A stretch of DNA of 64,000 bases from Anaerolineaceae bacterium UBA2260. GTDB taxonomy: Bacteria > Chloroflexota > Anaerolineae > Anaerolineales > Anaerolineaceae. The notes beneath the pieces are model-generated. The model was not told the origin of the DNA and did not search any database. It was given only the letters and a program-made list of their open reading frames with translations. Each line of letters begins with the position of its first letter. Within the stretch, counting starts at the first letter, position 1. Shown one piece after another: positions 1 to 64,000 of the stretch. The position numbers and the translations under genes were made by a program. The stretch covers positions 16,502-80,501 of the forward strand of contig DDXM01000037.1 of the NCBI GenBank assembly GCA_002347485.1, written 5' to 3'.

Positions 1-473
1 ATAATTAATACTGCAGCCACCAGCCAGGAAAGGAGATCGGAGGAAACTTCAACCCCACCGATCGTTGCGCCGTCGCTCAAAGCCGGGATAAAGTAGCTCA
101 GGTACCAGGCTGTCCACACCGGGTAAATGGAGACATCCACCCAGGACACCACCCAGTTCATCCAGCCTGACATGAAGCCGGCAAAGGGACCGAATGCCTG
201 TTTGACCCAGTGGTAGTACCCGCCTTCGACAGGCATCATGGATTGCATTTCACGCACCATGAGCATGTTCGGGATACTAAACACAAGCGGGGTGATCACC
301 ATTAATAACAGTGCCAACCCTGGGCCGGATAGACCGACCATCGGTTCCGCTCCGAACGCGCCACCACAAACGGTGAAATAGATCAACGCGAAAAGGGGAA
401 AAATGGTTAATTCCCTTTTCAGCTTTGATTTCTCAGTTTTGACGATACTGCCCTTCTCGACTTCTGGTGCCAT
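1..473 (-). CDS. APC-family amino acid/polyamine permease, N-terminal part (gene runs off the left edge)
   Basis: This gene is absent from the ORF track because the window edge cuts it. A reverse-strand ATG lies at 473-471, with GGAGGA on the reverse strand at 477-482. My hand translation is MAPEVEKGSIVKTEKSKLKRELTIFPLFALIYFTVCGGAFGAEPMVG...MPVEGGYYHWVKQAFGPFAGFMSGWMNWVVSW. The hydrophobic first helix with a GGAFG-type glycine motif and the following G(F/W)xxGW segment look APC-like. Confidence 0.6.
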   Translation of the reverse strand, partial: MAPEVEKGSIVKTEKSKLKRELTIFPLFALIYFTVCGGAFGAEPMVGLSGPGLALLLMVITPLVFSIPNMLMVREMQSMMPVEGGYYHWVKQAFGPFAGFMSGWMNWVVSWVDVSIYPVWTAWYLSYFIPALSDGATIGGVEVSSDLLSWLVAAVLI

Positions 474-574
474 AGTTCCTCCTTCAATTGAATATTGAAA
501 TTAAAAGATGTGGCTAATGCACACCCTTATCACCGGGGTAACTAATATCACCTGTAAAGTACCGATAACGCAAA

Positions 575-1036
575 CTAGTCCTTTTTGATCACGAAACTGG
601 GAATAGGCCAAATATGGTCATCTTTTATCTTGATTGGAACAAATGAGATATGGGTCTTTCGCACACCAGGAATTTTACCGACCACGTCAGTCACGAATTT
701 AAAGAGATCACTATTATTACGGGCAAATACCTGAATACTGATATCCGTATCACCGGTGGAATAAGCGATGTAACTCACGGATTCGAATTGCGCCAGGTGA
801 TTCGCTATCTCAAGCACCTGGGCAGGTTCGACTTCTATGAAAACATCTGCGCATACTGTAAGCCCCAATCCTTCAGCGATCACATTCCCCCGGACTGCAA
901 TGACCCCGTTTTTAATGAGCCGGTTGATACGATAGCGAACGGCTCTCTCGCTAATCCCCCCGATTCTTTCAGAGATCTTTGAGCAACTCATCCGGCCATC
1001 TTCGATCAATAAATCCGAAATCTTCTTATCAAGCAT
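575..1036 (-). CDS. Lrp/AsnC-family transcriptional regulator
   Basis: MLDKKISDLLIEDGRMSCSKISERIGGISERAVRYRINRLIKNGVI is the classical AsnC/Lrp N-terminal HTH, followed by an RAM-like C-terminal domain. The ORF track extends to 1081. I place the start at the ATG at 1036 because family members begin at the MLDxxDxxIL segment, but the start is uncertain. Confidence 0.85.
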   Translation of the reverse strand: MLDKKISDLLIEDGRMSCSKISERIGGISERAVRYRINRLIKNGVIAVRGNVIAEGLGLTVCADVFIEVEPAQVLEIANHLAQFESVSYIAYSTGDTDISIQVFARNNSDLFKFVTDVVGKIPGVRKTHISFVPIKIKDDHIWPIPSFVIKKD

Positions 1037-1206
1037 GTCGATTTTTATCATATTGGTAATATCCGATGCTAAAATATACATAAATTATAGATATTTTTTC
1101 CGAAAATGCAAGTTTTTTAATAAATTCACCAATTAATTTAAGAAATCCGACAATATTGAGAGCTGAAAATTAAACCCGTAACTGTGAAAAAAACACCCAA
1201 ATTAAC

Positions 1207-1234
1207 TTGACATGAGAAATTTTTTTGCAATAAT
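1207..1234 (+). promoter_or_regulatory. Candidate sigma-70 promoter for the patA-SSF operon (TTGACA, 16-nt spacer, TGcAATAAT)
   Basis: TTGACA lies at 1207-1212 and TGC+AATAAT at 1226-1234, inside a very AT-rich 306-bp divergent intergenic region. The site is about 150 nt upstream of the ATG at 1388. Confidence 0.4.
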
Positions 1235-1387
1235 AATCACAAGGGAAAAATAGACAATTTCCTACTGCTTCCCTTTTATATCGGTACAAAACAATTGAAT
1301 ACAGGGTGAATTCGGCAATATTTTTACTTTCTTAGCTCCAAAATTGTATTTTCAAGTCAACCACCAATTTTTTTCCAAGGAGGAGAA

Positions 1388-2740
1388 ATGCCACAGAATT
1401 TACAAGATGCAATTTCCTATTCAAACCGATGGTTAGAACTTATAGAAAAACCTGAAGTCACTGAAACGGAAGGTAAGCAGATCATTGAAGAGAGCAAGTT
1501 TAATTTTGCTGAGTACTTCAACAAAAACTGGCTTGAGTACCGCAAGTCAGTGACCGAAGCTGGCGACTGGGCTTGCGTCGAGTGGACCGGTCGGGGAGCG
1601 ATTTTCAAGGATGTGCTCGGGCGCGAGTACATTGACTGCCTGGGCGGCTACGGCATGATGGACCACGGTTGGAGCCACCCGGACGTTGTAAAAGCGGTAG
1701 CCGCGCAACTACGCCGCACCCCTATGCCCAGCCAGGAACTGATCGACCCGCTGCGCGGTGTGCTGGCTAAGTTGATGGCGGATATCACCCCCGGGGATAT
1801 CAAGTATTCCTTCTTCTGCGCGAGCGGGACGGAAGCCATCGAAGGCGCGATTAAGTTGGCGAAGATGTACTCCAAGAAATCAGCCTTTATCGTTGCCACC
1901 AAAGCGTTCCATGGCAAGACCATGGGTTCGCTCTCCATGCTTGGCAAGGCGGACTATCGTGTGCCCCCTGGCTTGCTTTATGCTGGTCCTGTATACCATG
2001 TGCCTTACGGCGACGCGGCCGCGGTTGAGCGCCAGTTGGAGATCTGCGACCAGGTCGGAATTGGTGTGGCGGCGGTGATGATGGAGCCCATCCAGGGTGA
2101 AGCCGGCGCGATCGTACCGCCGGATGATTTCTGGCCGCGCATCCGCAAGGCGACGAAGGAACATGGCGTGCTCCTGATCGCGGACGAAGTGCAGACCGGG
2201 CTTGGCCGCACCGGCAAATTGTGGGGTGTGGAGCACTGGGGAGTGGAACCCGATATCATCGCCGTGGCGAAATCACTGGGCGGCGGGGTTATGCCGATCA
2301 GCTCCTTCGCTTCCACTGAAGAGATCTGGCAGTGCATGATGTATCCGAATCCGTTCATTCACACCACCACCACTGGCGGCGGCGCGCTGGCTTGTTCTGC
2401 GGCGATCGCGGCGATCAATGTCGCGCTGCGAGATGACTTCCCCAAGCAGGCACAGGAAAAGGGTGATTACTTCTTCAAAACTCTTAAAGAGCTCGAAAAG
2501 AAGTACTCAAACGTATACGACTACATTTCAGGCAAGGGTCTGCTCATCGGTCAACACTTCAAGGACGCTGAGGTTGGTTACAAAGTGGCAGCCGGCCTGT
2601 TCAAGCGCGGGGTACTGGTTGCCGGCACACTCACGAGCGCCCACACCATCCGCATCGAACCGCCCATTGTCATCACCTATGAACAGATCGATGAAGTACT
2701 CAATCGATTGGAAGATACGCTTAAGGATGTAACACGGTAA
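1388..2740 (+). CDS. patA: Putrescine aminotransferase (class-III PLP aminotransferase, PatA/YgjG-like)
   Basis: The product aligns along its full length with my recollection of E. coli YgjG. Matching segments include NWLEYRKSV, IDCLGGYGM, SQELIDPLR..LAK, YSFFCASGTEAIEGAIKLAK, MEPIQGEAG, DEVQTGLGRTGK, PDIIAVAKSLGGGVMP, HTTTTGG and RIEPP. GGAGGAG sits 2 nt upstream of the ATG (1380-1385). Confidence 0.85.
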   Translation: MPQNLQDAISYSNRWLELIEKPEVTETEGKQIIEESKFNFAEYFNKNWLEYRKSVTEAGDWACVEWTGRGAIFKDVLGREYIDCLGGYGMMDHGWSHPDVVKAVAAQLRRTPMPSQELIDPLRGVLAKLMADITPGDIKYSFFCASGTEAIEGAIKLAKMYSKKSAFIVATKAFHGKTMGSLSMLGKADYRVPPGLLYAGPVYHVPYGDAAAVERQLEICDQVGIGVAAVMMEPIQGEAGAIVPPDDFWPRIRKATKEHGVLLIADEVQTGLGRTGKLWGVEHWGVEPDIIAVAKSLGGGVMPISSFASTEEIWQCMMYPNPFIHTTTTGGGALACSAAIAAINVALRDDFPKQAQEKGDYFFKTLKELEKKYSNVYDYISGKGLLIGQHFKDAEVGYKVAAGLFKRGVLVAGTLTSAHTIRIEPPIVITYEQIDEVLNRLEDTLKDVTR

Positions 2741-2779
2741 CTGACCACCCCATTTTTTTAGTAGGAAAGGATGTGAATT

Positions 2780-4447
2780 ATGGTTCTCGAAGGTTATCAG
2801 TACGCCTGGCTGGTCATCCTGTTTATCGCGCTTTTCTTTGCCGTTCGCATCATTGTAGGTGTGTGGGCGAGCCGAAAAGTTCAAGATAATACAGATTACG
2901 TTGTGGCTGGCAGAAGACTGCCCATCCACATGGCAGCGGCATCCATCATGGCAACATGGTTTGCGGCTGAAACACTGATGGGCGCATCGGAAACTGCGTA
3001 CGATTACGGTTTCCAGGGTGTGGTTTTTGACCCGTTCGGCGCTTCAGTCTGTCTGTTCCTGTCTGGTTTTCTGTTCGTGCGCCTCATGCGCCGGGCAAAA
3101 TACCTGACCATCGTCGACTTCTTTGAGCGAAGGTATAACAAGCTGACCACCGTTCTGAGTGTTATTGCGGAAATGTTGACCTACTTCTCATGGACAGCGG
3201 CGCAAATTGTGGCGGGTGGCGCGATCGCCCAGGGAATCTTCGGTGTCGATCCGGTGATCGGGATGGTCATCATCATCGTCATTGTGGCTGGTTACACCAT
3301 GATGGGCGGTCTGATGGCAGATACTATGCTGGACTTCTTCCAGATGTTCCTGACTTCGATTGGTATTACCCTGGTTTTCATTTTTATGCTGAAGGCAGTT
3401 GGAGGCTTCCCGGGCATGATCGAAGGCGCGGGTTCCACCTATGTCTCTGAGCCTTTCAACCTGCTGCCCATCAAGGGTGAAGGTTACCTGGGTTACACCG
3501 GCGCTACTGGCTGGATGTACTGGCTGGCAGCCTGGATGGCGATCGGGCTCGGATCTGTAGCTACCCAGGACCTCATGCAGCGCTCAATGGCTGCCCGCAA
3601 CCAGGCAACCTCGGTCTACGGCTCCTACTTTGCTGGTGTGTTGTACCTTGTCTTTGGCATCATGAGCCCGTTGATCGGTATCATGACTTATAAGCTTTCA
3701 CCTGGGATGGAGGATACTAGCTACCTGTTGGTAAATGCCGCCATGGACCACATGCCTGCGGTGCTGACTGCCATCTTCATCGCCGCGCTGGTTTCCGCCC
3801 TAATGAGCACCTCAGACAGCTCGCTGCTGGCAGGCGCTTCGGCGGTGACGGAGAACCTGATCCCGTTGATCACCGGAAAGAAACTGGAAGGCAAGAAAGC
3901 GCTTTGGGCAACCCGTATCATGGTGCTTGTCAACGCAGCAATTGCGTTGGCAATCGCGTTGTGGGCGCAAACGATTTATGAACTATCAGTTGTCGCGTGG
4001 ACGTTGTTGCTGGTAGGCCTCTTCACGCCGTTCGCGTTCGGTATGTACTGGAAGAAAGCCAACGCGTCCGGCGCAAATGCAGCCTTCATCGGCGGTTTCG
4101 TCATTTGGATCCTTGCGACCATTTTCTTCTTCAATACCGGTTTGGGTGGTCAATCGACCGCTCTCGTGTGTGAATATGCACCGGACGCGACGATCTCGGT
4201 CTTCGCGAATGATGGCTGGTGGTGCGCCTTCTGGGATGCGGTATATGTAGCCTCCTTTGTGGCGTTCTTCTCTGCCATCATTCTGATGGTGGTGGTATCA
4301 CTTGCCACGCAGAAGAAGGATCCCGCCAAGAAGCTGGTGGACTACTACGGCGAGCCTATCGACATGAATCCCAAGCTGCACCTGGGCATCCTGCCGATCA
4401 AAGACGCTTTCCGCAAGATCTCAGCAGAAGAGAAGGAAAACACCTAA
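2780..4447 (+). CDS. Sodium:solute symporter (SSF) family transporter
   Basis: The 555-aa product has 13 or more hydrophobic segments. The N-terminal DYVVAGRRLP and the TWFAAETLMG segment are typical of SSF (PutP/SGLT-type) transporters. It is probably co-transcribed with patA. Confidence 0.8.
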   Translation: MVLEGYQYAWLVILFIALFFAVRIIVGVWASRKVQDNTDYVVAGRRLPIHMAAASIMATWFAAETLMGASETAYDYGFQGVVFDPFGASVCLFLSGFLFVRLMRRAKYLTIVDFFERRYNKLTTVLSVIAEMLTYFSWTAAQIVAGGAIAQGIFGVDPVIGMVIIIVIVAGYTMMGGLMADTMLDFFQMFLTSIGITLVFIFMLKAVGGFPGMIEGAGSTYVSEPFNLLPIKGEGYLGYTGATGWMYWLAAWMAIGLGSVATQDLMQRSMAARNQATSVYGSYFAGVLYLVFGIMSPLIGIMTYKLSPGMEDTSYLLVNAAMDHMPAVLTAIFIAALVSALMSTSDSSLLAGASAVTENLIPLITGKKLEGKKALWATRIMVLVNAAIALAIALWAQTIYELSVVAWTLLLVGLFTPFAFGMYWKKANASGANAAFIGGFVIWILATIFFFNTGLGGQSTALVCEYAPDATISVFANDGWWCAFWDAVYVASFVAFFSAIILMVVVSLATQKKDPAKKLVDYYGEPIDMNPKLHLGILPIKDAFRKISAEEKENT

Positions 4448-4520
4448 TCTTTACGATAAGTGGTGTTTCCTTGGCAGCTTTACAGCGCTGTCACAAAAAA
4501 AGGTTTTCTAAGTATAATCA

Positions 4521-4553
4521 GTGGCGTTCATGTGCAACTGGCATGAACGCCAC
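4521..4553 (+). terminator. Perfect 12-bp hairpin downstream of the SSF gene (no T-tract)
   Basis: GTGGCGTTCATG (4521-4532) pairs with CATGAACGCCAC (4542-4553) around a 9-nt loop. It is not followed by a U-run, so it may be a weak terminator or an RNA-stability or processing element. Confidence 0.3.
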
Positions 4554-4591
4554 GCCTATCTTCCTCCGTACCCATGGAGTAAAAATTTCTC

Positions 4592-5125
4592 ATGTCTGAA
4601 TTTAATCCGGCTGAACTCAAGTATTACGCGCTGATCTTTGGTGTCATCCTGCTCATCGTTTTTGCTTACCGAAAAGCCATCAAAAAAGTACAAAATAAAC
4701 AGCAAGAGCAATTAAAAGAAAAAGATCGGTATAAACCCGCTGTCCAGGCGGAAAAATCCGCCATGACCGAGGAGCAATTTAACCGCTCATGGAAAGCTTT
4801 ATCTTACTTGCTGCTGCTGGCTGGCGTGGGTAACCTTTACATGGCTTACACAGCACTCAAAAATGCTACGCAGGCAGGTGGATTGTGGGTGTGGTGGGTT
4901 GACGCCATTTTCAGTATCCTGGCTGCATTTTTCGCGTTTCTCGTCTGGCGAAAAAGATCAAAAAGCTGGGTTTTTGCATATTTCATCTCCACGTTGATCC
5001 CTGTATTTATTTTCATGTCGATAAAGGGTTCGGTGTTTAAGATCAGCGCGATGATCCATCTTTTCCCGCTGGTATTACTATATTTTGTTTTGAAACCGGT
5101 ATGGAACAATATGAAGGTGGAATGA
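4592..5125 (+). CDS. Small integral membrane protein, unknown function
   Basis: The 177-aa product has one N-terminal helix, a charged linker and about 4 further hydrophobic helices. I recognise no motif. Confidence 0.5.
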   Translation: MSEFNPAELKYYALIFGVILLIVFAYRKAIKKVQNKQQEQLKEKDRYKPAVQAEKSAMTEEQFNRSWKALSYLLLLAGVGNLYMAYTALKNATQAGGLWVWWVDAIFSILAAFFAFLVWRKRSKSWVFAYFISTLIPVFIFMSIKGSVFKISAMIHLFPLVLLYFVLKPVWNNMKVE

Positions 5126-5136
5126 GCCTTTATACG

Positions 5137-5176
5137 AACCCCCCCGCCGAAAAATTCGCGGGGGGTTGATTTTTTA
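5137..5176. terminator. Rho-independent terminator between convergent genes
   Basis: AACCCCCC(C)GC (5137-5147) pairs with GCGGGGGGTT (5158-5167) around a 10-nt loop, followed by GATTTTTT. It lies between the stop at 5125 (+) and the stop at 5190 (-). Confidence 0.7.
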
Positions 5177-5189
5177 AATCCAAATCGCT

Positions 5190-6542
5190 CTATTCCAATA
5201 TCTGGCTGACTGCCTCGCGGAAAACTTTGGTGTGGTAATCAATATCCGCTGCAGTAACGTCCGGGGCGATCAGAGCCATGTTGTGGAAGGGGGTCATCAG
5301 GATACCCCGGTTCATGGCTGCCAGGTGCATATAGCGGTCCAGCTCTGAATCCACCGCGGCTTCAGCGTCCCCACCGTTACGCGGCAGCTCAGGGCAGAAC
5401 CAGTACTCTGCGCGGCAGCCGAGACGGTTAATGACCCACGGCAATCCAAACTCATCGATCGCTCGCTTTACGCCATCGGTGAAACGAACCGCCAGCGGGA
5501 TAGTGTGGTCAAAAGTCTCTTTGCTCAGCGTGGAACGCAGCGTGGCGCGCATAGCCGCCAGCGAGAGGGCGTTGCCGGCAAGGGTGCCGCCGATGCCGCC
5601 CACGTCGGATTCGTCCACCTTGATGCTCTTTGACACTTTGTCGCCAACCTCTTCGCTCAATCCATAAACCGCCGCGGGCACACCGCTGCCGATCGTTTTC
5701 CCGACTGTTAGGATATCCGGCTCGAGCCCGGCTTCTCCCGTGTACCCACCGGGACCGGCGCACATGGTGTGAGTTTCATCGATGATGAGCAGCGTGCCAT
5801 ACTTGCGGGTCAGTTCGCGCAACGCGTCATGATATCCAGGGTCGGGATGGATAATGCCGATATTGGTCATCACCGGCTCAGCCAACACGCAAGCAATGTC
5901 GCCGGCAGCCAGCGCCTGCTCCAGCGCGGGGATATTGTTCCATGGGATGACGCGGGTGGTAACCACCGGGTTCACCTGCGGGCCAATCGCACCCGGGCGC
6001 GGACCCGGAATGCCGTCATTGATGGTGATGAAGGTCTCGTCCACTGAACCGTGATAACAGTAGTCATAAACCAGCACGTAGGGCCGTTTGGTGATGTGCC
6101 GGCACAGGCGCAGCACAAAGCGATTGGCATCTGTGGCGGTGAGGGTGGTTTGCCAGTACTTAAGTTTGAAGCGTTTCTGAAGTTCCTCGCCAACCCAGAT
6201 GGCGTCTTCTGTGGGCAGCATGAACGTGATGCCCTTATCCAGCTGCTTTTTGATTTCCGCCACTGGTGCATCGGGAGAGTGGCCGACCATCGCGCCAGTG
6301 TCACCCAGGCAGAAATCGAGGAACTCCTTGCCATCGGCGCAGGTGAAATGCGCCCCCTTGGCATGCTCCACAAAAATTGGGAACCCGCCCGCCCAGCGCA
6401 CCATCCAGTTCATCGGCACGCCATCCAGCAGGCAGCCCTTGGCACGCTGATACAGCGCATAGCATTTGGGGTGTTCCCTGGCAAAAAATTGTATTTCCTG
6501 TTCCAGCACTTTTTCCAGCTTGTCACGGTTGATCGTAGCCAT
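5190..6542 (-). CDS. Class-III (glutamate-1-semialdehyde-aminomutase-like) PLP-dependent aminotransferase
   Basis: The 450-aa product has the fold-type-I class-III pattern: GDTGAMVGHSP, TATDAN, HGS, LIIDETHT and the lysine in LTVGKTIGSG. Substrate cannot be assigned from sequence. Confidence 0.8.
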   Translation of the reverse strand: MATINRDKLEKVLEQEIQFFAREHPKCYALYQRAKGCLLDGVPMNWMVRWAGGFPIFVEHAKGAHFTCADGKEFLDFCLGDTGAMVGHSPDAPVAEIKKQLDKGITFMLPTEDAIWVGEELQKRFKLKYWQTTLTATDANRFVLRLCRHITKRPYVLVYDYCYHGSVDETFITINDGIPGPRPGAIGPQVNPVVTTRVIPWNNIPALEQALAAGDIACVLAEPVMTNIGIIHPDPGYHDALRELTRKYGTLLIIDETHTMCAGPGGYTGEAGLEPDILTVGKTIGSGVPAAVYGLSEEVGDKVSKSIKVDESDVGGIGGTLAGNALSLAAMRATLRSTLSKETFDHTIPLAVRFTDGVKRAIDEFGLPWVINRLGCRAEYWFCPELPRNGGDAEAAVDSELDRYMHLAAMNRGILMTPFHNMALIAPDVTAADIDYHTKVFREAVSQILE

Positions 6543-6696
6543 AGCGCTCCTCTTAAATTTTGGATGGGAATGAATTAATTATAATCAGACTGAAAAAATG
6601 CAAAAGCATTCAAGCTATAATAATTATCAGTTGTGGCGCTCTTTTAACTTGATGTTGATGACTGGTTAGAGATTGTGAGATTTCAGGAAGTAAACT

Positions 6697-8424
6697 ATGA
6701 AAATATTGACCTTAGATCAGGAAAAAGTATTACAGCGCGAGCGGAACTTTCTCAATGACCTGCGCCTTAAATTTGTGGAGTATAACGCTGCACGCGAGGA
6801 TATCGAATCCCTCGGTCAATCCATCCGTCAGCTTGATGATCTGTTCCTGCTGGTCATTGTTGGCGAATTCAACGCCGGCAAGAGCGCGTTCATCAATGCA
6901 TTGCTGGGAGAAAAATGGCTCAAGGAGGGCGTGACGCCCACCACCTCGCAGATCACTATATTACGATATGGAGAAACCAGCCAGACCAGCCTGGTCGAGG
7001 AGGGACACACACTCATGCTCTTCCCGGTTGATCTGCTCTCCGAGTTGAGTATTGTTGACACTCCCGGAACCAATGCGGTGATCCGCCAGCATGAGGAACT
7101 GACCACGCATTTCATCCCACGCGCTGACCTTGTTCTCTTTGTCACATCGGCCGACCGGCCTTTCACCGAAAGCGAGCGTGCGTTCATGGCGCATATCCGC
7201 GATTGGGGCAAGAAGGTTGTCATCATTCTCAACAAAACCGACCTGCTGCAGGACGAATCTGAACTTAACCAAGTGCTGGAATTTGTGCGTGAGAATGCCC
7301 ACGCCCTATTGGGTAGCAGACCGGAGATCTTCCCGGTGAGCTCGCGCCTGGCGCTGCGCGCGAAAACTGGCGAACCACAGCTCTGGCAGCCCAGCGGATT
7401 CGAGGCGTTGGAAAACTATATCCGCGAAAACCTTGACCAGGCTGAACAGATCAGGCTCAAGTTCCTCAACCCGCTTGGCGTGGCCGGGCATCTAACCGGC
7501 CGGTATTTTGAGCGGGCGGAAAACCAGCGACAGATCCTCGCGGAAGACATCAGCATGCTTCAGAACGTCGAACGCCAGCAGGCGGTGTATAAAACCGATA
7601 TGCAAAAGGACTTCACTTATCGTATGTCGGATTTGGAGAACATTTTTTATGCCATGGAGAAGCGTGGAGATGAGTTTTTTGAAGACCGCTTCAGACTAGC
7701 CAGGGTGCTTGATCTACTGAAAAAGGAACGCATGCAGGAAGATTTCACACGCCAGGTCATCGCGGATCTACCGCAGCAAGTGGAGACGCGGGTCAATGCA
7801 TTGATCGACTGGCTGGTTGAGTCAGACTTGCAGCAGTGGAAAGCCATCACCGGTTACCTGGCAGAAAGGCAACGTGAGCACAAAGAAAATATTATTGGCG
7901 AGGGGATCAATGCCAACTTCCGCTACGACCGCAACCGTCTGCTGGATGCGATTGGCGGAGAGGCGGAGCAGGTGGTAAATAGCTATGATAAGAAGGCTGA
8001 AGCGCGCGGGATCGCCGAGCACGCAGCGAACGCGGTAGCCGCTTCCGCCGCGGTCGAAGCGGGCGCGATCGGGCTGGGCACGCTGGTGACGATTCTAGCC
8101 ACCACAGCCGCCGCGGATGTTACCGGTATCCTGGCAGCCAGCGCGGTGGCAGCGTTGGGTTTCTTCATTATCCCGGCCCGCCGACGTAAAGCCAAGAACG
8201 AACTGCATGTTAAGCTGACCGACCTGCGAAAAGATATGGTGGACTCGCTTAAACAGGAATTTGAAAAAGAGATCGATGGTAGCTTGAAACGCATCGAGGA
8301 GGCGATCACCCCCTACACGCGCTTCATCCGTGCTGAAAGCGAGCATACTGATAAGGTCCAGCAGGAGCTAAAAGCCGCTCAATTGGAGATCAGCCAGTTG
8401 CGCGCGCTGATCGAAAGCTGGTAA
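6697..8424 (+). CDS. Bacterial dynamin-like GTPase with C-terminal membrane paddle
   Basis: G1 is GEFNAGKSAFINALLG, G3 is DTPGTNA and G4 is NKTDL. These are followed by long helical stalk regions and a hydrophobic hairpin (AIGLGTLVTILATTAAADVTGILAASAVAALGFFIIP). Confidence 0.8.
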   Translation: MKILTLDQEKVLQRERNFLNDLRLKFVEYNAAREDIESLGQSIRQLDDLFLLVIVGEFNAGKSAFINALLGEKWLKEGVTPTTSQITILRYGETSQTSLVEEGHTLMLFPVDLLSELSIVDTPGTNAVIRQHEELTTHFIPRADLVLFVTSADRPFTESERAFMAHIRDWGKKVVIILNKTDLLQDESELNQVLEFVRENAHALLGSRPEIFPVSSRLALRAKTGEPQLWQPSGFEALENYIRENLDQAEQIRLKFLNPLGVAGHLTGRYFERAENQRQILAEDISMLQNVERQQAVYKTDMQKDFTYRMSDLENIFYAMEKRGDEFFEDRFRLARVLDLLKKERMQEDFTRQVIADLPQQVETRVNALIDWLVESDLQQWKAITGYLAERQREHKENIIGEGINANFRYDRNRLLDAIGGEAEQVVNSYDKKAEARGIAEHAANAVAASAAVEAGAIGLGTLVTILATTAAADVTGILAASAVAALGFFIIPARRRKAKNELHVKLTDLRKDMVDSLKQEFEKEIDGSLKRIEEAITPYTRFIRAESEHTDKVQQELKAAQLEISQLRALIESW

Positions 8425-8448
8425 AATTTGCGTTTTTCGATGACTGGT

Positions 8449-8488
8449 GATCCTGGTGGTAAGTTGACCAGGATCGCTTTTTATTTTT
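8449..8488 (+). terminator. Rho-independent terminator of the dynamin-like gene
   Basis: GATCCTGGT (8449-8457) pairs with ACCAGGATC (8467-8475) around a 9-nt loop, followed by GCTTTTTATTTTT. The T-tract overlaps the stop of the convergent ABC gene. Confidence 0.7.
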
Positions 8489-10307
8489 CCATGAACTGAC
8501 GTTCATACAACTGCGCGTAGAGACCTTTTCGCTGCAGGAGTTCATCATGTGTACCCTGTTCAACGATGCGGCCGCCATCGATCACATGCACCTGGTCGGC
8601 GTTGCGTACCGTGCTTAAGCGGTGGGCGATCACCAATGCGGTGCGGCCGTGCAGCAGCCTGGCGATAGCGTCCTGTAACAGCGCTTCGGTCACTGAGTCA
8701 ATGTTGGCGGTAGCTTCATCGAGGATCAGGATGCGCGGGTCAGTGAGCAGCGCGCGGGCGATGCTGATCAATTGCCGCTGCCCCTGCGAAAGGTTTACAC
8801 CGCCTTCGAGCACGCGGGTCTGGTAGCCATCCGGCAGGCGGCTGATGAATTCATGCGCGTTAGCCTGACGGGCAGCCTGCACCATCTCCTCATCGCTGGC
8901 ATCTGGATTACCATACTTGATGTTTTCCGCCAACGTGCGCGAAAACAGGAAAGGATCCTGCGAGATCACCCGCACCTGTTTATGCAGCGAAGCGGTTGTG
9001 ATCTGACGCAGGTCGACACCATCGATGGTGATGGCTCCCTCGGATACCTCGTAGAACCGGGCGATCAGGTTGGCGATGGTGGTCTTACCCGCGCCGGTCG
9101 GTCCGACCAGGGCGGCGGTTTTTCCCGCCGGGATGACCAGGTTAATATTCTCAAGCACTTCAGGCAGTTCCGGCCTGTATTTAAACGACACATTCGTGAA
9201 CCGGATCTCTCCGTGCTTGATCTCAAAAGGCCGCGCTTCCGGCGAATCACCGATCTCCACTGGCGTATCCAGCAGGTTCACAACCTGTTCACCACCCGCC
9301 ATGGCAGATTGGAAAGTAGTGTAAATGCGGCTCAATTCCTGGATTGGTTGGAAAAAGCGCGATACATAGGTTAGAAAAGCGACCATGATGCCGAGGGTGA
9401 CCTCACCGCCCAACACGAATTTTCCGCCGAACCATAGCACGATCACAGTTGCCAGCATGCCGAGGATTTCGATCGTTGGCAGGAAGATAAAAGATAAGTT
9501 CATTGCCTTGATATAAGCGTTGCGATTGTAGCGGTTCACCTGCTCGAAGCGGTCCTGGCTGGTCTTTTCGCGCGTGAAAGCCTGGATGGCGCGGATACCA
9601 TTAATGTCTTCAGCCAGATCACCCACAACCGCTGCCACGCTGGAGCGGGTCTGGCGGAAAGCTTTGCGCGCCTGGCGTGAAAAGAGCCAGGTAGCCAGCA
9701 CCATCAGCGGCAGCACGATGAAGGTGAGCAAGGCGAGCTTGGGGCTCATGCCGAGCATGATGATGATGATCCCCACCAGCACCACTATGTCACCCAGCAG
9801 CGTGATGACGCCCTGCGAAAGCAATTCATTGATCTCGGCGACATCGTTGATGACGCGTGAAACAGTCACGCCGACGATGCGCTGGTCGTGGTAAGCGAGG
9901 GGCAGGCGCTGCAGATGGCGGAAGAGATCTCCGCGCAGGGTGGCCAGCACGCGCTGCCCGACCCACGCCAGCGAGTAGTTTTGGATCGAACTGACGACGA
10001 ATAACAGGGCGAAGGCAAGAGCGATCAACACTGAAATGCGCCCCAAACCAACCAGGTCGCCGGGGGTGATGTACTGGTCGATCGCCACTTTGATCAGGTA
10101 AGGGGTGAGCAGGGTTAGCCCCGATTGAACCAGCGTGAGCAGGAACGCGACGAACATGCGCCATTTGTGAGGGGCAAGGTAGGCGAGCATGCGCCGCACC
10201 ACGCGCGGATTATAAACATCACCGCCCTTGATTTCTGCACTGCCAAAATCTTCAAGCAGCGAGCGGGGTCCGAGGCCGAACGAAGAGGGTCCGATGGAAA
10301 AACTCAT
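8481..10307 (-). CDS. ABC exporter, fused permease/ATPase (type IV exporter fold, MsbA/MdlB-like), subunit B
   Basis: A six-helix TMD is followed by an NBD with Walker A GPTGAGKTT, signature LSQGQRQ and Walker B ILILDEAT. The start overlaps the upstream partner by 4 nt. Confidence 0.9.
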   Translation of the reverse strand: MSFSIGPSSFGLGPRSLLEDFGSAEIKGGDVYNPRVVRRMLAYLAPHKWRMFVAFLLTLVQSGLTLLTPYLIKVAIDQYITPGDLVGLGRISVLIALAFALLFVVSSIQNYSLAWVGQRVLATLRGDLFRHLQRLPLAYHDQRIVGVTVSRVINDVAEINELLSQGVITLLGDIVVLVGIIIIMLGMSPKLALLTFIVLPLMVLATWLFSRQARKAFRQTRSSVAAVVGDLAEDINGIRAIQAFTREKTSQDRFEQVNRYNRNAYIKAMNLSFIFLPTIEILGMLATVIVLWFGGKFVLGGEVTLGIMVAFLTYVSRFFQPIQELSRIYTTFQSAMAGGEQVVNLLDTPVEIGDSPEARPFEIKHGEIRFTNVSFKYRPELPEVLENINLVIPAGKTAALVGPTGAGKTTIANLIARFYEVSEGAITIDGVDLRQITTASLHKQVRVISQDPFLFSRTLAENIKYGNPDASDEEMVQAARQANAHEFISRLPDGYQTRVLEGGVNLSQGQRQLISIARALLTDPRILILDEATANIDSVTEALLQDAIARLLHGRTALVIAHRLSTVRNADQVHVIDGGRIVEQGTHDELLQRKGLYAQLYERQFMEK

Positions 10308-12130
10308 GGGTTGCCCTCCTGTTTTTTGAGCTGCTGATTGTAGATGGAACGATATACGCTTGAGGTGGCCAGTAATTCTTCGTGCGTACCGCGCGCGGTT
10401 ATGGCGCCGGAATCCAGCACCAGGATCAGGTCAGCGTTGCGCACAGTGCTGAGACGGTGCGCGATCAGGAAGGTCGTACGCTCCTTGACCAGCTCTGCCA
10501 ATGCCAGTTGGATGAGATGTTCTGTCTCGGTATCCACCGAAGCGGTGGCGTCGTCGAGGATGAGGATGCGCGGATCTAGCAGCAGCGCCCGGGCGATGGC
10601 AATACGCTGCTTTTGCCCGCCGGAAAGGGTGACGCCGCGTTCCCCCACCTTTGTGTCATACCCATCCGCGGTTTGCAGGATGAAATTATGCGCCTGCGCG
10701 GCCTTGGCTGCTCTCACCACTTCCGCATCGCTGGCGTTCTCGTTGCCGAAGGCGATGTTCTCGCGGATGGTCGCGGCGAAGAGTGTGGTCTCTTGCAGCA
10801 CGATACCAATCTGCTCACGCAAGGATTTCAGCGTGACCTTGCGTATGTCGACCTCATCCACCAGGATGCGTCCGGCGGTTGGGTCGTAAAACCGTGGAAT
10901 CAGGTTGATGATGGAGGATTTTCCTGAACCGGTGAGCCCCAGTAAGGCTACTTTCTGACCGGGTTGGATATCGAATGAAATGTTATCAAGGATACGGTTG
11001 CGCCCGTAACCGAATGAAACGTTTTCGAACCGCACCCGCCCGCGCACATTTTTCAAAGCGATGGCGTCTGGGGCATCGCGTACTTCGGAAACAGTATCCA
11101 GCACATCGAAGATGCGTTCTGATGCCGATCCGGCAATGGCTACCGCGGGGATGATCATCCCCAGGCGGCGTACCGGGTCAACTAGCTGACCGACGTAACT
11201 GATAAAGGCGACAATGGTGCCGATGGTGATACTTCCCTCGATCACCTGCGATCCGCCGTAGTAAATGATGGCGACCATGCCCAAGTTGGCGATGAGAAAC
11301 AGCAGAGGCAGGTTGAGTGACTGCATGCGTGCGGACAGGTTGGAGAGGCTAAACCAGCGGTCATTTTCCCGGTCGAAACGCTCGATCTCCGCTTCTTCCT
11401 GGTTGTAAGCCTTCACCACCCGCGTACCGCGCAGGTTCTGCTCCACCGTGGTGGTGAGCACGGCGAGCTGCTTTTGCACCAGCATGGAAAGCGGGCGGAA
11501 GCGTGCGCCAAAGCGTAGCGCCTGCAACACCAGCAGGGGCATGGTGAGCAGTACCAGCAAGGCCAGTTTCATGTCCATGGTTAACAAGATGACCGCGGTG
11601 ATCACCAGCATCAGGCTGGCTTCGAGGATACGCAGGGTGGCACGCCCGGTGAGGAAGCGCACGCGCTCAACATCCTGCACGGCACGCGAAAGCAGCTCCC
11701 CGGTTTCAGATTGATCGTGGAAGGAAAAGGATAGTTGCGTCAGTTTACGCTGCAGGTCATTGCGTAGGTCGAAAGCCACGTTCTGCGAACTGGTTTCTGT
11801 GAACAGTCCCTGGAAATAATTGAGTACGCCTTTGATGAGTGTCAACACGAGCAGCGCGAGCACTGACCAGGTGAGCACGTTCAGTTGCTTGCCAATAATT
11901 CCCTGGTCGATGATCCAGCGGGTGAATTGCGGTATCGCCGCGTTGATGGCCAGCATCAGCAGCAACGAGACATAGGCACCCGCTGTTTGCTTCCAATACG
12001 GGCGCAGGTAGCCATACGCTCTGCGTAGGACTTGCAACAATGGCGCGGACGGCATGGGCAACGCGGCTGGTTGATTTGGACGTAGGTAACTGTTCTTTTT
12101 ATCTTTCATCGGACAGGGAAAAGAATACAC
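10304..12130 (-). CDS. ABC exporter, fused permease/ATPase, subunit A (heterodimer partner)
   Basis: Walker A is GLTGSGKSS, the signature is LSGGQKQ and Walker B is ILILDDAT. The pair has the same length and is translationally coupled. The start is either the GTG at 12130 or the ATG at 12109. Confidence 0.9.
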   Translation of the reverse strand: MYSFPCPMKDKKNSYLRPNQPAALPMPSAPLLQVLRRAYGYLRPYWKQTAGAYVSLLLMLAINAAIPQFTRWIIDQGIIGKQLNVLTWSVLALLVLTLIKGVLNYFQGLFTETSSQNVAFDLRNDLQRKLTQLSFSFHDQSETGELLSRAVQDVERVRFLTGRATLRILEASLMLVITAVILLTMDMKLALLVLLTMPLLVLQALRFGARFRPLSMLVQKQLAVLTTTVEQNLRGTRVVKAYNQEEAEIERFDRENDRWFSLSNLSARMQSLNLPLLFLIANLGMVAIIYYGGSQVIEGSITIGTIVAFISYVGQLVDPVRRLGMIIPAVAIAGSASERIFDVLDTVSEVRDAPDAIALKNVRGRVRFENVSFGYGRNRILDNISFDIQPGQKVALLGLTGSGKSSIINLIPRFYDPTAGRILVDEVDIRKVTLKSLREQIGIVLQETTLFAATIRENIAFGNENASDAEVVRAAKAAQAHNFILQTADGYDTKVGERGVTLSGGQKQRIAIARALLLDPRILILDDATASVDTETEHLIQLALAELVKERTTFLIAHRLSTVRNADLILVLDSGAITARGTHEELLATSSVYRSIYNQQLKKQEGNP

Positions 12131-12268
12131 CCAAAAGGTAAAATATTCAAAGTGTGGTTTGTTATGTTTATTTGTCTCCTATGGTCACAAAAAAACGTTT
12201 GTGTAAATCAAAATAGGTCGAACCGGGAATAAGATATACTTTATTGAGTCAGTCCGATATTCGATGAG

Positions 12269-13357
12269 GTGAAGTGGGTGCGGATCGCGATCGTGCATGA
12301 CGCGTTGTGTGTAGCGGGAGGCGCGGAACGCCTGGTGTTGTGGATGGCGAAAGCCTTCCCTGGCGTGCCTATTTACACGTCCGTTTACCTGCCTGCTGGT
12401 ACGTTCTCAGAGTTTCGGCATAGGGATGTGCGGGTATTACCGTTGGCACGCTTTATCCGCTCGGAGCGGCAATTTAAATTGCTTTATCCCTTGTGGCTGT
12501 ACCTCATTCAGCGGTTGGATTTTCGTGATTTTGATGTCGTGTTATCCTCCTCCACCTACCTGGCGAAATTCATCACACCTGCCCCTGGCGTGAAACACGC
12601 CTGTTACCTCTATGCGCCGTTTCGCCTGTTGTGGAAACCCGAATCCTATAGCGGGGAGAGCCTGCCAACCCCGGTGGCAGCTTCCGGCATGGTCAAGAGA
12701 ATTGTTCCGTTGCTGCGCAAGTGGGACCTGCGCCGCACCCGCGCCATTCCAAAGCTGGCCACCTCCTGCCGCAACATGGCGGACGAGATCCAGAAGGTCT
12801 ACAGTATGCCCGCGGCCATCCTTTACCCGCCGGTGGAGATTCCCGCTGAGATACCCGCCAGGGAGGGGACGGAGTATTACCTCTCGGTCTCGCGGCTCAT
12901 CTCCCACAAGCGGGTTGACATTGCGGTTAAGGCTTGCGCTCAAACAGGCCGGAAACTGGTGGTGGTCGGCGACGGTCCGGAGCGGGCAAAGCTTGAGCAG
13001 ATGGCGGGCGAGGGAATCACCTTTGCGGGCAGGGTGAGTGATGAGCAGTTACAAGCGCTATACCGCGGCGCGAAAGGGCTGATCTTCCCAAGTTATGAGG
13101 ATTACGGCATTGTGCCGCTGGAGGCGCAAGCTTGGGGGGTACCTGTGATCGCGTATGGGAAAGGCGGCTCACTGGAGACCGTGCAGGAGAGCATCAGTGG
13201 GATGTTTTTTGACCGCCAGGAGGTGGATTCACTGGTGGAGGCGTTGAACAGGTTTGAAGCCGCTTCGTTCGATCCGGAGCAGATCCGCCGCTGGGTAAGC
13301 CGGTTTGATGTGAAAAGTTTCATGCGCGGGTTACAAGAGTTTGTCATGCAGGACTGA
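12269..13357 (+). CDS. Glycosyltransferase family 4 (GT-B, retaining type)
   Basis: The start is GTG. The N-terminus reads VHDALCVAGGAERL. The C-terminal EX7E region reads EDYGIVPLEAQAWGVPVIAYGKGGSLETV. Confidence 0.85.
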   Translation: MKWVRIAIVHDALCVAGGAERLVLWMAKAFPGVPIYTSVYLPAGTFSEFRHRDVRVLPLARFIRSERQFKLLYPLWLYLIQRLDFRDFDVVLSSSTYLAKFITPAPGVKHACYLYAPFRLLWKPESYSGESLPTPVAASGMVKRIVPLLRKWDLRRTRAIPKLATSCRNMADEIQKVYSMPAAILYPPVEIPAEIPAREGTEYYLSVSRLISHKRVDIAVKACAQTGRKLVVVGDGPERAKLEQMAGEGITFAGRVSDEQLQALYRGAKGLIFPSYEDYGIVPLEAQAWGVPVIAYGKGGSLETVQESISGMFFDRQEVDSLVEALNRFEAASFDPEQIRRWVSRFDVKSFMRGLQEFVMQD

Positions 13358-13409
13358 GCCAGATAATAAACCTGACATCTGTTGTACAATACCATCAGGA
13401 TAAAAAGGT

Positions 13410-14876
13410 GTGACATTGGGGCTTTCCGGTAAAAAGACGAATCCCGGTCTTGGGATCACGAACGAATATAAACCTCTATTGGTTTCGGGCTTGCTTCTGG
13501 CTGCAGACCTGGTTGCCATCGTGCTGGCGTTCTTTATTTCATTCTTCGCGCGTAAGTGGCTCATTGGTCTAATCGGCGGGGTGTTGAGTTTTGAGCAAGT
13601 TGCCCCGCTCTTTTTGCTCGTTATCATTTTCATCCTTGTCATCTTCGTATTCGCTGGCTTTTACCCCGGGCATGGGCGCACCGGGGTGGTGGAGTTCCGG
13701 GAGATCGTTTACATTGTTTCCTTTGCACACATCATCGTCGGGCTCATAATCTTCATACTTGGGTATGGGCCGCGTTTATCCAGGCTGGTCTTCCTCTTTA
13801 ATTGGATCCTGTCGCTCCTTTTGATCACATCATTCAGATTGATCCTGCACAACCGCGGATCGTTGCAGTCCTGGTGGGGTCAACCGGCGGTGATCATTGG
13901 CGGCTTACAGGATGCCAAAGCAGTTATCTGCCACCTGCAATCAGCGCGGCGCATCGCCTACCGGCCTGTGGCGGCAATCCTCCTTGATCGGGAGGAGTTT
14001 GAAAAATCGATCCTTGGAGTACCCTGCTTTGCGTACTCTGAAAGCCTGCTGGTAGAGATGCGCAAGCTGGACATTCGGTTGGCGATTTTCACCAGCCGCA
14101 CCACATCCGCGCATTTGGGATTCCGCAAATATTTGCAGAACCTGAGCCTGGTCTTCCCGAAACTCATCTATGTGTTGGGGGATTCCCCGCTCAACATGCT
14201 TGCCATGAAAACCATGGATCTCGACGGACACCCCGCGCTGCTTGTTCAATATAATCTGCTCAGCCCGGCGTCGCGTGTGCTGAAGCGCGTTTCCGACCTG
14301 CTGCTCAGCCTGGTATCGCTTGTCATCACTTTTCCACTTTTTCTTTTTTTTAGCCTGTTGATCTGGATCGATTCACCCGGACCAATCATCTACACCCAGC
14401 AGCGAATGGGAAGGGGTGGCAGGATCTTTAACATCTATAAGTTCCGTACAATGGTGGTAGGCGCGGAGGAAAAATTAAAAACCCTGGTCGAGGAAAATGA
14501 AGCTTTGCGCGTGGAATATGAGACCTACCATAAACTGCAAAACGATCCACGTGTCACGCGTGTGGGCAAGTTCCTGCGCAAGATCAGTTTTGACGAATTC
14601 CCCCAGATCCTCAATGTGATCAAGGGTGAGATGAGCTGGGTGGGCCCACGCGCTTACCTGCCCTCTGAACTCGAGCAGATGGGAGATTCGGCAGCGATCA
14701 TTCATCGCGTTTCGCCAGGGTTAACCGGTTGGTGGCAAGTGATGGGAAGGCACAGTTTGAGTTTTAGCGACCGTTTGCGGCTCGATGAATATTACATCAG
14801 CAATTTCTCGTTACTGATGGATGTTTTCATTATCTTAAAAACTTTTTTCGTCGTGATCAGCGGGCGCGGCGCCTGA
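13410..14876 (+). CDS. Polyprenyl-phosphate sugar-phosphate transferase, WbaP-type (TM block, Rossmann-like domain, C-terminal catalytic domain)
   Basis: The C-terminal Bac_transf signature is [26 protein letters not shown] ... [21 protein letters not shown]. It is preceded by about 4 TM helices and an IIGG...ILLD nucleotide-binding-like domain, which is the canonical large-PGT order. Confidence 0.9.
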
Positions 14877-14942
14877 GTGGAATTTACCTTCCAGCGAATG
14901 CCATGTTCGTGAACCGTTTGATCAGTTCAGCGAGTTTGGTAG

Positions 14943-17477
14943 ATGAAGTCAAAGCCTGAGCGATTATTTAATCTTTTCCTCTTGGTCTCGATCATCGAGG
15001 GATTCATCGTTGCAGCAGTCATGCTTGCCATCCCTGGAGACCCCAAGAACGCCTTCCTTTTCGGCTATTCAAAAAATCGCCTGGTTCTAGTTGCAGCGGC
15101 CTTGGTCATTCTGACCATACTGGTCATCGCGTTATTCAACAAGAGAATTTATAACAGCTTGGTCCAACTTGCGAGCCGTTCAAAAAACATGGCGCGCGGC
15201 GCGCCGTGGTTTGGCGGGTTAGGCGCTTTGATGCTCTGGCTGACCGTTTTCACACCCGCTTACCGCCTTGAAGAGTTGGCTGCCAGTTTTACCCGCCTGC
15301 AGCCACTACTCATCTGGGTTGCCCTGATCATTGTCCAGTTCGCTCTGCTGGTCTGGCTCATAACTGGTGAAGGTAATTTCGTCAATATTAAGGCTGAGCT
15401 CAACCCTTATCGGCGGCTGATCTTTATTGGGTTCGCAATATTTGTTGCAACCTCGTTGGTTTTTCTTGTCCTCTCGCTCGCGGGAGGGGATTTTTCAGGC
15501 AATCAGCTGTACTTCCCACCCGGTGCTCCTCTTTCAGCGCTGCAGGTGATGGCTGCGTGGGTGGTCTTCCTGCTGCTGCTGATAGTCGAAAAGAAATACA
15601 GGCTTGGTAAAGCGTGGGCTCGGATTCTGCCAGTGGTTTTCTTTATCGCCATCTGGGCAATCACTTTCGTTACCTGGCTTTCCACCCCGCTGGCCTGCAC
15701 CGATGACCGCCCGGGTCCGTACCCGCCCAATTATGTGTGTTACCCGCACGTAAATGACGCGGTGTACAGCATAGGGTCGCATTACATCACCCTCGGGCAT
15801 GGGGTGAACAATCACTGGTTGACCGACAAACCGCTTTACATGGCTTTTCTCGCCCTCGGTCAGGCGGTGGCAGGTCCGGGCATTGAGGATTATTTGATCT
15901 TCCAGGTAGCAGTGGTAGCGCTGTTGCCAGCGCTACTTTACTTTGCCGGGCGAAAAAAGGTTGGCAGTGCATTTGGGTTACTGCTGGCGGGGTTGGCAAC
16001 TTTGCAGGGGGCTTATAGTCTGTTGCTCTACCGTGCCGTGGGCAGCGTCAATGTCAAACTCGAAAATCCGGAAGTGCTCACCGCGCTTGTTTTGCTGGTT
16101 TTTGGCTTTACCTTGTTCAAATGGTTATCTGATCCAGATGATTTGAAGTGGGCGATCTTATCCGGCGGAACCCTGAGCCTGGCGACGCTGTTGCGATTCA
16201 ACCCGGTGTTTATCATCCCTGTGCTCCTGCTGGTTTTGATCCTCGCGAACCGCAGGCATCTCCGTGGCGTGATTAAACCCGCGCTGTTATTCCTGCTGGC
16301 TTTTGGGCTGGTTTTTACGCCCTGGTTCCTCGCCGCGACCGATCGTAATGGGCGGAATCACTACTTTACGAAAATCGATGAAGTGATCTCGAGCCGTTTC
16401 GGTTCCAACCAGGACACCGCGCCGCAATCAGACAGTATTTCACCGGCAAAGAAAACAACGGCAGCGAAAGACGACATAATCACTTATCAGCTGGGTGCCA
16501 TTGACAAAGCCGGCGTGGAAGGCATTCTTTTCCATTTTCTCAACAATTACTACGGTGGATTGGCGAAATTACCCACAACGATTTTCCTGCATCCTATTGA
16601 AGAACAGGTGAATGAAGGAATCTGGGATATCCGGAGCGCGCAACCGCTGTGGAAGAAAAATCTACGAGTAGAGAATCTGCTGGCATTAGCGCTCAACCTG
16701 GCGCTGGTGCTGGCTGGCGTGATCGCAGCGTGGAAGAAATATGGCCTCGCCGGACTAACCGGCATCATCATTCAGGCAGGTTATTACGCCGGGAACGCGG
16801 TCTCGCAGACTTCGGGCGGCAGGTACCTCGAGCCGGTGCATTGGGTCACGCTGGTATATTACTGCCTGGGAATCCTAACCCTCACGCTGTTGTTGTTCAG
16901 AGTTTTCTCCCGCCAAAGTGAGATATTCGGCGAAATTCCTTCTGCTAACGGATCGGCACCCCTGAAGCGCTCATACGGAAAAAGAATAATATTTTCCCTG
17001 CTGGGGTACTGCCTGCTGATTGGGCTGGTGCTGCCTGCGCTGAATCTGTTGCCCTCTTCGCTGCCGGCGGAAAATGACATTGCCATAGAGGAGAAGGCTT
17101 ATACCGTCCTCTCAACCGCAGGTGTCGTCACCGAATCTCAGTGGACGGCATTCCTGGCTAACGACGATCATGTGCTGGTGCAGGGGGTGGGGTACCACCC
17201 GCGTTACTATCGAAGTAATTTTTATCGCGCGGGGAATTTGAGCTTTGAGTTGATGCTGCTGGCAAAGGATCACGTTTTCGTCGGTTATTCCCCCCGCATC
17301 GAGCCGCGGGAAACCTTCAGCGACGGCAGCGGGGTGATATTGGTGGGCTGCCGCATCGGAGAGGATACACTTTGGGCAGCCGAGCGGGTGATCCTCGAGT
17401 CGATTGCCGTGATCCAGCTGGACTACGAGGAACAACTTTTGCTGGATGGACAGCCGGATTGGAACTGCGGACAGTAG
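14943..17477 (+). CDS. Large polytopic membrane protein, candidate GT-C-fold (ArnT/PMT-like) glycosyltransferase or glycan ligase
   Basis: The 844-aa product has 15 or more hydrophobic helices. A loop HVNDAVYSIGSHYITLGHG sits where GT-C enzymes carry the acidic DE/DxD loop after an early helix. The C-terminal soluble domain is about 140 aa. The family assignment is tentative. Confidence 0.4.
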   Translation: MKSKPERLFNLFLLVSIIEGFIVAAVMLAIPGDPKNAFLFGYSKNRLVLVAAALVILTILVIALFNKRIYNSLVQLASRSKNMARGAPWFGGLGALMLWLTVFTPAYRLEELAASFTRLQPLLIWVALIIVQFALLVWLITGEGNFVNIKAELNPYRRLIFIGFAIFVATSLVFLVLSLAGGDFSGNQLYFPPGAPLSALQVMAAWVVFLLLLIVEKKYRLGKAWARILPVVFFIAIWAITFVTWLSTPLACTDDRPGPYPPNYVCYPHVNDAVYSIGSHYITLGHGVNNHWLTDKPLYMAFLALGQAVAGPGIEDYLIFQVAVVALLPALLYFAGRKKVGSAFGLLLAGLATLQGAYSLLLYRAVGSVNVKLENPEVLTALVLLVFGFTLFKWLSDPDDLKWAILSGGTLSLATLLRFNPVFIIPVLLLVLILANRRHLRGVIKPALLFLLAFGLVFTPWFLAATDRNGRNHYFTKIDEVISSRFGSNQDTAPQSDSISPAKKTTAAKDDIITYQLGAIDKAGVEGILFHFLNNYYGGLAKLPTTIFLHPIEEQVNEGIWDIRSAQPLWKKNLRVENLLALALNLALVLAGVIAAWKKYGLAGLTGIIIQAGYYAGNAVSQTSGGRYLEPVHWVTLVYYCLGILTLTLLLFRVFSRQSEIFGEIPSANGSAPLKRSYGKRIIFSLLGYCLLIGLVLPALNLLPSSLPAENDIAIEEKAYTVLSTAGVVTESQWTAFLANDDHVLVQGVGYHPRYYRSNFYRAGNLSFELMLLAKDHVFVGYSPRIEPRETFSDGSGVILVGCRIGEDTLWAAERVILESIAVIQLDYEEQLLLDGQPDWNCGQ

Positions 17478-17496
17478 ACTGAAACTATTCGCGTAG

Positions 17497-17512
17497 ATGA
17501 AATCGATTTCAT
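17497..17512. promoter_or_regulatory. 16-bp perfect palindrome ATGAAATCGATTTCAT
   Basis: I read this directly from the sequence. It lies 20 nt after the stop of the 844-aa gene and about 130 nt upstream of the predicted gmd promoter. It could be an operator or a short hairpin. Confidence 0.3.
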
Positions 17513-17639
17513 GTTGCCCCCACCTACGCAAGTCCTTTATCGATGATGCGCGGACAGGTCTTCGATTGTTATTTTCCGATCTGACGATCAAACGACATCA
17601 CGTCTGGGTGATATGGGTACTCGTCAGCGCGGTAAAAAT

Positions 17640-17648
17640 TGATACAAT
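17640..17648 (+). promoter_or_regulatory. Extended -10 promoter TGaTACAAT for the gmd-rml operon
   Basis: TGATACAAT lies at 17640-17648, about 37 nt upstream of the GTG start. GAGGGA sits just before the start. Confidence 0.4.
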
Positions 17649-17684
17649 AAAAGGCACTAAAAAAACTTCTCACTGTGAGGGATT

Positions 17685-18668
17685 GTGAAAAGAGCGCTCA
17701 TCACTGGCATCACCGGGCAGGATGGCTCCTACCTGGCTGAACTTCTCCTTGGCAAAGGCTATCAGGTGCATGGGGTTGTACTGCGCAGCGAGATCGAAGA
17801 CCCCGGTCGCTCGCTGGCGCGCCTGGCGGGCTTCATCGATCAGCTCACATTACATGTGGGTTCGATCGAATCTTATCCATCGCTGCAGGGCATCATGGAG
17901 AAGGTGGACCCACACGAGTGTTACCACCTGGCAGCGTCATCGTTCGTTTCCTATTCCTTCGATGAGGAATTTGCGATTTTCGATACCAACATCAACGGCA
18001 CGCATAACGTGCTCTCAGCGCTCAAGAATTCCGCGCCCCAGTGCCGGTTCTATTTTGCCGGTTCCTCCGAGTTGTTCGGCAGGGCGAAAACTTCCCCGCA
18101 GAACGAAGACACTCCCTTCAATCCGCGTTCCGCGTATGGCATCACCAAGACAACCGGTTATTACCTGACCTCGAACTACCGTGAGAATTACGGCATCTTT
18201 GCCTGCACCGGCATCGCCTACAACCATGAATCACCCCGCCGTGGTTTTGAGTACGTTACGCGCAAGATCTCACGCGGGGCTGCGCAGATCAAATTGGGTG
18301 TGATGGATAAGCTGGCTTTGGGCAACCTCGACGCGGTGCGAGATTGGGGCTATGCCCCCGACTACGTCCGCGCCATGTGGTTGATGCTGCAGCAGCCCGA
18401 CCCGCGCGACTACGTCATCGCGACGGGTGAGGGTCACACCATCCGCGAATTCTGCGAACTGGCTTTCGCCCGGCTCGACCTTGATTATCGCGATCACGTG
18501 GTGTTCGATGAAAAGTTCTATCGACCGGTGGAATCCGTGCTGCTCATCGGCGATTCCTCGCGCGCCCAAGCAGAATTGAACTGGAAACCCACGGTCCACT
18601 TTGAGGAATTGGTCCGACTTATGGTGGACGGGGATTACGAAAAGATCAAAGAATCCAAAGGGGAATGA
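17685..18668 (+). CDS. gmd: GDP-mannose 4,6-dehydratase
   Basis: MKRALITGITGQDGSYLAELLLGKGYQVHG, SSELFG, PRSAYGITK, FNHESPRRG and LGNLDAVRDWGYAPDYV match Gmd along the full length. Confidence 0.93.
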   Translation: MKRALITGITGQDGSYLAELLLGKGYQVHGVVLRSEIEDPGRSLARLAGFIDQLTLHVGSIESYPSLQGIMEKVDPHECYHLAASSFVSYSFDEEFAIFDTNINGTHNVLSALKNSAPQCRFYFAGSSELFGRAKTSPQNEDTPFNPRSAYGITKTTGYYLTSNYRENYGIFACTGIAYNHESPRRGFEYVTRKISRGAAQIKLGVMDKLALGNLDAVRDWGYAPDYVRAMWLMLQQPDPRDYVIATGEGHTIREFCELAFARLDLDYRDHVVFDEKFYRPVESVLLIGDSSRAQAELNWKPTVHFEELVRLMVDGDYEKIKESKGE

Positions 18669-18806
18669 CCACACTCAAAATTAAACTCCAGCCGGGATGC
18701 GTCGTCTCCCGGCGAAGTGATTAATATTATAATGTGTTGATTGGTTTGAAATCCTGCCTTCATCCGGTGTCTAAACGGTAATCCTTAAAAACCGCAATTT
18801 TAAATA

Positions 18807-19367
18807 ATGGAGTCCAGTTTGATTTTTTCGCACACCGCCATCCCCGAAGTGATCCTGATCGAACCAGAAGTTCACGGCGATTCGCGTGGATTCTTTATGG
18901 AAACTTACCAAAAACGGCAATTCGCCGCCGCCGGCATCGATCACGACTTTGTACAGGATAACCACTCGCGTTCAGCGCAGGGAACTTTGCGCGGGTTGCA
19001 TTACCAGATCATGCACACACAGGGTAAGTTGTTCCGGGTTATCCTCGGCGAGGTGTACGATGTGGCGGTCGATTTGCGCCGCTCCTCGCCAACCTTCGGC
19101 AAATGGGTGGGTTACACCCTGTCCGCTGAAAATAAATGCCAGCTCTGGATCCCGCCCGGGTTTGGCCATGGATTCTACACACTTTCCGATACTGCTGAAG
19201 TGGTCTACAAAGCGACCGATTATTACTCACCAGAGGATGAACGCTCGCTCCTGTGGGACGATCCGGATATCAATATACAATGGCCGTCGTTAATCAAAGA
19301 AAAGCTTATCCTCTCACCAAAGGATGCGTTGGGCAAGACATTAAAAGAGGCGGAGGTCTTTGCATGA
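18807..19367 (+). CDS. rfbC: dTDP-4-dehydrorhamnose 3,5-epimerase
   Basis: [52 protein letters not shown] and [12 protein letters not shown] are the RmlC cupin signature. Confidence 0.93.
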
Positions 19368-20452
19368 AATTTTCGCGCGTAATGGTGACCGGTGGGGCGG
19401 GATTCATCGGTTCGAATTTCGTGAGATATGTCCTCACGAATTACCCGGAAGTTTTTATTCTTAACGTGGACATGCTTACGTATGCGGGCAGCCTCGAGAA
19501 TCTGAACGGGTTGCCGGACGACGCCAGGTACCAGTTTGTCCAGGCGGATATCTGCGACCAGGGAACTATGGCCGAGTTGATGCGCGCGTACGGGATCGAA
19601 GCGGTGGTGCATTTCGCCGCTGAATCACATGTGGACCGCTCCATCCTGGGTCCTTCGGCTTTTATCAACACCAACATTCTGGGTACTTTTTCTCTGCTCG
19701 AAGCCGCGCGCGAGGTATGGCTGACACAAAAACATTTGGTAACTGACGGGGTCCGCTTTCACCATATCTCCACCGATGAGGTGTTTGGCTCGCTGGGTCC
19801 CGGCGATCCTGCATTCTGTGAGACCACGCCATATTCCCCAAATTCACCTTACGCAGCCTCCAAAGCCAGCAGCGACCACCTGGTGCGCGCTTATCATCAC
19901 ACCTATAAACTACCTGTTACACTCACCAACTGCTCCAATAATTACGGTCCGTACCAATTCCCGGAAAAACTGATCCCCCTGATGATCCTCAACGCGCTGG
20001 AAGGCAAAGCCCTTCCCATTTATGGAGATGGCATGCAAATCCGGGATTGGCTCTACGTGGAGGACCATTGTGAGGCCATCTGGCAGGTGCTCAACGAAGG
20101 CAGGCTGGGTGAAAGCTACAATATCGGTGGCAACAATCAACCACCCAATATTGAGATCGTAAATGCCATCTGTGAGCTTCTCGATGAATTTAAACCGGAC
20201 TCAATATATAAGCCGCACCAGAAATTGAAGCAGTTTGTCACCGATCGCCCGGGCCATGACCGCCGATACGCGATGGATATCTCCAAAATCGAGCGCGAGT
20301 TGGGGTGGGTTCCAAAACACGATCTCAAGACCGGGCTGCGCAAGACAGTTGAATGGTACCTGGCGAATCCAGCCTGGATCACTGCCATCCGGCAGCAAAA
20401 GCAATTCAGCGAATGGGTGGATAAAAATTATTCCCGGCGAGGTGAAAAATGA
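19364..20452 (+). CDS. rfbB: dTDP-glucose 4,6-dehydratase
   Basis: The ATG at 19364 overlaps the rfbC stop (ATGA). [63 protein letters not shown] and RPGHDRRYA match RmlB. The longer track ORF starting at 19253 is an upstream in-frame extension. Confidence 0.93.
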
Positions 20453-21321
20453 AAGGCATCATTCTGGCTGGAGGGAAGGGTACCCGGCTTTTTCCACTCA
20501 CATTGACCATCAGCAAGCAATTATTACCGGTATTCGATAAACCGATGATCTACTATCCCCTGTCGATGTTGATGCTGGCGCATATTCGCGAGATCCTGGT
20601 CATCAGCTCGCCGGAGGATCTGCCGAATTTCAAGCGCCTTTTGGGGGACGGATCGCAATGGGGAGTACGCTTTGATTACGCTGAACAGCCCACCCCGCGT
20701 GGGCTGGCGGACGCTTTCATCGTGGGAGAAAAATTCATCAACGGCGAGCCTTCCTGCCTGATCCTGGGGGATAACATCTTCTTTGGCCAGGGACTACCTG
20801 AAAAATTACGCCAATCCGCCCAGCTCACCAGCGGAGCGATCGTGTTCGCTTACCCGGTGCGCGACCCGGAGCGTTACGGCGTTGTCGAATTCGATGAAAA
20901 TGGCCGAGCCATCAGCCTCGAGGAAAAGCCCGCCCATCCCAAATCGCGTTTTGCGGTACCGGGGCTTTATTTCTATGACGGAAATGTGGTGGAAATAGCC
21001 AAATCGCTAAAACCTTCACCGCGCGGGGAGATCGAGATCACTGACCTGAACCGCATTTACCTGGAGCGTGGCGAGTTGGCTGTACAGCAAATGGGGCGGG
21101 GCACCGCCTGGCTGGACGCCGGCACGCACGAATCCTTGTTGCAAGCCTCAAATTTCATCCAGGCGGTCGAAGAACGACAGGGGATCATGATCTCCTGCCC
21201 GGAGGAAATCGCCTATCGAATGGGTTTCATCGACCGCGCAAAATTCCTGGAGGTGGCGAAAAAGTACGCAGGCAATGGCTACGGCGCTTACCTGCGACAA
21301 TTCATTGAGAGCGTGCCGTGA
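20449..21321 (+). CDS. rfbA: Glucose-1-phosphate thymidylyltransferase
   Basis: [47 protein letters not shown] and [15 protein letters not shown] match RmlA. The start overlaps the rfbB stop by 4 nt. Confidence 0.95.
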
Positions 21322-22193
21322 AATTCTTACTGATCGGCAATAACGGACAGCTTGGCTGGGAACTCCAGCGCACGTGCTTGACCCTGGGAGAGGTTGTAGC
21401 GGTTGATTACCCTAAGATCGATCTTTCTCGGGTTGATGGGATACGCGAGCTGGTGCGCTCGGTCAAACCTGATATTCTGCTGAATCCAGCCGCATACACC
21501 AATGTCGACAAGGCTGAAAGCGAGCCCGAGTTAGCCCACGCAGTTAACGCCATTGCCCCGGGGGTGCTGGCGGAAGAAATGAAAAAGCTAGGCGGAGCCC
21601 TCATCCATTACTCTACTGACTATGTGTTTGATGGCGAAAAGGGAAGCTCCTATACTGAAGAAGATGCGCCCAACCCCATTAATGTCTATGGTCAGACCAA
21701 GCTGGCAGGAGAACAGGCGGTACAGGGTGTGGGGGGGGTTGTGTTGACCTTCCGCACAAGCTGGGTGTACAGCCTGCGCATTGGCGGGTTTGTAAACAAA
21801 GTGCTCACCTGGGCGCGACAGCAGGAAGTGCTGCGCATCGTGGATGACCAGATCGGCAGCCCAACGTGGGCGCGCATGCTTGCGGAGGCGACGGCACAGG
21901 TAATCGCGCGCGGCGGGGATGACCCATTAGGCTACCTGCAGCATCACAGAGGTCTCTATCACCTGGCGGGCGCTGGAACTGCCAGCCGCTATGAATGGGC
22001 GCGCGAGGTGATCGAACGGGATCCGCACAAAGATGAGCAGTTGGTGAAGCAGCTGCTGCCGTCAAAATCAAGAGAATATATTACTCCTGCGGATCGGCCA
22101 TATTACACGGCACTGGATTGCAAGCTGTTCGAGTCCACATTCCATTTGAAATTACCTGAATGGAAGGAATGCGTCAGGCTGGCATTTTCCTGA
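21318..22193 (+). CDS. rfbD: dTDP-4-dehydrorhamnose reductase
   Basis: The product has RmlD length and pattern: [44 protein letters not shown] and DQIGSPT. Confidence 0.92.
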
Positions 22194-22233
22194 GTTCGAA
22201 TCCGTGAAAACCTGAAGTTTAAATTAAAGAAGC

Positions 22234-22267
22234 GGGAATGGTCTTGTGACCATTCCCTCCATTTTTT
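22234..22267 (+). terminator. Rho-independent terminator of the gmd-rml operon
   Basis: GGGAATGGTC (22234-22243) pairs with GACCATTCCC (22248-22257) around a 4-nt loop, followed by TCCATTTTTT. Confidence 0.75.
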
Positions 22268-22278
22268 GTCTGTATCAC

Positions 22279-24144
22279 CTATTTGCTGGGAGATAATCGC
22301 GCGTTGACTGACCTTCTGCGTTCTTCAATCCTGGCGACGCGGGTATTCAAAGTACCGGGATTCATCTCACACGCAGGAATCGTATCGTAGGTCAGGTTCG
22401 GTGAGAAATAACCGTCGTCGACTTCCAACCAGGGTTTTAACACTTCATATCCCAGTTGAATGTCCGGGGTGGGCGTTTCATAGCCGCGGGAACTGCCCTC
22501 AAAATGAATGAGCTGGGCGAAAGGAACATACAGGTTTCGGAAACCCGCTTCGGTGACGCGCAGGCAGAAATCGATATCACCAAAGGCGAGACGAAAGCGC
22601 GGTTCATATCCGCCGACTTTCAGGAATACCTCCCGCCGGAAAGCCTGGCATGCGCCGGTTAGCGCGTTGAAATTGCGGTACCAGTTCGCCGATCCGGCGA
22701 GTCCGAGATAATCCTCAGGGGCGTTCAGGTACAGGTGTCCGATAAAACCATTCATTCCAAGGATGATTCCGGTATGCTGTATCGAGCGGTTTTTATGAAG
22801 CAGCTTTCCGCCAACCACACCGATCTCCGGGCGTATTGCCCATTGGACAAGCTCCCGCAGCCAGCCGGGTTCAACGACGAGCATGTCGTTATTGAGAGTC
22901 ACCACCACCTCGCCATCAGCGTTCGCCACACCAAGATTCACAGCAGTGGAATAGTTAAAGGGTTCATCGTAATGAATGACCCTGGTGCCCGGTCTATGTT
23001 CCAATTCGGTGAGCAGGCGCAATGCTTCCGGCTCACTGCTTTGGTTATCAACGATGACGATGGAATAATTGGTGTACGTCGTAATCACAGCAATCGATTC
23101 CAGTAAACCGCGCAGTAATCTGCCGTGGTCTTTATTCAAAATGACAAGTGAGACGGAAGGTTCGCTGGTCAACCAGTTCACCCGGCGCGAGCCGCGCGAC
23201 CAGCTGACTGTAACAGGGGTATTAATTATCTTCTCCAAATGTCGTGAAATCACCTTATCGAAGGCAGAATTCATATCCGGTGTAAGTTCATCAAAACGGG
23301 CGAGTATAGCCGGGATGTGATGCATTAAAGCCTGTCTGTGAAGGAGATCCAGGCAAATCCCATATTCCACAGCTTGCAGGTTCATCTTATCAATTGATCT
23401 GTCGTCCAATTCCGCCAGGTGGCTGCTGCGGATAAACGCCCTGGTGAGGTAATTCAGCGAGAGCATTAATTCGGGTGATGGGGAGGAGGGCTTAAAGAAC
23501 GGTTGGGAATCTCCACTAACGGGGTTAAAATACTCGCAATCAAAGTAATACAGGTCGCCTGCCGGATGGCTGCCCAGGGCGAGATAGAAGTGATCCAGAA
23601 GGGTGGGATCGAAGCGGTCACCAGCGCTGCAGAATACGATATAGTCAGTACGCAATTGCTCGATCATTGGGCGCAGGCCGGTAATTTCTCGAACAGGTGG
23701 GAAGATGCGCGAATCAGGCAGAGTGTCATTAACCGAATCCCACTTCACGCCGGCAGCCAGCACAGGGATAACTCGCCAGCCCCGTTGGGTCAGGCTGGCG
23801 AGGGATCGCAACGTTTCCAGTGCATCATTTTCCTTGCCTGCTTCGACTGCGAGAAGAAAGGTAACCGCCCCGTCCGCTGGAGTTGCACTGACAACCGGCA
23901 ATTTTGGTCGTGAGGTTTTCCAGACTGAATATGAGGATTTTGCCTTTCGTACGCGGGCGTTGACGAATGGCCGGGTGGCGTTGAGGCGGTGATACAAGGT
24001 TCTTAATGCGAGTTCGAGACGGCTACCCATGGGGATCAGATTGCGTGGAAGCGGGTTGGAGAGGATATTAATGATCTTCAAGGCAATTTCCCGGCTGGTA
24101 TGGTTTGAATGAAGGAGGTTAATGCCGGATTGAAAAGAAACCAA
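22279..24144 (-). CDS. Large glycosyltransferase: about 330-aa N-terminal domain of unknown function plus a GT2 (GT-A) domain
   Basis: The GT2 core reads VSLVILNKDHGRLL ... IVIVDNQS ... LNNDMLV (DxD-like) ... GACQAFRREVF ... GDIDFCLR. The N-terminal half has no motif I recognise. The start is a TTG at 24144 and is uncertain; an ATG at 24030 is possible. Confidence 0.8.
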   Translation of the reverse strand: MVSFQSGINLLHSNHTSREIALKIINILSNPLPRNLIPMGSRLELALRTLYHRLNATRPFVNARVRKAKSSYSVWKTSRPKLPVVSATPADGAVTFLLAVEAGKENDALETLRSLASLTQRGWRVIPVLAAGVKWDSVNDTLPDSRIFPPVREITGLRPMIEQLRTDYIVFCSAGDRFDPTLLDHFYLALGSHPAGDLYYFDCEYFNPVSGDSQPFFKPSSPSPELMLSLNYLTRAFIRSSHLAELDDRSIDKMNLQAVEYGICLDLLHRQALMHHIPAILARFDELTPDMNSAFDKVISRHLEKIINTPVTVSWSRGSRRVNWLTSEPSVSLVILNKDHGRLLRGLLESIAVITTYTNYSIVIVDNQSSEPEALRLLTELEHRPGTRVIHYDEPFNYSTAVNLGVANADGEVVVTLNNDMLVVEPGWLRELVQWAIRPEIGVVGGKLLHKNRSIQHTGIILGMNGFIGHLYLNAPEDYLGLAGSANWYRNFNALTGACQAFRREVFLKVGGYEPRFRLAFGDIDFCLRVTEAGFRNLYVPFAQLIHFEGSSRGYETPTPDIQLGYEVLKPWLEVDDGYFSPNLTYDTIPACEMNPGTLNTRVARIEERRRSVNARLSPSK

Positions 24145-24227
24145 CTAAACCGGCTTGTCACTGTTTTCAAGATTGCTTATTTCCATAATTTCAAATACAA
24201 TTACTGATTGTATTTATCCTTGAGCAT

Positions 24228-25082
24228 TTGGATTGGATCGAAAGATTGGAAAACCACACTGTTACAATATATGATAGTACTACATCTATAACATTCCCAC
24301 AATATCTTGTAAAAACGGTCAGAGATATTCTTCAGTACAGATTCGCCTGGTCGAATTTCGTAAAAACCGGCCTGCGAATTCGCTACCGCAGATCGGTACT
24401 GGGATTCTTTTGGAGTTTGCTTAACCCATTAATCAGCCTGGTCGTGATCGCTACCGCGTTTTCATTTCTATTTAACCGGGATATTAAGAGCTTTGGGATT
24501 TTCCTGTTCGCGGGAATGCTCCCCTACCAGTATATCAGCACCTCCATCCAGCAGGCGACGCTCTCCTTGATCAACGCTGAGGGTTACCTGAAGAAGGTTT
24601 ACCTGCCCCAGATGTTATTCCCGCTGATCACCGTCTCGATCGAAACGGTCAATTTTATTTTCAGCCTGTTCGCCCTTTATATCATCGCCCTTTTCTTCGG
24701 CGCAACTTTCTCGCCGACGGTATTCCTCCTCCCAATTGTCATCTTGATCTTTTTTTTCTTTAATTTGGGCTTGGGCATGTTCCTGTCCGTGTTGAATGTT
24801 TTCTTCAGAGACACACCCAATATCGTGACCGTCCTGTTCTCAGCGCTCTTTTATGCCACCCCGGTTATATACACCCTGGACCGACTTCCCGAAAACCTGC
24901 AGAGGATATTTAAACTCAATCCCCTCCTATATTTTGTAAAACTCTCACGCCTGGTAATCCTGGGGGATGCGCCGATGCACTTTTGGGATTGGATGATTCC
25001 GATCATATTTGCGCTGGTGGCATTATTGATCGGATGCTGGATGATGATGAAGAGCGAAGGAAAGGTCGTTTACAGACTATGA
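24228..25082 (+). CDS. wzm: ABC-2 type polysaccharide/O-antigen export permease (Wzm-like)
   Basis: The 284-aa product has six hydrophobic helices. The N-terminal RYRRSVLGFFWSLLNP motif is characteristic of ABC-2 (Wzm/TagG/KpsM) permeases. The start is TTG. Confidence 0.85.
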   Translation: MDWIERLENHTVTIYDSTTSITFPQYLVKTVRDILQYRFAWSNFVKTGLRIRYRRSVLGFFWSLLNPLISLVVIATAFSFLFNRDIKSFGIFLFAGMLPYQYISTSIQQATLSLINAEGYLKKVYLPQMLFPLITVSIETVNFIFSLFALYIIALFFGATFSPTVFLLPIVILIFFFFNLGLGMFLSVLNVFFRDTPNIVTVLFSALFYATPVIYTLDRLPENLQRIFKLNPLLYFVKLSRLVILGDAPMHFWDWMIPIIFALVALLIGCWMMMKSEGKVVYRL

Positions 25083-25885
25083 TGCCAATCATCGAATTTG
25101 AAAACGTGTCGGTCCAGGTCCGCGCGTATACCAATCCGACCCCAACGCTCAAAGAGACCTTCGTTTCACTTTTTGCGAAACATAAAGGCGCCACCAGTTA
25201 TGCCGAGTTCTTCGCCTTGAGGGATGTCAATCTCAAGATCTATGAGGGTGAACGGGTGGGAATCCTTGGCTTGAACGGGGCGGGTAAATCCACCATGCTT
25301 AAGGTGATCGCAGGGATTTACCGCCCTCATACCGGGCGTGTGATCGTGCGCGGCGAGGTGACCCCGCTGCTCGAAACAAGGGCAGCGATCAACCCTGAAT
25401 TGACCGGGCGCGACAACATTTACCAGTACGGGGCGATCCACTGCATCCCGGCGGAATACGTGCGCTCGAAGGAACAGGAGATCATCGACTTCTCTGAACT
25501 GGGTGATTTTATCAATGTCCCGGCCAAGTATTATTCAACGGGAATGTTCTCGCGGCTGGTTTTTTCGATCGCTACAATGATCGACCCGGATATCCTGATT
25601 ATCGATGAGGTATTCTCGGCAGGAGATTCGAGCTTCGTCGAAAAAGCGACCAACCGCCTCTTGGGCTTGCTGGATAAATCACGCGCGGTGTTTTTTGTTT
25701 CGCATAACATTGAGCAGGTTTTGCGTATCTGCGACCGCATCCTGGTACTGCAGGAGGGAAGGGTTATCAATGATGGTCCCTCAGTCGAAATGGCACAATT
25801 CTACAAAGAGAATATAATTTCCAAGCGCAAGATCGGCATGGTCAACCGATTCCTGGTAGAAAAGCTTAAGGAAAGGAACGGCTAA
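25079..25885 (+). CDS. wzt: ABC-2 polysaccharide export ATP-binding protein (Wzt/TagH-like), no C-terminal carbohydrate-binding domain
   Basis: The ATG at 25079 overlaps the wzm stop (ATGA). Walker A is GLNGAGKST, the signature is YSTGMFSRL and Walker B is ILIIDEV. At about 268 aa it is an NBD only. Confidence 0.88.
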   Translation: MMPIIEFENVSVQVRAYTNPTPTLKETFVSLFAKHKGATSYAEFFALRDVNLKIYEGERVGILGLNGAGKSTMLKVIAGIYRPHTGRVIVRGEVTPLLETRAAINPELTGRDNIYQYGAIHCIPAEYVRSKEQEIIDFSELGDFINVPAKYYSTGMFSRLVFSIATMIDPDILIIDEVFSAGDSSFVEKATNRLLGLLDKSRAVFFVSHNIEQVLRICDRILVLQEGRVINDGPSVEMAQFYKENIISKRKIGMVNRFLVEKLKERNG

Positions 25886-26103
25886 ACTCGTAACGGAACT
25901 GCAGAGTTCCCGGGTTTGGAATCCACGGGGATTACAGAATTCTGCGATGAAATAGATAAGCTGGTTTGTAGATAATTCACCTGCTTTATTACACTCCCAG
26001 GGTCAATAGCTTTTACGAAGTTGACCCTGTTTTCATCGCAGCCATTCATTTCCTCTATACGCAACACCAAACAGAATGCCAGAAACCAGGCGGATTTTCG
26101 GGA

Positions 26104-26112
26104 TGGTATAAT
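26104..26112 (+). promoter_or_regulatory. Extended -10 promoter TGgTATAAT upstream of sulfotransferase-like paralogue 1
   Basis: The block TTCGGGATGGTATAAT(A)AAAAA is duplicated almost exactly at 27753-27775. It lies 97 nt upstream of the ATG at 26209. Confidence 0.5.
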
Positions 26113-26208
26113 AAAAAAACGCGTAGGGATTCGCTGATTTATTGTGACAATCATTGTCCCGATGGCGCGCATTCCACTCAGCTGCTAAGGATATTGAATC
26201 GGATCGAT

Positions 26209-27654
26209 ATGACTCTGCAAAAGCCGACGTTGTACCTGCATGTTGGAACGCACAAGACCGGTACGACTGCTTTACAAACTTCTTTGCAAGCTAGCCGACA
26301 ATTGCTCCTTGACCAGTCTATTCTTTATCCTGAAGGATTATATTGGGGGGGGCATCATGACATCGCCAGGTACATAAAAAATAATTCATACTTGAATTTG
26401 GTTGAAATATTTTTCGAAAACATTAATTCAGAATGTCAACAAAAGAATATCAATAAAGTGGTGATTTCCTCTGAGGATTTCTTCAAGTTTACTAGAGCAG
26501 ATATTCGACGTGAAAAGGCAGAAATTGCCGAAGAATCCCTGGAAAATATGTATAAATTAAAAGAGGTATTGCCTAAAGGTTTTGATATAAAAATTGTTGC
26601 TTACATCCGCAGACAAGATCTAGCGATTGAAGCAAAATACAACCAGCGGGTAAAATTCAAGAATAATTTCACAATTACCGCCAAAGAGTTCAGGGATGAA
26701 ATGATGGACGATATCACCCTAAACTATGATTTTCTTCTTGATCTTTGGGCGAGTGTATTTGGAAATGAAAATATCATTGTGCGGGTATATGAAAAGCAGG
26801 AACTTCCTGATGGTACGGTAGTCGATTTCCTCAAGAAAGTTCTACAGATTACGGATGAGAACGTAATCAAGCAAATCGCGGCTTCTTCAACAATGGAAAA
26901 TCCGCGCTTAAACCGGGATTTACTTGAATATAAGCGAATCCTCAACATGATCTATAAAGATAATCCCCTGGATAGAAATCAGTTGTATCTTGATTTTCTT
27001 CAAGTTGCCTCAGAAATGGAAGGCAGCGATAACTTTAAGGATCTATATTCCATTGAAGAAAGAAGAGCAATTCTTGAACACTATTCTGAATGTAATGCTC
27101 ATGTCGCGAAGATTTTTCTGGGACGGGAAGATGGCAAGTTGTTTAGTGAGTTTACAGAACAGGAAGAAAATTACATACCATACCCCGGATTATCAGTTGA
27201 GAAGGCTATAGAAATTAGCCACAGATTGCAAAACATCAAAATATGTCGCGTCAAAGAGAAAGTCGATTATTTAAATGATTTGGTCACGAGCGTGCAGAAC
27301 TTTAGAGTGATACGAATTTTCCGCAAAATCTTTCATCAATTAAAAAGATCGCAAAATTCATTGCTAATTCACCGGATTGAAAAAAGCGGTTTATTTGACC
27401 AAGAATATTATTTGAATACTTACCCGGAAGTAAAGATCACGGGAATGGACCCCTTAACGCATTACATGGAATACGGGTGGCGGGAAGAATTTAATCCGAG
27501 CAGGAAATTTAATACGTCAATATATTTAAGGCGGTTTCCTGAACTGAGGAGCTCTGGATATTGCCCGCTAGTGCATTATTTAAGAGGGAAAAATAGGTTC
27601 AGAAACCAATCAAATGTTGACGCAATTGAGGAAATTGATCAAGAAGACTATTAA
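26209..27654 (+). CDS. Sulfotransferase-like protein, paralogue 1, with a C-terminal double FDxxYYL...NPLxHY repeat module
   Basis: The N-terminal loop LYLHVGTHKTGTTALQ is 5'-PSB-like, VVISSED follows, and AYIRRQDLAIEAKYNQ is 3'-PB-like. The C-terminus reads SGLFDQEYYLNTYPEVKITGMDPLTHYMEYGWREEFNPSRKFNTSIYLRRFPELRSSGYCPLVHYL. I chose the ATG at 26209 by parallel with paralogue 2. The track's TTG at 26194 is not conserved in paralogue 2. Confidence 0.6.
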   Translation: MTLQKPTLYLHVGTHKTGTTALQTSLQASRQLLLDQSILYPEGLYWGGHHDIARYIKNNSYLNLVEIFFENINSECQQKNINKVVISSEDFFKFTRADIRREKAEIAEESLENMYKLKEVLPKGFDIKIVAYIRRQDLAIEAKYNQRVKFKNNFTITAKEFRDEMMDDITLNYDFLLDLWASVFGNENIIVRVYEKQELPDGTVVDFLKKVLQITDENVIKQIAASSTMENPRLNRDLLEYKRILNMIYKDNPLDRNQLYLDFLQVASEMEGSDNFKDLYSIEERRAILEHYSECNAHVAKIFLGREDGKLFSEFTEQEENYIPYPGLSVEKAIEISHRLQNIKICRVKEKVDYLNDLVTSVQNFRVIRIFRKIFHQLKRSQNSLLIHRIEKSGLFDQEYYLNTYPEVKITGMDPLTHYMEYGWREEFNPSRKFNTSIYLRRFPELRSSGYCPLVHYLRGKNRFRNQSNVDAIEEIDQEDY

Positions 27655-27760
27655 CCAGGAAGTGGAAAATTTCCTTACTTTTACCATCAAATTGAAATTT
27701 TCAAGTTATAAACCCACCAATCACAACTGAATTTTGCTAAAAATCAGCTTAATTTCGGGA

Positions 27761-27769
27761 TGGTATAAT
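27761..27769 (+). promoter_or_regulatory. Extended -10 promoter TGgTATAAT upstream of sulfotransferase-like paralogue 2
   Basis: This is the same 17-nt block as at 26096-26112. It lies 98 nt upstream of the ATG at 27867. Confidence 0.5.
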
Positions 27770-27866
27770 CAAAAATGCTTCGGGTTTTAATTAGACTTGC
27801 ATAATTATTAATTGGCCTAGTGTTGAATAATCAACTTCATATCTAAGGAAATCGAATCGAATCGAT

Positions 27867-29297
27867 ATGACTCTGCAAAAGCCAACTTTGTACCTGCACA
27901 TTGGCACGCATAAGACCGGCACTTCATCCATTCAAATGGCTTTGCATACCCACCGCGAGGAACTGCTCAAGGCGGGTGTGCTTTACCCGGCGCTGAATAA
28001 TGCGTATAATCATTACGAATTGGCAGTTCTTTTAAAGTCACCTGAAGGGATGACAATAATCCAGAACTGGTTTGACGGGATCGTTGAAAAGGTCAATCAG
28101 CGCTCGATCAACAAAGTGGTAATTTCGGCTGAGGCGCTTTATTTCCTGAGGTTTATTGAGTTAGTTAGAACTAAGGATAATCCCCGAAATTCAACTATTA
28201 CTGAAGAAAACTACCGGGAAAAACTCAACAATCTGCGCGCTCTGATCCCGGATATTTTTGACATCAAGGTTGTGGTTTACTTGCGCCGCCAGGATAGTTT
28301 TATCCAATCAGGGTACAGCCAGTTAATAAAAGGATCAGAATACTTTTCTGGTTCCATCAGGGAGTTTATCGACGGCCTCGCAGTTTTCATGGACTATAGC
28401 TTCATGCTGAATCTTTGGGCGGAGATCTTCGGAAAAGAGAACATCCTGGTCAGAGTTTATGAGAAGCAGCAATTACCGGGTGGCAGCGTTCAGGATTTTT
28501 TGCGCGTGATAGAAATACCCACTGATCTCTCCAACATTATCCTTTCAACCACGGACAATTACAACATCCGCCTGAGCAGAGAGCTTTTGGACTATAAACT
28601 GATCTTGAACCAGCTCTTAAAAAATGAAGACCCGGTTCGTAAAGACCAACTGCACTACACCCTCCTAGAGAAATTATCCGAGCAGCCTGAATTCCGCCAG
28701 ACTAACGGAGAATTTCTGACCACTCAGGAAAAACGTGACATCATTTCCCGATATTCCGAGAGCAATGCAAAAGTTGCCCGGGAGTTTTTGGGGCGGGAAG
28801 ATGGGCGCCTGTTCTATGAAGCTTTACCAGAAGAAACAAAAAGTGACAGCTATCCAGGGCTCAGCGTTGAAAGGGCGGTGGAGATCGGCACCCGGTTAAG
28901 CTTCCTGGTCATTGACGGTTATGAGCAGAGAACCAAAATCAAATCCCTTCATTCGGTCCTGTCGTATCCGGAACTGCTTGACGCGCAGGGCTTATTGAAC
29001 ATGTTTCCAATGAAAATCCTCAAGAAGATCTATGTCAAAATCAAGAATGAAAAAGATATTCGGATTATACGGCGCAGCGGCTTATTTGATGCAGAGTATT
29101 ACCTGGCTTACAACCCGGATGTGGCAGCCAGCGGGGTCGAGCCGATCAGGCACTTCGCCTACTCCGGATGGAAAGAACTGCGTAAGCCAAATGATCTGTT
29201 TGATGTCAACGGGTATATTTTAGATCACCCCGAGATCATTCGTTCAGGTATGAACCCCCTGGTTCATAAAATTATTCACAGTAAAGTGGAACGATAA
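27867..29297 (+). CDS. Sulfotransferase-like protein, paralogue 2, with a C-terminal double repeat module
   Basis: Motifs are LYLHIGTHKTGTSSIQ, VVISAEA and VYLRRQDSFIQSGYSQ. The C-terminus reads SGLFDAEYYLAYNPDVAASGVEPIRHFAYSGWKELRKPNDLFDVNGYILDHPEIIRSGMNPLVHKI. Confidence 0.6.
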   Translation: MTLQKPTLYLHIGTHKTGTSSIQMALHTHREELLKAGVLYPALNNAYNHYELAVLLKSPEGMTIIQNWFDGIVEKVNQRSINKVVISAEALYFLRFIELVRTKDNPRNSTITEENYREKLNNLRALIPDIFDIKVVVYLRRQDSFIQSGYSQLIKGSEYFSGSIREFIDGLAVFMDYSFMLNLWAEIFGKENILVRVYEKQQLPGGSVQDFLRVIEIPTDLSNIILSTTDNYNIRLSRELLDYKLILNQLLKNEDPVRKDQLHYTLLEKLSEQPEFRQTNGEFLTTQEKRDIISRYSESNAKVAREFLGREDGRLFYEALPEETKSDSYPGLSVERAVEIGTRLSFLVIDGYEQRTKIKSLHSVLSYPELLDAQGLLNMFPMKILKKIYVKIKNEKDIRIIRRSGLFDAEYYLAYNPDVAASGVEPIRHFAYSGWKELRKPNDLFDVNGYILDHPEIIRSGMNPLVHKIIHSKVER

Positions 29298-29300
29298 ACT

Positions 29301-30689
29301 ATGTCCTCTATCAAACCAACCCTCTTCATCCATATCGGTTTACCAAAGACTGGAACTACGGCATTACAAACAGCTTTGTCCGCCAGTCAGAAGCTTCTTC
29401 TTGAAAACAGGATCTATTATCCCAACGCGTTTTTTTGGGGCGGTCACCATGATATCGCCCGCTGGTTGAAGCACGGGAGTGATGATACTTTGCTCATCAA
29501 TTTTTTTGATGAGATGAAATCCGGGTGTTTGGAAAACGCGTGCGAAAAGGTTGTCATTTCCTCCGAGGGTTTCTATTATCCGATCGCCAGCGAGATTGAA
29601 AGAGATAAGGCAACCTGCTCGCTCGAGATTCGGAAGAATCTTTTGAGGTTAAGGCAAGTCATTCCTGAGGACTTTAACGTGAAAATCGTGGCATACCTGC
29701 GGCGGCAAGACCTCGCCCTTGACTCCAACTACAATCAGCGCGTTAAGTACAGTCACTCTTTCACGCTTTCTCCAAGGGAATTTTTGCAACGCACTTTTGA
29801 ACGGTTCAACCGGGACTACGATTTTCTCCTGGATGCGTGGGCTGAGGTGTTCGGGATTGGAAATATTATCGTCAGAGTGTATGAAAAAGGGCAACTTCCT
29901 GATGGTACGATCGTTGACTTTTTACGGAACGTATTGCAGATCGAAGATGACGGACTGATCAAGAAGGTCACCGCTTCTTCAACCATCGAAAATCCCCGAT
30001 TGAGCCGTGACCTGTTGGAATATAAGCGTATTTTAAACAAGATTTATAGCAACCAGCCATTGATGCGCGATCAGTTGTACCTTGATTTCCTGCAAGTATC
30101 TCAGCAGATGGAAGGCGCAACGAAATCCGGGAACATCTTCACGGTTGAAGAAAGGCTGGAAATCCTCTCCAAATACCAGGAAGGCAACGAAAGAGTGGCA
30201 AGGAAATTCCTGGGTCGGGAAGACGGGAGACTGTTTTACGATCCCTTGCCGGATAAAGAAAAGGACCCTCCGTACCCGGGCTTATCCGTTGAAAAATCCA
30301 TCGAGATCAGTTGGCGATTGCATTTGCTGGAAATGAATCGCATCGAGAAGAATGTGGATGCGTTAAACGCCTTCATATCACAAATTAAAGGACTGTTTGG
30401 CGTAAGAGTATTCAGAAAGATTTACAGGTTTTTTAAAGAAAGGAAGGCTTCTGAAATTTATCGAAGAATCGAAAAGAGCGAGCTGTTTGATCGCGAATAT
30501 TACCTGAGCACCTATCCTGTGGTAAAGGAGACAGGTTTGGATCCCCTGCAGCATTACCTGAATCATGGATGGAAAGAGGGTTTTAATCCAAGCCGCAACT
30601 TTAACACGGCTGAATATCTCTTAAAATATCCAGATCTCGCCAGCAATGATTTGAACCCACTTGTTCATTACCTGCAAAATAGAAAGTAA
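29301..30689 (+). CDS. Sulfotransferase-like protein, paralogue 3 (closest to paralogue 1), with a C-terminal double repeat module
   Basis: Motifs are LFIHIGLPKTGTTALQ, VVISSEG and AYLRRQDLALDSNYNQ. Long near-identical stretches are shared with paralogue 1, for example NIIVRVYEK..LPDGT.VDFL, ENPRL.RDLLEYKRILN and QLYLDFLQV. The C-terminus reads SELFDREYYLSTYPVVKETGLDPLQHYLNHGWKEGFNPSRNFNTAEYLLKYPDLASNDLNPLVHYL. The gene starts 3 nt after the paralogue 2 stop. Confidence 0.6.
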   Translation: MSSIKPTLFIHIGLPKTGTTALQTALSASQKLLLENRIYYPNAFFWGGHHDIARWLKHGSDDTLLINFFDEMKSGCLENACEKVVISSEGFYYPIASEIERDKATCSLEIRKNLLRLRQVIPEDFNVKIVAYLRRQDLALDSNYNQRVKYSHSFTLSPREFLQRTFERFNRDYDFLLDAWAEVFGIGNIIVRVYEKGQLPDGTIVDFLRNVLQIEDDGLIKKVTASSTIENPRLSRDLLEYKRILNKIYSNQPLMRDQLYLDFLQVSQQMEGATKSGNIFTVEERLEILSKYQEGNERVARKFLGREDGRLFYDPLPDKEKDPPYPGLSVEKSIEISWRLHLLEMNRIEKNVDALNAFISQIKGLFGVRVFRKIYRFFKERKASEIYRRIEKSELFDREYYLSTYPVVKETGLDPLQHYLNHGWKEGFNPSRNFNTAEYLLKYPDLASNDLNPLVHYLQNRK

Positions 30690-30727
30690 TGAAAATTGAT
30701 GCCTAATTATCCTAAAGGCTTGGAAGT

Positions 30728-32341
30728 ATGACGCGATTATTTCATCGAACGAGGAATACTGTGGAAGGTGGCGACAACATCGTTTATCTTCTTGATCGAT
30801 ACCTGTTTGAAAATGATTCGACTGTGATGATCGGCGGTTGGTGTTTTTCAAAACGGACCGGCAAGGTTTCTATTTCTGTCAGTGGCGTTGAGGCCAGGGT
30901 CACCAGGCATTACCGTGATGATCTCGCAAGGGATTTTCCCGCCTACAAGGAGCAGATTCGCAACAGCGGTTTTGAGATCAGGATCAGTAAAAAGGACGCG
31001 AACACAAAGAAATTCGGGATTACTTTCTCGGACGGAACTGAAACGGTGGATGTTCCCAATGACAGGCGGAAGATCTTTACCGTGATGCTGCGGAACCGGG
31101 TGAAGAAACTGATCAAAGGGGGGATTTTCCTGATCCTGGGCATCATAAGCGCGCTTGACCTGGGAAAGTTTAGAAGGCAATGGATCACCCAATTCAAGCG
31201 GCACGCGCAGTTGATCCAACCCGGTAAGGCTGAGGAGCCCGAAGGTGTTCAAAGGATCGATTCAGACATTAAATATGTTGCCTTTTACCTGCCGCAATTT
31301 CACCCGATCAAAGAGAATGACGAGTGGTGGGGAAAAGGGTTCACAGAGTGGCGTAACGTGGCGCGCGCGTTACCGATGTACGTGGGACACTACCAGCCCC
31401 ACATCCCCTCTGACCTGGGGTTTTATGACCTTCGCAACGCGCGAACGATCGAAAACCAGGTGAACCTGGCGCGCCGATTCGGGATCTATGGGTTTTGTTT
31501 TCATTACTATTGGTTCGGAGGAAGAAGACTGCTCGAAGAGCCCTTGGATATTTTCCTGGAGCACCAGGAGATCGACTTTCCCTTCTGCATCTGCTGGGCG
31601 AACGAGACATGGTCGCGCAGGTGGGATGGATCAGAAAACGATATACTGATGAAGCAGGATCATACCGAGGAGACGGATCTGCGCTTCATCCAGGACGCGG
31701 TGGAACTCTTCCGTGATAAGCGCTACATTCGTATCAACGAAAGACCGGTGCTCATCATTTACCGCCCTGATCTCTTCCCGTCACTGCCGGACACAATTGA
31801 GCATTGGAAAACTTACTGCAAAGAACAGGGTATGCAGCCGCCTTTCGTGATCGGCGCGCTGACCTTTGATATCGAAGATCCCACCATCTTTGGTTGCGAT
31901 GCAGGGGTCGAGTTCCCGCCTCACGGGTTGCGCTTGCGGCAGATCACATACAAGAAACGCATGCTGAATCCCAAATTCAGCGGGATTGTTTTTGAAGCCA
32001 GGAATATCATTCAAGATAAACTGTACCTGGAGAGCACTCCCTTCCTGAAATTCAGGACCGTCTTCCCGGGATGGGACAACACGCCGCGCAAGCCCGAAAA
32101 AGGCTTTGTGTTTGAACACACCTCTCCAGCGTTCTACAAAGAATGGCTTAAAGATGTCAGCCAATATACCAATACAAATATTGCGCCTGAGCATAGGTTT
32201 GTTTTCATCAACGCGTGGAATGAGTGGGCGGAAGGCGCGCACCTTGAACCTGATTTTCAATATGGGACGGGCTACCTGGAAGCCACAGCCGAGGTGCTCA
32301 AGGAATTGAGAACCAGAGGTGATCAACCTGCCGGTGAATAA
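30728..32341 (+). CDS. WbsX-family glycosyltransferase/glycoside-hydrolase-like protein with an N-terminal extension and one TM helix
   Basis: YVAFYLPQFHPIKENDEWWGKGFTEWRNV ... FCFHYYWFGGRRLLE ... CICWANETWSRRWDG ... INAWNEWAEGAHLEP is the WbsX-family (lipopolysaccharide biosynthesis protein) signature as I remember it. The first ~160 aa plus the helix IKGGIFLILGIISAL are additional. Confidence 0.75.
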   Translation: MTRLFHRTRNTVEGGDNIVYLLDRYLFENDSTVMIGGWCFSKRTGKVSISVSGVEARVTRHYRDDLARDFPAYKEQIRNSGFEIRISKKDANTKKFGITFSDGTETVDVPNDRRKIFTVMLRNRVKKLIKGGIFLILGIISALDLGKFRRQWITQFKRHAQLIQPGKAEEPEGVQRIDSDIKYVAFYLPQFHPIKENDEWWGKGFTEWRNVARALPMYVGHYQPHIPSDLGFYDLRNARTIENQVNLARRFGIYGFCFHYYWFGGRRLLEEPLDIFLEHQEIDFPFCICWANETWSRRWDGSENDILMKQDHTEETDLRFIQDAVELFRDKRYIRINERPVLIIYRPDLFPSLPDTIEHWKTYCKEQGMQPPFVIGALTFDIEDPTIFGCDAGVEFPPHGLRLRQITYKKRMLNPKFSGIVFEARNIIQDKLYLESTPFLKFRTVFPGWDNTPRKPEKGFVFEHTSPAFYKEWLKDVSQYTNTNIAPEHRFVFINAWNEWAEGAHLEPDFQYGTGYLEATAEVLKELRTRGDQPAGE

Positions 32342-32379
32342 GCATTTTCCCGGGCAAATAAAAAAAAGGTGGAAAAACC

Positions 32380-33111
32380 TTGTCTAATCGTCAGATCGTT
32401 CTCCATATCGGATTCAGCAAAACGGGATCCTCAGCGCTGCAGGTTTTCCTTTCTCAAAACCAGAACCTGCTGGCCAGTTACAACTACGGGTATCCCGAGA
32501 TCGATCCTTACCACTTTGAAAAGGCAAAAAAGGGCGAGATTTCGAGTGGAAACGCTCATTTGCTGCGCGAGGTACTTCACCAGGATACCCAAAACGCTTC
32601 CTTAAATCAATCCGCTCGCTTACTGACACATTTTCTTAGCGCCAATGGCCGCAATTCGACCCTTATTATTTCCTCCGAGAGCTTCGGGGTGATGACCGAG
32701 GAAGAGATCGCTTTTTTCTCCAGATTATTGAGACAATTTTCGCTTGATGTGAAGATCATCTGTTATGTGCGCCGGCAGGATCAGTATATCGAAGCGGCAT
32801 GGACGCAGTGGCAAAGCAAACTCTCTGATTCGTTGCAGCTTGATTTAAGAACGAACCCGGATGTTGTGAAATCTAGGATTGACCCGATCCGGCATTACGT
32901 AGCGAACGGGTGGCATGAAGGAAGGGACCCTGCGCCGGGTTTTTCCACGGCGAATTACCTGGCTGAACATCCGGATATCGCCGTATTAAAACTTAACCCA
33001 TTTGTTCAGTACATTCTAGACCAAAAAATAACTCTTTCAAAATGTTCACCGGGTGAATTTCAAAGGATCGATCCGGCTAGTACCAACCATCGGGAAAAAC
33101 ATAACAGGTAA
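32380..33111 (+). CDS. Truncated sulfotransferase-like paralogue 4 (N-terminal half fused directly to the repeat module)
   Basis: The TTG start lies 7 nt after AAGGTGG. Motifs are VLHIGFSKTGSSALQ, LIISSES and CYVRRQDQYIEAAWTQ. These run straight into LDLRTNPDVVKSRIDPIRHYVANGWHEGRDPAPGFSTANYLAEHPDIAVLKLNPFVQYI. The product is 243 aa against 460-480 aa for paralogues 1-3. Confidence 0.55.
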   Translation: MSNRQIVLHIGFSKTGSSALQVFLSQNQNLLASYNYGYPEIDPYHFEKAKKGEISSGNAHLLREVLHQDTQNASLNQSARLLTHFLSANGRNSTLIISSESFGVMTEEEIAFFSRLLRQFSLDVKIICYVRRQDQYIEAAWTQWQSKLSDSLQLDLRTNPDVVKSRIDPIRHYVANGWHEGRDPAPGFSTANYLAEHPDIAVLKLNPFVQYILDQKITLSKCSPGEFQRIDPASTNHREKHNR

Positions 33112-33114
33112 CGA

Positions 33115-36100
33115 ATGGCAGGGTATTCAAACGAGCGCAGGTTACACAAAGACATCAAGCTGATCAAAGGGTCAGGTTTGTTCGACGCCAGTTGGTACCT
33201 ATCCACTTACCCTGAGGTAGCAGGCAGCGGAGAATCCCCAGAATTGCATTACTTGTTGAGGGGGGGATTTGAGGGTTATGACCCGTGTGAGATATTTTCG
33301 AGCAGCGCCTACCTTGAACAATATCCTGATGTTCGGGAAGCCGGGATGAATCCTCTGGTTCATTATGTTACCTTCGGTAAAAAAGAAGGCCGTAGTGTCG
33401 AGGTCAGCGAACAAGCCGGCAATGTAGCAAAAGAACTGATCGCCACAAAACAGGAGTATTACCGACTGTTTGGCTGTTTACCGGATCTCACGGCCCCGGT
33501 CACCTTTTCAGAAAAGATCCTTGCGTATAAGTTGTTCTATACCGAACAAGACCTGGGCAGGTTTGTCGATAAGGGCAGGGTTCGGGAATTTGTGGCAAAA
33601 ACCATTGGGGAAAAATACCTCATTCCGATGATTGGGATCTTTTCCGATCCGGATGATATCGATCTTAAGGAATTGCCCGACCAGTTCGTTATAAAAGCCA
33701 CACATGGTTCTGGATGGAACGCGTTCTGTTCGAGTAAAGCAAATTTTGATTGGGCAGGTCAAAAAAAAATCCTCAGGGAATGGTTGAATAGCAATTTCTA
33801 CGACCGATTTTTCGAATCCGCCTACATGAATGTACCGCCAAGGCTTCTCATCGAACATTTCATTCACGATGAGTACGGGATTGTCCCCCGGGATTACAAA
33901 TTCTTCTGTTTTAACGGTGAGCCCGCTTTGATCCAGGTGGATTCAGACCGGTTTTCAGGACATAATCGAAATTTTTATGATCTTAAATGGAATCTGCTCA
34001 ATGTCAGGGGAAATTACCCAAATAACCAGGGAAGGTTGGAAAAACCCGCCAACCTGGCAAAAATGCTGGAAGTCAGCAGGTGTCTCTCCGCGGGTTTTCC
34101 TTTTGTGCGTGTTGACCTTTATGCTATCCCTGAAGTGTACTTTGGCGAATTGTCCTTTTATCCTGAAGCTGGATTCTTGCGATTGACGCCTGTGTCGTGG
34201 GATAAAAAACTTGGCGAGTGTTTTGAGATACAAAAGTACTTAGACGAATCTTGCATAAATTTAAACGGATCATTCGATCCATTGGACCTGTTCCGGGTCC
34301 GTTCAGAACGGTTCGGTTTCGATTTTTCCTGTCATCGACAGGACCGACCTGCATATACGGCGCTCGCTAATCAAGACCTGACCAGCTATTTGTTCAGGCA
34401 AATGGTCAGGGGGGTGAAGACGTATATCGACGCCGACGCCGGCTGCGGCTTCTACGCGTTGCTCGCTGCTAAAAGCAACCCGGAGCTCGATATCCATTGT
34501 TTTGAATCTGCGCCGGTCATGCAAGACCTATTGCAAACCAATCTTGCTGACAACCATGTACAGGCTTCTATCAACGATGAACTCCTGCGAGAAATCGTGC
34601 ATGGACCGGCGCTCATCCGGATGGACGGCGGACCTGGCACCTCGAAAACACTGGAAAGACTGAAAGGGACCATCGAACATACCGCTGATGTACGGCTCTT
34701 GATTCATGATCTTGATGCGAATTCAAATACTGCCCCCAGGTTCCTAGAGGGTATTTTCGCGAAATTGGAACAGTGGGGATTTGACCTGTTTGTGGTGGAT
34801 GAAGAAAACAGGATTTACCGAAGGTATCCTTCCGCGGAGGAGGATACGCGCGCAAACAAACCGGGTCCGCGCAGCCTGGTGGCTATTAAAAAAGAGCAAT
34901 CCTTGAATCTCCTCTTCTTCTCTCATTCGGCGAACCTGTTTGGAGCTGAACGCTCCCTGCTTGATCTGACTGCCAGCCTGACCAGGCGATTCGGCGTGCT
35001 GTGCACGGTGGCACTACCGGAAGAGGGTCCGCTCAAACAAGCGCTGGAGAGCGCAGGAGTGGCCACCCGGGTCATCCCGTACAGCTGGTGGTGCGCGCCC
35101 TCCGGGTACCTGCCGGCGGACAAGGACGGCATCGACCGGACACTGGCTGAAAGTTATCAGGCGATGAGGGAACATTCACAGGCGATCGCAGGCATCGGCG
35201 CTGACCTGGTGGTGACCAGCACAATGGTCATTCCCTGGGGGGGGCTGACAGCCAAAAACCTGGATGTGCCGCATATCTGGTGGGTGAAGGAATTTGGCCA
35301 GCTGGATCATGGACTGGAATTCTACCTGCCCTTCGAGAAGACGCTCGAGGTGATCGATGAAGCCTCGAACTACATTGTGGTTCCTTCCAAAGCGCTCAAG
35401 GATACTCTCTTTGAGATGGTCTCTGCTGAGAAAGCGATCGTAGCGTATAACCTCAAACCGGTTTTCACCGGGTCTGATAGGATGGATGAAACATTCTTTT
35501 TTGATGATCAGGCGCTTAAACTCCTGATCTTCGGGTTGGTGATGCCCTCCAAGGGGCATGAGGAAGCCATCCAGGCCGTTGATAGGTTGCTCCAGGAGGG
35601 ACGCAACGTCGAGCTTTGCATCCTGGGGGACTCCAGCAATCCATACGGCGAACACCTGAAGGAATACGTGCGGTCCATCGGCCGCGGGGATCAAATTCAT
35701 TTCCATGAATTCACAACGAACGTGCGCGGGGCGATCGAACAGTCGGATATCGGACTGGTATGTTCCAGGAATGAGGCTTTCGGCAGGGTAACCGTGGAAG
35801 CCATGATGCTGGGGAAACCGGTCATCGGCACAAGGTCAGGGGGGACCATCGAACTGATCGAAGATGGGAGTGACGGGTTACTTTATGACCCGGGCAATCT
35901 TGATCAATTGGTCGAGAAAATTGAGTTTTTCCTCACTTCACCCGGTAAGGTTGTCGAATTCGGGGAGAGGGCTCAACAAAACATTCTGAGGAAATTAGAC
36001 GAAAAGCCTGTGGATGACCTCATGTATCAGTTAAGTCTGGGATTGAAAAAGGGGAGAAACCCGGGTTCAGCAAAATTATCTGATCTCGCCGCGGAGTGGG

Positions 36101-36306
36101 AAGGCAACGTTCCCAAGGCTTTTAAAGCAAGGATTTCTGATCTAGAAAAAAAGATCAGCGACCTGGAAGGATCGATCCGCGAGATTGAATCCAGCAAAAA
36201 GTGGAAACTCGCATTGAGGTTGTACGGAATCCGGAATGCGCTCGTACCGGAGGGATCCCTGCAGGATAGAGTTATTCAGAAGATATTCAAAAAGCCAATG
36301 GGGTGA
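33115..36306 (+). CDS. 1063-aa multidomain glycan-modifying enzyme: double repeat module, TupA-like ATP-grasp, possible FkbM-like methyltransferase fold, GT4 glycosyltransferase, C-terminal coiled coil
   Basis: - aa 20-92: SGLFDASWYLSTYPEVAGSGESPELHYLLRGGFEGYDPCEIFSSSAYLEQYPDVREAGMNPLVHYVTFGKKEGR, the same module as in the sulfotransferase-like paralogues.
- aa ~125-375: FSEKILAYKLFY...DKGRVREFV...QFVIKATHGSGWN...DYKFFCFNGEP...FVRVDLY...YFGELSFYPEAG, matching the TupA-type ATP-grasp.
- aa ~430-540: YIDADAGCGFYALLAA...CFESAP...IRMDGGPG, a weak FkbM-like match.
- aa ~590-990: GT4 with EAFGRVTVEAMMLGKPVIGTRSGGTIELIEDGSDGLL.
- aa ~1010-1040: ISDLEKKISDLEGSIREIE, a heptad coiled coil. Confidence 0.7.
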   Translation: MAGYSNERRLHKDIKLIKGSGLFDASWYLSTYPEVAGSGESPELHYLLRGGFEGYDPCEIFSSSAYLEQYPDVREAGMNPLVHYVTFGKKEGRSVEVSEQAGNVAKELIATKQEYYRLFGCLPDLTAPVTFSEKILAYKLFYTEQDLGRFVDKGRVREFVAKTIGEKYLIPMIGIFSDPDDIDLKELPDQFVIKATHGSGWNAFCSSKANFDWAGQKKILREWLNSNFYDRFFESAYMNVPPRLLIEHFIHDEYGIVPRDYKFFCFNGEPALIQVDSDRFSGHNRNFYDLKWNLLNVRGNYPNNQGRLEKPANLAKMLEVSRCLSAGFPFVRVDLYAIPEVYFGELSFYPEAGFLRLTPVSWDKKLGECFEIQKYLDESCINLNGSFDPLDLFRVRSERFGFDFSCHRQDRPAYTALANQDLTSYLFRQMVRGVKTYIDADAGCGFYALLAAKSNPELDIHCFESAPVMQDLLQTNLADNHVQASINDELLREIVHGPALIRMDGGPGTSKTLERLKGTIEHTADVRLLIHDLDANSNTAPRFLEGIFAKLEQWGFDLFVVDEENRIYRRYPSAEEDTRANKPGPRSLVAIKKEQSLNLLFFSHSANLFGAERSLLDLTASLTRRFGVLCTVALPEEGPLKQALESAGVATRVIPYSWWCAPSGYLPADKDGIDRTLAESYQAMREHSQAIAGIGADLVVTSTMVIPWGGLTAKNLDVPHIWWVKEFGQLDHGLEFYLPFEKTLEVIDEASNYIVVPSKALKDTLFEMVSAEKAIVAYNLKPVFTGSDRMDETFFFDDQALKLLIFGLVMPSKGHEEAIQAVDRLLQEGRNVELCILGDSSNPYGEHLKEYVRSIGRGDQIHFHEFTTNVRGAIEQSDIGLVCSRNEAFGRVTVEAMMLGKPVIGTRSGGTIELIEDGSDGLLYDPGNLDQLVEKIEFFLTSPGKVVEFGERAQQNILRKLDEKPVDDLMYQLSLGLKKGRNPGSAKLSDLAAEWEGNVPKAFKARISDLEKKISDLEGSIREIESSKKWKLALRLYGIRNALVPEGSLQDRVIQKIFKKPMG

Positions 36307-36375
36307 TCGACGAGCCGGATACTGTTAAAGCTAATCCTGCTTGTGAAAGTCAGTTCGCGCGGCAATAATCCCAAA

Positions 36376-36618
36376 TCACTTTAATGTCCGGGTCTTTTCT
36401 TCGATGCTCGCCATCAGTTCACCCACGTTGGCGAAGTCCTGGATCTCGCTTTGATCGAATTCGATGCCAAATTCCAGTTCGATCGCGAGCATCAGGTTGA
36501 TATGCGAAAGGGAATCCCATTCGTCCACATCATCCGCCGTCAGTTGCGGCGTGAGCTCGATCGCATCGTTATCAAAAACGGTAACGAAAACCTGTTGTAA
36601 TCTCTCTTTAAGGTCCAT
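36376..36618 (-). CDS. Acyl/peptidyl carrier protein
   Basis: The 80-aa acidic four-helix pattern has the phosphopantetheine serine in DEWDSLSHINLMLAIE. It lies immediately downstream of the ligase with a 3-nt gap. Confidence 0.8.
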   Translation of the reverse strand: MDLKERLQQVFVTVFDNDAIELTPQLTADDVDEWDSLSHINLMLAIELEFGIEFDQSEIQDFANVGELMASIEEKTRTLK

Positions 36619-36621
36619 TGT

Positions 36622-38229
36622 TTACTCCATCGTGGAAATGTCGCCGGGGTCTTTCCCCTCGTAGACTGCTTTCAATACCCTGCGCAGAATTTTACCACTC
36701 TGGTTCTTCGGGATGCGATTGATAACGCGAAACTCCGCCGGGATCGCAGTGGTGGATACCTTGTTGCTGACGTAAATACGGCATTTCAATTCCAGTTCGC
36801 GGCTCCAGGCTTGTCCGTTGCGCAATTTAACGAAAGCGATGATTTTCTTGTGCAAAAGCGGGTCATCTGCCCCGATGACCGCCACATCCACGATCTCTTC
36901 GATCTCCAGCAGCGCGCTTTCCACTTCAAAAGGTCCCACCAGGTGACCGGCAGTGTTGATCACATCGTCCGCGCGGCTGACGTACCAGAAATACCCGTCC
37001 TCGTCGCGCCAGGCCAGGTCACCGGTGATGTAGATCTCTCCTTGAAATTTTTCCGCATATGCCGCGTCATTGTGAAAATAGCCGCGGAACATCGAGCCCC
37101 AGCCCATCCGCAGGCATAACAAACCCTGTTCGCCCGCGGGCAGGATATCCATATTCTCGTTGCAGATGAACGCTTCGGCACCGGAGCGTGGCTTTCCCAT
37201 CGACCCGGGTTTGACAGGCATGGGGGGGTGATTACCGATCATCATCGACCCCGTTTCCGATTGCCACCAGGTGTCATAGATCTCCACCTTGAAGGTCTTT
37301 CTTCCCCAATGGTAGATCTCCGGATTCAATGGTTCGCCGACGCTGTATATGCGTTTGAGGGATGAGAAATCAAGGGTAAGGAAAGCGTTTTCATCTTCCT
37401 GCATGAGCATTCTCAACGCAGTCGGTGCTGTGTACCACACATTGACTTTCTGGTTTTGCAGGATCTTCAACCAGCTGGCCGCGTTGTAACTCCCGCTGTA
37501 TTGTGCCTGGAGCGCGCCGCTGCTGAAAGGCGCGATCAACCCGTAGACGATGCCGGTGATCCACGCCGGGTCGGCGGTGCACCAATAGATGTCCCGTTCC
37601 TCCAGCTGCATGATATCGCGAAAGGATTGGCGCATATCACCTAAAGCGCCGTGAACGTGCAATGCGCCCTTGGGTTTGCCGGTGGAACCGGAGGTGTACT
37701 GCAGAAAAGCTGGTGTTTCTTTATCCACCATGTGGGGGTAATCGAAAAGTCCGCCGGTAACCGCAATCAGGCGCTTGAGGCTCAGGATAGTGTCGTCCTG
37801 GTGGTCGTCGAGATCGGTCACAAGTATCTTTTTCAAAGCGGGCAGCCTGTCCTTAATGGCGATGATTTTGCGCAGCAGGCTCCTGCGAGTGAGGATAATG
37901 CGAGTTTGGCTGTTGGAAAGCCTGTCGAGCAATCCCTCTTCGCCAAGCGTGCTGAAGAGGATGCAGGAGACCGCCTGGTTCTTTAGTATTCCGAAGAAAG
38001 AGTTGATCAGCTGCAAACTGCGGGGGAGGAAGATGCTGATCGTATCCCCTGGTTTTACATTGAGTTGTTTCAATACCGCAGCCAAACGGTTTGATTCGCG
38101 TTCAAAGTAGGCAAAGGTGAAGCTTTCAGTTGACAGGTCATTTTCGATCCAGCGCAACGCTTCGCGACGCTCCTGGCCATTTTCGACAAAGCGGGTTACG
38201 CATGCGTAGGCAATGTTCTCGACAAACAT
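36622..38229 (-). CDS. AMP-forming adenylating enzyme (acyl-CoA synthetase / acyl-carrier-protein ligase family)
   Basis: The ANL core motifs are LQYTSGSTGKPKG, YWCTADPAWITG, GEPL, TGDLAWRDEDGYFWYVSRADDVI and PKNQSGKILRR. I place the start at the ATG at 38229 (MFVENIAY...) because GGGAGGA sits 4 nt upstream. The track ORF extends to 38307. Confidence 0.85.
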   Translation of the reverse strand: MFVENIAYACVTRFVENGQERREALRWIENDLSTESFTFAYFERESNRLAAVLKQLNVKPGDTISIFLPRSLQLINSFFGILKNQAVSCILFSTLGEEGLLDRLSNSQTRIILTRRSLLRKIIAIKDRLPALKKILVTDLDDHQDDTILSLKRLIAVTGGLFDYPHMVDKETPAFLQYTSGSTGKPKGALHVHGALGDMRQSFRDIMQLEERDIYWCTADPAWITGIVYGLIAPFSSGALQAQYSGSYNAASWLKILQNQKVNVWYTAPTALRMLMQEDENAFLTLDFSSLKRIYSVGEPLNPEIYHWGRKTFKVEIYDTWWQSETGSMMIGNHPPMPVKPGSMGKPRSGAEAFICNENMDILPAGEQGLLCLRMGWGSMFRGYFHNDAAYAEKFQGEIYITGDLAWRDEDGYFWYVSRADDVINTAGHLVGPFEVESALLEIEEIVDVAVIGADDPLLHKKIIAFVKLRNGQAWSRELELKCRIYVSNKVSTTAIPAEFRVINRIPKNQSGKILRRVLKAVYEGKDPGDISTME

Positions 38230-38468
38230 TAATCCTCCCTCAAGGATTGGACATCCTGCGCCACTGGAAATGACGGGTGTGGAATCACCGGAGATCAGGT
38301 CATCCACTGCTACCCGTACCCAGGGTAGATCCAGAATGTGAACCGATGGTACGCCAACCTATTCTTGCGTTCCAACAATCCGGCGAGCAGACCTTCCATA
38401 GGGTTGAAGTCAAACCACCGTAACAGGACGCGGCGTAATTGCCATTATACTCAAAGTAAAGAACTGCA

Positions 38469-38477
38469 TGATAGAAT
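38469..38477 (+). promoter_or_regulatory. Extended -10 promoter TGaTAGAAT upstream of the NusG-like gene
   Basis: TGATAGAAT lies at 38469-38477, about 55 nt upstream of the ATG at 38533. Confidence 0.35.
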
Positions 38478-38532
38478 TTTCATCTGAGGAAAATTGCCTT
38501 AATCACCAAGGATATAGGACGCACACGAAAAG

Positions 38533-39057
38533 ATGACACTCGCCTGGCTTGTGATCCGTAGTAAACCCAACCGTGAGGATTTTCTCGCGCGTGAGTTGGA
38601 ATCCCGAGATGTTGAGGTTTTTCATCCAAGGTTATTGGCAAACCCGGTAAACCCGCGCGCCCGGCGTTTCAAACCTTACTTTCCGGGTTACGTATTTGTG
38701 CGCGTTGATGTTGAGAAGATTAATACATCTTCGCTTGAGCACATCCCCGGGGCGGCGAACCTTGTCTCATTCGGGGGTGAGCTCGCGTCCGTGCCGGATA
38801 ACATTGTTCATGCGATCCGTCGCAAGGTGGAGGAGACGAACGCTGCCGGTGGTGAAAAAGCCGCGACCTTGCATCCTGGTGACCTGGTTGAGATCGAGCA
38901 TGGACCTTTCGCCGGCTACACCGCCATCCTCGATGCCAGCTTGCCTGGCAGCGAACGCGTGCGAGTGCTCCTGCGCATGCTCGAGAAGCGGGAGCTTCCG
39001 GTAGAAATGCCTGCTGGGTTCATAAAGGCGAGAAAAACCCCAAAAAAGAAATATTAA
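38533..39057 (+). CDS. Specialised NusG paralogue (RfaH/UpxY/LoaP-like transcription antiterminator)
   Basis: The NGN domain reads WLVIRSKPNREDFLARELESRDVEVFHPRL...KPYFPGYVFVRVD...GAANLVSFGG..ASVPDNIV. The KOW motif reads PGDLVEIEHGPFAGYTAIL. The 174-aa product is collinear with E. coli RfaH as I recall it. Confidence 0.8.
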   Translation: MTLAWLVIRSKPNREDFLARELESRDVEVFHPRLLANPVNPRARRFKPYFPGYVFVRVDVEKINTSSLEHIPGAANLVSFGGELASVPDNIVHAIRRKVEETNAAGGEKAATLHPGDLVEIEHGPFAGYTAILDASLPGSERVRVLLRMLEKRELPVEMPAGFIKARKTPKKKY

Positions 39058-39090
39058 TTGTACGATCTGGTGAGACAATCTCAGATCGGT

Positions 39091-39136
39091 CCGTAGAGTC
39101 TCCGTAAAGTCTCCGTAAAGTCTCCGTAAAGTCTCC
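39091..39136 (+). repeat. Tandem direct repeat, 11-bp unit CCGTA(A/G)AGTCT x4 plus a partial fifth copy
   Basis: The copies are CCGTAGAGTCT (39091-39101), then CCGTAAAGTCT at 39102, 39113 and 39124, then CCAAA. The array ends 18 nt upstream of the TGaTATACT element. Confidence 0.9.
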
Positions 39137-39154
39137 AAACAATAGAGAAAATTC

Positions 39155-39163
39155 TGATATACT
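39155..39163 (+). promoter_or_regulatory. Extended -10 promoter TGaTATACT for the locus-B operon
   Basis: TGATATACT lies at 39155-39163. No recognisable -35 is present; the 11-bp repeat array occupies that position. The site is about 60 nt upstream of the ATG at 39225, which is preceded by AAGGGGA. Confidence 0.45.
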
Positions 39164-39224
39164 ATATTTTAAATTATTTCAATCCTCGCAATTATCTTGT
39201 TCTGTAAACAAATAAGGGGAAAAA

Positions 39225-40757
39225 ATGAGTCGAGCTGTCGATTTCTCTGATAAGCAGGTTTATAGGCAGGTAACTCTCACAGCGGCAACCCAAATTAGAA
39301 AGAGAGGGCTGCGATTTTTAAAACGCGCTTTGGATATTTTTGCGGCGTTTTGGGGCTTATTTTTCTCTTCCCCTTTGTTTCTTTTTATTGCCATACGCAT
39401 TAAACGAGAATCTCCCGGGCCTGTTTTTTACCGTGGTGACCGCGTCGGGAGAAATGGAAAGCCTTTTAAAATTCTCAAGTTCCGCACCATGTATGAATCT
39501 CCCGAAAATCACAACGGTTCAAGATTAACCGGCAAGAACGATTCACGCGTGACCCCGTTCGGTTCTTGGCTGCGCCGGACAAAGCTTAATGAACTGCCGC
39601 AGTTGTGGAATGTGCTGGTCGGAGAGATGAGCCTGGTGGGGCCGCGGCCGGAAGACCCGCACTTCGTGGAGCAATGGCCGGAGGAGGTGAGAGTAGAAGT
39701 ATTATCGGTGCGACCGGGGATGACCAGCCCCGCGTCCGTTACGTACCGGGATGAGGAAAACCTGCTAACCGGCAGTAGCGTTCTGGATGAATATTTACGC
39801 ACCATCTTGCCGGAAAAATTGCGCCTTGACCAGCTTTATGTCCACCATTACACCTTCTTGGGTGACCTGGACACCATTTTTATGACATTGGTGATGCTGC
39901 TGCCGGGGTTACGAACCAAGAAAGTCCGGGAAGATGTACTGTTCCAGGGTCCGCTGGTTAGTTTTGCCCGCCGATACGTTTCCTGGTTTTTGATTGACAC
40001 ATTGGTCGCATTTATCTCGATTTCAATAGTATCTTTGTTGGCGCGCATATCCGGCCCTTTCAATATCGGCTTTGGCCGCATGGTTGGGATCGCCTTGGGT
40101 CTGGCGTTTATCATGGGTTTGACGAATACATTATTCGGCCTGAAAAACATCTCGTGGCGGTATGCCAGCCCAACGCATGTGTTTGACCTGGGATTATCAA
40201 CTCTGGTTGGGATGCTGGTTTTCTCGTTACTGGTCTTGCCCGTCCTGGGTATTAACCTGCCTGTAATCTTACTGGTGTTATTTGGATTGATCACATTGGG
40301 TGGCTTCGTGACTGTACGCTATCGCGAAAGATTGATCACCGGGCTGGCTTCCCGTTGGATCCACTGGCGCAGTCAGAACAGCCTGATGGGTGAGCGGATT
40401 CTGATCATCGGCGCAGGCGATGCCGGTCAACTGGCGATCTGGCTGCTGGAAAAGAGCAATCTTTCGCCAGCTTTTTCGGTCGTGGGAATGGTGGATGATG
40501 ACTATAAAAAAGTCGGACAGCGATTTAACGGTTATGAAGTGCTCGGCACCACCCGTGATATACCGGAGATTGTGGTAAAAAAGAGTATCGGGTTGATCAT
40601 GTTTGCCATCACCCGGGTAAACAAAAAGGACAAGGAGCGCATTCTCGAAACCTGCCGTGATCTGAACGTGCACATGATCATGGTACCGGATCTGCTTAAA
40701 GTGGTCAGTGACTACATTACCCAGCAAACCCGCGAGGTGGTGGAAACTAATGAGTGA
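39225..40757 (+). CDS. Phosphoglycosyl transferase with permuted architecture (N-terminal Bac_transf catalytic domain, TM block, C-terminal Rossmann-like domain)
   Basis: The N-terminus has the re-entrant helix ALDIFAAFWGLFFSSPLFLFIAIRIK, then ESPGPVFYRGDRVGRNGKPFKILKFRTM and NELPQLWNVLVGEMSLVGPRPE. About 4 TM helices follow (aa ~250-370). The C-terminus reads ERILIIGAGDAGQLAIWLLEKS...VVGMVDDDYKKVGQRFNGYEVLG. Confidence 0.85.
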   Translation: MSRAVDFSDKQVYRQVTLTAATQIRKRGLRFLKRALDIFAAFWGLFFSSPLFLFIAIRIKRESPGPVFYRGDRVGRNGKPFKILKFRTMYESPENHNGSRLTGKNDSRVTPFGSWLRRTKLNELPQLWNVLVGEMSLVGPRPEDPHFVEQWPEEVRVEVLSVRPGMTSPASVTYRDEENLLTGSSVLDEYLRTILPEKLRLDQLYVHHYTFLGDLDTIFMTLVMLLPGLRTKKVREDVLFQGPLVSFARRYVSWFLIDTLVAFISISIVSLLARISGPFNIGFGRMVGIALGLAFIMGLTNTLFGLKNISWRYASPTHVFDLGLSTLVGMLVFSLLVLPVLGINLPVILLVLFGLITLGGFVTVRYRERLITGLASRWIHWRSQNSLMGERILIIGAGDAGQLAIWLLEKSNLSPAFSVVGMVDDDYKKVGQRFNGYEVLGTTRDIPEIVVKKSIGLIMFAITRVNKKDKERILETCRDLNVHMIMVPDLLKVVSDYITQQTREVVETNE

Positions 40758-41745
40758 GAAATGGAAGGATCGTAAAATTCTGGTTACCGGCGGCGGCGGT
40801 TTTATCGGCAGCCGGCTGGTAGAGGTGCTGATGAGGTCTGGCGCGCAAGTGCGCGCCTTTGTGCGCTATAACTCGCGTGGTGATTCCGGCCTCTTGCGCA
40901 CGCTTTCTCCTTACGTATTAGGGGAAATTGAGATCGTTCCTGGTGATCTGCGCGATGAGGACGCGGTGCGCAATGCGGTCAGGGATCGCGAGGTGGTCTT
41001 TCACCTGGGAGCGTTGATCTCGATTCCCTACTCGTACTTGCACCCGGCTGAGGTAGCCGAGACGAATATGATGGGCACGCTGAATGTATTGCTTGCCTGC
41101 CGCGACATGGGCGTGCAGCGCCTGGTCCACACTTCCACCAGCGAGGTGTATGGCACTGCCCGCACCGCTCCCATCAGCGAACGCCATCCCTTGCAGGGAC
41201 AATCGCCATATTCCGCCAGCAAGATCGGGGCGGATAAACTGGCGGAGAGTTTCTACTGCGCGTATGACCTTCCGGTGATCACGGTGCGTCCTTTCAACAC
41301 CTATGGGCCGGCGCAATCGGCGCGCGCGGTCATTCCCACCATCATTACCCAGGCGCTCACCCGCGACACCATTCACCTGGGCAATCTTGACTCTACCCGC
41401 GATTTCACCTATGTGGATGACACCGTCGCCGGCTTTCTGAGCGCGGCAGAAGGCAGCGCCGGAATTGGCGAGGTCTTCAACCTGGGCACTGGCGAAGAAA
41501 TTCGCATTGGCGACCTGGCTAACAAGGTCATCGCGATGGTCGGGCGTGATGTCAAAATTGATTTGCAACCGGAACGCCTGCGTCCGGAAAAATCCGAAGT
41601 GATGCGCTTGATCTCGGATAACCGCCGCGCGCGCGAGGTGCTGGGCTGGTCGCCGCAGATTTCCCTTGAAGAGGGATTGAAACGCACCATTCACTGGATC
41701 AGTGAGAATATCAACCAATATCGGGTCGGTAAATATGAGTTCTAA
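40750..41745 (+). CDS. NAD-dependent sugar-nucleotide epimerase/dehydratase (extended SDR; 4,6-dehydratase or UDP-glucuronate-decarboxylase-like)
   Basis: KILVTGGGGFIGSRLVEVL, STSEVYG and the YxxxK motif in YSASKIGADKL identify an extended SDR. I place the start at the ATG at 40750, which overlaps the upstream gene by 8 nt. Confidence 0.85.
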   Translation: MSEKWKDRKILVTGGGGFIGSRLVEVLMRSGAQVRAFVRYNSRGDSGLLRTLSPYVLGEIEIVPGDLRDEDAVRNAVRDREVVFHLGALISIPYSYLHPAEVAETNMMGTLNVLLACRDMGVQRLVHTSTSEVYGTARTAPISERHPLQGQSPYSASKIGADKLAESFYCAYDLPVITVRPFNTYGPAQSARAVIPTIITQALTRDTIHLGNLDSTRDFTYVDDTVAGFLSAAEGSAGIGEVFNLGTGEEIRIGDLANKVIAMVGRDVKIDLQPERLRPEKSEVMRLISDNRRAREVLGWSPQISLEEGLKRTIHWISENINQYRVGKYEF

Positions 41746-42463
41746 GCAAAGCAAAATTCGCGCAGTAGTGCTGGCGGGCGGAAAGGGAACACGGCTCGCG
41801 CCCTACACCCGCATTTTCCCCAAACCGCTGATGCCGATCGGGGATTTCCCCATCCTCGAGATCATGCTGCGGCAAATGAAACACGCCGGTATCCGGCATG
41901 TAACACTCACCGTGGGCTATCTCGGGAATATGCTGCGACTGTTTTTCCAGGATGGCGCGCGGTTGGGCATACAGATCGATTATGTCGATGAGAATAAACC
42001 GCTCGGCACATCGGGACCGTTAGCGAACGTGGAAGGCCTGGAGGATACATTCCTGGTGACCAACGGTGATGTTCTCACCGACCTTGATATTATCGATCTC
42101 ATCACTTTTCATCAGCAGCAGGGAGCTGTCGCCACCATCGCCACGCACAAACGCAAAGTCAACATTAACCTGGGCGTGGTCGAATTGGATAAACAGAATA
42201 CCGTGGTCGATTATCTCGAAAAGCCGAGCATCGATTACCTGGTGAGTATGGGGGTTTACGTGTTCGAACCGCGCGTTCTGCAGTACATACCGAAGGACGA
42301 ATATCTCGACTTCCCTGACCTGGTGAAAATACTGGTCGCTGCCGGAGAAAAGGTGAGCGGCTATGTTTTCAAGGGGTATTGGGAGGACCTGGGCAACCAG
42401 GACGATTACGCCCGCGCAACGGCGGATTTTGAAAAAGACCGATCCCGCTTTTTAAAGGAGTAA
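41735..42463 (+). CDS. Sugar-1-phosphate nucleotidyltransferase (GT-A NTP_transferase fold; specificity unknown)
   Basis: [33 protein letters not shown] ... ENKPLGTSGPL ... VTNGDVLTDLD matches the fold. I place the start at the ATG at 41735, which overlaps the SDR gene. Confidence 0.85.
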   Translation: MSSKQSKIRAVVLAGGKGTRLAPYTRIFPKPLMPIGDFPILEIMLRQMKHAGIRHVTLTVGYLGNMLRLFFQDGARLGIQIDYVDENKPLGTSGPLANVEGLEDTFLVTNGDVLTDLDIIDLITFHQQQGAVATIATHKRKVNINLGVVELDKQNTVVDYLEKPSIDYLVSMGVYVFEPRVLQYIPKDEYLDFPDLVKILVAAGEKVSGYVFKGYWEDLGNQDDYARATADFEKDRSRFLKE

Positions 42464-42466
42464 TGC

Positions 42467-43606
42467 ATGAATTGGGTCGTTCCATTATCGGATGTGAAAT
42501 TTGGCATCGAAGAAATCAACGCCGTGACTGCAGTGCTGGAAAGCGGCTGGTTGACGATGGGGGCGGTGACCGCCGAGTTTGAAAAGGAATTCGCCGCCTA
42601 TACCGGCGCGAAGCACGCGTTGGCGGTCTCGAACGCCACGGTCGCGCTGCACATGGCCTGCCTGGGACTGGATATCGGTTCGGGCGATGAGGTGATCGTC
42701 CCTTCGCTGACCTTTGTGGCGACCGCCAATGCTGTGCGCTACACCGGGGCGACGCCGGTTTTCGCCGATATCACCAGTGAGAACAATCTGACGATCTCGC
42801 TGGCATCCATCGAGCGCGCGCTCACCCCGCGCACCAAAGCGGTGATAGTGATGCATTACGGCGGTTACGCCTGCGACATGCCTGCCATCCTTGCCTGGGC
42901 TGAAGAGCGCGGGCTGCCGGTCATCGAGGACGCCGCCCACGCTGCGGGATCATTTCTGGATGGCAGGCACCTGGGTACCTGGGGGAAGACGGGGTGCTTC
43001 AGCTTTTTCTCCAACAAGAACCTCTCGACGGGCGAGGGGGGCATGATTGTCACCGATGACGACGCGCTGGCGGAGCGCTTTCGTCTGCTGCGCTCGCACG
43101 GCATGACCTCGCTCACCTGGGACCGCCACCAGGGGCACGCCTGGAGCTACGATGTGGTCGCTACTGGCTACAACTACCGCATCGATGAGATCCGCTCCGC
43201 GCTGGGGCGGGTGCAATTGAGCAAGCTGGAAGACAACAATACCCGCCGCCGTGAACTGGTCAGCCTGTACCGTGATCTGCTGATTGAGTTGTGCCCCGCG
43301 ATCAGTGTCCCCTTCCGGGATCACCCCGGGGTGTCCGCCGGGCATATCATGCCGGTGCTGCTGCCGCGCGGCGCCAACCGCTTGCGTTTCATGGAGGGCA
43401 TGAAGTCACATGGCATCCAGACCAGCATCCACTACCCGCCGATCCATACCTTCACCTCGTTCAGGGAAAGTGCCAGAGGCGCTGACCGGCTGCCGGTGAC
43501 CGATGACGTTGCCGCGCGCGAGGTAACCCTGCCGCTTTACCCCACGCTGAGCGATGAGCAGGTGAAGTTGGTGGTGGAAGCCGCCCGTGACTCGCTTGGC
43601 ATCTGA
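42467..43606 (+). CDS. DegT/DnrJ/EryC1/StrS-family sugar aminotransferase
   Basis: EFEKEFAAYTGAKHALAVSNATVALH, VIVPSLTFVATANAV, IEDAAHA and FSFFSNKNLSTGEGG (the lysine in SNKN) match the family along the full length. Confidence 0.9.
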   Translation: MNWVVPLSDVKFGIEEINAVTAVLESGWLTMGAVTAEFEKEFAAYTGAKHALAVSNATVALHMACLGLDIGSGDEVIVPSLTFVATANAVRYTGATPVFADITSENNLTISLASIERALTPRTKAVIVMHYGGYACDMPAILAWAEERGLPVIEDAAHAAGSFLDGRHLGTWGKTGCFSFFSNKNLSTGEGGMIVTDDDALAERFRLLRSHGMTSLTWDRHQGHAWSYDVVATGYNYRIDEIRSALGRVQLSKLEDNNTRRRELVSLYRDLLIELCPAISVPFRDHPGVSAGHIMPVLLPRGANRLRFMEGMKSHGIQTSIHYPPIHTFTSFRESARGADRLPVTDDVAAREVTLPLYPTLSDEQVKLVVEAARDSLGI

Positions 43607-43649
43607 GCGTTTTTTCGAAAGTTTCTAATCAACCGGATAACCATTCATT

Positions 43650-44497
43650 ATGAATCCGGATTCCCGACCCTCGCCTGACACGCTTTTCAAGATCCTCAAC
43701 CGGAATACTTTACTTGAGGATTTGCTCCCTACCATATCACCCAGGATCGGCTCGAGCTCGAAAAAGCGACGCAGGGGCAGGGTGTGTCTCTTTTGCTACA
43801 CAACCGTTTGTCGAAAGTGAAGTCGCTTGTTCCTTCCGATCTGAAACAAAACTTGCGCGACGCCTATTTGCAGGCGACTGCCCGTAACATGGTCATACTG
43901 CATCATGCCGGGACGGTGCTCAAAGCACTGAGCGAGCGCGGACTCGAGGTGATCGTGCTAAAAGGGCTATACCTCGCCGAGGTGGTGTATTCGGGCATCG
44001 GGCTACGTACCTTCGAGGACATTGACTTGCTGCTGCGACGGCGAGACCTGCCGGCGGCACTGGAGGTGATGCGCGGCAGGGGTGTGAACTGAGCACCTGG
44101 TATGACCCTGCTGATTCCAACCGCGATATCAAGCACATCCCGGCGCCGGTGAAGAAAGGCGCACCGATCGTTGAGCTGCACTGGACCATCCTGGAGGAAG
44201 AGGAACCGTTTTCAATCGATGTGGAAGCGATGTGGGCGCGCAGCGTGCCTGCTGAGATTGCCGGGGTGGGCGTGCGCGGGCTGAGCGTGGAGGACCTGCT
44301 GCTGCATCTGAGCCTGCACCTTACCTACCAGCACCGGCTGGTAGGGGGGTGAGGAGCCACTACGACATCGACGCGGTCATTCGTAACGGCGGCGTGGACT
44401 GGACGCGGCTGGTGAGCACTGCGCAGGAATGGGGCGTGGAGCGCGGGTGACCTGGTTGACGCTGCACATGTTGGAGGATATCGCTGGTACATCTTTA
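43650..44497 (+). pseudogene. Multiply frameshifted remnant of an 'uncharacterised nucleotidyltransferase' (NTP_transf_5-like) gene
   Basis: Family-like sequence is spread over three frames:
- MNPDSRPSPDTLFKILNR...
- ...QGVSLLLHNRLSKV...LERGLEVIVLKGLYLAEVVYSGIGLRTFEDIDLLLRRRDL...MRGRG (stop at 44090)
- ...STWYDPADSNRDIKHIPAPVKKGAPIVELHWTILEE...EDLLLHLSLHLTYQH (stop at 44350)
- ...VRSHYDIDAVIRNGGVDWTRLVSTAQEWGVER (stop at 44448)
- ...VTWLTLHMLEDIAG
One shift coincides with a G6 run at 44344-44349. Confidence 0.7.
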
Positions 44498-44890
44498 CCG
44501 CGACCCCGGTGTTCCCAACGGCTACGCATACCTTCACGGCTACCCAGGTGACCCTAACTGCGACGCATACCCTCACCGCTACCCCGGTGACCCCAACAGC
44601 GACAGCCACTGTTCCACTTGCTCTCTCATACACAATTTCCAGCACAGTGGTCGACGCACTAAGCGTGCCGCTTAGCGGAGTTACGATCCGGGATAATTAC
44701 GGACGTTCAGTCATTCAACGCGACCAGGAAGTACACCTTATGCCCAGGGTTCCCGGCAGGTACTTACACCCTCATGCCATAGCATGCGGGATATGGTTTC
44801 GCGCCTGAAACCCCAGAGGTTACCGTGATCGATGCTGATATTTCCGGGGTCAATTTCACTAGCACCGCGTATACGTATCCCTACTGATTT
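44497..44890 (+). pseudogene. Remnant of a secreted protein: Thr-rich linker plus a carboxypeptidase-regulatory-like beta-sandwich domain, frameshifted and carrying an in-frame TAG
   Basis: Frame A reads TATHTFTATQVTLTATHTLTATPVTPTATATVPLALSYTISSTVVDALSVPLSGVTIRDNYGRS. Frame B continues as ...YTLCPGFPAGTYTLMP*HAGYGFAPETPEVTVIDADISGVNFTSTAYTYPY. The TAG stop interrupts the conserved AGTYTLxP...GY.F.P pattern. Confidence 0.6.
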
Positions 44891-44931
44891 CACCGGCGCA
44901 TAAAACAAAAACCAATAATAACAATGTCGAA

Positions 44932-45735
44932 ATGGTGTGGAAAGCGGTGAGAAATACCGTCTACTATAAATTATTGATCAGAAAGGATGAAGCCTTCACT
45001 ACAAAGACCAAAGTGCTTGTCTACTCGGAGGGTACTGAGCTTCAAATCACTCGTTTGTTAGAGGATTTTCCTGATGGAAAATACTACTGGAAGGTGAAGG
45101 CGTTCTATGCTGGTGATGCCAAGAGCCTGTGGTCAGAGGTCCGGATCTTCAAAGTAGATTCTGTATCTCCTGCCGTGCCGAAGCTTTATAAACCCAACGA
45201 TAACAAATATAAGTTTTATTCCACCCCCACGTTATCCATCTACCCGGCGGCGGGGGCGAAGTATTATCACTACCAGGTTGCGACAGATAGCGCCTTCACA
45301 TCGTTCGCGGCGGAAAGCGACGACCTGGCGGGGCTTACCTGGACCGTGCCGGATGAGAAAGCGCTGAACTATGGCGAATATTTCTGGCGCGTGAAATCCA
45401 TCGACGCGGTCGGCAATGAGTCTGCCTGGTCTGATTGTCGCCGCTTGCTGATTAGCTTCCAAAAATTACCGAAAAATGGAACGATCACCACTAACACGAC
45501 ACCTACATTTGAATGGCTTGCAGTTACCGGCGCCGAAAACTACCAATTGGTGATATCGCACGATTTGCTGGAAGATCCGGGAGACATCATCTCTGGCAGC
45601 TTAGCCGGATTGACATCCTTTACGCTTCCAAAAGAAAACGAACTTGTGATCGGTAATCACTGGTGGAAGATGATCGTGACTGTTAGCGGCGAGGAATATC
45701 ACACACCCTGGAGCCTGTTGACGATCACCTCCTGA
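44932..45735 (+). CDS. Three FN3-like YYW(K/R)V modules; no signal peptide, possibly the surviving tail of the decayed upstream gene
   Basis: Three ~85-aa modules end in KYYWKVKAFYAGDAKSLWSEVRIFKV, EYFWRVKSIDAVGNESAWSDCRRLLI and NHWWKMIVTVSGEEYHTPWSLLTI. The same frame is open upstream of the ATG (..LLISPAHKTKTNNNNVE-MVWKAV), and that stretch matches the beginning of a module. Confidence 0.5.
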   Translation: MVWKAVRNTVYYKLLIRKDEAFTTKTKVLVYSEGTELQITRLLEDFPDGKYYWKVKAFYAGDAKSLWSEVRIFKVDSVSPAVPKLYKPNDNKYKFYSTPTLSIYPAAGAKYYHYQVATDSAFTSFAAESDDLAGLTWTVPDEKALNYGEYFWRVKSIDAVGNESAWSDCRRLLISFQKLPKNGTITTNTTPTFEWLAVTGAENYQLVISHDLLEDPGDIISGSLAGLTSFTLPKENELVIGNHWWKMIVTVSGEEYHTPWSLLTITS

Positions 45736-45773
45736 TCCTACTTTTCTTCAGAGCAGTTTGTCATTAACAACAT

Positions 45774-45805
45774 GCCTGGTAGATTTTTCTACCGGGCGTT
45801 TAATT
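45774..45805. terminator. Hairpin terminator between convergent genes
   Basis: GCCTGGTAG (45774-45782) pairs with CTACCGGGC (45789-45797) with one G.U pair and the loop ATTTTT. It is followed by GTTTAATTT. Confidence 0.45.
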
Positions 45806-45822
45806 TGTGATGGCAGTAATGA

Positions 45823-47742
45823 TCACCAATGCCCGCTGGGGGTATTGGTAGGCGTGGGTGTATTGCTGGGGGTCGGCGTGTTGGTGATCGTGGGCGTCGC
45901 GTAGGTTCCCGTGGGGGTAATGGTCAGCGTACCGGTGGGGGTTTTGGTCGCGGTTGCTGTGGAGGTAGGCCGGGTGGGGCGGGGTGTTATTGTGGGGCGC
46001 GGCGTGGAGGTTGGAACCATGGTTGAAAACACGGGGATCCTGGCGGTATCGCCTTCGGAAATATCATAGATATAATCCACAGCGCCCTGGCAGGCGGGCT
46101 CAAGGTTGGTCGCCACGTGCAGCCAATCCAAAGGATCGCCGGCTTTCCATGTTCTGGCCATCGCAGTCCAAAGGCAGCCGGGTCCCGCGTTGTAGTTGAC
46201 CAACGTGAAGCGCCACAGATCCGTGTAACTGCTCATCAATCCGGAGGTCTGGCTGGTCAGGTTATAGAGCATGCGGTCCACTTGCGAGCAGTTGGCGACC
46301 AGGGTTTCGCCGAAGATCTGTACGCTATTATTCGCCTGTGTCAGGTCGATGCCCAGCGGGCAATCGGCGCAAGTCGCGTTCACCTCTTGCACCAGTACGG
46401 CGCGCAGGATCGACTTTTGACTCTCAGGTAACGTGCCGTAACCCTGGCGGCAGGTCGACTCGAGCAGGACCAGCGGGCAGAACTGGTTGTAAAAATCAGG
46501 GTTCCACAACAGCGTGGTGTCAGCGCCTTTTTCGGTGAGTTGTCCCAGACCGGCTTCTTCGATGTCGTGGTAAATACCCGGCCATAACTGGCTTTCGCGG
46601 GCAAACATGTTCTTCATCAACTGTGCCGGAATGCCAGTGTCCAGTGATGTGAGCATGATCTCTTCATCGAACTGGTTCTGCCACTCGACCAACGCCGCCG
46701 CAGCTTTTTCCACCCCGCACAGGTTAGCCGCGGTCGGGTAGTCAAGTCCACCGTTGGGACAATCACTGGCATCCACTTCACCACGCTGGATAAGCATGGC
46801 AGCCAGGTAATGCAGAGATAAGGAAGATGAGAGGTCAGAAATATTATTCGGCGTGCCCAGCCAGGCGGGAGCGCCTTCCACTGGCGGGAAGGATTGCCAG
46901 ATGCTGGCGCAGGCGCTGTGAGATTGACCACGCCATTGCGGGCTGACGATGTCAATGTAGTATCCCACATGCTGCGGGAGCTCAATTTGTTCTGAATTTT
47001 CACCCCAGGGTAACACCCTCAAGTAAGCCGTGTATTCCTCGGTCGTATCGCCAAAGCTTGATTCTCCTTTGAAGGTGAGCGTCACGCCGTGATCGCCAGT
47101 CGCATAGACTGGCAATTCGCAAACCTCACTCTCGCAGGAAAAACTTTTTCCGTCCAAAGTACCAGAAATTCGGATAATGCGCTCATTGGCGAGTTTTTCT
47201 TCGCCCGTGAGGATGATCTTCGGTTCACCTGCCCACTTATTCCCGGTGCCTTCGATCAAATTTCCCTTTATGGAAATCCATACTTCTGGTTTGGGGAGCG
47301 CTACCTGGATCTCGGTGGTGCCTGCCTGGCTCAGGTTCTTTTGCAAATAAAACCCGGAACAACCCGAGGTATCTGATCCATCTTCTGCGGCAGAGCAGGG
47401 TGGAGTAAGCACCCACGCCTCGTAAAGGGCGTAACCACAAATGTTCTGCATGTCCAGGGAAGTGGGAAATCCATCGTGGTCAAGGCTGAGCTGGCACGCG
47501 ACGGTATTGTTAGCCCAACGCACCAGCCACCACTCATGTTCTGTGGCGTCGACGGTGACCCAGGCCACGCGTTCGGGTTCCTCTTGCGCAGAAGCGGGTG
47601 AAACTGAATTGCGGGCAAGGTAAATTGCAAGCACGACCGACGTTAAAAGCAATAACGCTACCAGTGCTTTTCGATTCAACCGGTAAAAAACCCCACTCGA
47701 GTGCATTCGCAGAATAATGTTCCTAGCTAAGAAGGATAGCAT
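45823..47742 (-). CDS. Membrane-anchored lytic transglycosylase (SLT-domain) protein with a C-terminal Pro/Thr-rich tail
   Basis: The N-terminal anchor reads ALVALLLLTSVVLAIYLA. The SLT motifs appear in order: FARESQLWPG (catalytic Glu-Ser), EAGLGQLT and VNYNAGPG. The C-terminal ~70 aa are almost only P, T, S and N. Confidence 0.65.
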   Translation of the reverse strand: MLSFLARNIILRMHSSGVFYRLNRKALVALLLLTSVVLAIYLARNSVSPASAQEEPERVAWVTVDATEHEWWLVRWANNTVACQLSLDHDGFPTSLDMQNICGYALYEAWVLTPPCSAAEDGSDTSGCSGFYLQKNLSQAGTTEIQVALPKPEVWISIKGNLIEGTGNKWAGEPKIILTGEEKLANERIIRISGTLDGKSFSCESEVCELPVYATGDHGVTLTFKGESSFGDTTEEYTAYLRVLPWGENSEQIELPQHVGYYIDIVSPQWRGQSHSACASIWQSFPPVEGAPAWLGTPNNISDLSSSLSLHYLAAMLIQRGEVDASDCPNGGLDYPTAANLCGVEKAAAALVEWQNQFDEEIMLTSLDTGIPAQLMKNMFARESQLWPGIYHDIEEAGLGQLTEKGADTTLLWNPDFYNQFCPLVLLESTCRQGYGTLPESQKSILRAVLVQEVNATCADCPLGIDLTQANNSVQIFGETLVANCSQVDRMLYNLTSQTSGLMSSYTDLWRFTLVNYNAGPGCLWTAMARTWKAGDPLDWLHVATNLEPACQGAVDYIYDISEGDTARIPVFSTMVPTSTPRPTITPRPTRPTSTATATKTPTGTLTITPTGTYATPTITNTPTPSNTPTPTNTPSGHW

Positions 47743-47908
47743 AAAAGGAATAATTCGTAAATGGAGTATGGTGGAGCCCGGGACAGCCTGGATATTGTTT
47801 TTACATCAGACCTGGATTTATCATATACTGTTAATAAAAAGCGATGTACAATTAAAAAGTTCCGTAATTTGATCTATACTTTATCAATTAATCGAGAAGG
47901 GCGGGTGT

Positions 47909-49642
47909 TTGTATATGGACAACGATTTCGAGGAACGCAGCAGCCTGGAAAGCCTCCTGGATTACTCCCAAACGCTGTGGCGCTGGCTTTGGCTTTTGTT
48001 ATTGGTAGCCATCCTGGCTGGGGCAGTGGCGTATTTCATCTCTGACCAGCAACCGCGGGTCTACCAATCTTCATCGCAGGCGATTGTGAACGTCGTGTCT
48101 CGCTCGGATTACTATGACCCGTATACTGCCAATTATTCGAGCCAGCGCCTGGCTGAGACTTACGCCCAAACTATGGTGACTGAATCCCTTCTTCAGGCTG
48201 TTTCCGAAAAGTTAGGGTACCCGGTAACCGGAACAGTCAAAGCAACATCGGTGGAAAATTCCCCAATATTTACCGTGACCGTGACGGATTCCGATCCACA
48301 AAAAGCAGCGGATACGGCCAATGCCGTGGTTGCCGCTTTCGCGGAAAAGGTAGTCAGGGACCAATCCTCCAGGTTCCAGGAATTAAAATCCAGCCTTGAG
48401 GTCGAGATCGCGACGTTGGATGAAAAATTATCAGAGATCTATTATGAGTTATCCTTGCTCGAAATGAAAGACCGGGAATATCAGGAAGCGCTTAAGAGAA
48501 ATGCAGAACTTGAAAATGCCGGCCTCGAACCAGTAAATGTAGAAAAAGACCCCCAGGATTATGTCAAGAAGGCTGAACTTGAGTTGATCAAGTCACAGTA
48601 TCAGTCCAATCGCTCATCGTTATTTACGAACCTGCAATCCATCCGGCTAACCGAGGTACAGTCCGCAACCACGATCAGCCAATTAAACCAGGCGGTTCCA
48701 GTTTATGACCCGATCCAGCCTCAACCCATGAAGAGCGCTGGTCTGGCTGCCCTGGTGGGGTTCATGCTCGCGGCTGGCGTCGTGTTCACGGTCGCTTTCC
48801 TGGAAGACGAGATCCGTGACCCGAGCGAGATCACACACCGTTGGGGCGTACCCGTGATTGGCATTATTACCAATTTTGGCTCAGACGAAACCCCTTTGAT
48901 CACTATGAGCAAACCACGTTTACCTGTCTCCGAAGCTTTTCGCTCCTTACGCACCAACCTGCAGTTTAGTGGTATCGATTCTCCCTTAAAAACTTTGCTG
49001 GTAACCAGTCCATCACCTGCGGATGGGAAATCATCAGTGGCGGCCAACCTGGCGACTGTGTTGGCGCAAAATGATAAAAATGTGGTGGTGGTGGATGGGG
49101 ATATGCGCCGCCCCACCATCCACAAGATTTTCAAACTCTCCAATCGGCTGGGTCTGTCTGATTATTTTCTCCGCGCGCCGGAGAAGATGTCAGGTGTTGT
49201 GAAGAAAACCCCGGTGAACAATTTGAGCATTATTACTTCCGGCAGCCTGCCGCCCAATCCTTCAGAGCTGCTAAGTTCGACCAAAATGCGGGACGTGGTC
49301 ACACTACTGGCGAAGCATTTTGATATGGTGATCCTGGACTCTCCACCGCTTCTGGCAGTCACCGATGCGCTTGTGTTGACCAAGATCGTGGATGGAGTAA
49401 TCCTGGTTGTTGATCCGAAAAAGACTAAACGCGCCGGTATTCGTCAGGCAATCGAGCAATTGCAGCGGGTTGATGCCAGGTTGCTTGGCGTGGTGCTGAA
49501 CAATATCAAGATCAAACGATCGAGCTATTACTATAATCGAGAGTATTACTACAGCAAGCATTATGGTAAAACAGGTGGCGATTCGTCACCCGAGCAGGTG
49601 GAAGCATCAGATGAATCAGGAACCAGTCAAGGGAGAGAGTAA
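47909..49642 (+). CDS. Polysaccharide co-polymerase (Wzz-type) fused to a BY-tyrosine kinase (Wzc / CpsC-CpsD-like)
   Basis: The N-terminal TM and chain-length-determinant region with a coiled coil is followed by a second TM. Walker A is SPSPADGKSSVAANLA, Walker A' is VVVVDGDMRRP and Walker B is MVILDSPPL. A C-terminal Tyr cluster SSYYYNREYYYSKHY lies at 49520-49564. The start is either TTG 47909 or ATG 47915. Confidence 0.88.
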   Translation: MYMDNDFEERSSLESLLDYSQTLWRWLWLLLLVAILAGAVAYFISDQQPRVYQSSSQAIVNVVSRSDYYDPYTANYSSQRLAETYAQTMVTESLLQAVSEKLGYPVTGTVKATSVENSPIFTVTVTDSDPQKAADTANAVVAAFAEKVVRDQSSRFQELKSSLEVEIATLDEKLSEIYYELSLLEMKDREYQEALKRNAELENAGLEPVNVEKDPQDYVKKAELELIKSQYQSNRSSLFTNLQSIRLTEVQSATTISQLNQAVPVYDPIQPQPMKSAGLAALVGFMLAAGVVFTVAFLEDEIRDPSEITHRWGVPVIGIITNFGSDETPLITMSKPRLPVSEAFRSLRTNLQFSGIDSPLKTLLVTSPSPADGKSSVAANLATVLAQNDKNVVVVDGDMRRPTIHKIFKLSNRLGLSDYFLRAPEKMSGVVKKTPVNNLSIITSGSLPPNPSELLSSTKMRDVVTLLAKHFDMVILDSPPLLAVTDALVLTKIVDGVILVVDPKKTKRAGIRQAIEQLQRVDARLLGVVLNNIKIKRSSYYYNREYYYSKHYGKTGGDSSPEQVEASDESGTSQGRE

Positions 49643-50536
49643 TTGGCATTCTTCAAGGCTTCCAACGGCTCAACCGAACCATCGCAGAATAAGGGGAACG
49701 AAAACGGTTTCTGCCCATTTATTGGCTTTGCAGATGATCCTGAAACGGCGCTAGCTTACCCTTCACCCTCTAACTTTTGTTACCACAGCAAACCGATCGC
49801 TCCAGTAAGCTTAAACCACCAGCGAAAAGTCTGCCTTACGCTGGGATATGGATTTTGCCCTGTCTACCAAAACGAAACCCAAGAACCCTTACCCAGGGAA
49901 TTACGCGGTACATTACCCAGCAGGCATAAACCAAACACCCGGATTCCCTTCGTAATCCTTATTCTGGTAATACTGGCGGGTTGGATCGTTTTATCACTCC
50001 TGGGTATCATTCGTATCCCTGGTCTTTCTTTTCCACATGTAGCACGACAAGCCACAGCGACATTCGTGGAACCCACTCCACACGTGGTAGTCTTTATGCC
50101 TTCACCCACGGCTACTCCTGTTGCTACGACTCAACCTACCGCAACGGAAACGAAAGCTCTCGCTACTCCATTTTTACCTCACGCGATAGAAACCCCATTT
50201 GGAGATAATCCCAAGCTGGTCATCCATCAGGTCCAGGCAGGGGAGGGTTACATTTTCCTCGCTGAACGATTTGGCACGACGGTGGAAGCGATCAAAGCCC
50301 TCAATTATGAGTTGCCAGAGTCTCTTTGGGTAAATACTATCCTTGTCATCCCGATCAACACGGATTCGGTCGACGGGCTGCCGAAATTTTCTGTACGCGA
50401 GATCACCACGGAGGGGTTAACGATTGAAGATTATGCGCAGCAGATGCAACTGGATGCTGGTTTACTGAAACGTTATAATGCTCTGCCGGACGAGTACCTG
50501 CTCGAGATGGGCGAGTTGATCATCATTCCAAATTAA
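49643..50536 (+). CDS. Membrane-anchored protein: N-terminal four-Cys cytoplasmic motif, TM helix, Thr/Pro linker, two LysM domains
   Basis: The N-terminus reads FCPFIGFADDPETALAYPSPSNFCYH...QRKVCLTLGYGFCPVY. The TM helix reads IPFVILILVILAGWIVLSLLGII. The LysM-like segments are HQVQAGEGYIFLAERFGTTVEAIKALN...ILVIPIN and TIEDYAQQMQLDAGLLKRYNAL...GELIIIPN. The start is a TTG directly after the wzc stop and is uncertain. Confidence 0.6.
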   Translation: MAFFKASNGSTEPSQNKGNENGFCPFIGFADDPETALAYPSPSNFCYHSKPIAPVSLNHQRKVCLTLGYGFCPVYQNETQEPLPRELRGTLPSRHKPNTRIPFVILILVILAGWIVLSLLGIIRIPGLSFPHVARQATATFVEPTPHVVVFMPSPTATPVATTQPTATETKALATPFLPHAIETPFGDNPKLVIHQVQAGEGYIFLAERFGTTVEAIKALNYELPESLWVNTILVIPINTDSVDGLPKFSVREITTEGLTIEDYAQQMQLDAGLLKRYNALPDEYLLEMGELIIIPN

Positions 50537-50561
50537 GGTGGCTGAACAACCAGAAGCCTGA

Positions 50562-52127
50562 ATGCCGAATATCCTCTTTGTGTGCAGCGCCAATCGTTTC
50601 CGCTCTGTGATCGCAGCAGGTTATTTCAAGTCACTTATTCAAAGTTTGAAACTTCCTGGTGATTGGGAGATCGGTTCAGCGGGTATTTGGGCGAGCGATA
50701 GGGCTCAGCCGTTGCGAGAAGCTGTGGATTTTGCCAGATCCCGTGGTTTCAATATCACTTCCGAAACATCCAGAGAAATTAATGAAAACCTGGTCAATAC
50801 GGCCGACCTGATCATTGTGATGACCAGTGGGCAAAAAGAAGCGATCGAGAATGAATTCAACCAAACCGTTGGAAAAATAACCCTGTTGAGCGATATATGC
50901 GTCGGACAGGTTTTTGATATCCCGGACCCGGTTTCCTCACCGGAAGAGGACGCAAACATCATCGCGAGTGAGATTTGTGATCTACTGCGAGCTGGATTGC
51001 CAAGAATCCTCACGCGTGTAGGGGTTCCATCCTCCACGAAAATGATCGCTCAACTACCGAATGAATCTGTTATCAAAACCAACGATTCGCCAGTAGTGGC
51101 GCAAAAAAAGAAGCGCAGGTGGTGGATCCTCGTTCTGATCCTGCTCATTATCTGCGCAGCCGGATATTATTTCTGGACGAACCCGATTCTCGGTCGACAA
51201 TTGCCGCAATTCACCGGTGAAGCAATAAAAACCTTCACACCTTTACCAGCGGTGCAGACTGCGCTTTCCGGCAATACTACTTCGAGCACCCAGCAATCTC
51301 CTGTAATTGAAAATACACAGAAGGACATGGAAGGGGTAACAAAGAAATCACAAGCGGTTTGCGGACAGACCGAACCGATGATCATTCTGGCTTTGGGGAT
51401 CGATGAGGTTGAGCAGGCGGATGTGATCCGTCTTGTGCGCGTCGATTTCACCGAACGAAAAGTCCTGATACTTTCCATTCCGCGCGATTTCTGGGTGCCC
51501 ATACCGGGCTTGGAGCAGTACGATATCACCCAATTCCGTATCAACGCCGCGTATGGTTACGGTCAATATTTTGATGGACCAGGACAGGGAGTGGTCAAGT
51601 TTTCCGAGACCGTCTACTACAATTACGGGATAAACTTTGACCATTACGGGGCAGTCCATTTTGAGGTCTTTGAGCAAATGATTGATGCGATCGGCGGGGT
51701 GGATCTCTATCTCGACGGACCGATCGGGGCGTACGGGAGCGCTGGGTACCACCACATGAATGGCGCTGATGCGTTGTTGTTCGCTCGAGAAAGGAATTAT
51801 GACCAGGATGCCTACCGGATCCAGCGTCAATCGGTCATCATCGCCGCATTTATCGACAAATTAAAAAAACCTGATTACCTGCCGAAGATCCCTGCCCTGG
51901 CGGCGCAGATCATTCAGGATAAGGGAGTTGTGACTGATATCTCTTTGAGCGACGTGTATACCTTTGTTTGTTTCATCCAGGAGTTGAATGAGGACTCGAT
52001 TGTATTCATGGACATGCCGGTGGAAACATACACCCCGATGATCACCAATTTGGGGAGTTACATCAAAGTACCTAAACCTGAAGCGACCGTCTATATCCAG
52101 GACCTTATCCTGAACGGGAACTATTAG
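50562..52127 (+). CDS. Fusion protein: low-molecular-weight protein-tyrosine phosphatase, TM helix, LytR-CpsA-Psr (LCP) domain
   Basis: - aa 1-150: ILFVCSANRFRSVIAAGYF (the CX5R(S/T) P-loop) and VFDIPDP (the Asp loop).
- aa ~187-205: TM helix WWILVLILLIICAAGYYFW.
- aa ~265-440: ILALGIDE...ADVIRLVRVD...LSIPRDFWVPIPG...RINAAYGYG...INFDHYGAVHFEVFEQMIDAIGGVDL...MNGADALLFARER...YRIQRQ, matching LCP. Confidence 0.85.
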   Translation: MPNILFVCSANRFRSVIAAGYFKSLIQSLKLPGDWEIGSAGIWASDRAQPLREAVDFARSRGFNITSETSREINENLVNTADLIIVMTSGQKEAIENEFNQTVGKITLLSDICVGQVFDIPDPVSSPEEDANIIASEICDLLRAGLPRILTRVGVPSSTKMIAQLPNESVIKTNDSPVVAQKKKRRWWILVLILLIICAAGYYFWTNPILGRQLPQFTGEAIKTFTPLPAVQTALSGNTTSSTQQSPVIENTQKDMEGVTKKSQAVCGQTEPMIILALGIDEVEQADVIRLVRVDFTERKVLILSIPRDFWVPIPGLEQYDITQFRINAAYGYGQYFDGPGQGVVKFSETVYYNYGINFDHYGAVHFEVFEQMIDAIGGVDLYLDGPIGAYGSAGYHHMNGADALLFARERNYDQDAYRIQRQSVIIAAFIDKLKKPDYLPKIPALAAQIIQDKGVVTDISLSDVYTFVCFIQELNEDSIVFMDMPVETYTPMITNLGSYIKVPKPEATVYIQDLILNGNY

Positions 52128-52208
52128 TTGCCCATAACTGATAATTATCCAAGCGAGCGGTATTGGATATCGTAAATTTTCCAGCGCATACATTCCATCT
52201 ACGATTGG

Positions 52209-52236
52209 TTGACAATACCCACTCCCTTGTTATATG
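52209..52236 (+). promoter_or_regulatory. Candidate promoter TTGACA, 16-nt spacer, TGtTATATG with a long (~190 nt) leader before the 1418-aa gene
   Basis: TTGACA lies at 52209-52214 and TGT+TATATG at 52228-52236. Confidence 0.4.
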
Positions 52237-52433
52237 TTTTCTTTCAAGGGTGCTCGCGACCGGGTTTTCTTTTTTTATATTGTTCTGCTATATTTATCTT
52301 AATCTCCTAACAGAAATCCGCAAGATCAGGCATGAGCAAGGAAAATGGAGTAGCTGGTTTCTGAAAATCCGGCAATAATTTTCAAACTCGACTGTTATTA
52401 AAACCACTGGAACATCGACAAGGAGTCAATGAG

Positions 52434-55400
52434 ATGAGAAATAAGCGTCGCTCAAAATCATCTGCACTGATCAATTTGGTGAGCATTTTCTTGTTTTTAG
52501 CAGGATGGGTTGGTGGAAACCAGGTTCAGGCCGCAGACGCCGTGCGAATCGTTCAGCCACCAGTGGCCTCTGATGGGAAATTGGAAATCGTTCAGGGCAA
52601 CTTGATCCATCTCTCCACCACAACGGGGGAAAAGGTACTCTTTACATTGGGGGTTAAAAACCCGGTTGAATCCACGAACTACTCCTGGTCTGTTTTATAT
52701 CCCCCTGCCTTTGGCGTAACCTCACTCAGTGAATTGGAAGAAGCCGTGACAGGGACTTATTCACCCAATACCGGCTATAGCGGGCGCGATCATTTTGTGA
52801 TTGAGGTCCGTGATCAGTCAGGAAATAGCGGGCGGATCGGCGTCGCCATCGAGATCTCCTCTATAGCCAGTAGACATGAACCTTTTTTGATTGGTACTGG
52901 TGCGTTTTCATTATTCAAGGAGTCAGCTCGTCAAGACGTGCTTCATAATTCCTTTATAGGGTTCAACAACCCAGGCTCCAGCCAGAAGATACCTTCCATT
53001 GATCGATCCACTAAATCTTCCGATGAAATGGGCGATTTCACTGACTTTGAAAAAGTTGAGCTTTCAGAGGGAAGTGCTATCGAGAGGTTCGTTGTCAACA
53101 GCTCAAATACGCCCCCAACATCCTCAATTGAAAATGAAGTCGATCCAAATGCCCCCGCGATTTCAGTCAACACGGTGCTTCTGACCGAGGTCCCGCGTTT
53201 CACATGGGTCTTTGGCTCCGCGGCTGTTTCTGCGGCTATGATCGCCGGGTACTACGACCGCACCGGTTTCCCGGATATATATACGGGTCCAACCAATGGA
53301 GGGGTGGTCCCTTTGACAGATACCCTATGGGGGAGCTGGATGGATGGGGCGGGTGTGACATATCCCAACAACCCATTGGTGGCGAGCAGGAAAGGCGTGG
53401 ATGGACGCACTACGCGGGGGACGATCAATGATTATTGGGTAGAACACTTCAGCGATCTACCGGACCCTTACCTCACCAACAGCTGGACGGAGCATACCTG
53501 GGGAGACGCAATTGGTGATTACATGTACACGAGTCAATCGGCGTGGGGCAATCTTGATGGGAATACCACATTTTATGGCAGGTCTGAATCGCCATTGCCC
53601 TTCACGTGTAATGAGATTGAAGCTGGATACATGGAAGAGGATGGAACTCTCGGCATGAGGCATTTTTACGAAGCGCGCGGCTATGATGTTGGAGCCTGTT
53701 ATTTTCAATTCACGGATACTACCTACGCGGGTGGCTTCAGCCTCGAGCAATACAAGGCTGAGATCGACGCGGGGTTTCCGGTGATGATCCACCTAAGTGG
53801 AACAAGCAACCATAGTATTGTGGGGGTGGGGTACGAGGCTGGCACCAATACGATTTACATACACGATGCGTGGTTGAATTCAGTGAATTCAATGGATTGG
53901 GGTGGGTCATACCTGAACTTTACTATGCGCGCGGTCAGCATCGTTCATCCGGGATTGGCTGCGGTACCGGAAAATGACGCGATCACCACACCCATCCGGA
54001 TTACGACCCTGCCTTTTACGAATACCCAGGATACCTCTCTCGCCACCCGCGCAGCGGATGACCCTGCCCTCCTTGGGTGCGGCGAAGCCGCGGGTAAGGC
54101 GAGTGTGTGGTACAGGTACTCACCCATAGCCGATGGCATGCTTGACCTTGATACTTTTGGCAGCGATTATGACACGATGATCGGTGTTTGGTCCGGTGCG
54201 CCAGGCAGCCTGACCGAGGAAGCCTGTAACGACGATTTTGATGGCCGGCAATCCAAAGTTTTCCTACCGGTTAAGGGCGGAATTGACTATTACATAGGTA
54301 TTTCAGAATTCAAAGAACTTTTATCACCGACAACTATTTCTTCCGATAATGCCAACAAGGAAGCGGAAACGGCAGATCTTACCATCAATAAAGGCGGAAT
54401 GATGGTTCTGCATGCCAGCGACATGGTCACAACTGTTCCCCTGATGGAAGTCAATCCGCTCACTGATGAGGTCTGGGGTTATCGCCTGATGCCCTTGAGC
54501 GAGGTAACGTTGGCGATTGGCGCATTTTCGACCATCAGGACAGCAGATGCAAATGGCGAAGTGTATTTTGATCTTAACGGCGTTGTGGATATCATTCCAG
54601 GCACGGTTATCACGATCAATGATGGATATGGAAACGGGACACACACTGTAGCGATCCTGGCGTTTACCAGGGTGAGTGACTATGACAACATGGTTTGGGG
54701 GACAGCAGGGTATAACGTGAATCCGATCTATGTTTATGCCTGCAACGATCTATTTTGCGCGCGGGATACCACGGGAACACCTTTGGGCGATAATCGATGG
54801 CTGGCAGATTTTAATGATATTCCTTATGACCTGATGAGTGGAGACCAACTGATCGCAACGGTGCCCGATATTGCGGGAAATCAGACATTTGTGACCTGGC
54901 GAATTTCAGATCCATATATGTTCGTAGATCCTCAAGAGGATATAGTCTATGTATACGATTGGTTCGTAGAGGAATCAGATGACCTATTGTACTCACATGT
55001 GCTGGAGCTGCGTATAGATGGTACGTTAGTCGAATCACAGCGAACTGACCCAGCCCTGAATGCAGTATTTCCGAAAATTCCAGTGGATATTGTAACCGGG
55101 CAGTTGTTGGAGGTGAGGGAGGACTACAAGATTATTCAACACACGGTGAAGAAACTAAAGATCAAACTGATTGATCCGATTACAGACACAATCCAAGGTA
55201 AAGCCAGTCCGGGGAGCATTGTGGTTGTTGCAGCCAGTGATGCCGTTAATGAAAATGTTGATTATGTTTCAGTGACGACCAACGCGTCTGGGGTCTGGTT
55301 GGCTGATTTTTCCGGCAGGGTGGATCTCGCCCCGGGGTCTGTTGTTCAAGCGTATGTATTTGACCAGGATGGTAGCGCCACATGGGTCTCCGGTCATTTC

Positions 55401-56690
55401 CCCGTTCCGGCTTTGAGCGTTGACCCGGGCTTGGATAAGCTCAACGGTTGGGATTGGACCCCGCGTGGAACTGTAACGGTAGCGATTGGATCTTTCAATG
55501 GATCATTCTTCGTGGATCAGTATGGCAGGTTCAGCGCTGACCTGGCCGGGCAGTTCGACATCCAACCAGGGCAGGCTGTGGTGGTAAGCGATGGATTCAC
55601 AACAAAAACGCATGTGACCCGACACCTATCCATCAATGCAATCGATGACATAGACGAGATGATTACGGGGAATGCAGATCCTGACAGCCTGGTGACGGTG
55701 GTCGCGTTCGATGAGGTATCGAGTGGAACTGCATTGAGTGTAGGTGCAGATACGTTGGGAAATTGGCAGGCGGATTTTTATGGATTGGAGGATCTCACCC
55801 GGGAAACCTGGGGTTGGGTGGAGCAGGAGGATGAAGACGGCGATAGGACAGAGATTGGGTTTTCTATTCCCACTTGGCCAATTTTAAACGCGATCAACCC
55901 AACCTTCGCGGTGGTTGGTCAGCCAACCATGACCCTTTATGTAGAGGGAGAAAACTATACCCCAACCTCTGTTGTCCGAATAGGGGATGTGATTAAGCCA
56001 ACAATATTTATCAGCAGTCAATTGTTATCTATTGAATTGACGGATGATGAGCTGGCGACGCCTTACGATGTCAATATCTCGGTCTTCACGCCTCCCCCCG
56101 GTGGCGGGGGCAGCGGGATTGAACGCTTCAGCGTAATCGACATCAGCCCCGCTTACGGCGAGAAATTGACCACTGACTATGTGATATTTGATTGGGGGTA
56201 TATCCCTGCACCTGGGTACAAAATCCAGCTTTCCACAACACCTGATTTCAGTACTCTTTTGTTGAACGCGAAAACAACAGAACCGTACTTTGCGGATTAT
56301 GTAACCCCATTAACACGCGGGCAGACATACTACTGGCGAATTCGTCCTCTCGATTATTCTACAATACTACCCTGGTCCGAACCTATACACTTCTACGCCC
56401 GCGACCCCCTCACGACACCTGTGCTGGGCGCGACGGTCGTAAATGGATACTCGGTGACATTGAACTGGTCGCCGGTGGATGGCGCGGTGAAATACAAGCT
56501 ACAGGTCGCTAAAGATGATACTTTTGCCAACCTAATCTTCAACGCGCCGGTGCTCAGCCCGGATACAAGCAAATTACTCAATCTACCGGAAAAAACCAAA
56601 ACCTATTACTGGCGGGTACGGGCGATTGATGGGGTAAATAGTAAAAGTGCTTGGTCTGAACCTGGTCAATTTACTGTACCGGTTTATTGA
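52434..56690 (+). CDS. 1418-aa secreted multidomain surface protein (C39/papain-like domain lacking an obvious Cys nucleophile, Ig-like repeats, IPT/TIG-like domain, two FN3-like YYWR modules)
   Basis: The signal peptide reads KSSALINLVSIFLFLAGWVGGNQVQA. A peptidase-like segment reads FTWVFGSAAVSAAMIAGYYDRTG ... FPVMIHLSGTSNHSIVGVGYEAGTNTIYIHDAW. Four or more repeats of about 100 aa have the form G(K/N)A.P.S.V.V....A...G.W.ADF.G..D..PG..V (about 54.5-55.7 kb). An IPT-like segment reads INPTFAVVGQPTMTLYVEGENY. The terminal modules lie at 56133-56687 (TYYWRIRPLD..WSEPIHF and TYYWRVRAIDG..SAWSEPGQFTV). Confidence 0.75.
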   Translation: MRNKRRSKSSALINLVSIFLFLAGWVGGNQVQAADAVRIVQPPVASDGKLEIVQGNLIHLSTTTGEKVLFTLGVKNPVESTNYSWSVLYPPAFGVTSLSELEEAVTGTYSPNTGYSGRDHFVIEVRDQSGNSGRIGVAIEISSIASRHEPFLIGTGAFSLFKESARQDVLHNSFIGFNNPGSSQKIPSIDRSTKSSDEMGDFTDFEKVELSEGSAIERFVVNSSNTPPTSSIENEVDPNAPAISVNTVLLTEVPRFTWVFGSAAVSAAMIAGYYDRTGFPDIYTGPTNGGVVPLTDTLWGSWMDGAGVTYPNNPLVASRKGVDGRTTRGTINDYWVEHFSDLPDPYLTNSWTEHTWGDAIGDYMYTSQSAWGNLDGNTTFYGRSESPLPFTCNEIEAGYMEEDGTLGMRHFYEARGYDVGACYFQFTDTTYAGGFSLEQYKAEIDAGFPVMIHLSGTSNHSIVGVGYEAGTNTIYIHDAWLNSVNSMDWGGSYLNFTMRAVSIVHPGLAAVPENDAITTPIRITTLPFTNTQDTSLATRAADDPALLGCGEAAGKASVWYRYSPIADGMLDLDTFGSDYDTMIGVWSGAPGSLTEEACNDDFDGRQSKVFLPVKGGIDYYIGISEFKELLSPTTISSDNANKEAETADLTINKGGMMVLHASDMVTTVPLMEVNPLTDEVWGYRLMPLSEVTLAIGAFSTIRTADANGEVYFDLNGVVDIIPGTVITINDGYGNGTHTVAILAFTRVSDYDNMVWGTAGYNVNPIYVYACNDLFCARDTTGTPLGDNRWLADFNDIPYDLMSGDQLIATVPDIAGNQTFVTWRISDPYMFVDPQEDIVYVYDWFVEESDDLLYSHVLELRIDGTLVESQRTDPALNAVFPKIPVDIVTGQLLEVREDYKIIQHTVKKLKIKLIDPITDTIQGKASPGSIVVVAASDAVNENVDYVSVTTNASGVWLADFSGRVDLAPGSVVQAYVFDQDGSATWVSGHFPVPALSVDPGLDKLNGWDWTPRGTVTVAIGSFNGSFFVDQYGRFSADLAGQFDIQPGQAVVVSDGFTTKTHVTRHLSINAIDDIDEMITGNADPDSLVTVVAFDEVSSGTALSVGADTLGNWQADFYGLEDLTRETWGWVEQEDEDGDRTEIGFSIPTWPILNAINPTFAVVGQPTMTLYVEGENYTPTSVVRIGDVIKPTIFISSQLLSIELTDDELATPYDVNISVFTPPPGGGGSGIERFSVIDISPAYGEKLTTDYVIFDWGYIPAPGYKIQLSTTPDFSTLLLNAKTTEPYFADYVTPLTRGQTYYWRIRPLDYSTILPWSEPIHFYARDPLTTPVLGATVVNGYSVTLNWSPVDGAVKYKLQVAKDDTFANLIFNAPVLSPDTSKLLNLPEKTKTYYWRVRAIDGVNSKSAWSEPGQFTVPVY

Positions 56691-56840
56691 GGTAACTTTT
56701 CGGGAAAATTTGCCCATAAATTACAATGCTATGAAGATCTTTCGAAAATGCATTTTTGAAAGGCTGGTCACAGGATTAAATTTGTCAATTTTTAAAAAGT
56801 TATCCTAATTATTCGTCGATTTAATCCCAGGAGAGCAGGC

Positions 56841-58370
56841 ATGGAGTTTATGACATTCAATGACATGTTGCGGCGGGCGGCGTGGCGTTTGCCGGATCAC
56901 CAGTTCATCTATTGGTCTGACCATAATCGCAGCATCAGCTACGCACAGGGTGAGATGTACGCTACACAGGCTGCCGGCGCGCTGGCGGAGCTTGGCGTGA
57001 AAAAAGGTGATCGGGTGGGCATCTTCGCTCACAATGGGCTTGATTATGTCATTGCCATGTTTGGTATCTGGAAGCTTGGCGCTATTTCAGCCCATATCAG
57101 CGTGCTGCAAAAAGATAACCTTGCTTACTTCATCCAGGACTCCTCACCAAAGGTTCTCATATATACAGGAGACATGCACGAGTTCATCGCCCAGGTAAAG
57201 GCGAATGACCTTGGGGTTGAGCACTTCATTTGTTTTGATGGGAGGCGTGAGTTCGCGCATGGCTGGGGTGAGCTGTTGGAAGCTGCACCTCCACCTCCCG
57301 CAGTAAAGGTGAGTGACCTCGATGCCGCGCATCTCTCCTATACCTCCGGTTCGTCAGGGCCACCCAAGGGAGCGCTGCTTGCCCACGGGTACACCGCCCG
57401 CGCCACGCACACGATCGCCGAGCGGCTAAATTTATCCAGTGCAGACATTTCACTTGGTGTCACCTCGCTTTCCAGCTCCTTCCACCTGGTGGCGAACCTG
57501 CTGCCGGGTGTCCACCGCGCGATGTCGATTGGCGTACGCAAGGAGTGGAATCCATACGATGCCTGGCAGGAAATGGATGACCGCGGGGTCACCTTCTTCG
57601 CGGGAAATCCTCTTGTGTTGGGCGATTTGCTCAAAATCTCGCGTGAAAAAGGCGCGAAACCCGTTGGGCTTTCGCGCTGCATTTCAGGCGGCGCACCCCT
57701 GCCGCCAGATGTAAAGCTGGCATTCAGCAATGAATTCGATGTTCACATCGTCGAATCCTACGGTCAATCGGAACTGGGTGGTTTTGTTGCGCTCGGTTAC
57801 CCGCGGCGCGAAGCGGGCAAACGCTTTTACGCCATTGGCCCAGGTCTGCCGGACCGGGAGACCATTGTGGCTGATGAATGGGGGAACGAGGTACCTGTTG
57901 GTCAACCCGGCGAGTTGCTCATCCGTAATAACGTGATGGTTGGATACTGGAATCTGCCAGAAAAGACTGATAGTGTGATCCGTGATGGTTGGCTGCACAC
58001 TGGCGACATGGGCGTGATGGATGAGGAAGGCTATTTCACGTTACTTGGGCGCTGGTCAGAAAGAATCATCATTCGGGGCAAGGTGATCTTCCCGCGCTAC
58101 ATGGAGGAAGCACTGGTGAAACATCCAACCGTGCATTATTCCGGTGTGATCGCGCGTGAGGATCACGAATCAGGGCAGATCCCTTTGGGCATCGTTGAGC
58201 TTTACCCTGGTCAAACAGTTACACCCTTGGAGTTGCTTGAGCACTGCCATGCCATCCTTGGAGCTGAAAATTCTCCAAATGAGGTATTGATCATCGAACA
58301 TATGCCCATGACCCCGACTGGGAAAATCGGCAAGCAGGAGTTGATCCGCTTGTTCGGGAAACCTTACTAG
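56841..58370 (+). CDS. AMP-dependent synthetase/ligase (fatty-acyl/aryl-CoA ligase-like)
   Basis: LSYTSGSSGPPKGALL, GGAPLP, ESYGQSE, HTGDMGVMDEEGYFTLLGRWSERII and PMTPTGKIGK are the ANL superfamily core motifs. Confidence 0.85.
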   Translation: MEFMTFNDMLRRAAWRLPDHQFIYWSDHNRSISYAQGEMYATQAAGALAELGVKKGDRVGIFAHNGLDYVIAMFGIWKLGAISAHISVLQKDNLAYFIQDSSPKVLIYTGDMHEFIAQVKANDLGVEHFICFDGRREFAHGWGELLEAAPPPPAVKVSDLDAAHLSYTSGSSGPPKGALLAHGYTARATHTIAERLNLSSADISLGVTSLSSSFHLVANLLPGVHRAMSIGVRKEWNPYDAWQEMDDRGVTFFAGNPLVLGDLLKISREKGAKPVGLSRCISGGAPLPPDVKLAFSNEFDVHIVESYGQSELGGFVALGYPRREAGKRFYAIGPGLPDRETIVADEWGNEVPVGQPGELLIRNNVMVGYWNLPEKTDSVIRDGWLHTGDMGVMDEEGYFTLLGRWSERIIIRGKVIFPRYMEEALVKHPTVHYSGVIAREDHESGQIPLGIVELYPGQTVTPLELLEHCHAILGAENSPNEVLIIEHMPMTPTGKIGKQELIRLFGKPY

Positions 58371-58378
58371 AAAAAGAA

Positions 58379-58402
58379 ACTCGCGGATATTTCTCCGCGA
58401 GT
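58379..58402. terminator. Hairpin terminator between convergent genes
   Basis: ACTCGCGGA (58379-58387) pairs with TCCGCGAGT (58394-58402) around the loop TATTTC. It is followed by ATTAATTT. Confidence 0.55.
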
Positions 58403-58496
58403 ATTAATTTAAGAAAATCGGTTACTAAATTTCTGTGATCACGGCGTAGATATGCTTAAGTATCTATTCACCGGCCCGTTCAGAACGGCGGACTCG

Positions 58497-59081
58497 TTAT
58501 ACGTCCTTGCCAAGCGGAATGAGGCGATCCTCAATGAGGTTGTACTGGTCAGCGCAAGTGGGGCAAAAATAGCGGTTTTCCTTGAGCCGCTTGAGCTGAA
58601 TGCCGCACTGGCACATCCAGCCATGCAGGCGGGCAGGGTTGCCGTAGCACAAGCCGTAATCCGGGATATCCCTGGTCACCACTGCGCCTGCGCCGACAAA
58701 GCAATAATTCCCCAGGGTAACCCCGCATATGATCGTCGCGTTCGCCCCGATGGACGCGCCACGCTTCACCAGAGTGGGGCGGTACTCGTGCTTGCGGTTA
58801 ACGTGGCTGCGCGGGTTGAACACATTGGTGAAAACCATCGACGGACCCAGGAAGGCGTCGTCTTCGACAGTTACCCCGGTATAGATTGAGACATTGTTCT
58901 GAATCTTTACGTTGTTGCCGATCACGCAATAGGGAGAGATGAACACGTTCTGCCCGATATTGCAGTTATCACCAATTTGGGATGGTGCCATGATATGACA
59001 GAAGTGCCAGATCTTGGTTCCTTTGCCGATCCTGGCACCATCATCTATATAACTCGATTCATGAATAAAAAAATCATTCAT
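58497..59081 (-). CDS. Left-handed beta-helix N-acetyltransferase, WbpD/WlbB-like (UDP-2-acetamido-3-amino-2,3-dideoxy-glucuronate N-acetyltransferase type)
   Basis: IHESSYIDDGARIGKGTKIWHFCHIM...IGQNVFISP...KIQNNVSIYTGVTVEDDAFLGPSMVFTNVFNPRS...EYRPTLVKRGASIGANATIICGVTLG..AFVGAGAVVTRDVPDY is collinear with WbpD as I recall it. A Cys-rich C-terminal tail is also present. Confidence 0.8.
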   Translation of the reverse strand: MNDFFIHESSYIDDGARIGKGTKIWHFCHIMAPSQIGDNCNIGQNVFISPYCVIGNNVKIQNNVSIYTGVTVEDDAFLGPSMVFTNVFNPRSHVNRKHEYRPTLVKRGASIGANATIICGVTLGNYCFVGAGAVVTRDIPDYGLCYGNPARLHGWMCQCGIQLKRLKENRYFCPTCADQYNLIEDRLIPLGKDV

Positions 59082-59352
59082 TTTTCCCCCATAATGTGTT
59101 TAACAATGGAATCGATTTATTACGAAGCCTGTATGGTAGCCGCTGATTCGATGGGCGGTGGCTGTCAACTCCATCGTCATCGGTGAAGAACCGGTTATCG
59201 ATTGTAAACTGATCGAGCGAGCCAGCCGAATCATGAGGGCTCATAGCAGTAGCTAACCAACTGCTTGTAACCCGGTTACCTTTCAAATGTCTGGGTGCAA
59301 TGTACTTTATAACACCAATGAGTGCAAAGTTCTTCATATAGTTATCATTCAC
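59074..59352 (-). pseudogene. Truncated N-terminal remnant of a WbpB/WlbA-like Gfo/Idh/MocA oxidoreductase
   Basis: The first ~55 aa are KNFALIGVIKYIAPRHLKGNRVTSSWLATAMSPHDSAGSLDQFTIDNRFFT. They parallel the WbpB N-terminus (..KNFALIGAAGYIAPRH...DS.G..D......FFT). The glycine-rich dinucleotide loop is degenerate (GVIKY). The ORF ends after 92 aa, against about 310 aa expected, and overlaps the acetyltransferase start. Confidence 0.55.
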
Positions 59353-59635
59353 TTGATTTTATCCCCATCAATTAATTATTCACTTGAGAAAAACTTAACA
59401 AATTCTTTCGGATAATCTCCTCATGTTTAGAGGATCATCTGGTTGTGAGCCGTGGTGTCAGCTGAAAAAGGTATTCAATGGATTTGTTGTCGATGATGAT
59501 CAGAATTTCTTTCACGAATAATAACCCCGGGGTGAAAAGGAATGGGGGAAAACAAGATATAAATATTATTACGAATTTGGATGCGTCTTGTTCAAATATT
59601 TTACCACTTTCTAAGGTCAGAAACGCTGTTAACAC

Positions 59636-59666
59636 GCTGTTGAAATTGGCAGTAAATTTCAGCAGC
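59636..59666 (-). terminator. 12-bp hairpin downstream of the cysN fusion stop (weak T-tract)
   Basis: GCTGTTGAAATT (59636-59647) pairs with AATTTCAGCAGC (59655-59666) with one G.U pair and a 7-nt loop. It lies 21 nt beyond the stop on the minus strand and is not followed by a clear U-run. Confidence 0.3.
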
Positions 59667-59686
59667 GTTAGGTCTACTTAAAAAAT

Positions 59687-61504
59687 TTATGGGGTAAAGA
59701 GCACTCCGCGTTTTTGCAGTAGATGTTTTACCATCACGACGCCCTCATCCAGGCTTTCGCGATCCTTCAGGTGAATATCAAATTTGATATCCGTCGTTAC
59801 CTTGCCACCGACCCACACCACATTAACCATGTCCTTATCGATGACCGTTTCCAGTATATCGAGATCATCCTGGGTAAATTCGATGGCTGTGACGATGAGC
59901 AGCATGCCTGCATCGAGGAAAAGGTGTGAAACCTCTGCAAAACGGCGCACGTGTTCCCGCCAACCACCCGGCGCGTCATGGCGTTTCAGATCGGCGTTGA
60001 CGCCGTACAGCAGTGAGCCAATGCCCAGGTAATAAACGAATTTTCCGTCCTTGAACAATTGTTTTTCCAACTTGCGGGCTAGTGTCTTGCGTCCGGCATG
60101 TCGGGTACCGGTGATGACGACGATGGATGAGCGCTGGTTATACATTTCAGCTCGTTGTGCCATCGTCACATCAGAGGGGATCCATTTTAAGTTGCGTGTA
60201 TATACGTCCTCACGCAGCTCGGTATCTTCGTCTGTCAGCGCCTCAAGGACGATCCCGCCGCCGCGGATCTCATATTCATCCACCAGCACGAAGCGGCTCG
60301 TTTCAGGGAAGACTTCGGAGGTATCAAACGAGATTGGATGCGCCAACCGGAAAGTGACTTCAGCCACGTCATGATGGCCGATAATGGTGCGGTCATTCTG
60401 ATTCTTGTAATCGGAAGCATCAATCACCTTGTGGATGGCTTCCACTCGCACCTTTTCGTGTGAGGTACCCAGTTTGAAAATGTAGTCCTTGCCCATGCTG
60501 AGCGGTTGCTTGCCAAGCCAGAAAATGCTGGCGCGCAACCGTGAACTGACAAAAGGCGGAGTATCCTGCACGTGCGTGGCGATCTGTCCGCGGTTGACAT
60601 AGATCTGCTCGGCCATGGTAAATCCCACCGACTGGCCAGTCACTCTTGAGGTGATCTTTGGCGTATTGAAGGACTCGATGGTTTTAACTTTTGTGCGTTT
60701 GCCTGAAGGGTAAAAGACCAATTCGTCGCCAATTTTTAATTGACCACTGGCGATGCTCCCGGCTACGATTCGCCGTTTGTCTCCGTAATTGTTGAATTTA
60801 TACACATCCTGCACCGGGATGCGCAATGGCAAATCAACGAGTGGTTTTTCCTTGGAGAAGAGGTCGAGCGCGTCGAGCACAGTCGGGCCGGTGTGCCAGG
60901 CGAGTCGCGGGCTTGGGTTGACCACGCCATCGCCCTCGCGGCCACTGACAGGGATGTAATACATGGGTTGGATGCCCAAGTCTGCGAGGTAATGCCCGTA
61001 TTCGTCAACGATGGAGTTGAATACCTCCTCGCTGTAATTCACGAGGTCCATCTTATTGACTACCACCACGATCTTCTTGATGCCGAGCATACCCAGCAGA
61101 TAACCATGCCGGCGTGAATTTTCCTGCACGCCTTCCTCGGCATCGATGACCAGGATGGCGGCTTCAGCGTGCGAAGCACCGGTGACCATATTCTTGATGA
61201 ATTCAATGTGACCAGGGGCGTCAATGATGATGTAGTTGCGTTTCTTGGACTGGAAGAACACGCGCGCCGAGTCGATGGTGATGGACTGCGCCTGTTCATC
61301 CTTCAACGCGTCAATCAGGTAGGCAAATTCGAAAGGTTTTCCGCTCTTGAGGGTCTTTTCCCGGATCGCTTCAAGCTTGCCCTTGGGCAGTGAATTGGTA
61401 TCCGCCAGCAACCTCCCAATGATGGTGCTCTTGCCATGGTCAACGTGGCCGACCACGACCACGTGCATTTGTTCCTTCGCGAGGTCCATTCCGTTGTCTG
61501 CCAT
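59687..61504 (-). CDS. cysN: Sulfate adenylyltransferase subunit 1 (CysN GTPase) fused to a degenerate APS-kinase-like C-terminal domain
   Basis: The GTPase motifs are [14 protein letters not shown] and NKMD, with EF-Tu-like domains II and III. The C-terminal 147 aa align with the stand-alone CysC in this window. However, the P-loop is [10 protein letters not shown] instead of [10 protein letters not shown], and LGIGSLL replaces LDGDNIR. Confidence 0.88.
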
Positions 61505-62386
61505 TTACATGTATCCTTCTCTGCGCAGCGTTTCCAATCCGCCACCGTCGTCCTTGTCTTGCGCACGGCCTGAGCGCTCGGCGATATTGGCGAACTTGCC
61601 CACGCTCAACTCGTCGATGATCTCCTGCACTGTTCGGGCTGTGGACTCAACGGGGAATGTGCACGGGTAGCAGCCGAGTGAACGGTAGCGTTTCCCGTTT
61701 CCTTGGTTGTAATACAGGCTCACAGTAGGGATGTTCTCCGCCTGGATGTATTCCCAGATGTTCAGCTCCGTCCAATCAAGCAATGGATGAATGCGCACAT
61801 TGGTGCCTGGCGCGAAATCTGTCTTGTACTGGTTCCAGAATTCAGGCGGCTGTTCAGCGATATCCCATTCATTCTGCCGGTCGCGCGGTGAGAAATAACG
61901 CTCCTTGGAGCGCGAACCTTCTTCATCAGCACGCGCGCCAACGATAACGCCAGTGAACGGTTCGGGATTGATCTCTTCCTCGTAGCGGTCGGTATCGTGG
62001 TTGAAAATACGGCGCCGGCCTTCACCATTGAGGGTTTGGCGCAGCGCGTCGGTCTTGAGGAGTTTGCAGCAGGTTAAGCGGTCCACCGCGCCATCCGGGA
62101 AGGTACGTTTTGCTTCGAGCGCCTCACGATTCTCCCCGATCACCATGGTCAGTTTCATTTCGCGCACCAGGCGGTCGCGGTACTCGATCATTTCCGGGAT
62201 CTTATAATGGGTGTCGATGTGGATCAGGGGGAAGGGGACATGCCCAAAAAAGGCTTTACGTGCCAGCCAAAGCAACACGGTGCTGTCCTTACCCATTGAC
62301 CACAGCATCCCCAGATTTTTAAAATTCGCATAGGCTTCGCGCAGGATATAAACGCTGCGGTACTCGAGTTCTCGTAAATGATCCAT
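61505..62386 (-). CDS. cysD: Sulfate adenylyltransferase subunit 2
   Basis: [42 protein letters not shown]-like and CYPCT-like segments match the PAPS-reductase-fold CysD along the full length. The stop abuts the cysN start. Confidence 0.92.
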
Positions 62387-62402
62387 TGGTAATAGAATTC
62401 CC

Positions 62403-63014
62403 TTAATTCGACTTTGTGATGACTTTATTCTCGATCATGCGCGCGATGATCATCTCAACGCACTCATCCACGCTGTATTTATCGCTTTGCACCTCAAGTT
62501 CAGGCGCGTCGGGCGGTTCGTAAGGAGAAGTGACCCCGGTGAACTCGCTGAGCTCTCCGTTGATGGCCTTTTGGTAAAGTCCCTTCGGGTCGCGCTGCTG
62601 GCAGATCTCAAGCGGGCAGGAGACAAAAATTTCCCAAAATCCTCCCTCGGGCAGCAAGGCGCGTACACGATCGCGATCCGTTCGGAATGGGCTGATAAAC
62701 GCGGTGATCACGATCAGCCCGGCATTATACATTAATTTTGCCACTTCGCCGATGCGGCGGATGTTTTCCCGGCGGTCTTCCTCTGAGAACCCCAAATCCG
62801 CGTTCAAGCCTGTGCGGATGTTATCTCCATCCAGCAGGCAGGTGTGTGCCTGGAAAGTAAGAACCAGTTTGTGTTCCAGGGCATTCGCGATGGTGCTTTT
62901 TCCGCTTCCTGAAAGACCAGTCATCCAAATGACGAGCGGTTGATGCCCTTTGACAAGGCTGCGCGCTTGCAGCGTTACCGTGTGCTGGTGAGGGTGAATT
63001 TCTTTTGAAATCAA
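62403..63014 (-). CDS. cysC: Adenylylsulfate (APS) kinase
   Basis: [80 protein letters not shown] and [10 protein letters not shown] are the canonical CysC pattern. The start is TTG. Confidence 0.92.
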
Positions 63015-63054
63015 TTTTTTTCAACAACCTTTCAGGATCGACTCGAACTTTTAG

Positions 63055-63804
63055 TTAAAACCAGATTTGGTACAGGGTTCTCAGCTGAAGGAAAACGATA
63101 AGAATTCCCACGATGATCATGATGGCTTTGCGTGGCAGTTTTTTGGTGACGAAAGCGCCGAGAGGCGCTGCGATCACACCGCCGAGAAGCAACCCGAGGA
63201 TGACCTTCCAGTGAGTGAGGCCGATCGTGACAATGAAAACTACTGATTCTGTAACGGTGACGAAAAACTCAGAAAAGTTGACCGAACCGATGGTTTTTCG
63301 CGGCGAATGACCGGTGGAGATTAAGGTTGATGTAACCACAGGTCCCCATCCACCTCCGCCAATGGCATCCAGGCTTCCGCCTGCCAGACCAAGCGCTACC
63401 AGCAAACCGGTTTTCGGTTCATGGTCGTGTTCGGGGGTCGGACGAAAAGCCTTCCAAAGAATGCGTACGCCCATGATCAACAGGTAGATCGAGATCCAAG
63501 GTTTGATCATATTTCCGTCAATAGTCGTCAGAATGTATGCGCCCAATCCACCGCCGATCACGCCGGGGATCAGCAAGCGCAGCACCATGCGTTTGTCGAT
63601 ATTTCCGAATTTAAGGTGCGAGAGGCCGGAAATTAAAGTCGTAACTACCTCTGACGCGTGTACGCTCGAGCTGGCAATGGCCGGGGAGAGACCGACGGTC
63701 AACAGGAAACTATTGGCGGAAACACCATAAGCCATACCAAGGCTGCCATCAATGATCTGGGCGATAAATCCAACGAGAACGAGCAACAAGAATGGAACGT
63801 CCAT
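63055..63804 (-). CDS. TauE/SafE-family (DUF81) anion permease, first gene of the PAPS operon
   Basis: The 249-aa product has 7-8 helices. An internal duplication is visible in GxxxGGLGAY / GxxxAPLGAF-type motifs (VIGGGLGAYIL and VIAAPLGAFV). Confidence 0.8.
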   Translation of the reverse strand: MDVPFLLLVLVGFIAQIIDGSLGMAYGVSANSFLLTVGLSPAIASSSVHASEVVTTLISGLSHLKFGNIDKRMVLRLLIPGVIGGGLGAYILTTIDGNMIKPWISIYLLIMGVRILWKAFRPTPEHDHEPKTGLLVALGLAGGSLDAIGGGGWGPVVTSTLISTGHSPRKTIGSVNFSEFFVTVTESVVFIVTIGLTHWKVILGLLLGGVIAAPLGAFVTKKLPRKAIMIIVGILIVFLQLRTLYQIWF

Positions 63805-63847
63805 GAAGGTCTCCCGTGTGATGAGAATAAGGGTAGATCACCCGCCT

Positions 63848-63853
63848 ATTATA
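63848..63853 (-). promoter_or_regulatory. Candidate -10 (TATAAT on the minus strand) for the TauE-cysC-cysD-cysN operon
   Basis: The minus strand reads GGGATTATAATAGG about 45 nt upstream of the ATG at 63804. GGGAGA lies just before the start. No clear -35 is present. Confidence 0.3.
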
Positions 63854-63971
63854 ATCCCTAAACTGAGGAGCGATTTACGTACAGCTGATAATGTAAGAGC
63901 AAAGTGATAATGTCCCTAATATGACAGAGCAATAAAATATCAACCACCCCCTTAAGATGGGTGCGTTTTAG

Positions 63972-64000
63972 TGGGGCGAGAGGGGGTCGAACCCTCACGA
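63972..64000 (-). tRNA. 3' portion of a tRNA gene (acceptor 3' strand and T-arm); identity not determinable, runs off the window
   Basis: The reverse complement of 63972-64000 reads ...GAGGG-TTCGACC-CCCTC-TCGCCCC-A. This gives a 5-bp T-stem, a canonical TTCGAnn T-loop, a 7-nt acceptor strand and discriminator A. No CCA is encoded. Confidence 0.6.

What the first reader, a model, noticed from the sequence alone, without database searches (positions are those of the whole stretch)
26209..33111. Four paralogous genes with sulfotransferase PAPS-binding signatures sit next to an ABC-2 glycan exporter
Seen in sequence:
- The products of 26209-27654, 27867-29297, 29301-30689 and 32380-33111 all open with an xHxGxxKTG(T/S)(T/S)x(L/I)Q loop (LYLHVGTHKTGTTALQ, LYLHIGTHKTGTSSIQ, LFIHIGLPKTGTTALQ, VLHIGFSKTGSSALQ).
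- All share an (V/I)IS(S/A)E strand at about aa 85-100.
- All share an RRQDxxxx(S/A)x(Y/W)xQ motif at about aa 130-145.

Established knowledge: sulfotransferases hold PAPS with an N-terminal 5'-phosphosulfate loop (PKxGT(T/S)xL type) and a later 3'-phosphate motif (RxxxDxxxS). Order and spacing fit here.

Inference: several sulfotransferases of different specificity decorate one glycan that is made on the cytoplasmic face and exported by Wzm/Wzt (24228-25885). A PAPS-supply operon lies at 59.7-63.8 kb in the same window. Heavily sulfated bacterial glycans are rare outside a few cyanobacterial and rhizobial examples. A four-paralogue set of this domain design would be an undescribed system.
Basis: partly seen in the sequence, partly recalled or inferred. 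Interest (0 to 1): 0.78.

Follow-up and report, generated by a model that had tools for sequence, protein, structure and literature searches.

The report
Uncurated sulfotransferase paralogues in wall-glycan cluster
Three full-length genes and one truncated gene next to a polysaccharide exporter in an Anaerolineaceae genome most likely encode divergent sulfate-adding enzymes from a very large family that standard databases do not label, although the overall design already has precedents in marine bacteria.

Summary
ORFs 26209-27654, 27867-29297, 29301-30689 and 32380-33111 are paralogues, and all carry the HxGxxKTG(T/S)(T/S)x(L/I)Q loop, the IS(S/A)E strand and the RRQDxxxx(S/A)x(Y/W)xQ motif.

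The sulfotransferase reading is supported by indirect evidence only:
- The window proteins miss every Pfam threshold (E 0.05-0.2).
- Two relatives, about 33% identical, pass the Sulfotransfer_1 cut-off.
- A 64-sequence family profile hits PDB sulfotransferase 3rnl (E 0.001).
- For an AlphaFold model (pLDDT 93.4), the 21 best PDB matches are all PAPS sulfotransferases.
- Relatives in Methanoregula and a Desulfurivibrionaceae MAG sit beside PAPS-synthesis genes.

- The fourth gene is a truncated copy. It has only the N-terminal third of the domain, and no homologue of the same architecture was found.
- ST1 and ST4 carry Ala at the 3'-phosphate serine position.
- The family is not rare. It has about 30,700 clusters at 50% identity, and multi-copy arrays and tandem fusions are common.
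- Sulfated capsule clusters combining rml genes, an ABC exporter, cysNDC and several sulfotransferases are already published for Vibrio and Cobetia.

Verdict: a new member of a known kind, in an uncurated family and an unexpected phylum. No biochemistry exists for it.

The parts
26209..27654 (+). ST1. 481 aa: sulfotransferase-like domain (aa ~1-350), helical linker, and two 38-aa repeats (aa 395-470, nt 27391-27618). PSB loop nt 26239-26277, SxE strand nt 26458-26475, RRQD motif nt 26608-26646. Ala at the PB-serine position. Unusually low GC (37.6%).
   Evidence: (family HMM E 4.8e-103)
27867..29297 (+). ST2. 476 aa, same architecture as ST1. PSB loop nt 27897-27935, SxE nt 28116-28133, RRQD....S nt 28284-28322. 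Repeats at nt 29082-29294.
   Evidence: (E 1.8e-106)
29301..30689 (+). ST3. 462 aa, same architecture; this is the protein that was modelled. PSB loop nt 29331-29369, SxE nt 29550-29567, RRQD....S nt 29700-29738, VRVYE strand nt 29868-29885. Repeats at nt 30483-30686.
   Evidence: pLDDT 93.4; E 2.4e-108
32380..33111 (+). ST4. 243 aa, TTG start. Truncated paralogue with only the N-terminal ~145 aa of the domain (PSB loop, SxE, RRQD with Ala at the serine position), followed directly by the two repeats (nt 32824-33051). It lacks the VRVYE strand and the helical C-terminal half.
   Evidence: (HMM positions 3-133 only)
24228..25082 (+). Wzm-type ABC-2 permease.
   Evidence: ABC2_membrane, 2.2e-14; galactan Wzm/RfbD model, 5.4e-25, below its cut-off
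25079..25885 (+). Wzt/TagH-type ATPase, 268 aa. Nucleotide-binding domain only, with no C-terminal carbohydrate-binding module. Its start overlaps the wzm stop.
30728..32341 (+). WbsX-family glycosyltransferase (537 aa), lying between ST3 and ST4.
   Evidence: PF14307, 2.6e-130
33115..36306 (+). 1063-aa multidomain protein. N-terminal pair of the same 38-aa repeats (nt 33178-33405), then a TupA-like ATP-grasp domain, a weak methyltransferase-like region and a GT4 glycosyltransferase.
22279..24144 (-). GT2 glycosyltransferase (621 aa), divergent from wzm.
18807..22193 (+). rmlC, rmlB, rmlA, rmlD (dTDP-L-rhamnose synthesis).
   Evidence: all four above the equivalog cut-offs
13410..17477 (+). 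Bac_transf initiating phosphoglycosyl transferase (13410-14876) and a PMT_2-like GT-C membrane glycosyltransferase (14943-17477). The same gene set accompanies family members in other loci.
59687..63804 (-). PAPS supply. cysN with a partial C-terminal APS-kinase-like domain (59687-61504), cysD (61505-62386), cysC APS kinase (62403-63014) and a TauE/SafE-family anion permease (63055-63804).
50562..52127 (+). Fusion of a low-molecular-weight phosphotyrosine phosphatase and a LytR-CpsA-Psr domain. Candidate ligase that attaches the polymer to the wall of a monoderm cell.

Best explanation
ST1, ST2 and ST3 are cytoplasmic, PAPS-dependent glycan O-sulfotransferases from a large, divergent and uncurated branch of the sulfotransferase superfamily.

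Proposed pathway in this Anaerolineaceae (Chloroflexota) bacterium:
1. A rhamnose-containing wall polysaccharide is built on a lipid carrier at the cytoplasmic face. The builders are the Bac_transf initiator and the GT2, WbsX and GT4 glycosyltransferases, using sugars from rmlABCD and Gmd.
2. The three enzymes transfer sulfate from PAPS, made by CysDN and CysC, to different hydroxyls of the polymer.
3. The finished anionic polymer is exported by Wzm/Wzt. It is probably then attached to the wall by the LCP enzyme.

Proposed roles of conserved residues:
- K16 and T17-T20 of the HIGxxKTGTT loop hold the 5'-phosphosulfate.
- R134 and S142 of the RRQDxxxxS helix hold the 3'-phosphate.
- Y194 of the VRVYE strand contacts the adenine.
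- E89 (or H11) is the catalytic base.

The two 38-aa repeats at the C-termini, also present at the N-terminus of the ATP-grasp/GT4 protein, probably co-localise the modifying enzymes. ST4 is a truncated derivative of unknown activity, possibly none.

What is shown: paralogy, motifs, fold class, remote homology, gene context. What is inferred: donor, acceptor, residue roles, order of steps, role of the repeats.
For: 1. Family conservation falls on the sulfotransferase-defining positions. In 64 diverse homologues, K16, T17, Q23, R134 and D137 are invariant. S142 is Ser in 53, Ala in 10 and Thr in 1. E89 is conserved in 61/64, H11 in 62/62 and Y194 in 60/64. The R134-to-S142 spacing of +8 equals that of the canonical RxxxDxxxS motif (PMC11625862).

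2. Sequence homology points the same way.
- Six of the 64 members hit Sulfotransfer_1 at E<0.01.
- P0040 and P0041 are 32-34% identical to ST3 (E ~2e-33). They pass the Pfam gathering score (31.8 and 26.0 bits against 22) over profile positions 7-162/185.
- The family profile hits PDB 3rnl 'Sulfotransferase' at E 0.001. That alignment pairs IGlpKTGTTAlQ with VGAAKCGTSSL, and YlRRQDllleSaY with MLRNPVDRAFSAY.
- P0040 alone aligns its RRQD helix and VRVYE strand to the KIIYIVRNPKD..VS and LFIFYEE elements of a cytosolic SULT, 5x2b, at a marginal E of 0.05.

3. Fold. The AlphaFold model of ST3 aa 1-350 has pLDDT 93.4 and pTM 0.91. Foldseek ranks 1-21 are all PAPS sulfotransferases or the PAPS-using retinol dehydratase: 3rnl, NDST1, TPST1/2, HS 3-OST-1/3/5, SULT1C2 and Teg12. 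The first non-sulfotransferase appears at rank 22.

4. Gene context of relatives.
- In a Methanoregula contig, three family copies flank cysN, cysD and an APS kinase.
- In a Desulfurivibrionaceae contig, two adjacent copies follow an APS kinase and an ABC exporter, ahead of GT4 and GT2 genes.
- Other members sit with ABC-2 transporters, GT2, Bac_transf and PMT_2 genes, or among LPS glycosyltransferases.
- Fusions of this domain with a canonical Sulfotransfer_3 domain exist.

5. Local context. The genes are co-directional with gaps of 3-38 nt from ST2 to the GT4 protein. Wzm/Wzt, rmlCBAD and cysNDC are in the same window.

6. Published precedent. Clusters combining rml, an ABC transporter, cysNDC and several sulfotransferases make rhamnose-sulfated capsules in Vibrio sp. 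KMM 8419 and Cobetia marina (PMC11641403, PMC11766843).
Against: - None of the four window proteins reaches any curated threshold. Pfam sulfotransferase scores are 11.6-13.8 bits against cut-offs of 22-27. NCBIfam gives nothing, and single-sequence PDB searching gives nothing.
- The Foldseek matches are weak. The best E is 5.8e-4 and TM-scores are 0.3-0.5. The sulfotransferase fold is itself a derivative of the P-loop kinase fold, and kinases and GTPases appear lower in the same list.
- hhalign against two thin canonical sulfotransferase profiles found nothing.
- ST1 and ST4 have Ala at the PB serine.
- The cys operon is 27 kb away and could simply serve sulfur assimilation.
- No member of this family has been assayed, as far as the literature searches showed.
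- The acceptor, and the existence of any sulfated glycan in Anaerolineaceae, are untested.
Confidence: 0.7

Rival explanations
1. The proteins are P-loop kinases or phosphotransferases that phosphorylate the glycan using ATP, not sulfotransferases.
For: Sulfotransferases share their core fold with P-loop nucleotide kinases. The fold search also returns dTMP kinase, zeta-toxin UNAG kinase, and GPN-loop and SRP GTPases at E 0.01-0.05. The window proteins fail all curated sulfotransferase thresholds. In the Cobetia cluster paper, unassigned 'P-loop NTPases' are listed among the modification genes.
Against: There is no Walker A motif (GxxxxGK[ST]); the loop is H-I-G-x-x-K-T-G-T-T, with only two residues between G and K. 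All 21 top structural hits are PAPS enzymes. The only significant profile hits are to sulfotransferases. Relatives lie next to PAPS-synthesis genes. The conserved RRQDxxxxS helix matches the 3'-phosphate site, which kinases do not have.
Confidence: 0.05
2. They are true PAPS sulfotransferases, but the acceptor is not the exported polymer. It could be a glycolipid, a lipid-linked primer, a nucleotide sugar, a small metabolite or a protein.
For: Characterised bacterial sulfotransferases mostly act on glycolipids or lipo-oligosaccharides, for example Stf0, NodH and KpsS (PMC11625862). One relative, P0085, sits beside a sulfatase and non-glycan genes. The acceptor-binding region cannot be read from sequence.
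Against: Five of the seven relatives examined lie among glycan-assembly or glycan-modification genes: ABC exporters, GT2/GT4/GT9, Bac_transf, PMT_2 and a pyruvyl transferase. A sixth (Methanoregula) sits with PAPS-synthesis genes only, and the seventh (P0085) is in a non-glycan context. In the window the genes are interleaved with glycosyltransferases and follow wzm and wzt directly.
Confidence: 0.09
3. One or more of the enzymes acts as a chain terminator. It would sulfate only the non-reducing end of the polymer to stop elongation and set chain length, as WbdD does with phosphate and methyl in E. coli O9a.
For: The architecture is a catalytic domain, a helical linker and a C-terminal interaction module. 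A Sulfotransfer_2 protein (P0075) carries a long tropomyosin-like coiled coil before the same repeats. This recalls the coiled-coil ruler of WbdD (own knowledge). ABC-transporter-dependent pathways commonly use terminal caps.
Against: Wzt here is only 268 aa and has no C-terminal carbohydrate-binding module to read a cap. The linker in ST1-3 is only about 50 aa. Three diverged paralogues fit several positions better than a single cap. No sulfate cap is known.
Confidence: 0.07
4. Some copies are inactive remnants or non-catalytic scaffolds. ST4 is the clearest candidate, and ST1 possibly another.
For: ST4 keeps only profile positions 5-136 and lacks the VRVYE strand and the helical half. It has no homologue of the same architecture outside its own 90% cluster. 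ST1 and ST4 have Ala at the PB serine. In one metagenome contig (L001), ST2, ST4 and the GT4 protein are split into fragments.
Against: ST4 keeps K, T, SxE and RRQD intact, and identical sequences are seen on 13 contigs. Ala at the serine position occurs in 10 of 64 family members, so it is a tolerated variant. ST1-3 retain every invariant family residue.
Confidence: 0.05

Closest known systems
Sulfated capsular polysaccharide clusters of marine Gammaproteobacteria (Vibrio sp. KMM 8419, PMC11641403; Cobetia marina KMM 1449, PMC11766843)
   Same: One locus combines dTDP-rhamnose genes, glycosyltransferases, an ABC exporter, cysN/cysD/cysC and several sulfotransferase genes. The polymer is assembled and sulfated in the cytoplasm and then exported. 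In those organisms rhamnose sulfate was shown chemically.
   Different: Those are Kps-type (group 3 capsule) systems of diderm bacteria with KpsMTED and kpsSC. Here the exporter is Wzm/Wzt-type in a Chloroflexota genome, with an LCP ligase and no Kps genes among the ORFs scanned. Their sulfotransferases were recognised by standard annotation, whereas these fail all curated thresholds. No chemistry exists for this organism.
Pfam Sulfotransfer_1 (PF00685) / heparan-sulfate-type and bacterial sulfotransferases (PDB 3rnl, NDST1 NST domain, HS 3-OSTs, TPSTs)
   Same: Strand-loop-helix with an invariant Lys (KTGTT against PKxGTT). Strand-turn-helix with Arg and Ser eight residues apart. A parallel beta-sheet core. 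These are the best sequence-profile and structural matches.
   Different: Scores for the window proteins are below the gathering thresholds. About 70 residues of extra helices lie between the PSB loop and the second strand. An extra ~150-aa helical C-terminal half is present. Family-specific invariant residues are H11, Q23, R135-Q136-D137 and K149. The catalytic base is not established.
Rhamnose-rich cell-wall polysaccharide pathways of streptococci and lactococci (Rgp/Gac type; own knowledge)
   Same: rmlABCD, an ABC-2 exporter, an RgpF/WbsX-like transferase, a GT2 plus GT-C (PMT_2-like) side-chain system, and an LCP ligase, in a cell without an outer membrane.
   Different: Those polymers gain negative charge from glycerol phosphate added outside the cell. 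Here the proposed anionic group is sulfate added inside the cell from PAPS.
Synechan (xss) cluster of Synechocystis PCC 6803 (PMC8205485)
   Same: A bacterial extracellular polysaccharide cluster containing more than one sulfotransferase. The same paper notes ABC-type clusters with sulfotransferases in other cyanobacteria.
   Different: Synechan is Wzx/Wzy-dependent. XssA and XssE are recognised by Pfam PF00685, PF03567 or PF13469. The phylum and the physiology are different.
WbdD-type chain terminators of ABC-transporter-dependent O-antigen synthesis (own knowledge)
   Same: A cytoplasmic modifying enzyme with a helical linker and a C-terminal interaction region, encoded next to wzm and wzt.
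   Different: There is no kinase or methyltransferase domain and no long coiled coil. The Wzt lacks the cap-reading module.

Membership tests
PAPS-dependent sulfotransferase superfamily (as defined in PMC11625862: PSB lysine, PB-helix serine, beta-sheet PAPS-binding fold) | Strand-loop-helix (5'-phosphosulfate-binding loop) with a conserved catalytic Lys (or Arg) | tested here: met
   K16 is invariant in 64/64 homologues. It follows strand 7-11 and precedes helix 19-28 in the model. It is present in all four window proteins.
PAPS-dependent sulfotransferase superfamily | Strand-turn-helix 3'-phosphate site with Arg and a Ser on the helix (RxxxDxxxS type, Arg-to-Ser spacing +8) | tested here: met
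   Met in ST2 and ST3: R134...S142 at +8, after strand 126-133 and on helix 136-150. Family counts are R 64/64 and S 53/64. HMMER aligns this segment to the LRNPVDRAFSAY motif of 3rnl.
PAPS-dependent sulfotransferase superfamily | The same PB-helix serine, in ST1 and ST4 | tested here: not met
   ST1 (RRQDLAIEA) and ST4 (RRQDQYIEA) have Ala at this position. Ten of 64 family members do as well. Whether activity survives this change is unknown.
PAPS-dependent sulfotransferase superfamily | Overall alpha/beta fold superposable on solved sulfotransferases | tested here: met
   Foldseek ranks 1-21 are all PAPS enzymes with probability 0.96-1.00, but TM-scores are only 0.3-0.5 and the best E is 5.8e-4. 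The model has pLDDT 93.4.
PAPS-dependent sulfotransferase superfamily | Catalytic base (His or Glu) positioned at the acceptor site | tested here: inconclusive
   The candidates are E89 (61/64) at the end of strand 83-87 and H11 (62/62). No superposition with a ligand-bound structure could be made with these tools.
PAPS-dependent sulfotransferase superfamily | PAPS binding and sulfate transfer | not testable with these tools
   This needs recombinant protein and a PAP-release or 35S assay.
Pfam Sulfotransfer_1 (PF00685), Sulfotransfer_3 (PF13469), Sulfotransfer_4 (PF17784) | Score at or above the curated gathering threshold | tested here: not met
   Window proteins: ST3 scores 11.6, 13.7 and 13.8 bits and ST2 12 bits, against cut-offs of 22-27; ST1 and ST4 give no hit. 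Relatives P0040 (31.8 bits) and P0041 (26.0 bits) do pass PF00685. Membership is therefore transitive only.
P-loop NTPases / nucleotide kinases | Walker A motif GxxxxGK[ST] | tested here: not met
   The loop is H-I-G-x-x-K-T-G-T-T in all four proteins and in 62-64 of 64 homologues.
ABC-transporter-dependent (Wzm/Wzt) polysaccharide pathway | ABC-2 permease plus ATPase adjacent to cytoplasmic glycosyltransferases and an initiating phosphoglycosyl transferase | tested here: met
   ABC2_membrane at 2.2e-14 and ABC_tran at 2.1e-19; Wzt/TagH models at 1e-50 to 1e-54, below their equivalog cut-offs; GT2, WbsX, GT4 and Bac_transf are present.
ABC-transporter-dependent pathway with terminal-cap chain-length control (WbdD / Wzt-CBM type) | C-terminal carbohydrate-binding module on Wzt | tested here: not met
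   Wzt is 268 aa and consists of the nucleotide-binding domain only.
Cluster-linked PAPS supply, described as the 'hallmark of sulfated polysaccharide biosynthesis' (PMC11641403) | cysD, cysN and cysC in the same locus as the sulfotransferases | tested here: met
   cysN (TIGR02034, 338 bits against a cut-off of 336), cysD (NF003587, 352 bits against 195) and cysC (TIGR00455, 261 bits against 139) are at 59.7-63.0 kb. They are 27 kb from the ST genes, at the far end of the glycan region, so the linkage is looser than in the Methanoregula locus.

The most novel reading that the evidence does not exclude
This family has about 30,700 clusters at 50% identity, and roughly 90% of the sampled members are invisible to Pfam. 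It may be a major unrecognised clade of polysaccharide sulfotransferases. If so, sulfated cell-envelope glycans would be widespread in anaerobic, non-marine lineages (Anaerolineaceae, Desulfobulbia, Planctomycetota, methanogenic archaea), not confined to cyanobacteria, rhizobia and marine bacteria. The shared 38-aa ankyrin-like repeat would then be a previously undescribed docking module that assembles glycan-modifying enzymes.
Probability: 0.45. Interest if true: 0.62.

Novelty: new member of a known kind. Interest (0 to 1): 0.45.

Why it matters
If the assignment is right, three things follow.

1. A very large set of 'hypothetical proteins' in glycan clusters gets a testable function. A recent review states that Pfam-based searches miss most non-GAG polysaccharide sulfotransferases (PMC11625862). 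This family is a concrete example, and it could seed a new curated model.

2. It predicts a sulfated, rhamnose-containing wall polymer in Anaerolineaceae. These bacteria are abundant in anaerobic digesters and hydrocarbon-degrading consortia. Such a polymer would affect flocculation, metal binding and sulfur budgets.

3. Sets of diverged paralogues are candidate regiospecific enzymes for making sulfated polysaccharides biotechnologically.

It does not change any concept. PAPS-dependent sulfation before ABC export is already an accepted model.

Tried and rejected
- Direct Pfam scan of the four proteins gave only sub-threshold sulfotransferase hits. NCBIfam gave none.
- phmmer of ST3 against PDB gave none.
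- hhalign of the family profile against a 3-sequence Sulfotransfer_3 profile and against a single Sulfotransfer_2 domain gave no significant alignment. This is uninformative because the templates are so thin (Neff 1-1.5).
- A single-sequence AlphaFold run on ST4 gave pLDDT 38, which is unusable. No alignment could be built because ST4 has no homologues of the same architecture.
With a single protein it returned only two partial loci from GTDB genomes. A systematic census of genome context was therefore not possible; seven contexts were sampled by hand.
- Promoter and terminator scans over 24.0-36.7 kb were at chance level (23 against 18.2±4.9, and 15 against 13.7±3.8). They say nothing about operon structure.
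- The repeat region has no Pfam match and only a weak ankyrin-like PDB match (E 0.0067). Its function remains unassigned.
- Rejected: a kinase reading, because there is no Walker A motif.
- Rejected: cap-reading chain-length control, because there is no Wzt carbohydrate-binding module.
- Rejected: a Kps-type capsule, because no Kps genes were found among the ORFs scanned.

Full report
**1. What is in the sequence**

Independent gene calls from JGI, NCBI, ENA and Logan give products of exactly 481, 476, 462 and 243 aa. I call them ST1 (26209-27654), ST2 (27867-29297), ST3 (29301-30689) and ST4 (32380-33111).

All three motifs are present as described, at the residues listed:
- HxGxxKTG(T/S)(T/S)x(L/I)Q at aa 9-23.
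- (V/L)(V/I)IS(S/A)E at aa 84-89 in ST1-3 and aa 95-100 in ST4.
- RRQDxxxx(S/A)x(Y/W)xQ at aa 131-152.

A regular expression for the first motif matches four times in all six reading frames of the window, once in each ORF. ST1-3 are 39.5-53.2% identical over their whole length. ST4 matches the family profile with hhalign probability 99.5%. The paralogy is beyond doubt.

**2. Source organism**

Identical proteins occur on contigs of up to 132 kb from methanogenic hydrocarbon-degrading enrichments and anaerobic-digester metagenomes. Housekeeping neighbours fall in 90% clusters whose NCBI members are named 'Anaerolineaceae bacterium' or Chloroflexota. From general knowledge, Chloroflexota lack an LPS outer membrane. 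The exported polymer is therefore probably a wall polysaccharide, not an O-antigen.

**3. Are they sulfotransferases? Direct searches fail**

ST2 and ST3 give Pfam Sulfotransfer_1, _3 or _4 hits only at E 0.05-0.2, which is 11.6-13.8 bits against cut-offs of 22-27. ST1 and ST4 give nothing. NCBIfam gives nothing, and phmmer against PDB gives nothing.

**4. Are they sulfotransferases? Indirect evidence is consistent**

(a) Homologues and their conservation. A homologue search found 256 relatives, almost all unannotated. I aligned 64 of them over the N-terminal ~350 aa (A2). The invariant columns are K16, T17, Q23, R134 and D137. Near-invariant columns are H11, G13, G18, T19, S87, E89, R135 and Q136. 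These cluster on the elements that define the superfamily, namely the PSB lysine, the PB helix and the beta-sheet PAPS fold (PMC11625862). The Arg-to-Ser spacing, R134 to S142, is +8. That equals the spacing in the RxxxDxxxS consensus of PF00685.

(b) Transitive Pfam membership. Six of the 64 members hit Sulfotransfer_1 at E<0.01. Two of them, P0040 and P0041, are 32-34% identical to ST3 at E ~2e-33. Both exceed the Pfam gathering score over profile positions 7-162/185.

(c) Solved structures by sequence. The A2 profile finds one significant PDB chain, 3rnl 'Sulfotransferase' (E 0.001). Both the PSB loop and the RRQD helix align to the corresponding motifs of that protein. P0040 alone aligns, marginally (E 0.05), to a cytosolic sulfotransferase, 5x2b. 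The alignment runs through KIIYyVRRQD...S against KIIYIVRNPKD..VS, and NIfVRVYEk against NVLFIFYEE. From my own knowledge, the Tyr of that last strand contacts the PAPS adenine in cytosolic SULTs. That makes Y194 (60/64) a likely third PAPS contact.

(d) Fold. AlphaFold2 on A2 gives a confident model with pLDDT 93.4 and pTM 0.91. It has four parallel strands (7-11, 83-87, 126-133, 189-193) and a helical C-terminal half. In Foldseek against PDB, ranks 1-21 are all PAPS-using enzymes: 3rnl, NDST1, TPST1/2, HS 3-OST-1/3/5, SULT1C2, Teg12 and retinol dehydratase. The CurM sulfotransferase follows at rank 31. GTPases and kinases appear only from rank 22 on, with lower probabilities. The scores are modest, with best E 5.8e-4 and TM 0.3-0.5. 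Extra helices and the C-terminal half, which the solved enzymes lack, probably contribute to this.

(e) The kinase alternative. The loop G-x-x-K-T-G-T-T is not a Walker A motif (GxxxxGK[ST]). This argues against an NTPase or kinase.

**5. Gene context elsewhere**

I looked at seven diverse relatives and scanned their loci with an HMM built from A2.
- Methanoregula contig: three family copies flank cysN, cysD and an APS kinase within about 7 kb.
- Desulfurivibrionaceae contig: an APS kinase and an ABC exporter are followed by two adjacent family copies, then methyltransferases, an acyltransferase, a GT4 and a GT2.
- Two ~800-aa proteins that contain two tandem copies of the domain sit with an ABC exporter, a GT2, a Bac_transf and a PMT_2 gene. 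One of these loci also has a WbsX/RgpF protein and a further single-domain copy.
- One relative lies among LPS-type glycosyltransferases.
- One lies next to a pyruvyl transferase and a galactosyltransferase.
- One lies beside a sulfatase in a non-glycan context.

Fusions of the domain with a canonical Sulfotransfer_3 domain also exist (P0062, P0092, P0110). The two cases of immediate linkage to PAPS synthesis are the strongest functional clue. They are anecdotes, however, not statistics.

**6. Local context**

| Coordinates | Feature |
|---|---|
| 13410-14876 | Bac_transf initiating transferase |
| 14943-17477 | PMT_2-like GT-C glycosyltransferase |
| 17685-18668 | GDP-mannose 4,6-dehydratase |
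| 18807-22193 | rmlC, rmlB, rmlA, rmlD |
| 22279-24144 (-) | GT2 |
| 24228-25885 | wzm, wzt |
| 26209-30689 | ST1, ST2, ST3 |
| 30728-32341 | WbsX glycosyltransferase |
| 32380-33111 | ST4 |
| 33115-36306 | 1063-aa repeat + TupA ATP-grasp + GT4 protein |

Gaps from ST2 onward are 3-38 nt. ST1 is separated from its neighbours by 323 and 212 nt. Wzt is 268 aa and has no carbohydrate-binding module. The cysN, cysD and cysC genes and a TauE-family permease lie at 59.7-63.8 kb on the other strand. An LCP ligase domain is at 50562-52127.

No signal peptide can be present, because the PSB loop begins at residue 9-11. The enzymes are therefore cytoplasmic, as PAPS use requires.

**7. Corrections to the finding**

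(i) ST4 is a truncated copy. It covers profile positions 5-136 only. It lacks the fourth strand (VRVYE) and the whole helical half, and runs straight into the repeats. No protein of the same design exists outside its own 90% cluster.

(ii) ST1 and ST4 carry Ala at the PB serine. This variant is found in 10 of 64 family members.

(iii) The family is very large. The A2 profile finds 30,689 representatives of 50%-identity clusters at E<=1e-10, and 9,844 at E<=1e-30. Many contain 2-5 tandem domains. Paralogue arrays are therefore the rule, not an oddity.

(iv) The system design is already published. Vibrio sp. KMM 8419 and Cobetia marina KMM 1449 make rhamnose-sulfated capsules from clusters with rml genes, an ABC transporter, cysNDC and several sulfotransferases. 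The authors call the co-location of PAPS and sulfotransferase genes a hallmark of such clusters (PMC11641403, PMC11766843). The synechan paper notes ABC-type clusters with sulfotransferases in cyanobacteria (PMC8205485).

**8. Domain design**

All four proteins end in two ~38-aa repeats (consensus LFDxxYYLxxYPDVxxxGxxPLxHYxxxGWxEGxNPS). The 1063-aa protein begins with the same two repeats. An HMM built from the ten copies finds them nowhere else in the window. The repeat has no Pfam model. It shows only a weak ankyrin-like match in PDB (E 0.0067).

The repeat also occurs, in many tandem copies, in otherwise unrelated proteins: RTX, Ig-like and protease-domain proteins, and a GT4. It is also found in a Sulfotransfer_2 protein that has a long coiled coil (P0075). 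I read it as a docking or polymer-binding module that co-localises the modifying enzymes. That reading is inference only.

**9. Mechanism proposed, and confidence**

ST1-3 would sulfate distinct positions of a lipid-linked, rhamnose-containing polymer at the cytoplasmic face. They would use PAPS made by CysDN and CysC, before export by Wzm/Wzt and LCP-mediated attachment to the wall. My confidence in this overall reading is about 0.7.

The paralogues are most alike around the PAPS elements and least alike at aa 91-110, 259-287 and 348-367. That pattern is compatible with a shared donor and different acceptors.

Rivals, with evidence and refutation tests given in their own section:
- A kinase or phosphotransferase.
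- A non-polymer acceptor.
- Chain-terminating sulfation.
- Inactive or scaffold copies.

**10. Verdict**

The proteins are new members of a known kind, PAPS-dependent glycan sulfotransferases in an ABC-transporter-dependent polysaccharide cluster. What is notable is that they belong to a very large family that curated resources do not recognise, and that they occur in a phylum with no reported sulfated glycans. I score interest as moderate, at 0.45.

Noticed in passing
window 27391-27618, 29082-29294, 30483-30686, 32824-33051, 33178-33405: A ~38-aa repeat, in two copies each, is shared by ST1-4 (C-terminal) and the ATP-grasp/GT4 protein (N-terminal). It has no Pfam model and only a weak ankyrin-like PDB match (E 0.0067). 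The same repeat occurs in many copies in RTX, Ig-like, protease-domain and GT4 proteins, and in a Sulfotransfer_2 protein with a coiled coil (P0075).
   Followed up: partly
window 26209-27654 and flanking gaps 25886-26208, 27655-27866: ST1 has 37.6% GC (GC3 39%), against 45-51% (GC3 52-65%) for its neighbours and 51.2% for the window. The gap after it is 31% GC. This suggests ST1 arrived more recently or from another source, although it is 53% identical to ST3.
   Followed up: partly
window 59687-61504 (-): CysN carries a partial C-terminal APS-kinase-like domain (Pfam positions 2-99 of 152, E 1.6e-10), even though a complete separate cysC follows. This looks like a degenerate NodQ/CysNC-type fusion. 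A TauE/SafE-family permease ends the operon, and no cysH or cysQ is seen in the window.
   Followed up: partly
L009 (Methanoregula contig) 1991-9128: Three copies of the same sulfotransferase-like family flank cysN, cysD and an APS kinase in a methanogen. This is the tightest link found between the family and PAPS synthesis, and it hints at sulfated glycans in Methanoregula.
   Followed up: partly
proteins P0227, P0228, P0230, P0252, P0278, P0283, P0296: Single polypeptides of 800-1700 aa carry 3-5 tandem copies of the domain. P0062, P0092 and P0110 fuse it to a canonical Sulfotransfer_3 domain.
   Followed up: no
window 36376-38307 (-): An 80-aa carrier-protein-like ORF with a DSL motif lies next to an AMP-binding ligase, immediately downstream of the TupA-like ATP-grasp/GT4 gene. 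This is reminiscent of DltA/DltC-type acyl or aminoacyl decoration of a wall polymer. A second AMP-binding enzyme is at 56841-58370.
   Followed up: no
window 38533-39057: A NusG-family paralogue (174 aa) lies directly upstream of a second Bac_transf-led sugar operon (39225-43606). It is probably a dedicated antiterminator for a long polysaccharide operon.
   Followed up: no
window 47909-52127: A second envelope-polymer module: a ParA/BY-kinase-like protein (577 aa), a LysM protein, and a fusion of a low-molecular-weight phosphotyrosine phosphatase with a LytR-CpsA-Psr domain. A 1418-aa protein with an Ig_Rha78A-like end follows.
   Followed up: no
window 13410-17477; L013; the P0014 locus: The combination of Bac_transf, a PMT_2-like GT-C, a GT2 and an ABC exporter recurs next to this sulfotransferase-like family in unrelated metagenome contigs. 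This suggests a conserved cassette.
   Followed up: partly
L001 (JGI 3300000568 contig, 80.6 kb): In this otherwise identical contig, ST2 (317 + 177 aa), ST4 (86 + 139 aa) and the 1063-aa protein are called as fragments. This reflects either frameshift sequencing errors or decay of the cluster in one population.
   Followed up: no
PMC11766843, section 2.4: The Cobetia sulfated-capsule cluster is reported to contain 'several P-loop NTPases' among its modification genes. These may be unrecognised members of the family described here.
   Followed up: no

Follow-up and report, generated by a model that had tools for sequence, protein, structure and literature searches.

A widespread 38-residue helical repeat on predicted sulfotransferases and a neighboring glycosyltransferase protein in an Anaerolineaceae glycan cluster

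INTRODUCTION

In the WbdD-WbdA systems of E. coli O9a and Klebsiella O3/O5, the polymerase is recruited by the coiled-coil terminator, which serves as a scaffold at the membrane; the two are separate proteins, and their fused equivalents are WbbB (O12) and ORF6 (O7) (PMC11231755). In WbdD, a coiled coil and a membrane-proximal amphipathic region follow the modifier/terminator, and the amphipathic region is where the polymerizing glycosyltransferase (GT) makes contact (PMC11231755). None of the WbdD-type prototypes has been described with a 38-amino-acid (aa) repeat.

The window analyzed here, a 64,000-nucleotide (nt) stretch from Anaerolineaceae bacterium UBA2260, holds a cluster of the same ABC transporter-dependent pathway type, in which proteins encoded next to Wzm and Wzt carry such a repeat, termed R below. 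The cluster differs from the WbdD-type systems in several respects. Its modifiers are predicted sulfotransferases in three to four paralogues and therefore may decorate the chain instead of terminating it. The Wzt protein, at about 268 aa, is too short to include the carbohydrate-binding domain through which export is coupled to the terminal cap in those systems. In addition, the organism looks monoderm-like because an LCP ligase is encoded in the window.

RESULTS

Ten units of R in five neighboring proteins

An HMM of the ten units, run against the six-frame translation, placed two R units in each of five adjacent open reading frames (ORFs) (Table 1) and had no match elsewhere in the window. 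All ten units were also matched by an independent HMM (domain i-Evalues, 2e-16 to 2e-4), which was trained on 888 units from unrelated proteins and none from the window, and 20 shuffles of the window translation gave no match at an i-Evalue of <=0.01. The double repeat in five neighboring proteins proposed in an earlier note on this DNA was thus confirmed, with module coordinates that differed by about 10 to 40 nt from the HMM-defined ones. The repeat length of about 33 aa given there was too short: the period is 38 aa both in the window and family-wide, with a start-to-start spacing of 38 in 859 unit pairs from the 150 best matches. The two copies of the pattern described for every protein were present as units throughout, except that the FDxxxYL start has been lost from the first P4 unit. 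The R consensus is FDxx[WYF]YLxx[NY]PDVAxAGxNPLxH[YF]LxxGxxEGRxPxPL. The basic lead-in ending in SGLFD was likewise real and turned out to be a family-wide signature of the array start: positions -3, -2, and -1 are S, G/P, and L, position -6 is hydrophobic, and position -8 is basic. Where one unit follows another within an array, HPL or NPL takes its place. The WbsX-family GT gene interleaved among the carriers encodes no copy of R detectable by either HMM.

Table 1. Positions of the R carriers, their modules, and related genes in the window
Feature	Position	Strand	Remarks
Wzm (ABC-2 permease) and Wzt (ATPase)	24228..25885	+	Directly upstream of carriers; Pfam PF01061, PF00005; gene calls
P1, sulfotransferase-fold protein with C-terminal lead-in and two R units	26194..27654	+	ORF; 486 aa from TTG start
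P1 module	27358..27621	+	Lead-in helix 27358-27393; unit i-Evalues 1.7e-15, 3.2e-6 (independent HMM)
P1 R units	27394-27621	+	27394-27507, 27508-27621
P2, sulfotransferase-fold protein with C-terminal module	27867..29297	+	476 aa
P2 module, lead-in and two R units	29049..29294	+	i-Evalues 5.9e-15, 1.6e-4 (independent HMM)
P2 R units	29085-29294	+	29085-29198, 29199-29294
P3, sulfotransferase-fold protein	29301..30689	+	462 aa; AF2 pLDDT 91.6, Foldseek
P3 module, lead-in and two R units	30450..30686	+	i-Evalues 6.1e-16, 5.1e-9 (independent HMM)
P3 R units	30486-30686	+	30486-30599, 30600-30686
WbsX-family glycosyltransferase	30728..32341	+	Pfam PF14307, E=2.6e-130
P4, internally deleted sulfotransferase paralogue	32380..33111	+	243 aa; alignment
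P4 module	32827..33054	+	First unit matched from profile position 7, i-Evalue 1.1e-11; second 1.9e-5
P4 R units	32827-33054	+	Two units, first without FDxxxYL start
1063-aa protein, TupA-like ATP-grasp/methyltransferase-like/GT4	33115..36306	+	Pfam
1063-aa protein, N-terminal module	33139..33408	+	Lead-in helix and two R units; i-Evalues 2.5e-16, 2.2e-16
1063-aa protein, R units	33181-33408	+	33181-33294, 33295-33408
CysN/CysC fusion and CysD, PAPS synthesis	59687..62386	-	Pfam GTP_EFTU and APS_kinase; PAPS_reduct

Carriers of the module

P1 and P3 are 53% identical; gene callers start P1 at 26209, which gives 481 aa. Twenty metagenome contigs encode the identical P2 protein within this same locus. 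The AF2 model divides P3 into a catalytic domain (residues 1 to 305), a helical hairpin (330 to 393), and the module (396 to 462). All seven PDB matches of this model at E<=1e-3 in Foldseek were sulfotransferases, including TPST1 (5wrj), NDST (1nst), a bacterial sulfotransferase (3rnl), 3-OST, TPST2 (9wwe), and NDST1 (8ccy); they support the sulfotransferase alpha/beta fold, with modest TM-scores of 0.4 to 0.5 on the target. Among 83 homologues, the 5'-PSB loop (xKxGTT) has invariant K16 and T17 and almost invariant G18 and T19; Q23 is invariant as well, as are R134 and D137 in the 3'-PB motif (R134...S142), whose Arg-to-Ser spacing (RRQDxxxxS) is that of known enzymes. The catalytic domain of P1 to P3 had no sequence match in the PDB, and its P-loop matches to the Pfam profiles Sulfotransfer_1, _3, and _4 were below threshold (E=0.04 to 0.1); some homologues have precomputed PF00685 or PF13469 matches. 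P1, P2, and P3 are accordingly predicted, from the model and the conserved motifs, to be PAPS-type sulfotransferases, and the CysN/CysC fusion and CysD would supply them with PAPS. The cluster appears to be one for a sulfated cell wall sugar.

In P4, about 147 aa of the sulfotransferase N terminus lead directly into the module, and the same slot in related loci holds a full-length sulfotransferase-R (ST-R) gene of 467 to 473 aa. P4 is therefore a remnant, and of the five module-bearing proteins that the earlier note called enzymes, four are likely to be so. The gene for the 1063-aa protein starts 3 nt past the P4 stop codon. The protein begins with the lead-in and two R units (residues 9 to 98) and continues with a TupA-like ATP-grasp domain (134 to 370), a methyltransferase-like region (about 375 to 610), and a GT4 domain (about 610 to 960); the orthologue had a faint RfbT match. 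A coiled coil and an amphipathic helix (SSKKWKLALRL) form the C terminus.

R is missing from 91 of 120 sulfotransferase homologues, and in the models it folds as short helices apart from the catalytic domain; both indicate that it is accessory and agree with the earlier view that the module is not catalytic.

Fold and relationship of R to described repeats

R is a widespread, unnamed 38-residue helical repeat, whose units are paired and capped in each module of the window. In the AF2 models of P3 and of the 1063-aa protein (pLDDT 91.5, pTM 0.82), every unit folds into three short helices, and in the latter a lead-in helix precedes them. The suspicion that the module was uncharacterized was borne out: the window modules had no family match above curated thresholds in Pfam-A 2025 or NCBIfam 20.0, the R profile matched none of the PDB sequences, Foldseek returned no PDB analogue with E<4, and no description was found in the literature.

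Arrays of helical repeats such as armadillo, HEAT, TPR, and Sel1 usually serve as protein-binding scaffolds. R resembles them in its short helical units (38 to 42 aa; about 42 aa in armadillo), its variable-number tandem arrays, and surface positions that vary around a conserved core, and it shares with armadillo-type solenoids the three helices per unit. However, the R motif is distinct (FDxxxYL, NPDV, NPLxHY, EGRxP). In six long arrays, Pfam searches with a threshold as loose as E<=10 gave no consistent match to Arm, HEAT, or TPR; one of 53 R proteins gave a summed Arm score in which no single stretch passed alone. Long arrays also gave summed scores over positions about 27 to 57 of the 75-position model of DUF7669 (PF24706), with whole-sequence E values of 1.1e-12 for one array (L060) and 1.5e-9 for one of the 53 scanned proteins, and no single stretch passed alone in the best case. 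This model probably contains one R-like unit; the window modules did not match it at E<=10. DUF7669 is itself a family of unknown function and adds no functional hint on R.

Domain order and recurrent splits

The order of domains was counted in 359 proteins with local HMMs, the seeds of which were a few Pfam-defined domains, in a sample biased to many-unit, consensus-like proteins. In this sample, R preceded GT2 or GT4 domains in about 140 proteins, about 124 of which had no modifier (R-GT2, 63; R-GT4, 30; R-GT2-GT4, 23; R-GT4-GT2, 8), and it followed a modifier in MT24-R-GT (14), ST-R (12), and MT24-R (5) proteins, while the order GT-R was found in about 5 or fewer. Contrary to what had been supposed, the module does not move between termini; it follows modifying domains and precedes GT domains. 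Its position in the window, C-terminal in four proteins and N-terminal in one, is this fused order divided among polypeptides.

The fused order is found directly after wzt in Desulfoprunum (MT24-R-GT2-GT2), Azospirillum (MT24-R-GT2-GT2-GT4), and an Anaerolineae metagenome-assembled genome (MAG) (Sulfotransfer_3-R-GT2-GT2), all Pfam confirmed, and after wzt on Azospirillum plasmid p6 (MT24-Rx9-GT2). Between modifier and R, the fused proteins have a long heptad-rich coiled coil and then an SWRxTxxLR helix, a motif that shows about 9-fold enrichment ahead of arrays, with a constant spacing of about 56 aa.

Split versions occur as adjacent genes on Enterobacter pEh25_3 (coiled coil-SWR-lead-in-Rx2, then lead-in-Rx2-GT2-GT4-GT4), on Dinoroseobacter shibae pDSHI02 (coiled coil-lead-in-R, then lead-in-Rx2-GT4-GT4-GT2), and in a MAG (L034; Rx4 at the C terminus, then Rx3 at the N terminus). 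On Paracoccus yeei pLM20P4 and in locus L044, the split lies just before R. The Enterobacter, D. shibae, and P. yeei proteins have the same heptad-rich segment and SWR helix, whereas P1 to P3 have only a 60-residue helical hairpin between catalytic domain and module, as judged from the P3 model. Each half of the split pairs has its own start-type lead-in, so the halves are complete modules and not pieces of one array. The splits at the modifier/R/GT junction arose independently in unrelated lineages, and the sharing of the module by several proteins of one locus recurs beyond the window.

Distribution of R

R is fused to many glycan enzyme domains in glycan loci, as the earlier note had anticipated. 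Across many phyla, R is present in 28,638 clusters at 50% identity, in arrays of 2 to 26 units; the longest exceed what a dock needs. More than one R-bearing gene was found in 12 of 80 loci (three R-bearing proteins in L096), which favors docking between R-bearing partners; the other 68 have a single one within 8 kb, which speaks against it. Of the 80 loci, 23 have a Wzt-like ATPase within 8 kb and 12 have Wzm together with Wzt, and docking on the Wzm/Wzt exporter, one of the partners first considered, lacks support as a general rule.

Several kinds of seemingly secreted proteins (RTX, Calx-beta, trypsin-like, PhoX, PPC, Ig-like, and M10 protease) have 3+3 blocks of R at the C terminus, and R hence is not exclusive to cytoplasmic glycan enzymes. 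Docking of cytoplasmic enzymes cannot apply to the RTX, protease, PhoX, and Ig-like proteins.

DISCUSSION

The reading that we favor, tentatively and at slightly below even chances, is that R is a noncatalytic docking adaptor joining separate glycan enzymes. In cytoplasmic glycan assembly proteins, it occupies a fixed slot, downstream of a modifier/terminator (methyltransferase or sulfotransferase) with its coiled coil and amphipathic helix and upstream of polymerizing GT2/GT4 domains. The window has the single-polypeptide layout in two halves, with three predicted sulfotransferases and one remnant ending in the lead-in and two R units and the ATP-grasp/methyltransferase-like/GT4 protein beginning with them. 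R would hold the sulfotransferases on a GT-containing assembly complex at the membrane, either through pairing of like modules or by binding to a shared scaffold element, so that the two halves would bind each other or a common partner. The functional parallel is the C-terminal membrane-proximal region of WbdD, which recruits WbdA: R sits at the WbdD-type contact point, and fused and split versions exist in both systems. The likeness of WbdD and WbbB to the R carriers is one of layout, with no sequence relationship and no PDB sequence match.

A broader form of the docking proposal is possible though doubtful: R would represent a novel family of three-helix solenoid adaptors, linking modifiers/terminators physically to polymerases. 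Where the genes are split, as in the window and the Enterobacter and D. shibae plasmid clusters, capped modules one to three units long would pair with each other in trans; in the secreted 3+3 blocks, they may pair in cis. In fused enzymes, the geometry of the complex would be adjusted through the number of units, and with it the chain length or modification pattern. If this is true, the R adaptor would be a second, unrecognized solution beside the coiled-coil ruler and recruitment system.

The best alternative, which we consider rather unlikely, is that R binds a ligand (glycan, lipid carrier, or membrane surface) and not a protein. It would keep the nascent polymer or the membrane beside the GT domains, which fits the many proteins with R directly before a GT and no modifier, and it would anchor secreted proteins to cell surface polysaccharide, which accounts for their C-terminal blocks. 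Ligand binding is also compatible with two ST-R proteins that adjoin a GT2-GT2 protein without R (L090) and with a lone ST-R protein (L091), loci in which pairing of R with a neighbor is evidently not obligatory. Choline- and glucan-binding repeats of the CW_binding_1 type are small, aromatic-rich, noncatalytic tandem units that occur in variable copy number on diverse catalytic domains. R shares these features, typical of polymer binders, and F, W, Y, and H are frequent in its consensus, although the conserved aromatics may be mere core residues. CW_binding_1 repeats are extracellular beta-hairpin solenoids, whereas R is helical, is cytoplasmic in glycan enzymes, and matches them in neither sequence nor fold; in the Foldseek search of the PDB, its all-alpha fold was unlike any known carbohydrate-binding module or lipid-binding domain. 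About 20 of the 38 positions are conserved across phyla with differing glycans, as would be expected of a scaffold more than of a site for one particular sugar. Moreover, simple ligand binding does not predict the strict modifier-R-GT polarity or the gene pairs with facing modules.

That R arrays are rigid solenoid spacers, adding to or replacing the coiled-coil ruler so that the distance from modifier to polymerase sets chain length, is improbable. The variable unit number in strict 38-aa register and the location of arrays between terminator/coiled coil and GT domains suit a spacer, and coiled-coil rulers are established for WbdD and WbbB (PMC11231755). However, the one or two terminal units in the window, Enterobacter, and D. 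shibae proteins are too short and misplaced for a ruler, the fused proteins already have a coiled coil, many R-GT proteins have no terminator domain, and R also occurs in secreted proteins.

Least probable is a neutral linker without specific function, shared within the locus by sulfotransferase duplication and gene fission: P1 to P4 are paralogous (30 to 53% identity), so duplication explains four of the five copies, and first units resemble first units (43%) more than second units (34%), as expected of a two-unit module inherited whole, but the abundance, strong conservation, and strict register of R across phyla, the complete capped module on the unrelated 1063-aa protein, the retention of the module by a decayed P4 that lost two-thirds of its catalytic domain, and the same split layout in unrelated lineages all argue against it.

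A 38-residue repeat in five neighboring proteins

Two units of an unnamed helical repeat, here called R, preceded by a basic lead-in helix form the module studied here. A motif scan combined with a unit HMM located ten copies of R in the window, two each in P1, P2, P3, P4, and the 1063-aa protein, and a six-frame search with the unit HMM detected none elsewhere in the window. Circularity was avoided with a second HMM, for which the 888 units used came from unrelated proteins: each of the ten window units was recovered, at domain i-Evalues between 2e-16 and 2e-4, and 20 shuffles of the window translation gave no match at an i-Evalue of ≤0.01. These results bear out a double repeat in five neighbors, C-terminal in P1 to P4 and N-terminal in the 1063-aa protein, as described in the earlier note, but its unit length of about 33 aa has to be corrected to a period of exactly 38 residues in the window. 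The first unit of P4 lacks its initial six residues. Within the window, first units shared 43% identity with one another and 34% with second units, indicating that the two-unit module was inherited whole. According to ORF, Pfam, and gene-call data, the carriers sit in one co-directional gene row behind Wzm and Wzt.

Features of the gene row and its surroundings, with domain limits of two module carriers (window positions; residues within the protein)
Feature	Window positions	Strand	Residues	Remarks
844-aa ORF	14943-17477			no Pfam match
Wzm	24228-25082			gene row member
Wzt	about 25079-25885			gene row member
P1	26194-27654			paralogue within 462-486 aa set
P2	27867-29297			paralogue within 462-486 aa set
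P3	29301-30689			paralogue within 462-486 aa set
P3, alpha/beta domain			1-305	AF2 model
P3, long helical hairpin			330-393	AF2 model
WbsX-family glycosyltransferase	30728-32341			between P3 and P4
P4	32380-33111			243-aa ORF
1063-aa ORF	33115-36306			starts 3 nt past P4
1063-aa protein, module			9-98	
1063-aa protein, TupA-like ATP-grasp			134-370	
1063-aa protein, methyltransferase-like region			about 375-610	faint RfbT match in orthologue
1063-aa protein, GT4			about 610-960	
1063-aa protein, C-terminal stretch with SSKKWKLALRL helix	35990-36303			amphipathic; C-terminal, behind coiled coil; variant of the SWR-type motif
AMP-binding enzyme and 80-aa carrier protein	36376-38307	-		adjoin TupA-like ATP-grasp protein
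267-aa protein	44932-45735			weak Rha78A-like Ig-domain matches only
639-aa ORF	45823-47742	-		no Pfam match
BY-kinase-like P-loop protein, LysM protein, LCP-family ligase, second Bac_transf initiating transferase	47909-52127 and 13410-14876			
1418-aa protein	52434-56690			weak Rha78A-like Ig-domain matches only
CysN/CysC fusion (GTPase and APS kinase), CysD (PAPS_reduct family), TauE/SafE-family anion transporter	59687-63804	-		

P1 to P3 as probable glycan sulfotransferases

P1 to P4 had no match at normal thresholds in Pfam or NCBIfam and only faint Pfam sulfotransferase matches below these thresholds, at the P-loop. With 83 homologues as input, AF2 gave a model of P3 (pLDDT, 91.6) that showed three short helices per unit in the module. 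In a Foldseek search of the PDB with this model, all seven matches at E ≤ 1e-3 were PAPS-dependent sulfotransferases, including TPST1/2, NDST1, and bacterial 3rnl, and further sulfotransferases such as 3-OST ranked just below this set. The invariant KTGT and RRQD...S motifs were located at the expected 5'-PSB and 3'-PB places. The CysN/CysC, CysD, and TauE-family genes, about 25 kb away from the sulfotransferases, look like a dedicated PAPS supply and are reminiscent of NodPQ. Because of the fold, the motifs, and these supply genes, three previously unannotated ORFs are now assigned as probable glycan sulfotransferases.

P4 aligned with the first ~147 residues of its paralogues and then directly with the module, and its slot in related loci is occupied by a full-length 467- to 473-aa paralogue. 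Judged from this alignment and slot, P4 is an internally deleted sulfotransferase remnant with a retained module. The enzyme is probably dead; the gene is kept at 243 aa on many contigs.

R is abundant and appears to be unannotated

The census relied on a profile search run exhaustively over 1.84 billion cluster representatives; the numbers of proteins returned were 28,638 (E ≤ 1e-3), 19,203 (E ≤ 1e-10), and 5,038 (E ≤ 1e-30). A word-index protein search with a five-module profile returned just 29 short proteins or fragments. The best 150 matches contained arrays of 5 to 23 units, with a start-to-start spacing of 38 aa in 859 cases and the consensus FD[TSA]x[WYF]YLxx[NY]PDVAx[AS]GxNPLxH[YF]LxxGxxEGR[DN]P[HN]PL, in which about 20 of 38 positions are conserved. 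Among named genomes, R was present in Alpha-, Beta-, Gamma-, and Deltaproteobacteria, Acidobacteriota, Verrucomicrobiota, Cyanobacteria, Planctomycetota, Chloroflexota, Leptospiraceae, and others. It was also carried by 156 plasmid records, including those of Azospirillum, Bradyrhizobium, Ralstonia, Cereibacter, Escherichia (twelve records), and Enterobacter (four records). The single plasmid inspected, an IncY plasmid of Enterobacter hormaechei, contained a kps-like capsule cluster of the ABC-transporter type, in which GT61 and GT92 genes and IS elements also occur, and would offer a genetically tractable test site for the module.

The window modules are not covered by any model of Pfam or NCBIfam, and R had no sequence match in the PDB. 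When modeled alone with AF2 (pLDDT, 91.5; pTM, 0.82), the module comprised the lead-in helix and three helices per unit, and this model had no Foldseek match in the PDB; literature searches on the motif and on 38-residue repeats found nothing relevant. The module is thus uncharacterized, as had been supposed. Membership in the ARM, HEAT, or TPR families was rejected since long arrays had no consistent profile match and the module had no Foldseek PDB match. Octatricopeptide repeats are also 38 aa long, yet these RNA-binding repeats of organelles are unrelated. Against Pfam DUF7669 (PF24706), itself uncharacterized, long arrays scored only partially: the arrays of two loci (L060 and L011) and one of 53 array-rich proteins matched it, with partial matches summing to E = 1e-12, and the window modules did not match. 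Positions about 27 to 57 of DUF7669 resemble one R unit. R therefore appears to form a family that is very abundant and unannotated, and a Pfam model for it would label much currently unannotated sequence.

A Foldseek search of BFVD with the module model gave weak matches (25 to 47% identity over 36 to 95 columns). All annotated ones were giant-virus proteins (glycosyltransferases, a dTDP-sugar reductase, DUF5672, an AlgX/AlgJ-like protein, and an O-fucosyltransferase) from Hyperionvirus, Harvfovirus, Fadolivirus, Indivirus, and cedratvirus; a scan of viral contigs with the bacterial R consensus found none. One candidate standalone small R protein (P0017) was rejected as a probable assembly or frameshift artifact, as the genes of its contig (L095) are fragmented.

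R occupies a fixed position between modifier and glycosyltransferase domains

In 53 array-rich proteins, the Pfam domains accompanying R were GT2 (13), GT4-type (10), RgpF, GT61, WbsX, Methyltransf_24 (MT24), PIG-L, PAP2, sulfotransferase (ST), and one M10 peptidase. Genomic loci were found with a consensus three-unit query, so that the sample is biased to consensus-like arrays of at least three units. In 15 such loci the neighbors were mainly nucleotide-sugar epimerases/dehydratases, GT4, GT2, and methyltransferases. A Wzt-like ATPase lay within 8 kb of R in 23 of 80 loci, and both Wzm and Wzt in 12 of 80; in several Wzt-associated loci, the R gene begins directly after wzt. Strict dependence on Wzm/Wzt, which had been suggested as one possible docking partner, was rejected on these counts: the association is clear but is not a rule, and the partner remains unproven.

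The sulfotransferase domain of P1 to P3 occurred without R in 91 of 120 homologues, and R is therefore accessory. A catalytic role for the module was rejected, given its dispensability in most homologues, its tiny helical unit, and its variable copy number. A Pfam scan of seven R proteins adjoining wzt gave a common domain order in six: an N-terminal Methyltransf_24/class I methyltransferase, 200 to 400 residues, an R array, and GT2 and/or GT4. An Anaerolineae MAG member of the six has Sulfotransfer_3 in the modifier position, and on Azospirillum plasmid p6 an MT24-Rx9-GT2 protein lies immediately 3' of wzt. The seventh protein (L056) consists of an R array and GT4 with no recognized modifier domain.

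Between modifier and R lie, in this order, a coiled coil rich in heptads, a conserved SWRxTxxLR helix, which is amphipathic, and a basic helix that closes with SGLFD. An SWR-like motif was found within 120 aa upstream of the array in 30 of 231 proteins (median distance, 56 aa), where 0.014 would be expected per 120 aa; by analogy with the terminator WbdD, it may form a membrane-binding helix. In six loci (L031, L014, L022, L068, L094, and L098), the form S(x)SWRxTxPLR follows coiled coils ~56 aa before the arrays.

The architecture census of 359 proteins with local HMMs contained R-GT2 (63 proteins), R-GT4 (30), R-GT2-GT4 (23), R-GT4-GT2 (8), MT24-R-GT (14), ST-R (12), and MT24-R (5), with the GT-R order in about 5 or fewer. 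R is accordingly fixed after the modifier and before the glycosyltransferase, in contrast to the mobility between termini described in the earlier note. The window follows the same polarity in trans, with four ST-R proteins and one R-(ATP-grasp...GT4) protein. These results show that R is accessory and noncatalytic and obeys a positional rule.

Independently split versions of the same architecture

In the kps-type cluster of the E. hormaechei IncY plasmid, a 498-aa protein, WP_231313139, whose N-domain leads into a long coiled coil, 'NSISWRATAPIR', the basic lead-in, and C-terminal Rx2, is followed after a 17-nt gap by the 1103-aa protein WP_306675705 (lead-in, Rx2, GT2, GT4, and GT4). On Dinoroseobacter shibae pDSHI02, a 296-aa coiled-coil protein ending in a lead-in and one R unit precedes, by 5 nt, a 1302-aa protein (lead-in, Rx2, GT4, GT4, and GT2); the accessions of this pair are WP_012187258 and WP_012187257. 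In a MAG locus (L034), an ORF with four R units at its end is adjacent to one opening with three. The split point lies directly before R in two further cases: on Paracoccus yeei pLM20P4, a sulfotransferase/coiled-coil protein stopping at the SWR helix is adjacent to an Rx6-GTs protein, and in L044, an MT24 protein without R is adjacent to R-GT2-GT4. Where the split is within R, the array-start lead-in is present on both halves; at internal junctions the sequence is HPL or NPL instead. The facing modules are therefore two complete capped modules, not array pieces, and simple fission of one continuous array was rejected as their source. A metagenome locus (L096) encodes a 146-aa lead-in-Rx2 protein together with R-GT2 and R-GT4.

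A possible docking role and its alternatives

For ABC-transporter-dependent polysaccharides, the known ways in which separate enzymes assemble into a polymerization/modification/termination complex (the WbdD C terminus and coiled-coil scaffolds) come from a few enterobacterial serotypes. In established systems, the terminator with its coiled-coil ruler is a membrane-associated scaffold whose membrane-proximal region recruits the polymerase, and catalytic modules are variably spread over fused and separate proteins (PMC11231755). R sits at exactly this terminator-polymerase junction. Because fused and split forms recur, Rosetta-stone logic suggests that the R-bearing ends of the window sulfotransferases and of the GT protein would meet. 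We tentatively consider R a docking adaptor, at somewhat less than an even chance. The accessory nature and position of R fit the noncatalytic docking or targeting unit proposed earlier for glycan loci; binding between R-bearing partners is the part that we infer.

Several observations count against docking. In most loci no second R-bearing gene lies within 8 kb, one has a lone ST-R protein (L091), and in another (L090) two ST-R proteins lie next to a GT2-GT2 protein without R. Secreted-looking proteins also carry C-terminal 3+3 R blocks with a linker of ~13 aa, followed by a short ...F.DG.F tail (P0198, P0199, P0201, P0206, P0209, P0212, P0214, P0227, P0229, and plasmid match H7). A polymer- or membrane-binding repeat would fit both the glycan enzymes and these proteins, and we regard it as a less probable alternative to docking. 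A solenoid spacer or ruler would account for long arrays, which reach 26 units, but not for terminal modules of one or two units, and is improbable. That R is a neutral relic is quite unlikely, as R is conserved and the module is kept in the decayed P4. The carriers of 3+3 blocks, mostly from Alphaproteobacteria, include RTX, GSDH, Calx-beta, Ig-like, trypsin-like, PhoX, PPC, and M10 metallopeptidase proteins.

R occurs in tens of thousands of protein clusters in most bacterial phyla, and the junction that it marks is the same whether systems are fused or split. Should it be a helical-repeat adaptor in glycan-assembly complexes, which we hold to be a little short of evenly likely, its docking would make complex composition predictable from sequence, provide a glycoengineering handle by which a chosen modifying enzyme is recruited to the polymerase, and give structural work a concrete target.

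Other features of the locus

The row is preceded by rmlABCD and a divergent two-domain GT2 and followed by an AMP-binding enzyme accompanied by a small carrier protein, a NusG-like protein, and a Bac_transf initiating transferase. The carrier protein had a weak PP-binding match, seen in the orthologous locus, and the AMP-binding (acyl/aminoacyl-adenylating) enzyme and carrier beside the ATP-grasp protein suggest amino-acid or acyl decoration of the polymer. The window Wzt is short (about 268 aa), without a C-terminal carbohydrate-binding domain; Wzt proteins adjoining fused MT24-R-GT proteins have 450 to 490 aa (L014, L015, L031, L068, L069, L071, and L093). Export in the window is probably not gated by a terminal cap. 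The LCP-family ligase is fused to a low-molecular-weight phosphotyrosine phosphatase, and the second Bac_transf transferase is placed upstream; the kinase-like, LysM, LCP, and Bac_transf genes point to wall-linked glycopolymers, a monoderm-like envelope, and at least two glycan pathways within the window. No tRNA genes were found in the window. The locus recurs in metagenomes of alkane- and toluene-degrading enrichment cultures.

What the first reader, a model, noticed from the sequence alone, without database searches (positions are those of the whole stretch)
33115..36306. A 1063-aa enzyme combines the repeat module, a TupA-type ATP-grasp, a possible methyltransferase-like fold, a GT4 domain and a coiled coil
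Seen: the segments are collinear, in this order.
- The double repeat module (aa 20-92).
- A TupA-like ATP-grasp (FSEKILAYKL...QFVIKATHGSGWN...DYKFFCFNGEP...FVRVDLY...FGELSFYPEAG).
- A region with a degenerate SAM-MT motif I (YIDADAGCGFYALLAA...CFESAP).
- A complete GT4 with EX7E.
- A terminal heptad stretch (ISDLEKKISDLEGSIREIE).

Established knowledge: in ABC-transporter-dependent O-antigen pathways, chain length is set by multidomain terminators that cap the glycan and use coiled coils as rulers (the WbdD paradigm). TupA-type ATP-grasps are linked to teichuronopeptide-type amide ligations but are biochemically almost unstudied.

Inference: this protein may extend the glycan (GT4) and also cap or decorate it (ATP-grasp ligation of an amino or acyl acid), acting as a terminator or decorator for the Wzm/Wzt pathway. 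I do not recognise this domain combination from any described enzyme.
Basis: partly seen in the sequence, partly recalled or inferred. Interest (0 to 1): 0.66.

Follow-up and report, generated by a model that had tools for sequence, protein, structure and literature searches.

The report
Amidoligase-glycosyltransferase fusion with dead methyltransferase
This is a real 1063-residue enzyme of a cell-surface polysaccharide pathway that joins an ATP-driven amide-forming domain to a sugar-adding domain across a decayed methyltransferase; it is an unusual build of known parts, not a new kind of machine.

Summary
The ORF (33115-36306, +) is intact. An independent assembly carries the same 1063-aa ORF at 99% identity, so it is not a frameshift artefact. 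The ATP-grasp is a TupA-type amidoligase, 31% identical (E 3e-37) to Cj1438C of Campylobacter jejuni, which amidates glucuronate C6 in a growing capsule chain. The middle region is an FkbM/RfbT-type class-I methyltransferase. It keeps the fold but has a 43-44 aa deletion and has lost key motifs, so it is most likely inactive. Relatives form a series: intact, half-decayed, remnant, absent. The ATP-grasp and this GT4 subfamily always stay together. The GT4 is complete. The C-terminal coil is short and follows all catalytic domains. Wzt has no carbohydrate-binding module. The WbdD-style terminator/ruler reading is therefore not supported. Most likely role: amidate a carboxylate on the nascent glycan, then add the next sugar, as Cj1438 does. 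Substrates are unknown; no uronate-synthesis gene is nearby. The N-terminal double repeat also ends four sulfotransferase-like neighbours and is probably a shared docking module. Verdict: a new variant of a known kind, moderate interest.

The parts
33115..36306 (+). Whole ORF, 1063 aa, multidomain glycan-assembly enzyme
   Evidence: The same ORF is present in an independent assembly, L083/P0001.
33172..33399 (+). N-terminal double repeat module (aa ~20-95): two 3-helix units with consensus FDxxWYLxxYPDVxxxGxNPLxHYxxxGxxEGR
   Evidence: AF2 helices 25-50 and 63-88, pLDDT 90-96. phmmer finds the module in four neighbouring ORFs. Other glycan enzymes carry up to 17 matched stretches of this module region. 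No Pfam family matches.
33496..34230 (+). TupA-type ATP-grasp amidoligase domain (aa ~128-372), predicted active
   Evidence: PF14305 at 198 bits, E 2.3e-58. 31% identity, E 3e-37 to characterised Cj1438C. K194, E234, E247, R332, D334 and E345 are invariant across 30 homologues.
34282..34899 (+). Vestigial FkbM/RfbT-type class-I methyltransferase domain (aa ~390-595): folded, probably catalytically dead
   Evidence: Orthologues carry PF05050 and PF05575 here. The window has a 43-44 aa deletion of the AVSDxxG hairpin, IDVGA changed to IDADA, FEP to FES, and KIDTEGNE to RMDGGPGT. It scores 65.7 bits against 398-428 for intact domains with a cassette-specific HMM. AF2 pLDDT is 79-89, and all top-50 Foldseek hits are class-I methyltransferases at E ~1e-7.
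34900..36009 (+). Complete GT4 (GT-B, retaining) glycosyltransferase domain (aa ~596-965), predicted active
   Evidence: PF00534 E 4.5e-29, PF13692, and a weak PF13439 hit for the N half. EX7E at E887...E895, plus K813/G814 and G610/R613 invariant. Foldseek gives TMt 0.8 to HepE 4xsu and to BshA and MshA.
36070..36192 (+). Short C-terminal helical/coiled-coil spacer (aa 986-1026), including ISDLEKKISDLEGSIREIE
   Evidence: AF2 helices 986-997 and 999-1026. Weak CC_BshC hit. The spacer length varies among homologues; the window is near the minimum.
36193..36285 (+). Conserved SxxW motif (S1027, W1030) and basic terminal helices. This is the cassette's C-terminal tail, possibly a membrane or partner contact.
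   Evidence: S1027 and W1030 are invariant in A1. The tail reads SxSWRxTxPxR in FkbM-GT4-coil relatives.
24228..25885 (+). Wzm (24228-25082) and Wzt (25079-25885, 268 aa, NBD only): the exporter of the pathway
   Evidence: ABC2_membrane and ABC_tran hits. The Wzt/TagH-type NBD profile is matched end to end with no extra C-terminal domain. Gene calls in L083 agree.
26194..33111 (+). Operon partners upstream: three ~470-aa sulfotransferase-like paralogues (26194-27654, 27867-29297, 29301-30689), WbsX (30728-32341), and a 243-aa internally deleted fourth paralogue (32380-33111). All but WbsX end in the same double repeat.
   Evidence: The gene order is conserved in L080 and L083.
22279..24144 (-). 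621-aa GT2 glycosyltransferase, a conserved partner. It lies directly downstream of the target's orthologue in L080.

Best explanation
The gene encodes an intact cytoplasmic glycan-assembly enzyme. It belongs to a Wzm/Wzt (ABC-transporter-dependent) pathway for a rhamnose-containing, probably sulfated, cell-envelope polysaccharide. The host is probably a Chloroflexota (Anaerolineae-like) bacterium.

Two domains are catalytic.
- The TupA-type ATP-grasp activates a carboxylate on the lipid-linked nascent glycan as an acyl-phosphate and joins it to an amine. The carboxylate is most likely C6 of a hexuronate. The amine would be an amino acid or an amino-alcohol.
- The fused retaining GT4 then adds the next sugar. 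This 'amidate, then extend' hand-off is the one shown for C. jejuni Cj1438.

The FkbM/RfbT-type methyltransferase between them is an evolutionary remnant. It still folds but has lost its SAM-binding and catalytic elements, so it now acts as a structural spacer.

The N-terminal double repeat is a docking or targeting module. It is shared with the four sulfotransferase-like enzymes of the operon and keeps them at the same assembly site. The short C-terminal coil and SxxW tail, inherited from the widespread FkbM-GT4-coil cassette, mediate oligomerisation or membrane/partner contact.

Shown here: domain identities, homology to Cj1438C, motif loss and deletion in the methyltransferase, conserved gene order, and absence of a Wzt CBM.

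Inferred: the substrates, the order of the two reactions, and the roles of the repeat and the tail.
For: ORF integrity.

ATP-grasp: PF14305 at 198 bits. 31% identity, E 3e-37 over the whole domain to Cj1438C, whose activity on chain-incorporated GlcA is published (PMC11800397). Catalytic Lys, Arg and acidic residues are invariant.

GT fusion precedent: Cj1438 is GT2 plus a TupA ATP-grasp, and its GT uses the glucuronamide as acceptor (PMC11800379).

The constant pairing is ATP-grasp with this GT4 subfamily:
- joined through an intact methyltransferase: P0003-6, P0121, P0124;
- joined through a decayed one: window, P0002, P0126, P0154;
- joined by a 15-54 aa linker: P0007-9, P0128, P0148, P0160;
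- encoded as adjacent separate genes, each with its own repeat module, in an Anaerolineaceae genome, L003.

Methyltransferase decay. The fold is retained.

GT4 completeness.

Pathway context: rmlCBAD, gmd, initiating phosphoglycosyltransferase, GT-C, GT2, Wzm/Wzt, WbsX. The order is conserved in L080, L081, L082 and L083.

Repeat module: it is found only in the target and the four sulfotransferase-like ORFs of the window.
Against: - No UDP-glucose/GDP-mannose 6-dehydrogenase and no dedicated amine-donor gene was found among the window ORFs of at least 150 aa scanned with Pfam; two short ones, 168 and 177 aa, were not scanned. None appears within +/-10 kb in L080-L082. The carboxylate and amine substrates therefore have no local genetic support.
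- Another TupA-like member, CfmP of K. pneumoniae, acts independently of surface polysaccharides (PMC13419641). Family membership alone does not fix the substrate.
- Methyltransferase inactivity is inferred from motifs and a deletion, not measured. E464, the ribose-binding acidic residue after strand 2, is still present.
- The roles proposed for the repeat module and the tail are untested.
- The organism assignment rests only on the best relatives of one protein.
Confidence: 0.6

Rival explanations
1. One reading: the protein is a WbdD/WbbB-type chain terminator. It caps the non-reducing end, by amide ligation and/or methylation, and its coiled coil acts as a molecular ruler that sets chain length for Wzm/Wzt export.
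For: - The pathway is ABC-transporter dependent.
- Relatives with an intact domain carry an RfbT-like methyltransferase. RfbT methylates the O-antigen terminus in V. cholerae O1 (PMC9929944, bioRxiv 10.1101/2020.08.20.259119).
- The topology, catalytic block then coil then short basic tail, resembles WbdD.
- The coil spacer varies widely among homologues: 126-243 aa from EX7E to SxxW.
Against: - Wzt has no CBM, yet in every terminated system described a CBM reads the cap (PMC11231755).
- The methyltransferase is decayed here.
- The coil is about 28 residues, near the family minimum, and does not separate a terminator from the GT module.
- The characterised homologue of the ATP-grasp modifies internal repeat-unit residues during polymerisation, not chain ends.
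Confidence: 0.12
2. The ATP-grasp does not amidate a glycan uronate. It might ligate an amino acid carboxylate onto an amino sugar, build a short peptide side chain as proposed for TupA in teichuronopeptide, or modify a protein or lipid acceptor.
For: - No ugd-type gene lies in the window or in three related loci.
- TupA-like CfmP works without surface polysaccharides.
- Identity to Cj1438C is only 31%.
Against: - The domain is always fused or adjacent to polysaccharide glycosyltransferases (GT4, GT2, GT8, O-antigen-ligase-like) in the relatives found.
- The only direct biochemistry found here for this family is glycan-uronate amidation.
- ugd genes often lie outside glycan clusters (general knowledge).
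Confidence: 0.2
3. The middle domain is still a working, if non-canonical, methyltransferase, or a SAM-sensing regulatory domain.
For: - The class-I fold is retained with good confidence.
- E464 after strand 2, D439 and G445 are invariant.
- The domain is 47% identical to that of P0002, so it is under constraint.
Against: - The first glycine of motif I is replaced by Asp (D441).
- The 43-44 aa AVSD hairpin after strand 3 is deleted.
- The KIDxEGxE motif after strand 4 is replaced.
- The HMM score is 66 bits against about 400 for intact domains.
- Several sister fusions have lost the domain altogether.
Confidence: 0.08
4. The long ORF is an assembly or sequencing artefact, or a decaying pseudogene that fuses two or three genes.
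For: The lineage does show in-frame deletions in two adjacent genes: the methyltransferase domain here and the 243-aa ORF upstream.
Against: - An independent assembly has the identical architecture and length.
- Overall pN/pS is 0.36, though it rests on only 18 substitutions.
- A homologue at 52% identity is collinear end to end.
- AF2 mean pLDDT is 89 with no disordered junctions.
Confidence: 0.01

Closest known systems
Cj1438 of Campylobacter jejuni NCTC 11168 (HS:2 capsule) and HS19.11: glycosyltransferase fused to a TupA-like ATP-grasp amidoligase
   Same: - One polypeptide joins a polymerising glycosyltransferase to a TupA-type ATP-grasp, with a third domain of unknown function between them.
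- The pathway is ABC-transporter dependent.
- The ATP-grasp domains are homologous: 31% identity, E 3e-37.
- The proposed logic is the same: amidate a chain carboxylate, then extend from it.
   Different: - The domain order is reversed: ATP-grasp first here, last in Cj1438.
- The GT is a retaining GT4 here and an inverting GT2 in Cj1438.
- The connector here is a recognisable dead FkbM methyltransferase.
- This protein has an extra N-terminal repeat module and a C-terminal coil.
- The locus has no ugd, serinol-P/ethanolamine-P synthesis genes or HAD phosphatase.
WbdD (E. coli O9a / K. pneumoniae O3), WbbB (O12) and ORF6-O7: coiled-coil chain terminators of ABC-transporter-dependent O-antigen assembly
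   Same: - They are multidomain enzymes of Wzm/Wzt pathways.
- They have a coil and a short C-terminal tail.
- Ancestors of this protein carried a methyltransferase of the type used for end-capping.
- Like WbbB and ORF6-O7, this protein carries a GT module in the same polypeptide.
   Different: - Wzt has no CBM here.
- The methyltransferase is dead.
- The coil is short and not placed between terminator and polymerase.
- There is no kinase.
- WbdD's methyltransferase is not of the FkbM family (my own knowledge, not tested here).
V. cholerae RfbT/WbeT (PF05575) and FkbM-family sugar O-methyltransferases (PF05050)
   Same: The middle domain descends from this family. Orthologues P0003-P0006 hit both Pfam models. 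RfbT loss of function (Ogawa to Inaba) is a natural precedent for dispensable terminal methylation.
   Different: In the window protein the domain fails the Pfam models, lacks the AVSD hairpin, and has lost the motif I glycine and the DxEGxE motif. It is embedded in a fusion rather than standing alone.
Uncharacterised FkbM-GT4-coiled-coil-SxSWRxTxPxR cassette proteins (about 710-770 aa, also embedded in giants of 1300-2600 aa)
   Same: Residues ~390-1063 of the target are a member of this cassette, at 33-43% identity over ~540 residues to many representatives.
   Different: The target has gained an N-terminal repeat and ATP-grasp, and has lost the methyltransferase function. I found no characterised member of the cassette in the searchable literature.
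TupA (Bacillus halodurans teichuronopeptide) and WemR (Proteus mirabilis O-antigen)
   Same: They belong to the same Pfam family (PF14305) and sit in surface-polysaccharide loci. They are predicted to add amino-acid amides to uronic acids (citing Iyer et al. 2009).
   Different: They are stand-alone proteins, and their activities are inferred genetically rather than shown in vitro. This is partly my recollection; their sequences were not compared here.

Membership tests
TupA-like ATP-grasp amidoligase (PF14305; prototype with biochemistry: Cj1438C) | Matches the family HMM above the curated threshold over its full length | tested here: met
   198 bits against a cut-off of 25; profile positions 2-240 of 241 matched
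TupA-like ATP-grasp amidoligase (PF14305; prototype with biochemistry: Cj1438C) | Full-length homology to the biochemically characterised member | tested here: met
   BLASTP against Cj1438C (sequence from the PMC11800397 supplement): 31% identity, E 3e-37, covering residues 17-267 of the 282-aa query
TupA-like ATP-grasp amidoligase (PF14305; prototype with biochemistry: Cj1438C) | ATP-grasp catalytic set retained: nucleotide-binding Lys, and the Arg and acidic Mg ligands of the RVDxY...GE motif | tested here: met
   K194, E234, E247, R332, D334 and E345 are invariant in 30 homologues. The same motifs align with Cj1438C.
TupA-like ATP-grasp amidoligase (PF14305; prototype with biochemistry: Cj1438C) | ATP-dependent amide formation on a glycan carboxylate | not testable with these tools
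   This needs an enzyme assay. As indirect context, no ugd-type or amine-donor gene was found in the window or in related loci.
FkbM/RfbT-type SAM-dependent methyltransferase (PF05050/PF05575) | Matches the family HMM | tested here: not met
   No PF05050 or PF05575 hit even at E<=1; only MTS at E 0.13-0.017. Scores 65.7 bits against 398-428 for intact domains with a cassette-specific HMM.
FkbM/RfbT-type SAM-dependent methyltransferase (PF05050/PF05575) | Descent from the family (orthologous position, alignable) | tested here: met
   Aligns column for column with the PF05050/PF05575 domains of P0003-P0006
FkbM/RfbT-type SAM-dependent methyltransferase (PF05050/PF05575) | Class-I Rossmann-like methyltransferase fold | tested here: met
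   AF2 domain model at pLDDT 79. All top-50 Foldseek PDB hits are class-I methyltransferases, E 6e-8 to 1e-6, TM 0.42-0.57 on query length.
FkbM/RfbT-type SAM-dependent methyltransferase (PF05050/PF05575) | SAM-binding and catalytic motifs: motif I D-V-G-A-x-x-G, the AVSDxxG hairpin after strand 3, and K-I-D-x-E-G-x-E after strand 4 | tested here: not met
   The window has IDADAGCG (Gly to Asp441), a 43-44 aa deletion that removes AVSD, and RMDGGPGT. The same changes are present in the independent assembly P0001.
GT4 retaining glycosyltransferase (GT-B) | HMM match, EX7E motif and two-Rossmann GT-B fold | tested here: met
   PF00534 E 4.5e-29 and PF13692 E 4.3e-25. E887-x7-E895 invariant. TMt 0.8 to HepE, BshA and MshA.
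GT4 retaining glycosyltransferase (GT-B) | Donor and acceptor specificity | not testable with these tools
   No NCBIfam equivalog is reached; the best is EpsE at 91 bits against a cut-off of 400
Coiled-coil chain terminator / molecular ruler (WbdD, WbbB, ORF6-O7 paradigm) | Wzt carries a C-terminal carbohydrate-binding module that reads the terminal cap | tested here: not met
   Wzt is 268 aa. The 244-residue NBD profile is matched end to end with nothing beyond it. Wzt is also short (281 aa) in L081.
Coiled-coil chain terminator / molecular ruler (WbdD, WbbB, ORF6-O7 paradigm) | An intact terminating (capping) catalytic module | tested here: inconclusive
   The RfbT-like methyltransferase is decayed. 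The ATP-grasp is intact, but its characterised homologue modifies internal residues.
Coiled-coil chain terminator / molecular ruler (WbdD, WbbB, ORF6-O7 paradigm) | An extended coiled coil that separates the terminator from the polymerase or the membrane-proximal site | tested here: not met
   The longest helix is 28 residues (999-1026). It lies C-terminal to all catalytic domains, and the methyltransferase remnant abuts the GT4 directly.
Coiled-coil chain terminator / molecular ruler (WbdD, WbbB, ORF6-O7 paradigm) | Operates in a Wzm/Wzt ABC-transporter-dependent pathway | tested here: met
   Wzm and Wzt lie 8 kb upstream in the same orientation. This is conserved in L080, L081 and L083.

The most novel reading that the evidence does not exclude
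The protein is the hub of a docked assembly line. The unnamed double-repeat module would be a dedicated recruitment domain. It would bring this enzyme and four sulfotransferase-like enzymes to the same nascent chain, producing a sulfated and amidated rhamnose-containing wall polymer in a Chloroflexota bacterium. The dead methyltransferase would have been repurposed as a non-catalytic glycan-binding 'reader' of the chain end. It would stand in for the CBM that this Wzt lacks, making it a pseudoenzyme used for chain-end sensing or length control.
Probability: 0.12. Interest if true: 0.7.

Novelty: new variant of a known kind. Interest (0 to 1): 0.42.

Why it matters
Amide-decorated and sulfated surface glycans shape charge, phage and immune recognition, and biofilm properties. 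The enzymes that install amides are known from essentially one biochemical example, Cj1438C.

This protein and its relatives offer three things.
- A second, evolutionarily distant fusion of a TupA-type amidoligase with a glycosyltransferase. That would support 'amidate, then extend' as a general assembly logic.
- A natural graded series of methyltransferase decay inside a multidomain enzyme. This is useful for asking what pseudoenzyme domains do in glycan machines.
- A widespread, unnamed helical repeat module that tags many polysaccharide enzymes and has no assigned function.

It also marks an uncharacterised envelope-glycan pathway in a phylum (Chloroflexota) whose cell-envelope biochemistry is poorly known. 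None of this overturns current models; it extends them.

Tried and rejected
- Frameshift or fusion artefact: rejected using the independent assembly and the collinear homologue.
- Per-domain dN/dS between the window and L083, to test constraint on the methyltransferase remnant: uninformative, with only 18 substitutions in 3.2 kb.
- PDB sequence search for a solved TupA-type ATP-grasp: all hits fell in the GT4 domain.
- Foldseek with the full-length model: the 50 listed top hits are GT-B glycosyltransferases or proteins that contain such a domain. A separate model of the middle domain was therefore needed.
- The original amidoligase paper (PMC9619395) is not held. I used the later papers and their supplement instead.
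- Literature search for a characterised FkbM-GT4-coiled-coil protein: nothing relevant found.
- Search for a uronate-synthesis or amine-donor gene among the window ORFs of at least 150 aa scanned with Pfam, and in three related loci: none found.
- The convergent acetate-CoA-ligase-like gene and ACP downstream were considered as an acyl or aminoacyl donor for the ATP-grasp. They were set aside: ATP-grasp chemistry does not use carrier-protein thioesters, and the pair sits on the other strand next to a second, RfaH-headed cluster.
- Pfam and NCBIfam gave no family for the repeat module or for the sulfotransferase-like paralogues beyond weak P-loop hits.

Full report
**1. Observation.**
The window has a single ATG-initiated open frame at 33115-36306 (+) encoding 1063 aa. 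It starts 3 nt after the stop of the upstream ORF.

An independent assembly from a public sequencing run (L083, protein P0001) is 99.75% identical in DNA over 13.8 kb. It encodes the same 1063 residues with ten substitutions and no indels. A homologue at 52% identity (P0002, 1118 aa) is collinear over residues 7-1058. The AlphaFold2 model has mean pLDDT 89 and confidently folded domains throughout. The 'two or three genes joined by frameshifts' alternative is therefore refuted.

**2. Domain anatomy.**

(a) Residues ~20-95 form two copies of a three-helix unit at pLDDT 90-96. No Pfam model matches.

(b) Residues 134-370 match ATPgrasp_TupA at 198 bits (cut-off 25), covering the whole profile.

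(c) Residues ~390-595 give only a marginal MTS hit. In the relatives P0003-P0006 the same position is occupied by a domain that hits PF05050 (FkbM, Methyltransf_21) and PF05575 (V. cholerae RfbT). The window sequence aligns to it column by column. A separate model of this region (pLDDT 79) finds only class-I SAM methyltransferases among its top 50 PDB matches.

(d) Residues ~596-965 are a complete GT4: PF00534 at E 4.5e-29, EX7E at E887/E895, and a GT-B fold with TM 0.8 to HepE, BshA and MshA.

(e) Residues 986-1057 are helical. It is followed by an invariant S1027/W1030 motif.

**3. The ATP-grasp.**
That is out of date.

[quoted passage not shown] It catalyses ATP-dependent amide formation between the C6 carboxylate of glucuronate and serinol phosphate or ethanolamine phosphate. 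It acts on glucuronate already incorporated in the chain, and UDP-GlcA is not a substrate (PMC11800397, PMC11800379).

I took the Cj1438C sequence from that paper's supplement. The window domain aligns over its full length at 31% identity, E 3e-37, with the VxK, RxxxE, RVDLY and GELTF motifs in register. In a 30-sequence alignment K194, E234, E247, R332, D334 and E345 are invariant. The domain is very probably active.

Cj1438 is itself a glycosyltransferase-amidoligase fusion, and its GT uses the glucuronamide as acceptor. Fusing these two activities therefore has direct precedent.

**4. The methyltransferase is a remnant.**
Compared with P0003-P0006 the window protein shows four changes.
- It lacks 43-44 residues, the AVSDxxG...F hairpin that follows strand 3.
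- IDVGA(N/H)xG has become IDADAGCG: the first motif I glycine is now Asp441.
- FEP(V/I)PE has become FESAPV.
- KIDTEGNE after strand 4 has become RMDGGPGT.

P0001 has the same changes, so they are not sequencing errors.

I built an HMM from twelve intact domains of this cassette and scored the relatives.

| Protein(s) | Score / state |
|---|---|
| Intact fusions | 398-428 bits |
| P0002 | 207 bits |
| Window protein | 65.7 bits, matching only the first third of the model |
| P0154 | 25.8 bits |
| P0126 | no match |
| P0007, P0008, P0009, P0128, P0148, P0160 | no methyltransferase; ATP-grasp joined to the same GT4 subfamily by 15-54 residues |

In one Anaerolineaceae genome (L003) the ATP-grasp and this GT4 are adjacent separate genes, each with its own copy of the repeat module. 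The constant functional pair is thus ATP-grasp plus GT4. The methyltransferase is optional and has been lost or degraded, apparently more than once.

The remnant still folds and is 47% identical to that of P0002, against 56-66% for the catalytic domains. It is probably retained as a structural connector. Inactivity is an inference from motifs, not a measurement.

**5. Origin of the architecture.**
An exhaustive search of 1.84 billion cluster representatives shows that residues ~480-1030 match many proteins at 33-43% identity. These are built as FkbM methyltransferase, GT4, variable coiled coil and a tail reading SxSWRxTxPxR. Some are about 710-770 aa on their own. Others are embedded in multidomain proteins up to 2600 aa that also carry GT8, GT2, WbsX or repeat-module arrays.

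In L081 the gene after the target's orthologue is a second copy of this cassette fused to WbsX.

The window protein is therefore a member of a widespread but, as far as I could find, uncharacterised cassette. It has acquired an N-terminal repeat plus ATP-grasp and has then lost methyltransferase function. The combination is uncommon but not unique.

**6. Context.**
The gene closes a co-oriented block:
- GT4 (12269), initiating phosphoglycosyltransferase (13410), GT-C/PMT_2-like (14943);
- gmd (17685) and rmlC/B/A/D (18807-22193);
- GT2 (22279-24144, minus strand);
- Wzm and Wzt;
- three ~470-aa paralogues with a sulfotransferase-like N-terminal P-loop;
- WbsX, and a 243-aa truncated fourth paralogue.

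PAPS-supply genes (cysN-like, cysD, cysC, tauE) lie at 59.7-63.8 kb. The order ST-like, ST-like, WbsX, ST-like, target, GT2 is conserved in L080, and in L083 with three ST-like genes upstream of WbsX as in the window. More distant loci keep Wzm/Wzt or rml (L081 the transporter genes, L082 the rml genes), together with WbsX, PMT_2 and a small GT2.

The best genomic relatives are Anaerolineaceae, and an LCP-family protein lies nearby. The product is thus more likely a wall-linked or S-layer-type glycan of a Chloroflexota bacterium than a classical LPS O-antigen. This is an inference.

No ugd-type dehydrogenase and no dedicated amine-donor gene was found in the window or the related loci. The identity of the carboxylate and the amine stays open.

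**7. The terminator/ruler hypothesis.**
A recent experimental synthesis (PMC11231755) gives the defining features of this paradigm. A terminating module sits at the distal end of an extended coiled coil, separated from the polymerase. A CBM on Wzt reads the cap.

Here:
- Wzt is a bare 268-aa nucleotide-binding domain.
- The only domain with precedent as a cap-installing enzyme is dead.
- The coil is about 28 residues, among the shortest spacers in the family (EX7E to SxxW 140 aa; range 126-243).
- The coil lies after all catalytic domains.

The ancestral cassette, with an RfbT-like methyltransferase and a long coil, may well be a terminator-polymerase. RfbT methylates the O-antigen terminus in V. 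cholerae. This protein itself does not meet the criteria.

**8. The repeat module.**
Within the window it occurs only in the target (N-terminal) and at the C-termini of the four sulfotransferase-like ORFs. Elsewhere, up to 17 matched stretches per protein fall on this module region, in large proteins; module-region matches in the first search sit in proteins with RgpF, GT2, GT4, WbsX, GT61 and methyltransferase domains.

When the ATP-grasp and GT4 are split into two genes, each keeps a copy. The simplest reading is a docking or targeting module that co-localises enzymes acting on the same polymer. This is untested.

**9. Verdict.**

The protein is a new variant of a known kind, a glycosyltransferase-amidoligase fusion of the Cj1438 type. 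It is built on an uncharacterised FkbM-GT4-coil cassette and carries a pseudo-methyltransferase.

Interest is moderate. The decay series, the unnamed docking repeat and the sulfated Chloroflexota glycan pathway are each worth a follow-up. Nothing here is categorically new.

Noticed in passing
window 26194-27654, 27867-29297, 29301-30689 (+); 59687-63804 (-): Three ~470-aa paralogues (37-60% identical to one another and to those in L080) start with KPTLY(L/I)H(V/I)GxxKTGT, which resembles the sulfotransferase PAPS-binding loop. They give only weak Sulfotransfer_1/3/4 hits at the P-loop and no family assignment. A full PAPS-supply set (cysN-like, cysD, cysC, tauE) sits at the right end of the window. 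Together these suggest a heavily sulfated polysaccharide made by an undescribed sulfotransferase family.
   Followed up: partly
window 32380-33111 (+): The 243-aa ORF just upstream of the target is an internally deleted orthologue of a 467-aa sulfotransferase-like gene in L080. Residues 1-175 match 1-175 at 62% identity, and residues 145-216 match 396-466, so about 220 aa are missing in frame. This lineage therefore carries in-frame deletions in two adjacent genes: this ORF and the methyltransferase domain of the target.
   Followed up: yes
window 33172-33399 and the C-termini of the four sulfotransferase-like ORFs; proteins P0122, P0123, P0139 and others: The ~37-aa helical repeat (FDxxWYLxxYPDVxxxGxNPLxHYxxxGxxEGRxP) has no Pfam or NCBIfam model. 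An exhaustive search finds up to 17 matched stretches per protein on this module region, in large proteins; module-region matches in the first search sit in proteins with RgpF, GT2, GT4, WbsX, GT61 and methyltransferase domains. It is a widespread, unnamed module.
   Followed up: partly
window 36376-36618 (-) and 36622-38307 (-): Convergent with the target lie an 80-aa acyl/peptidyl carrier protein (PP-binding 22.4 bits against a cut-off of 20.8, DSLS motif) and, upstream of it, an acetate-CoA-ligase-like AMP-binding enzyme (605 bits, below the 729-bit equivalog cut-off). The pair resembles a DltA/DltC-style loading system and could acylate a glycan. The ACP is also present in L083.
   Followed up: partly
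window 38533-58370 (+): A second polysaccharide cluster is headed by an RfaH/UpxY-like antiterminator (38533-39057). It contains a phosphoglycosyltransferase, a dehydratase, a nucleotidyltransferase, a DegT aminotransferase, a Wzz/tyrosine-kinase-like protein (47909-49642), a LysM protein, a fusion of LMW phosphotyrosine phosphatase with LytR-CpsA-Psr (50562-52127), a 1418-aa protein with an Ig-like end, and a second acyl-CoA-ligase-like gene.
   Followed up: no
window 26194-33111: The block encoding the sulfotransferase-like genes and WbsX has 44.6% G+C. The window as a whole has 51.2%, and the flanking polysaccharide genes have 50-54%. This hints that the block was acquired separately.
   Followed up: no
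L003 9977-13554; L081 13344-17072: In an Anaerolineaceae MAG the ATP-grasp (with an N-terminal repeat) and the GT4 (with a C-terminal repeat) are adjacent separate genes with no methyltransferase between them. In L081 the target's orthologue is followed by a paralogous FkbM-GT4 cassette fused to WbsX (34% identity to target residues 385-991).
   Followed up: partly
window 14943-17477 (+): An 844-aa protein has only a weak PMT_2 (GT-C) match. PMT/PMT_2 proteins also sit near the target's orthologues in L081 and L082. This suggests a conserved extracytoplasmic transfer or glycosylation step in this pathway.
   Followed up: no
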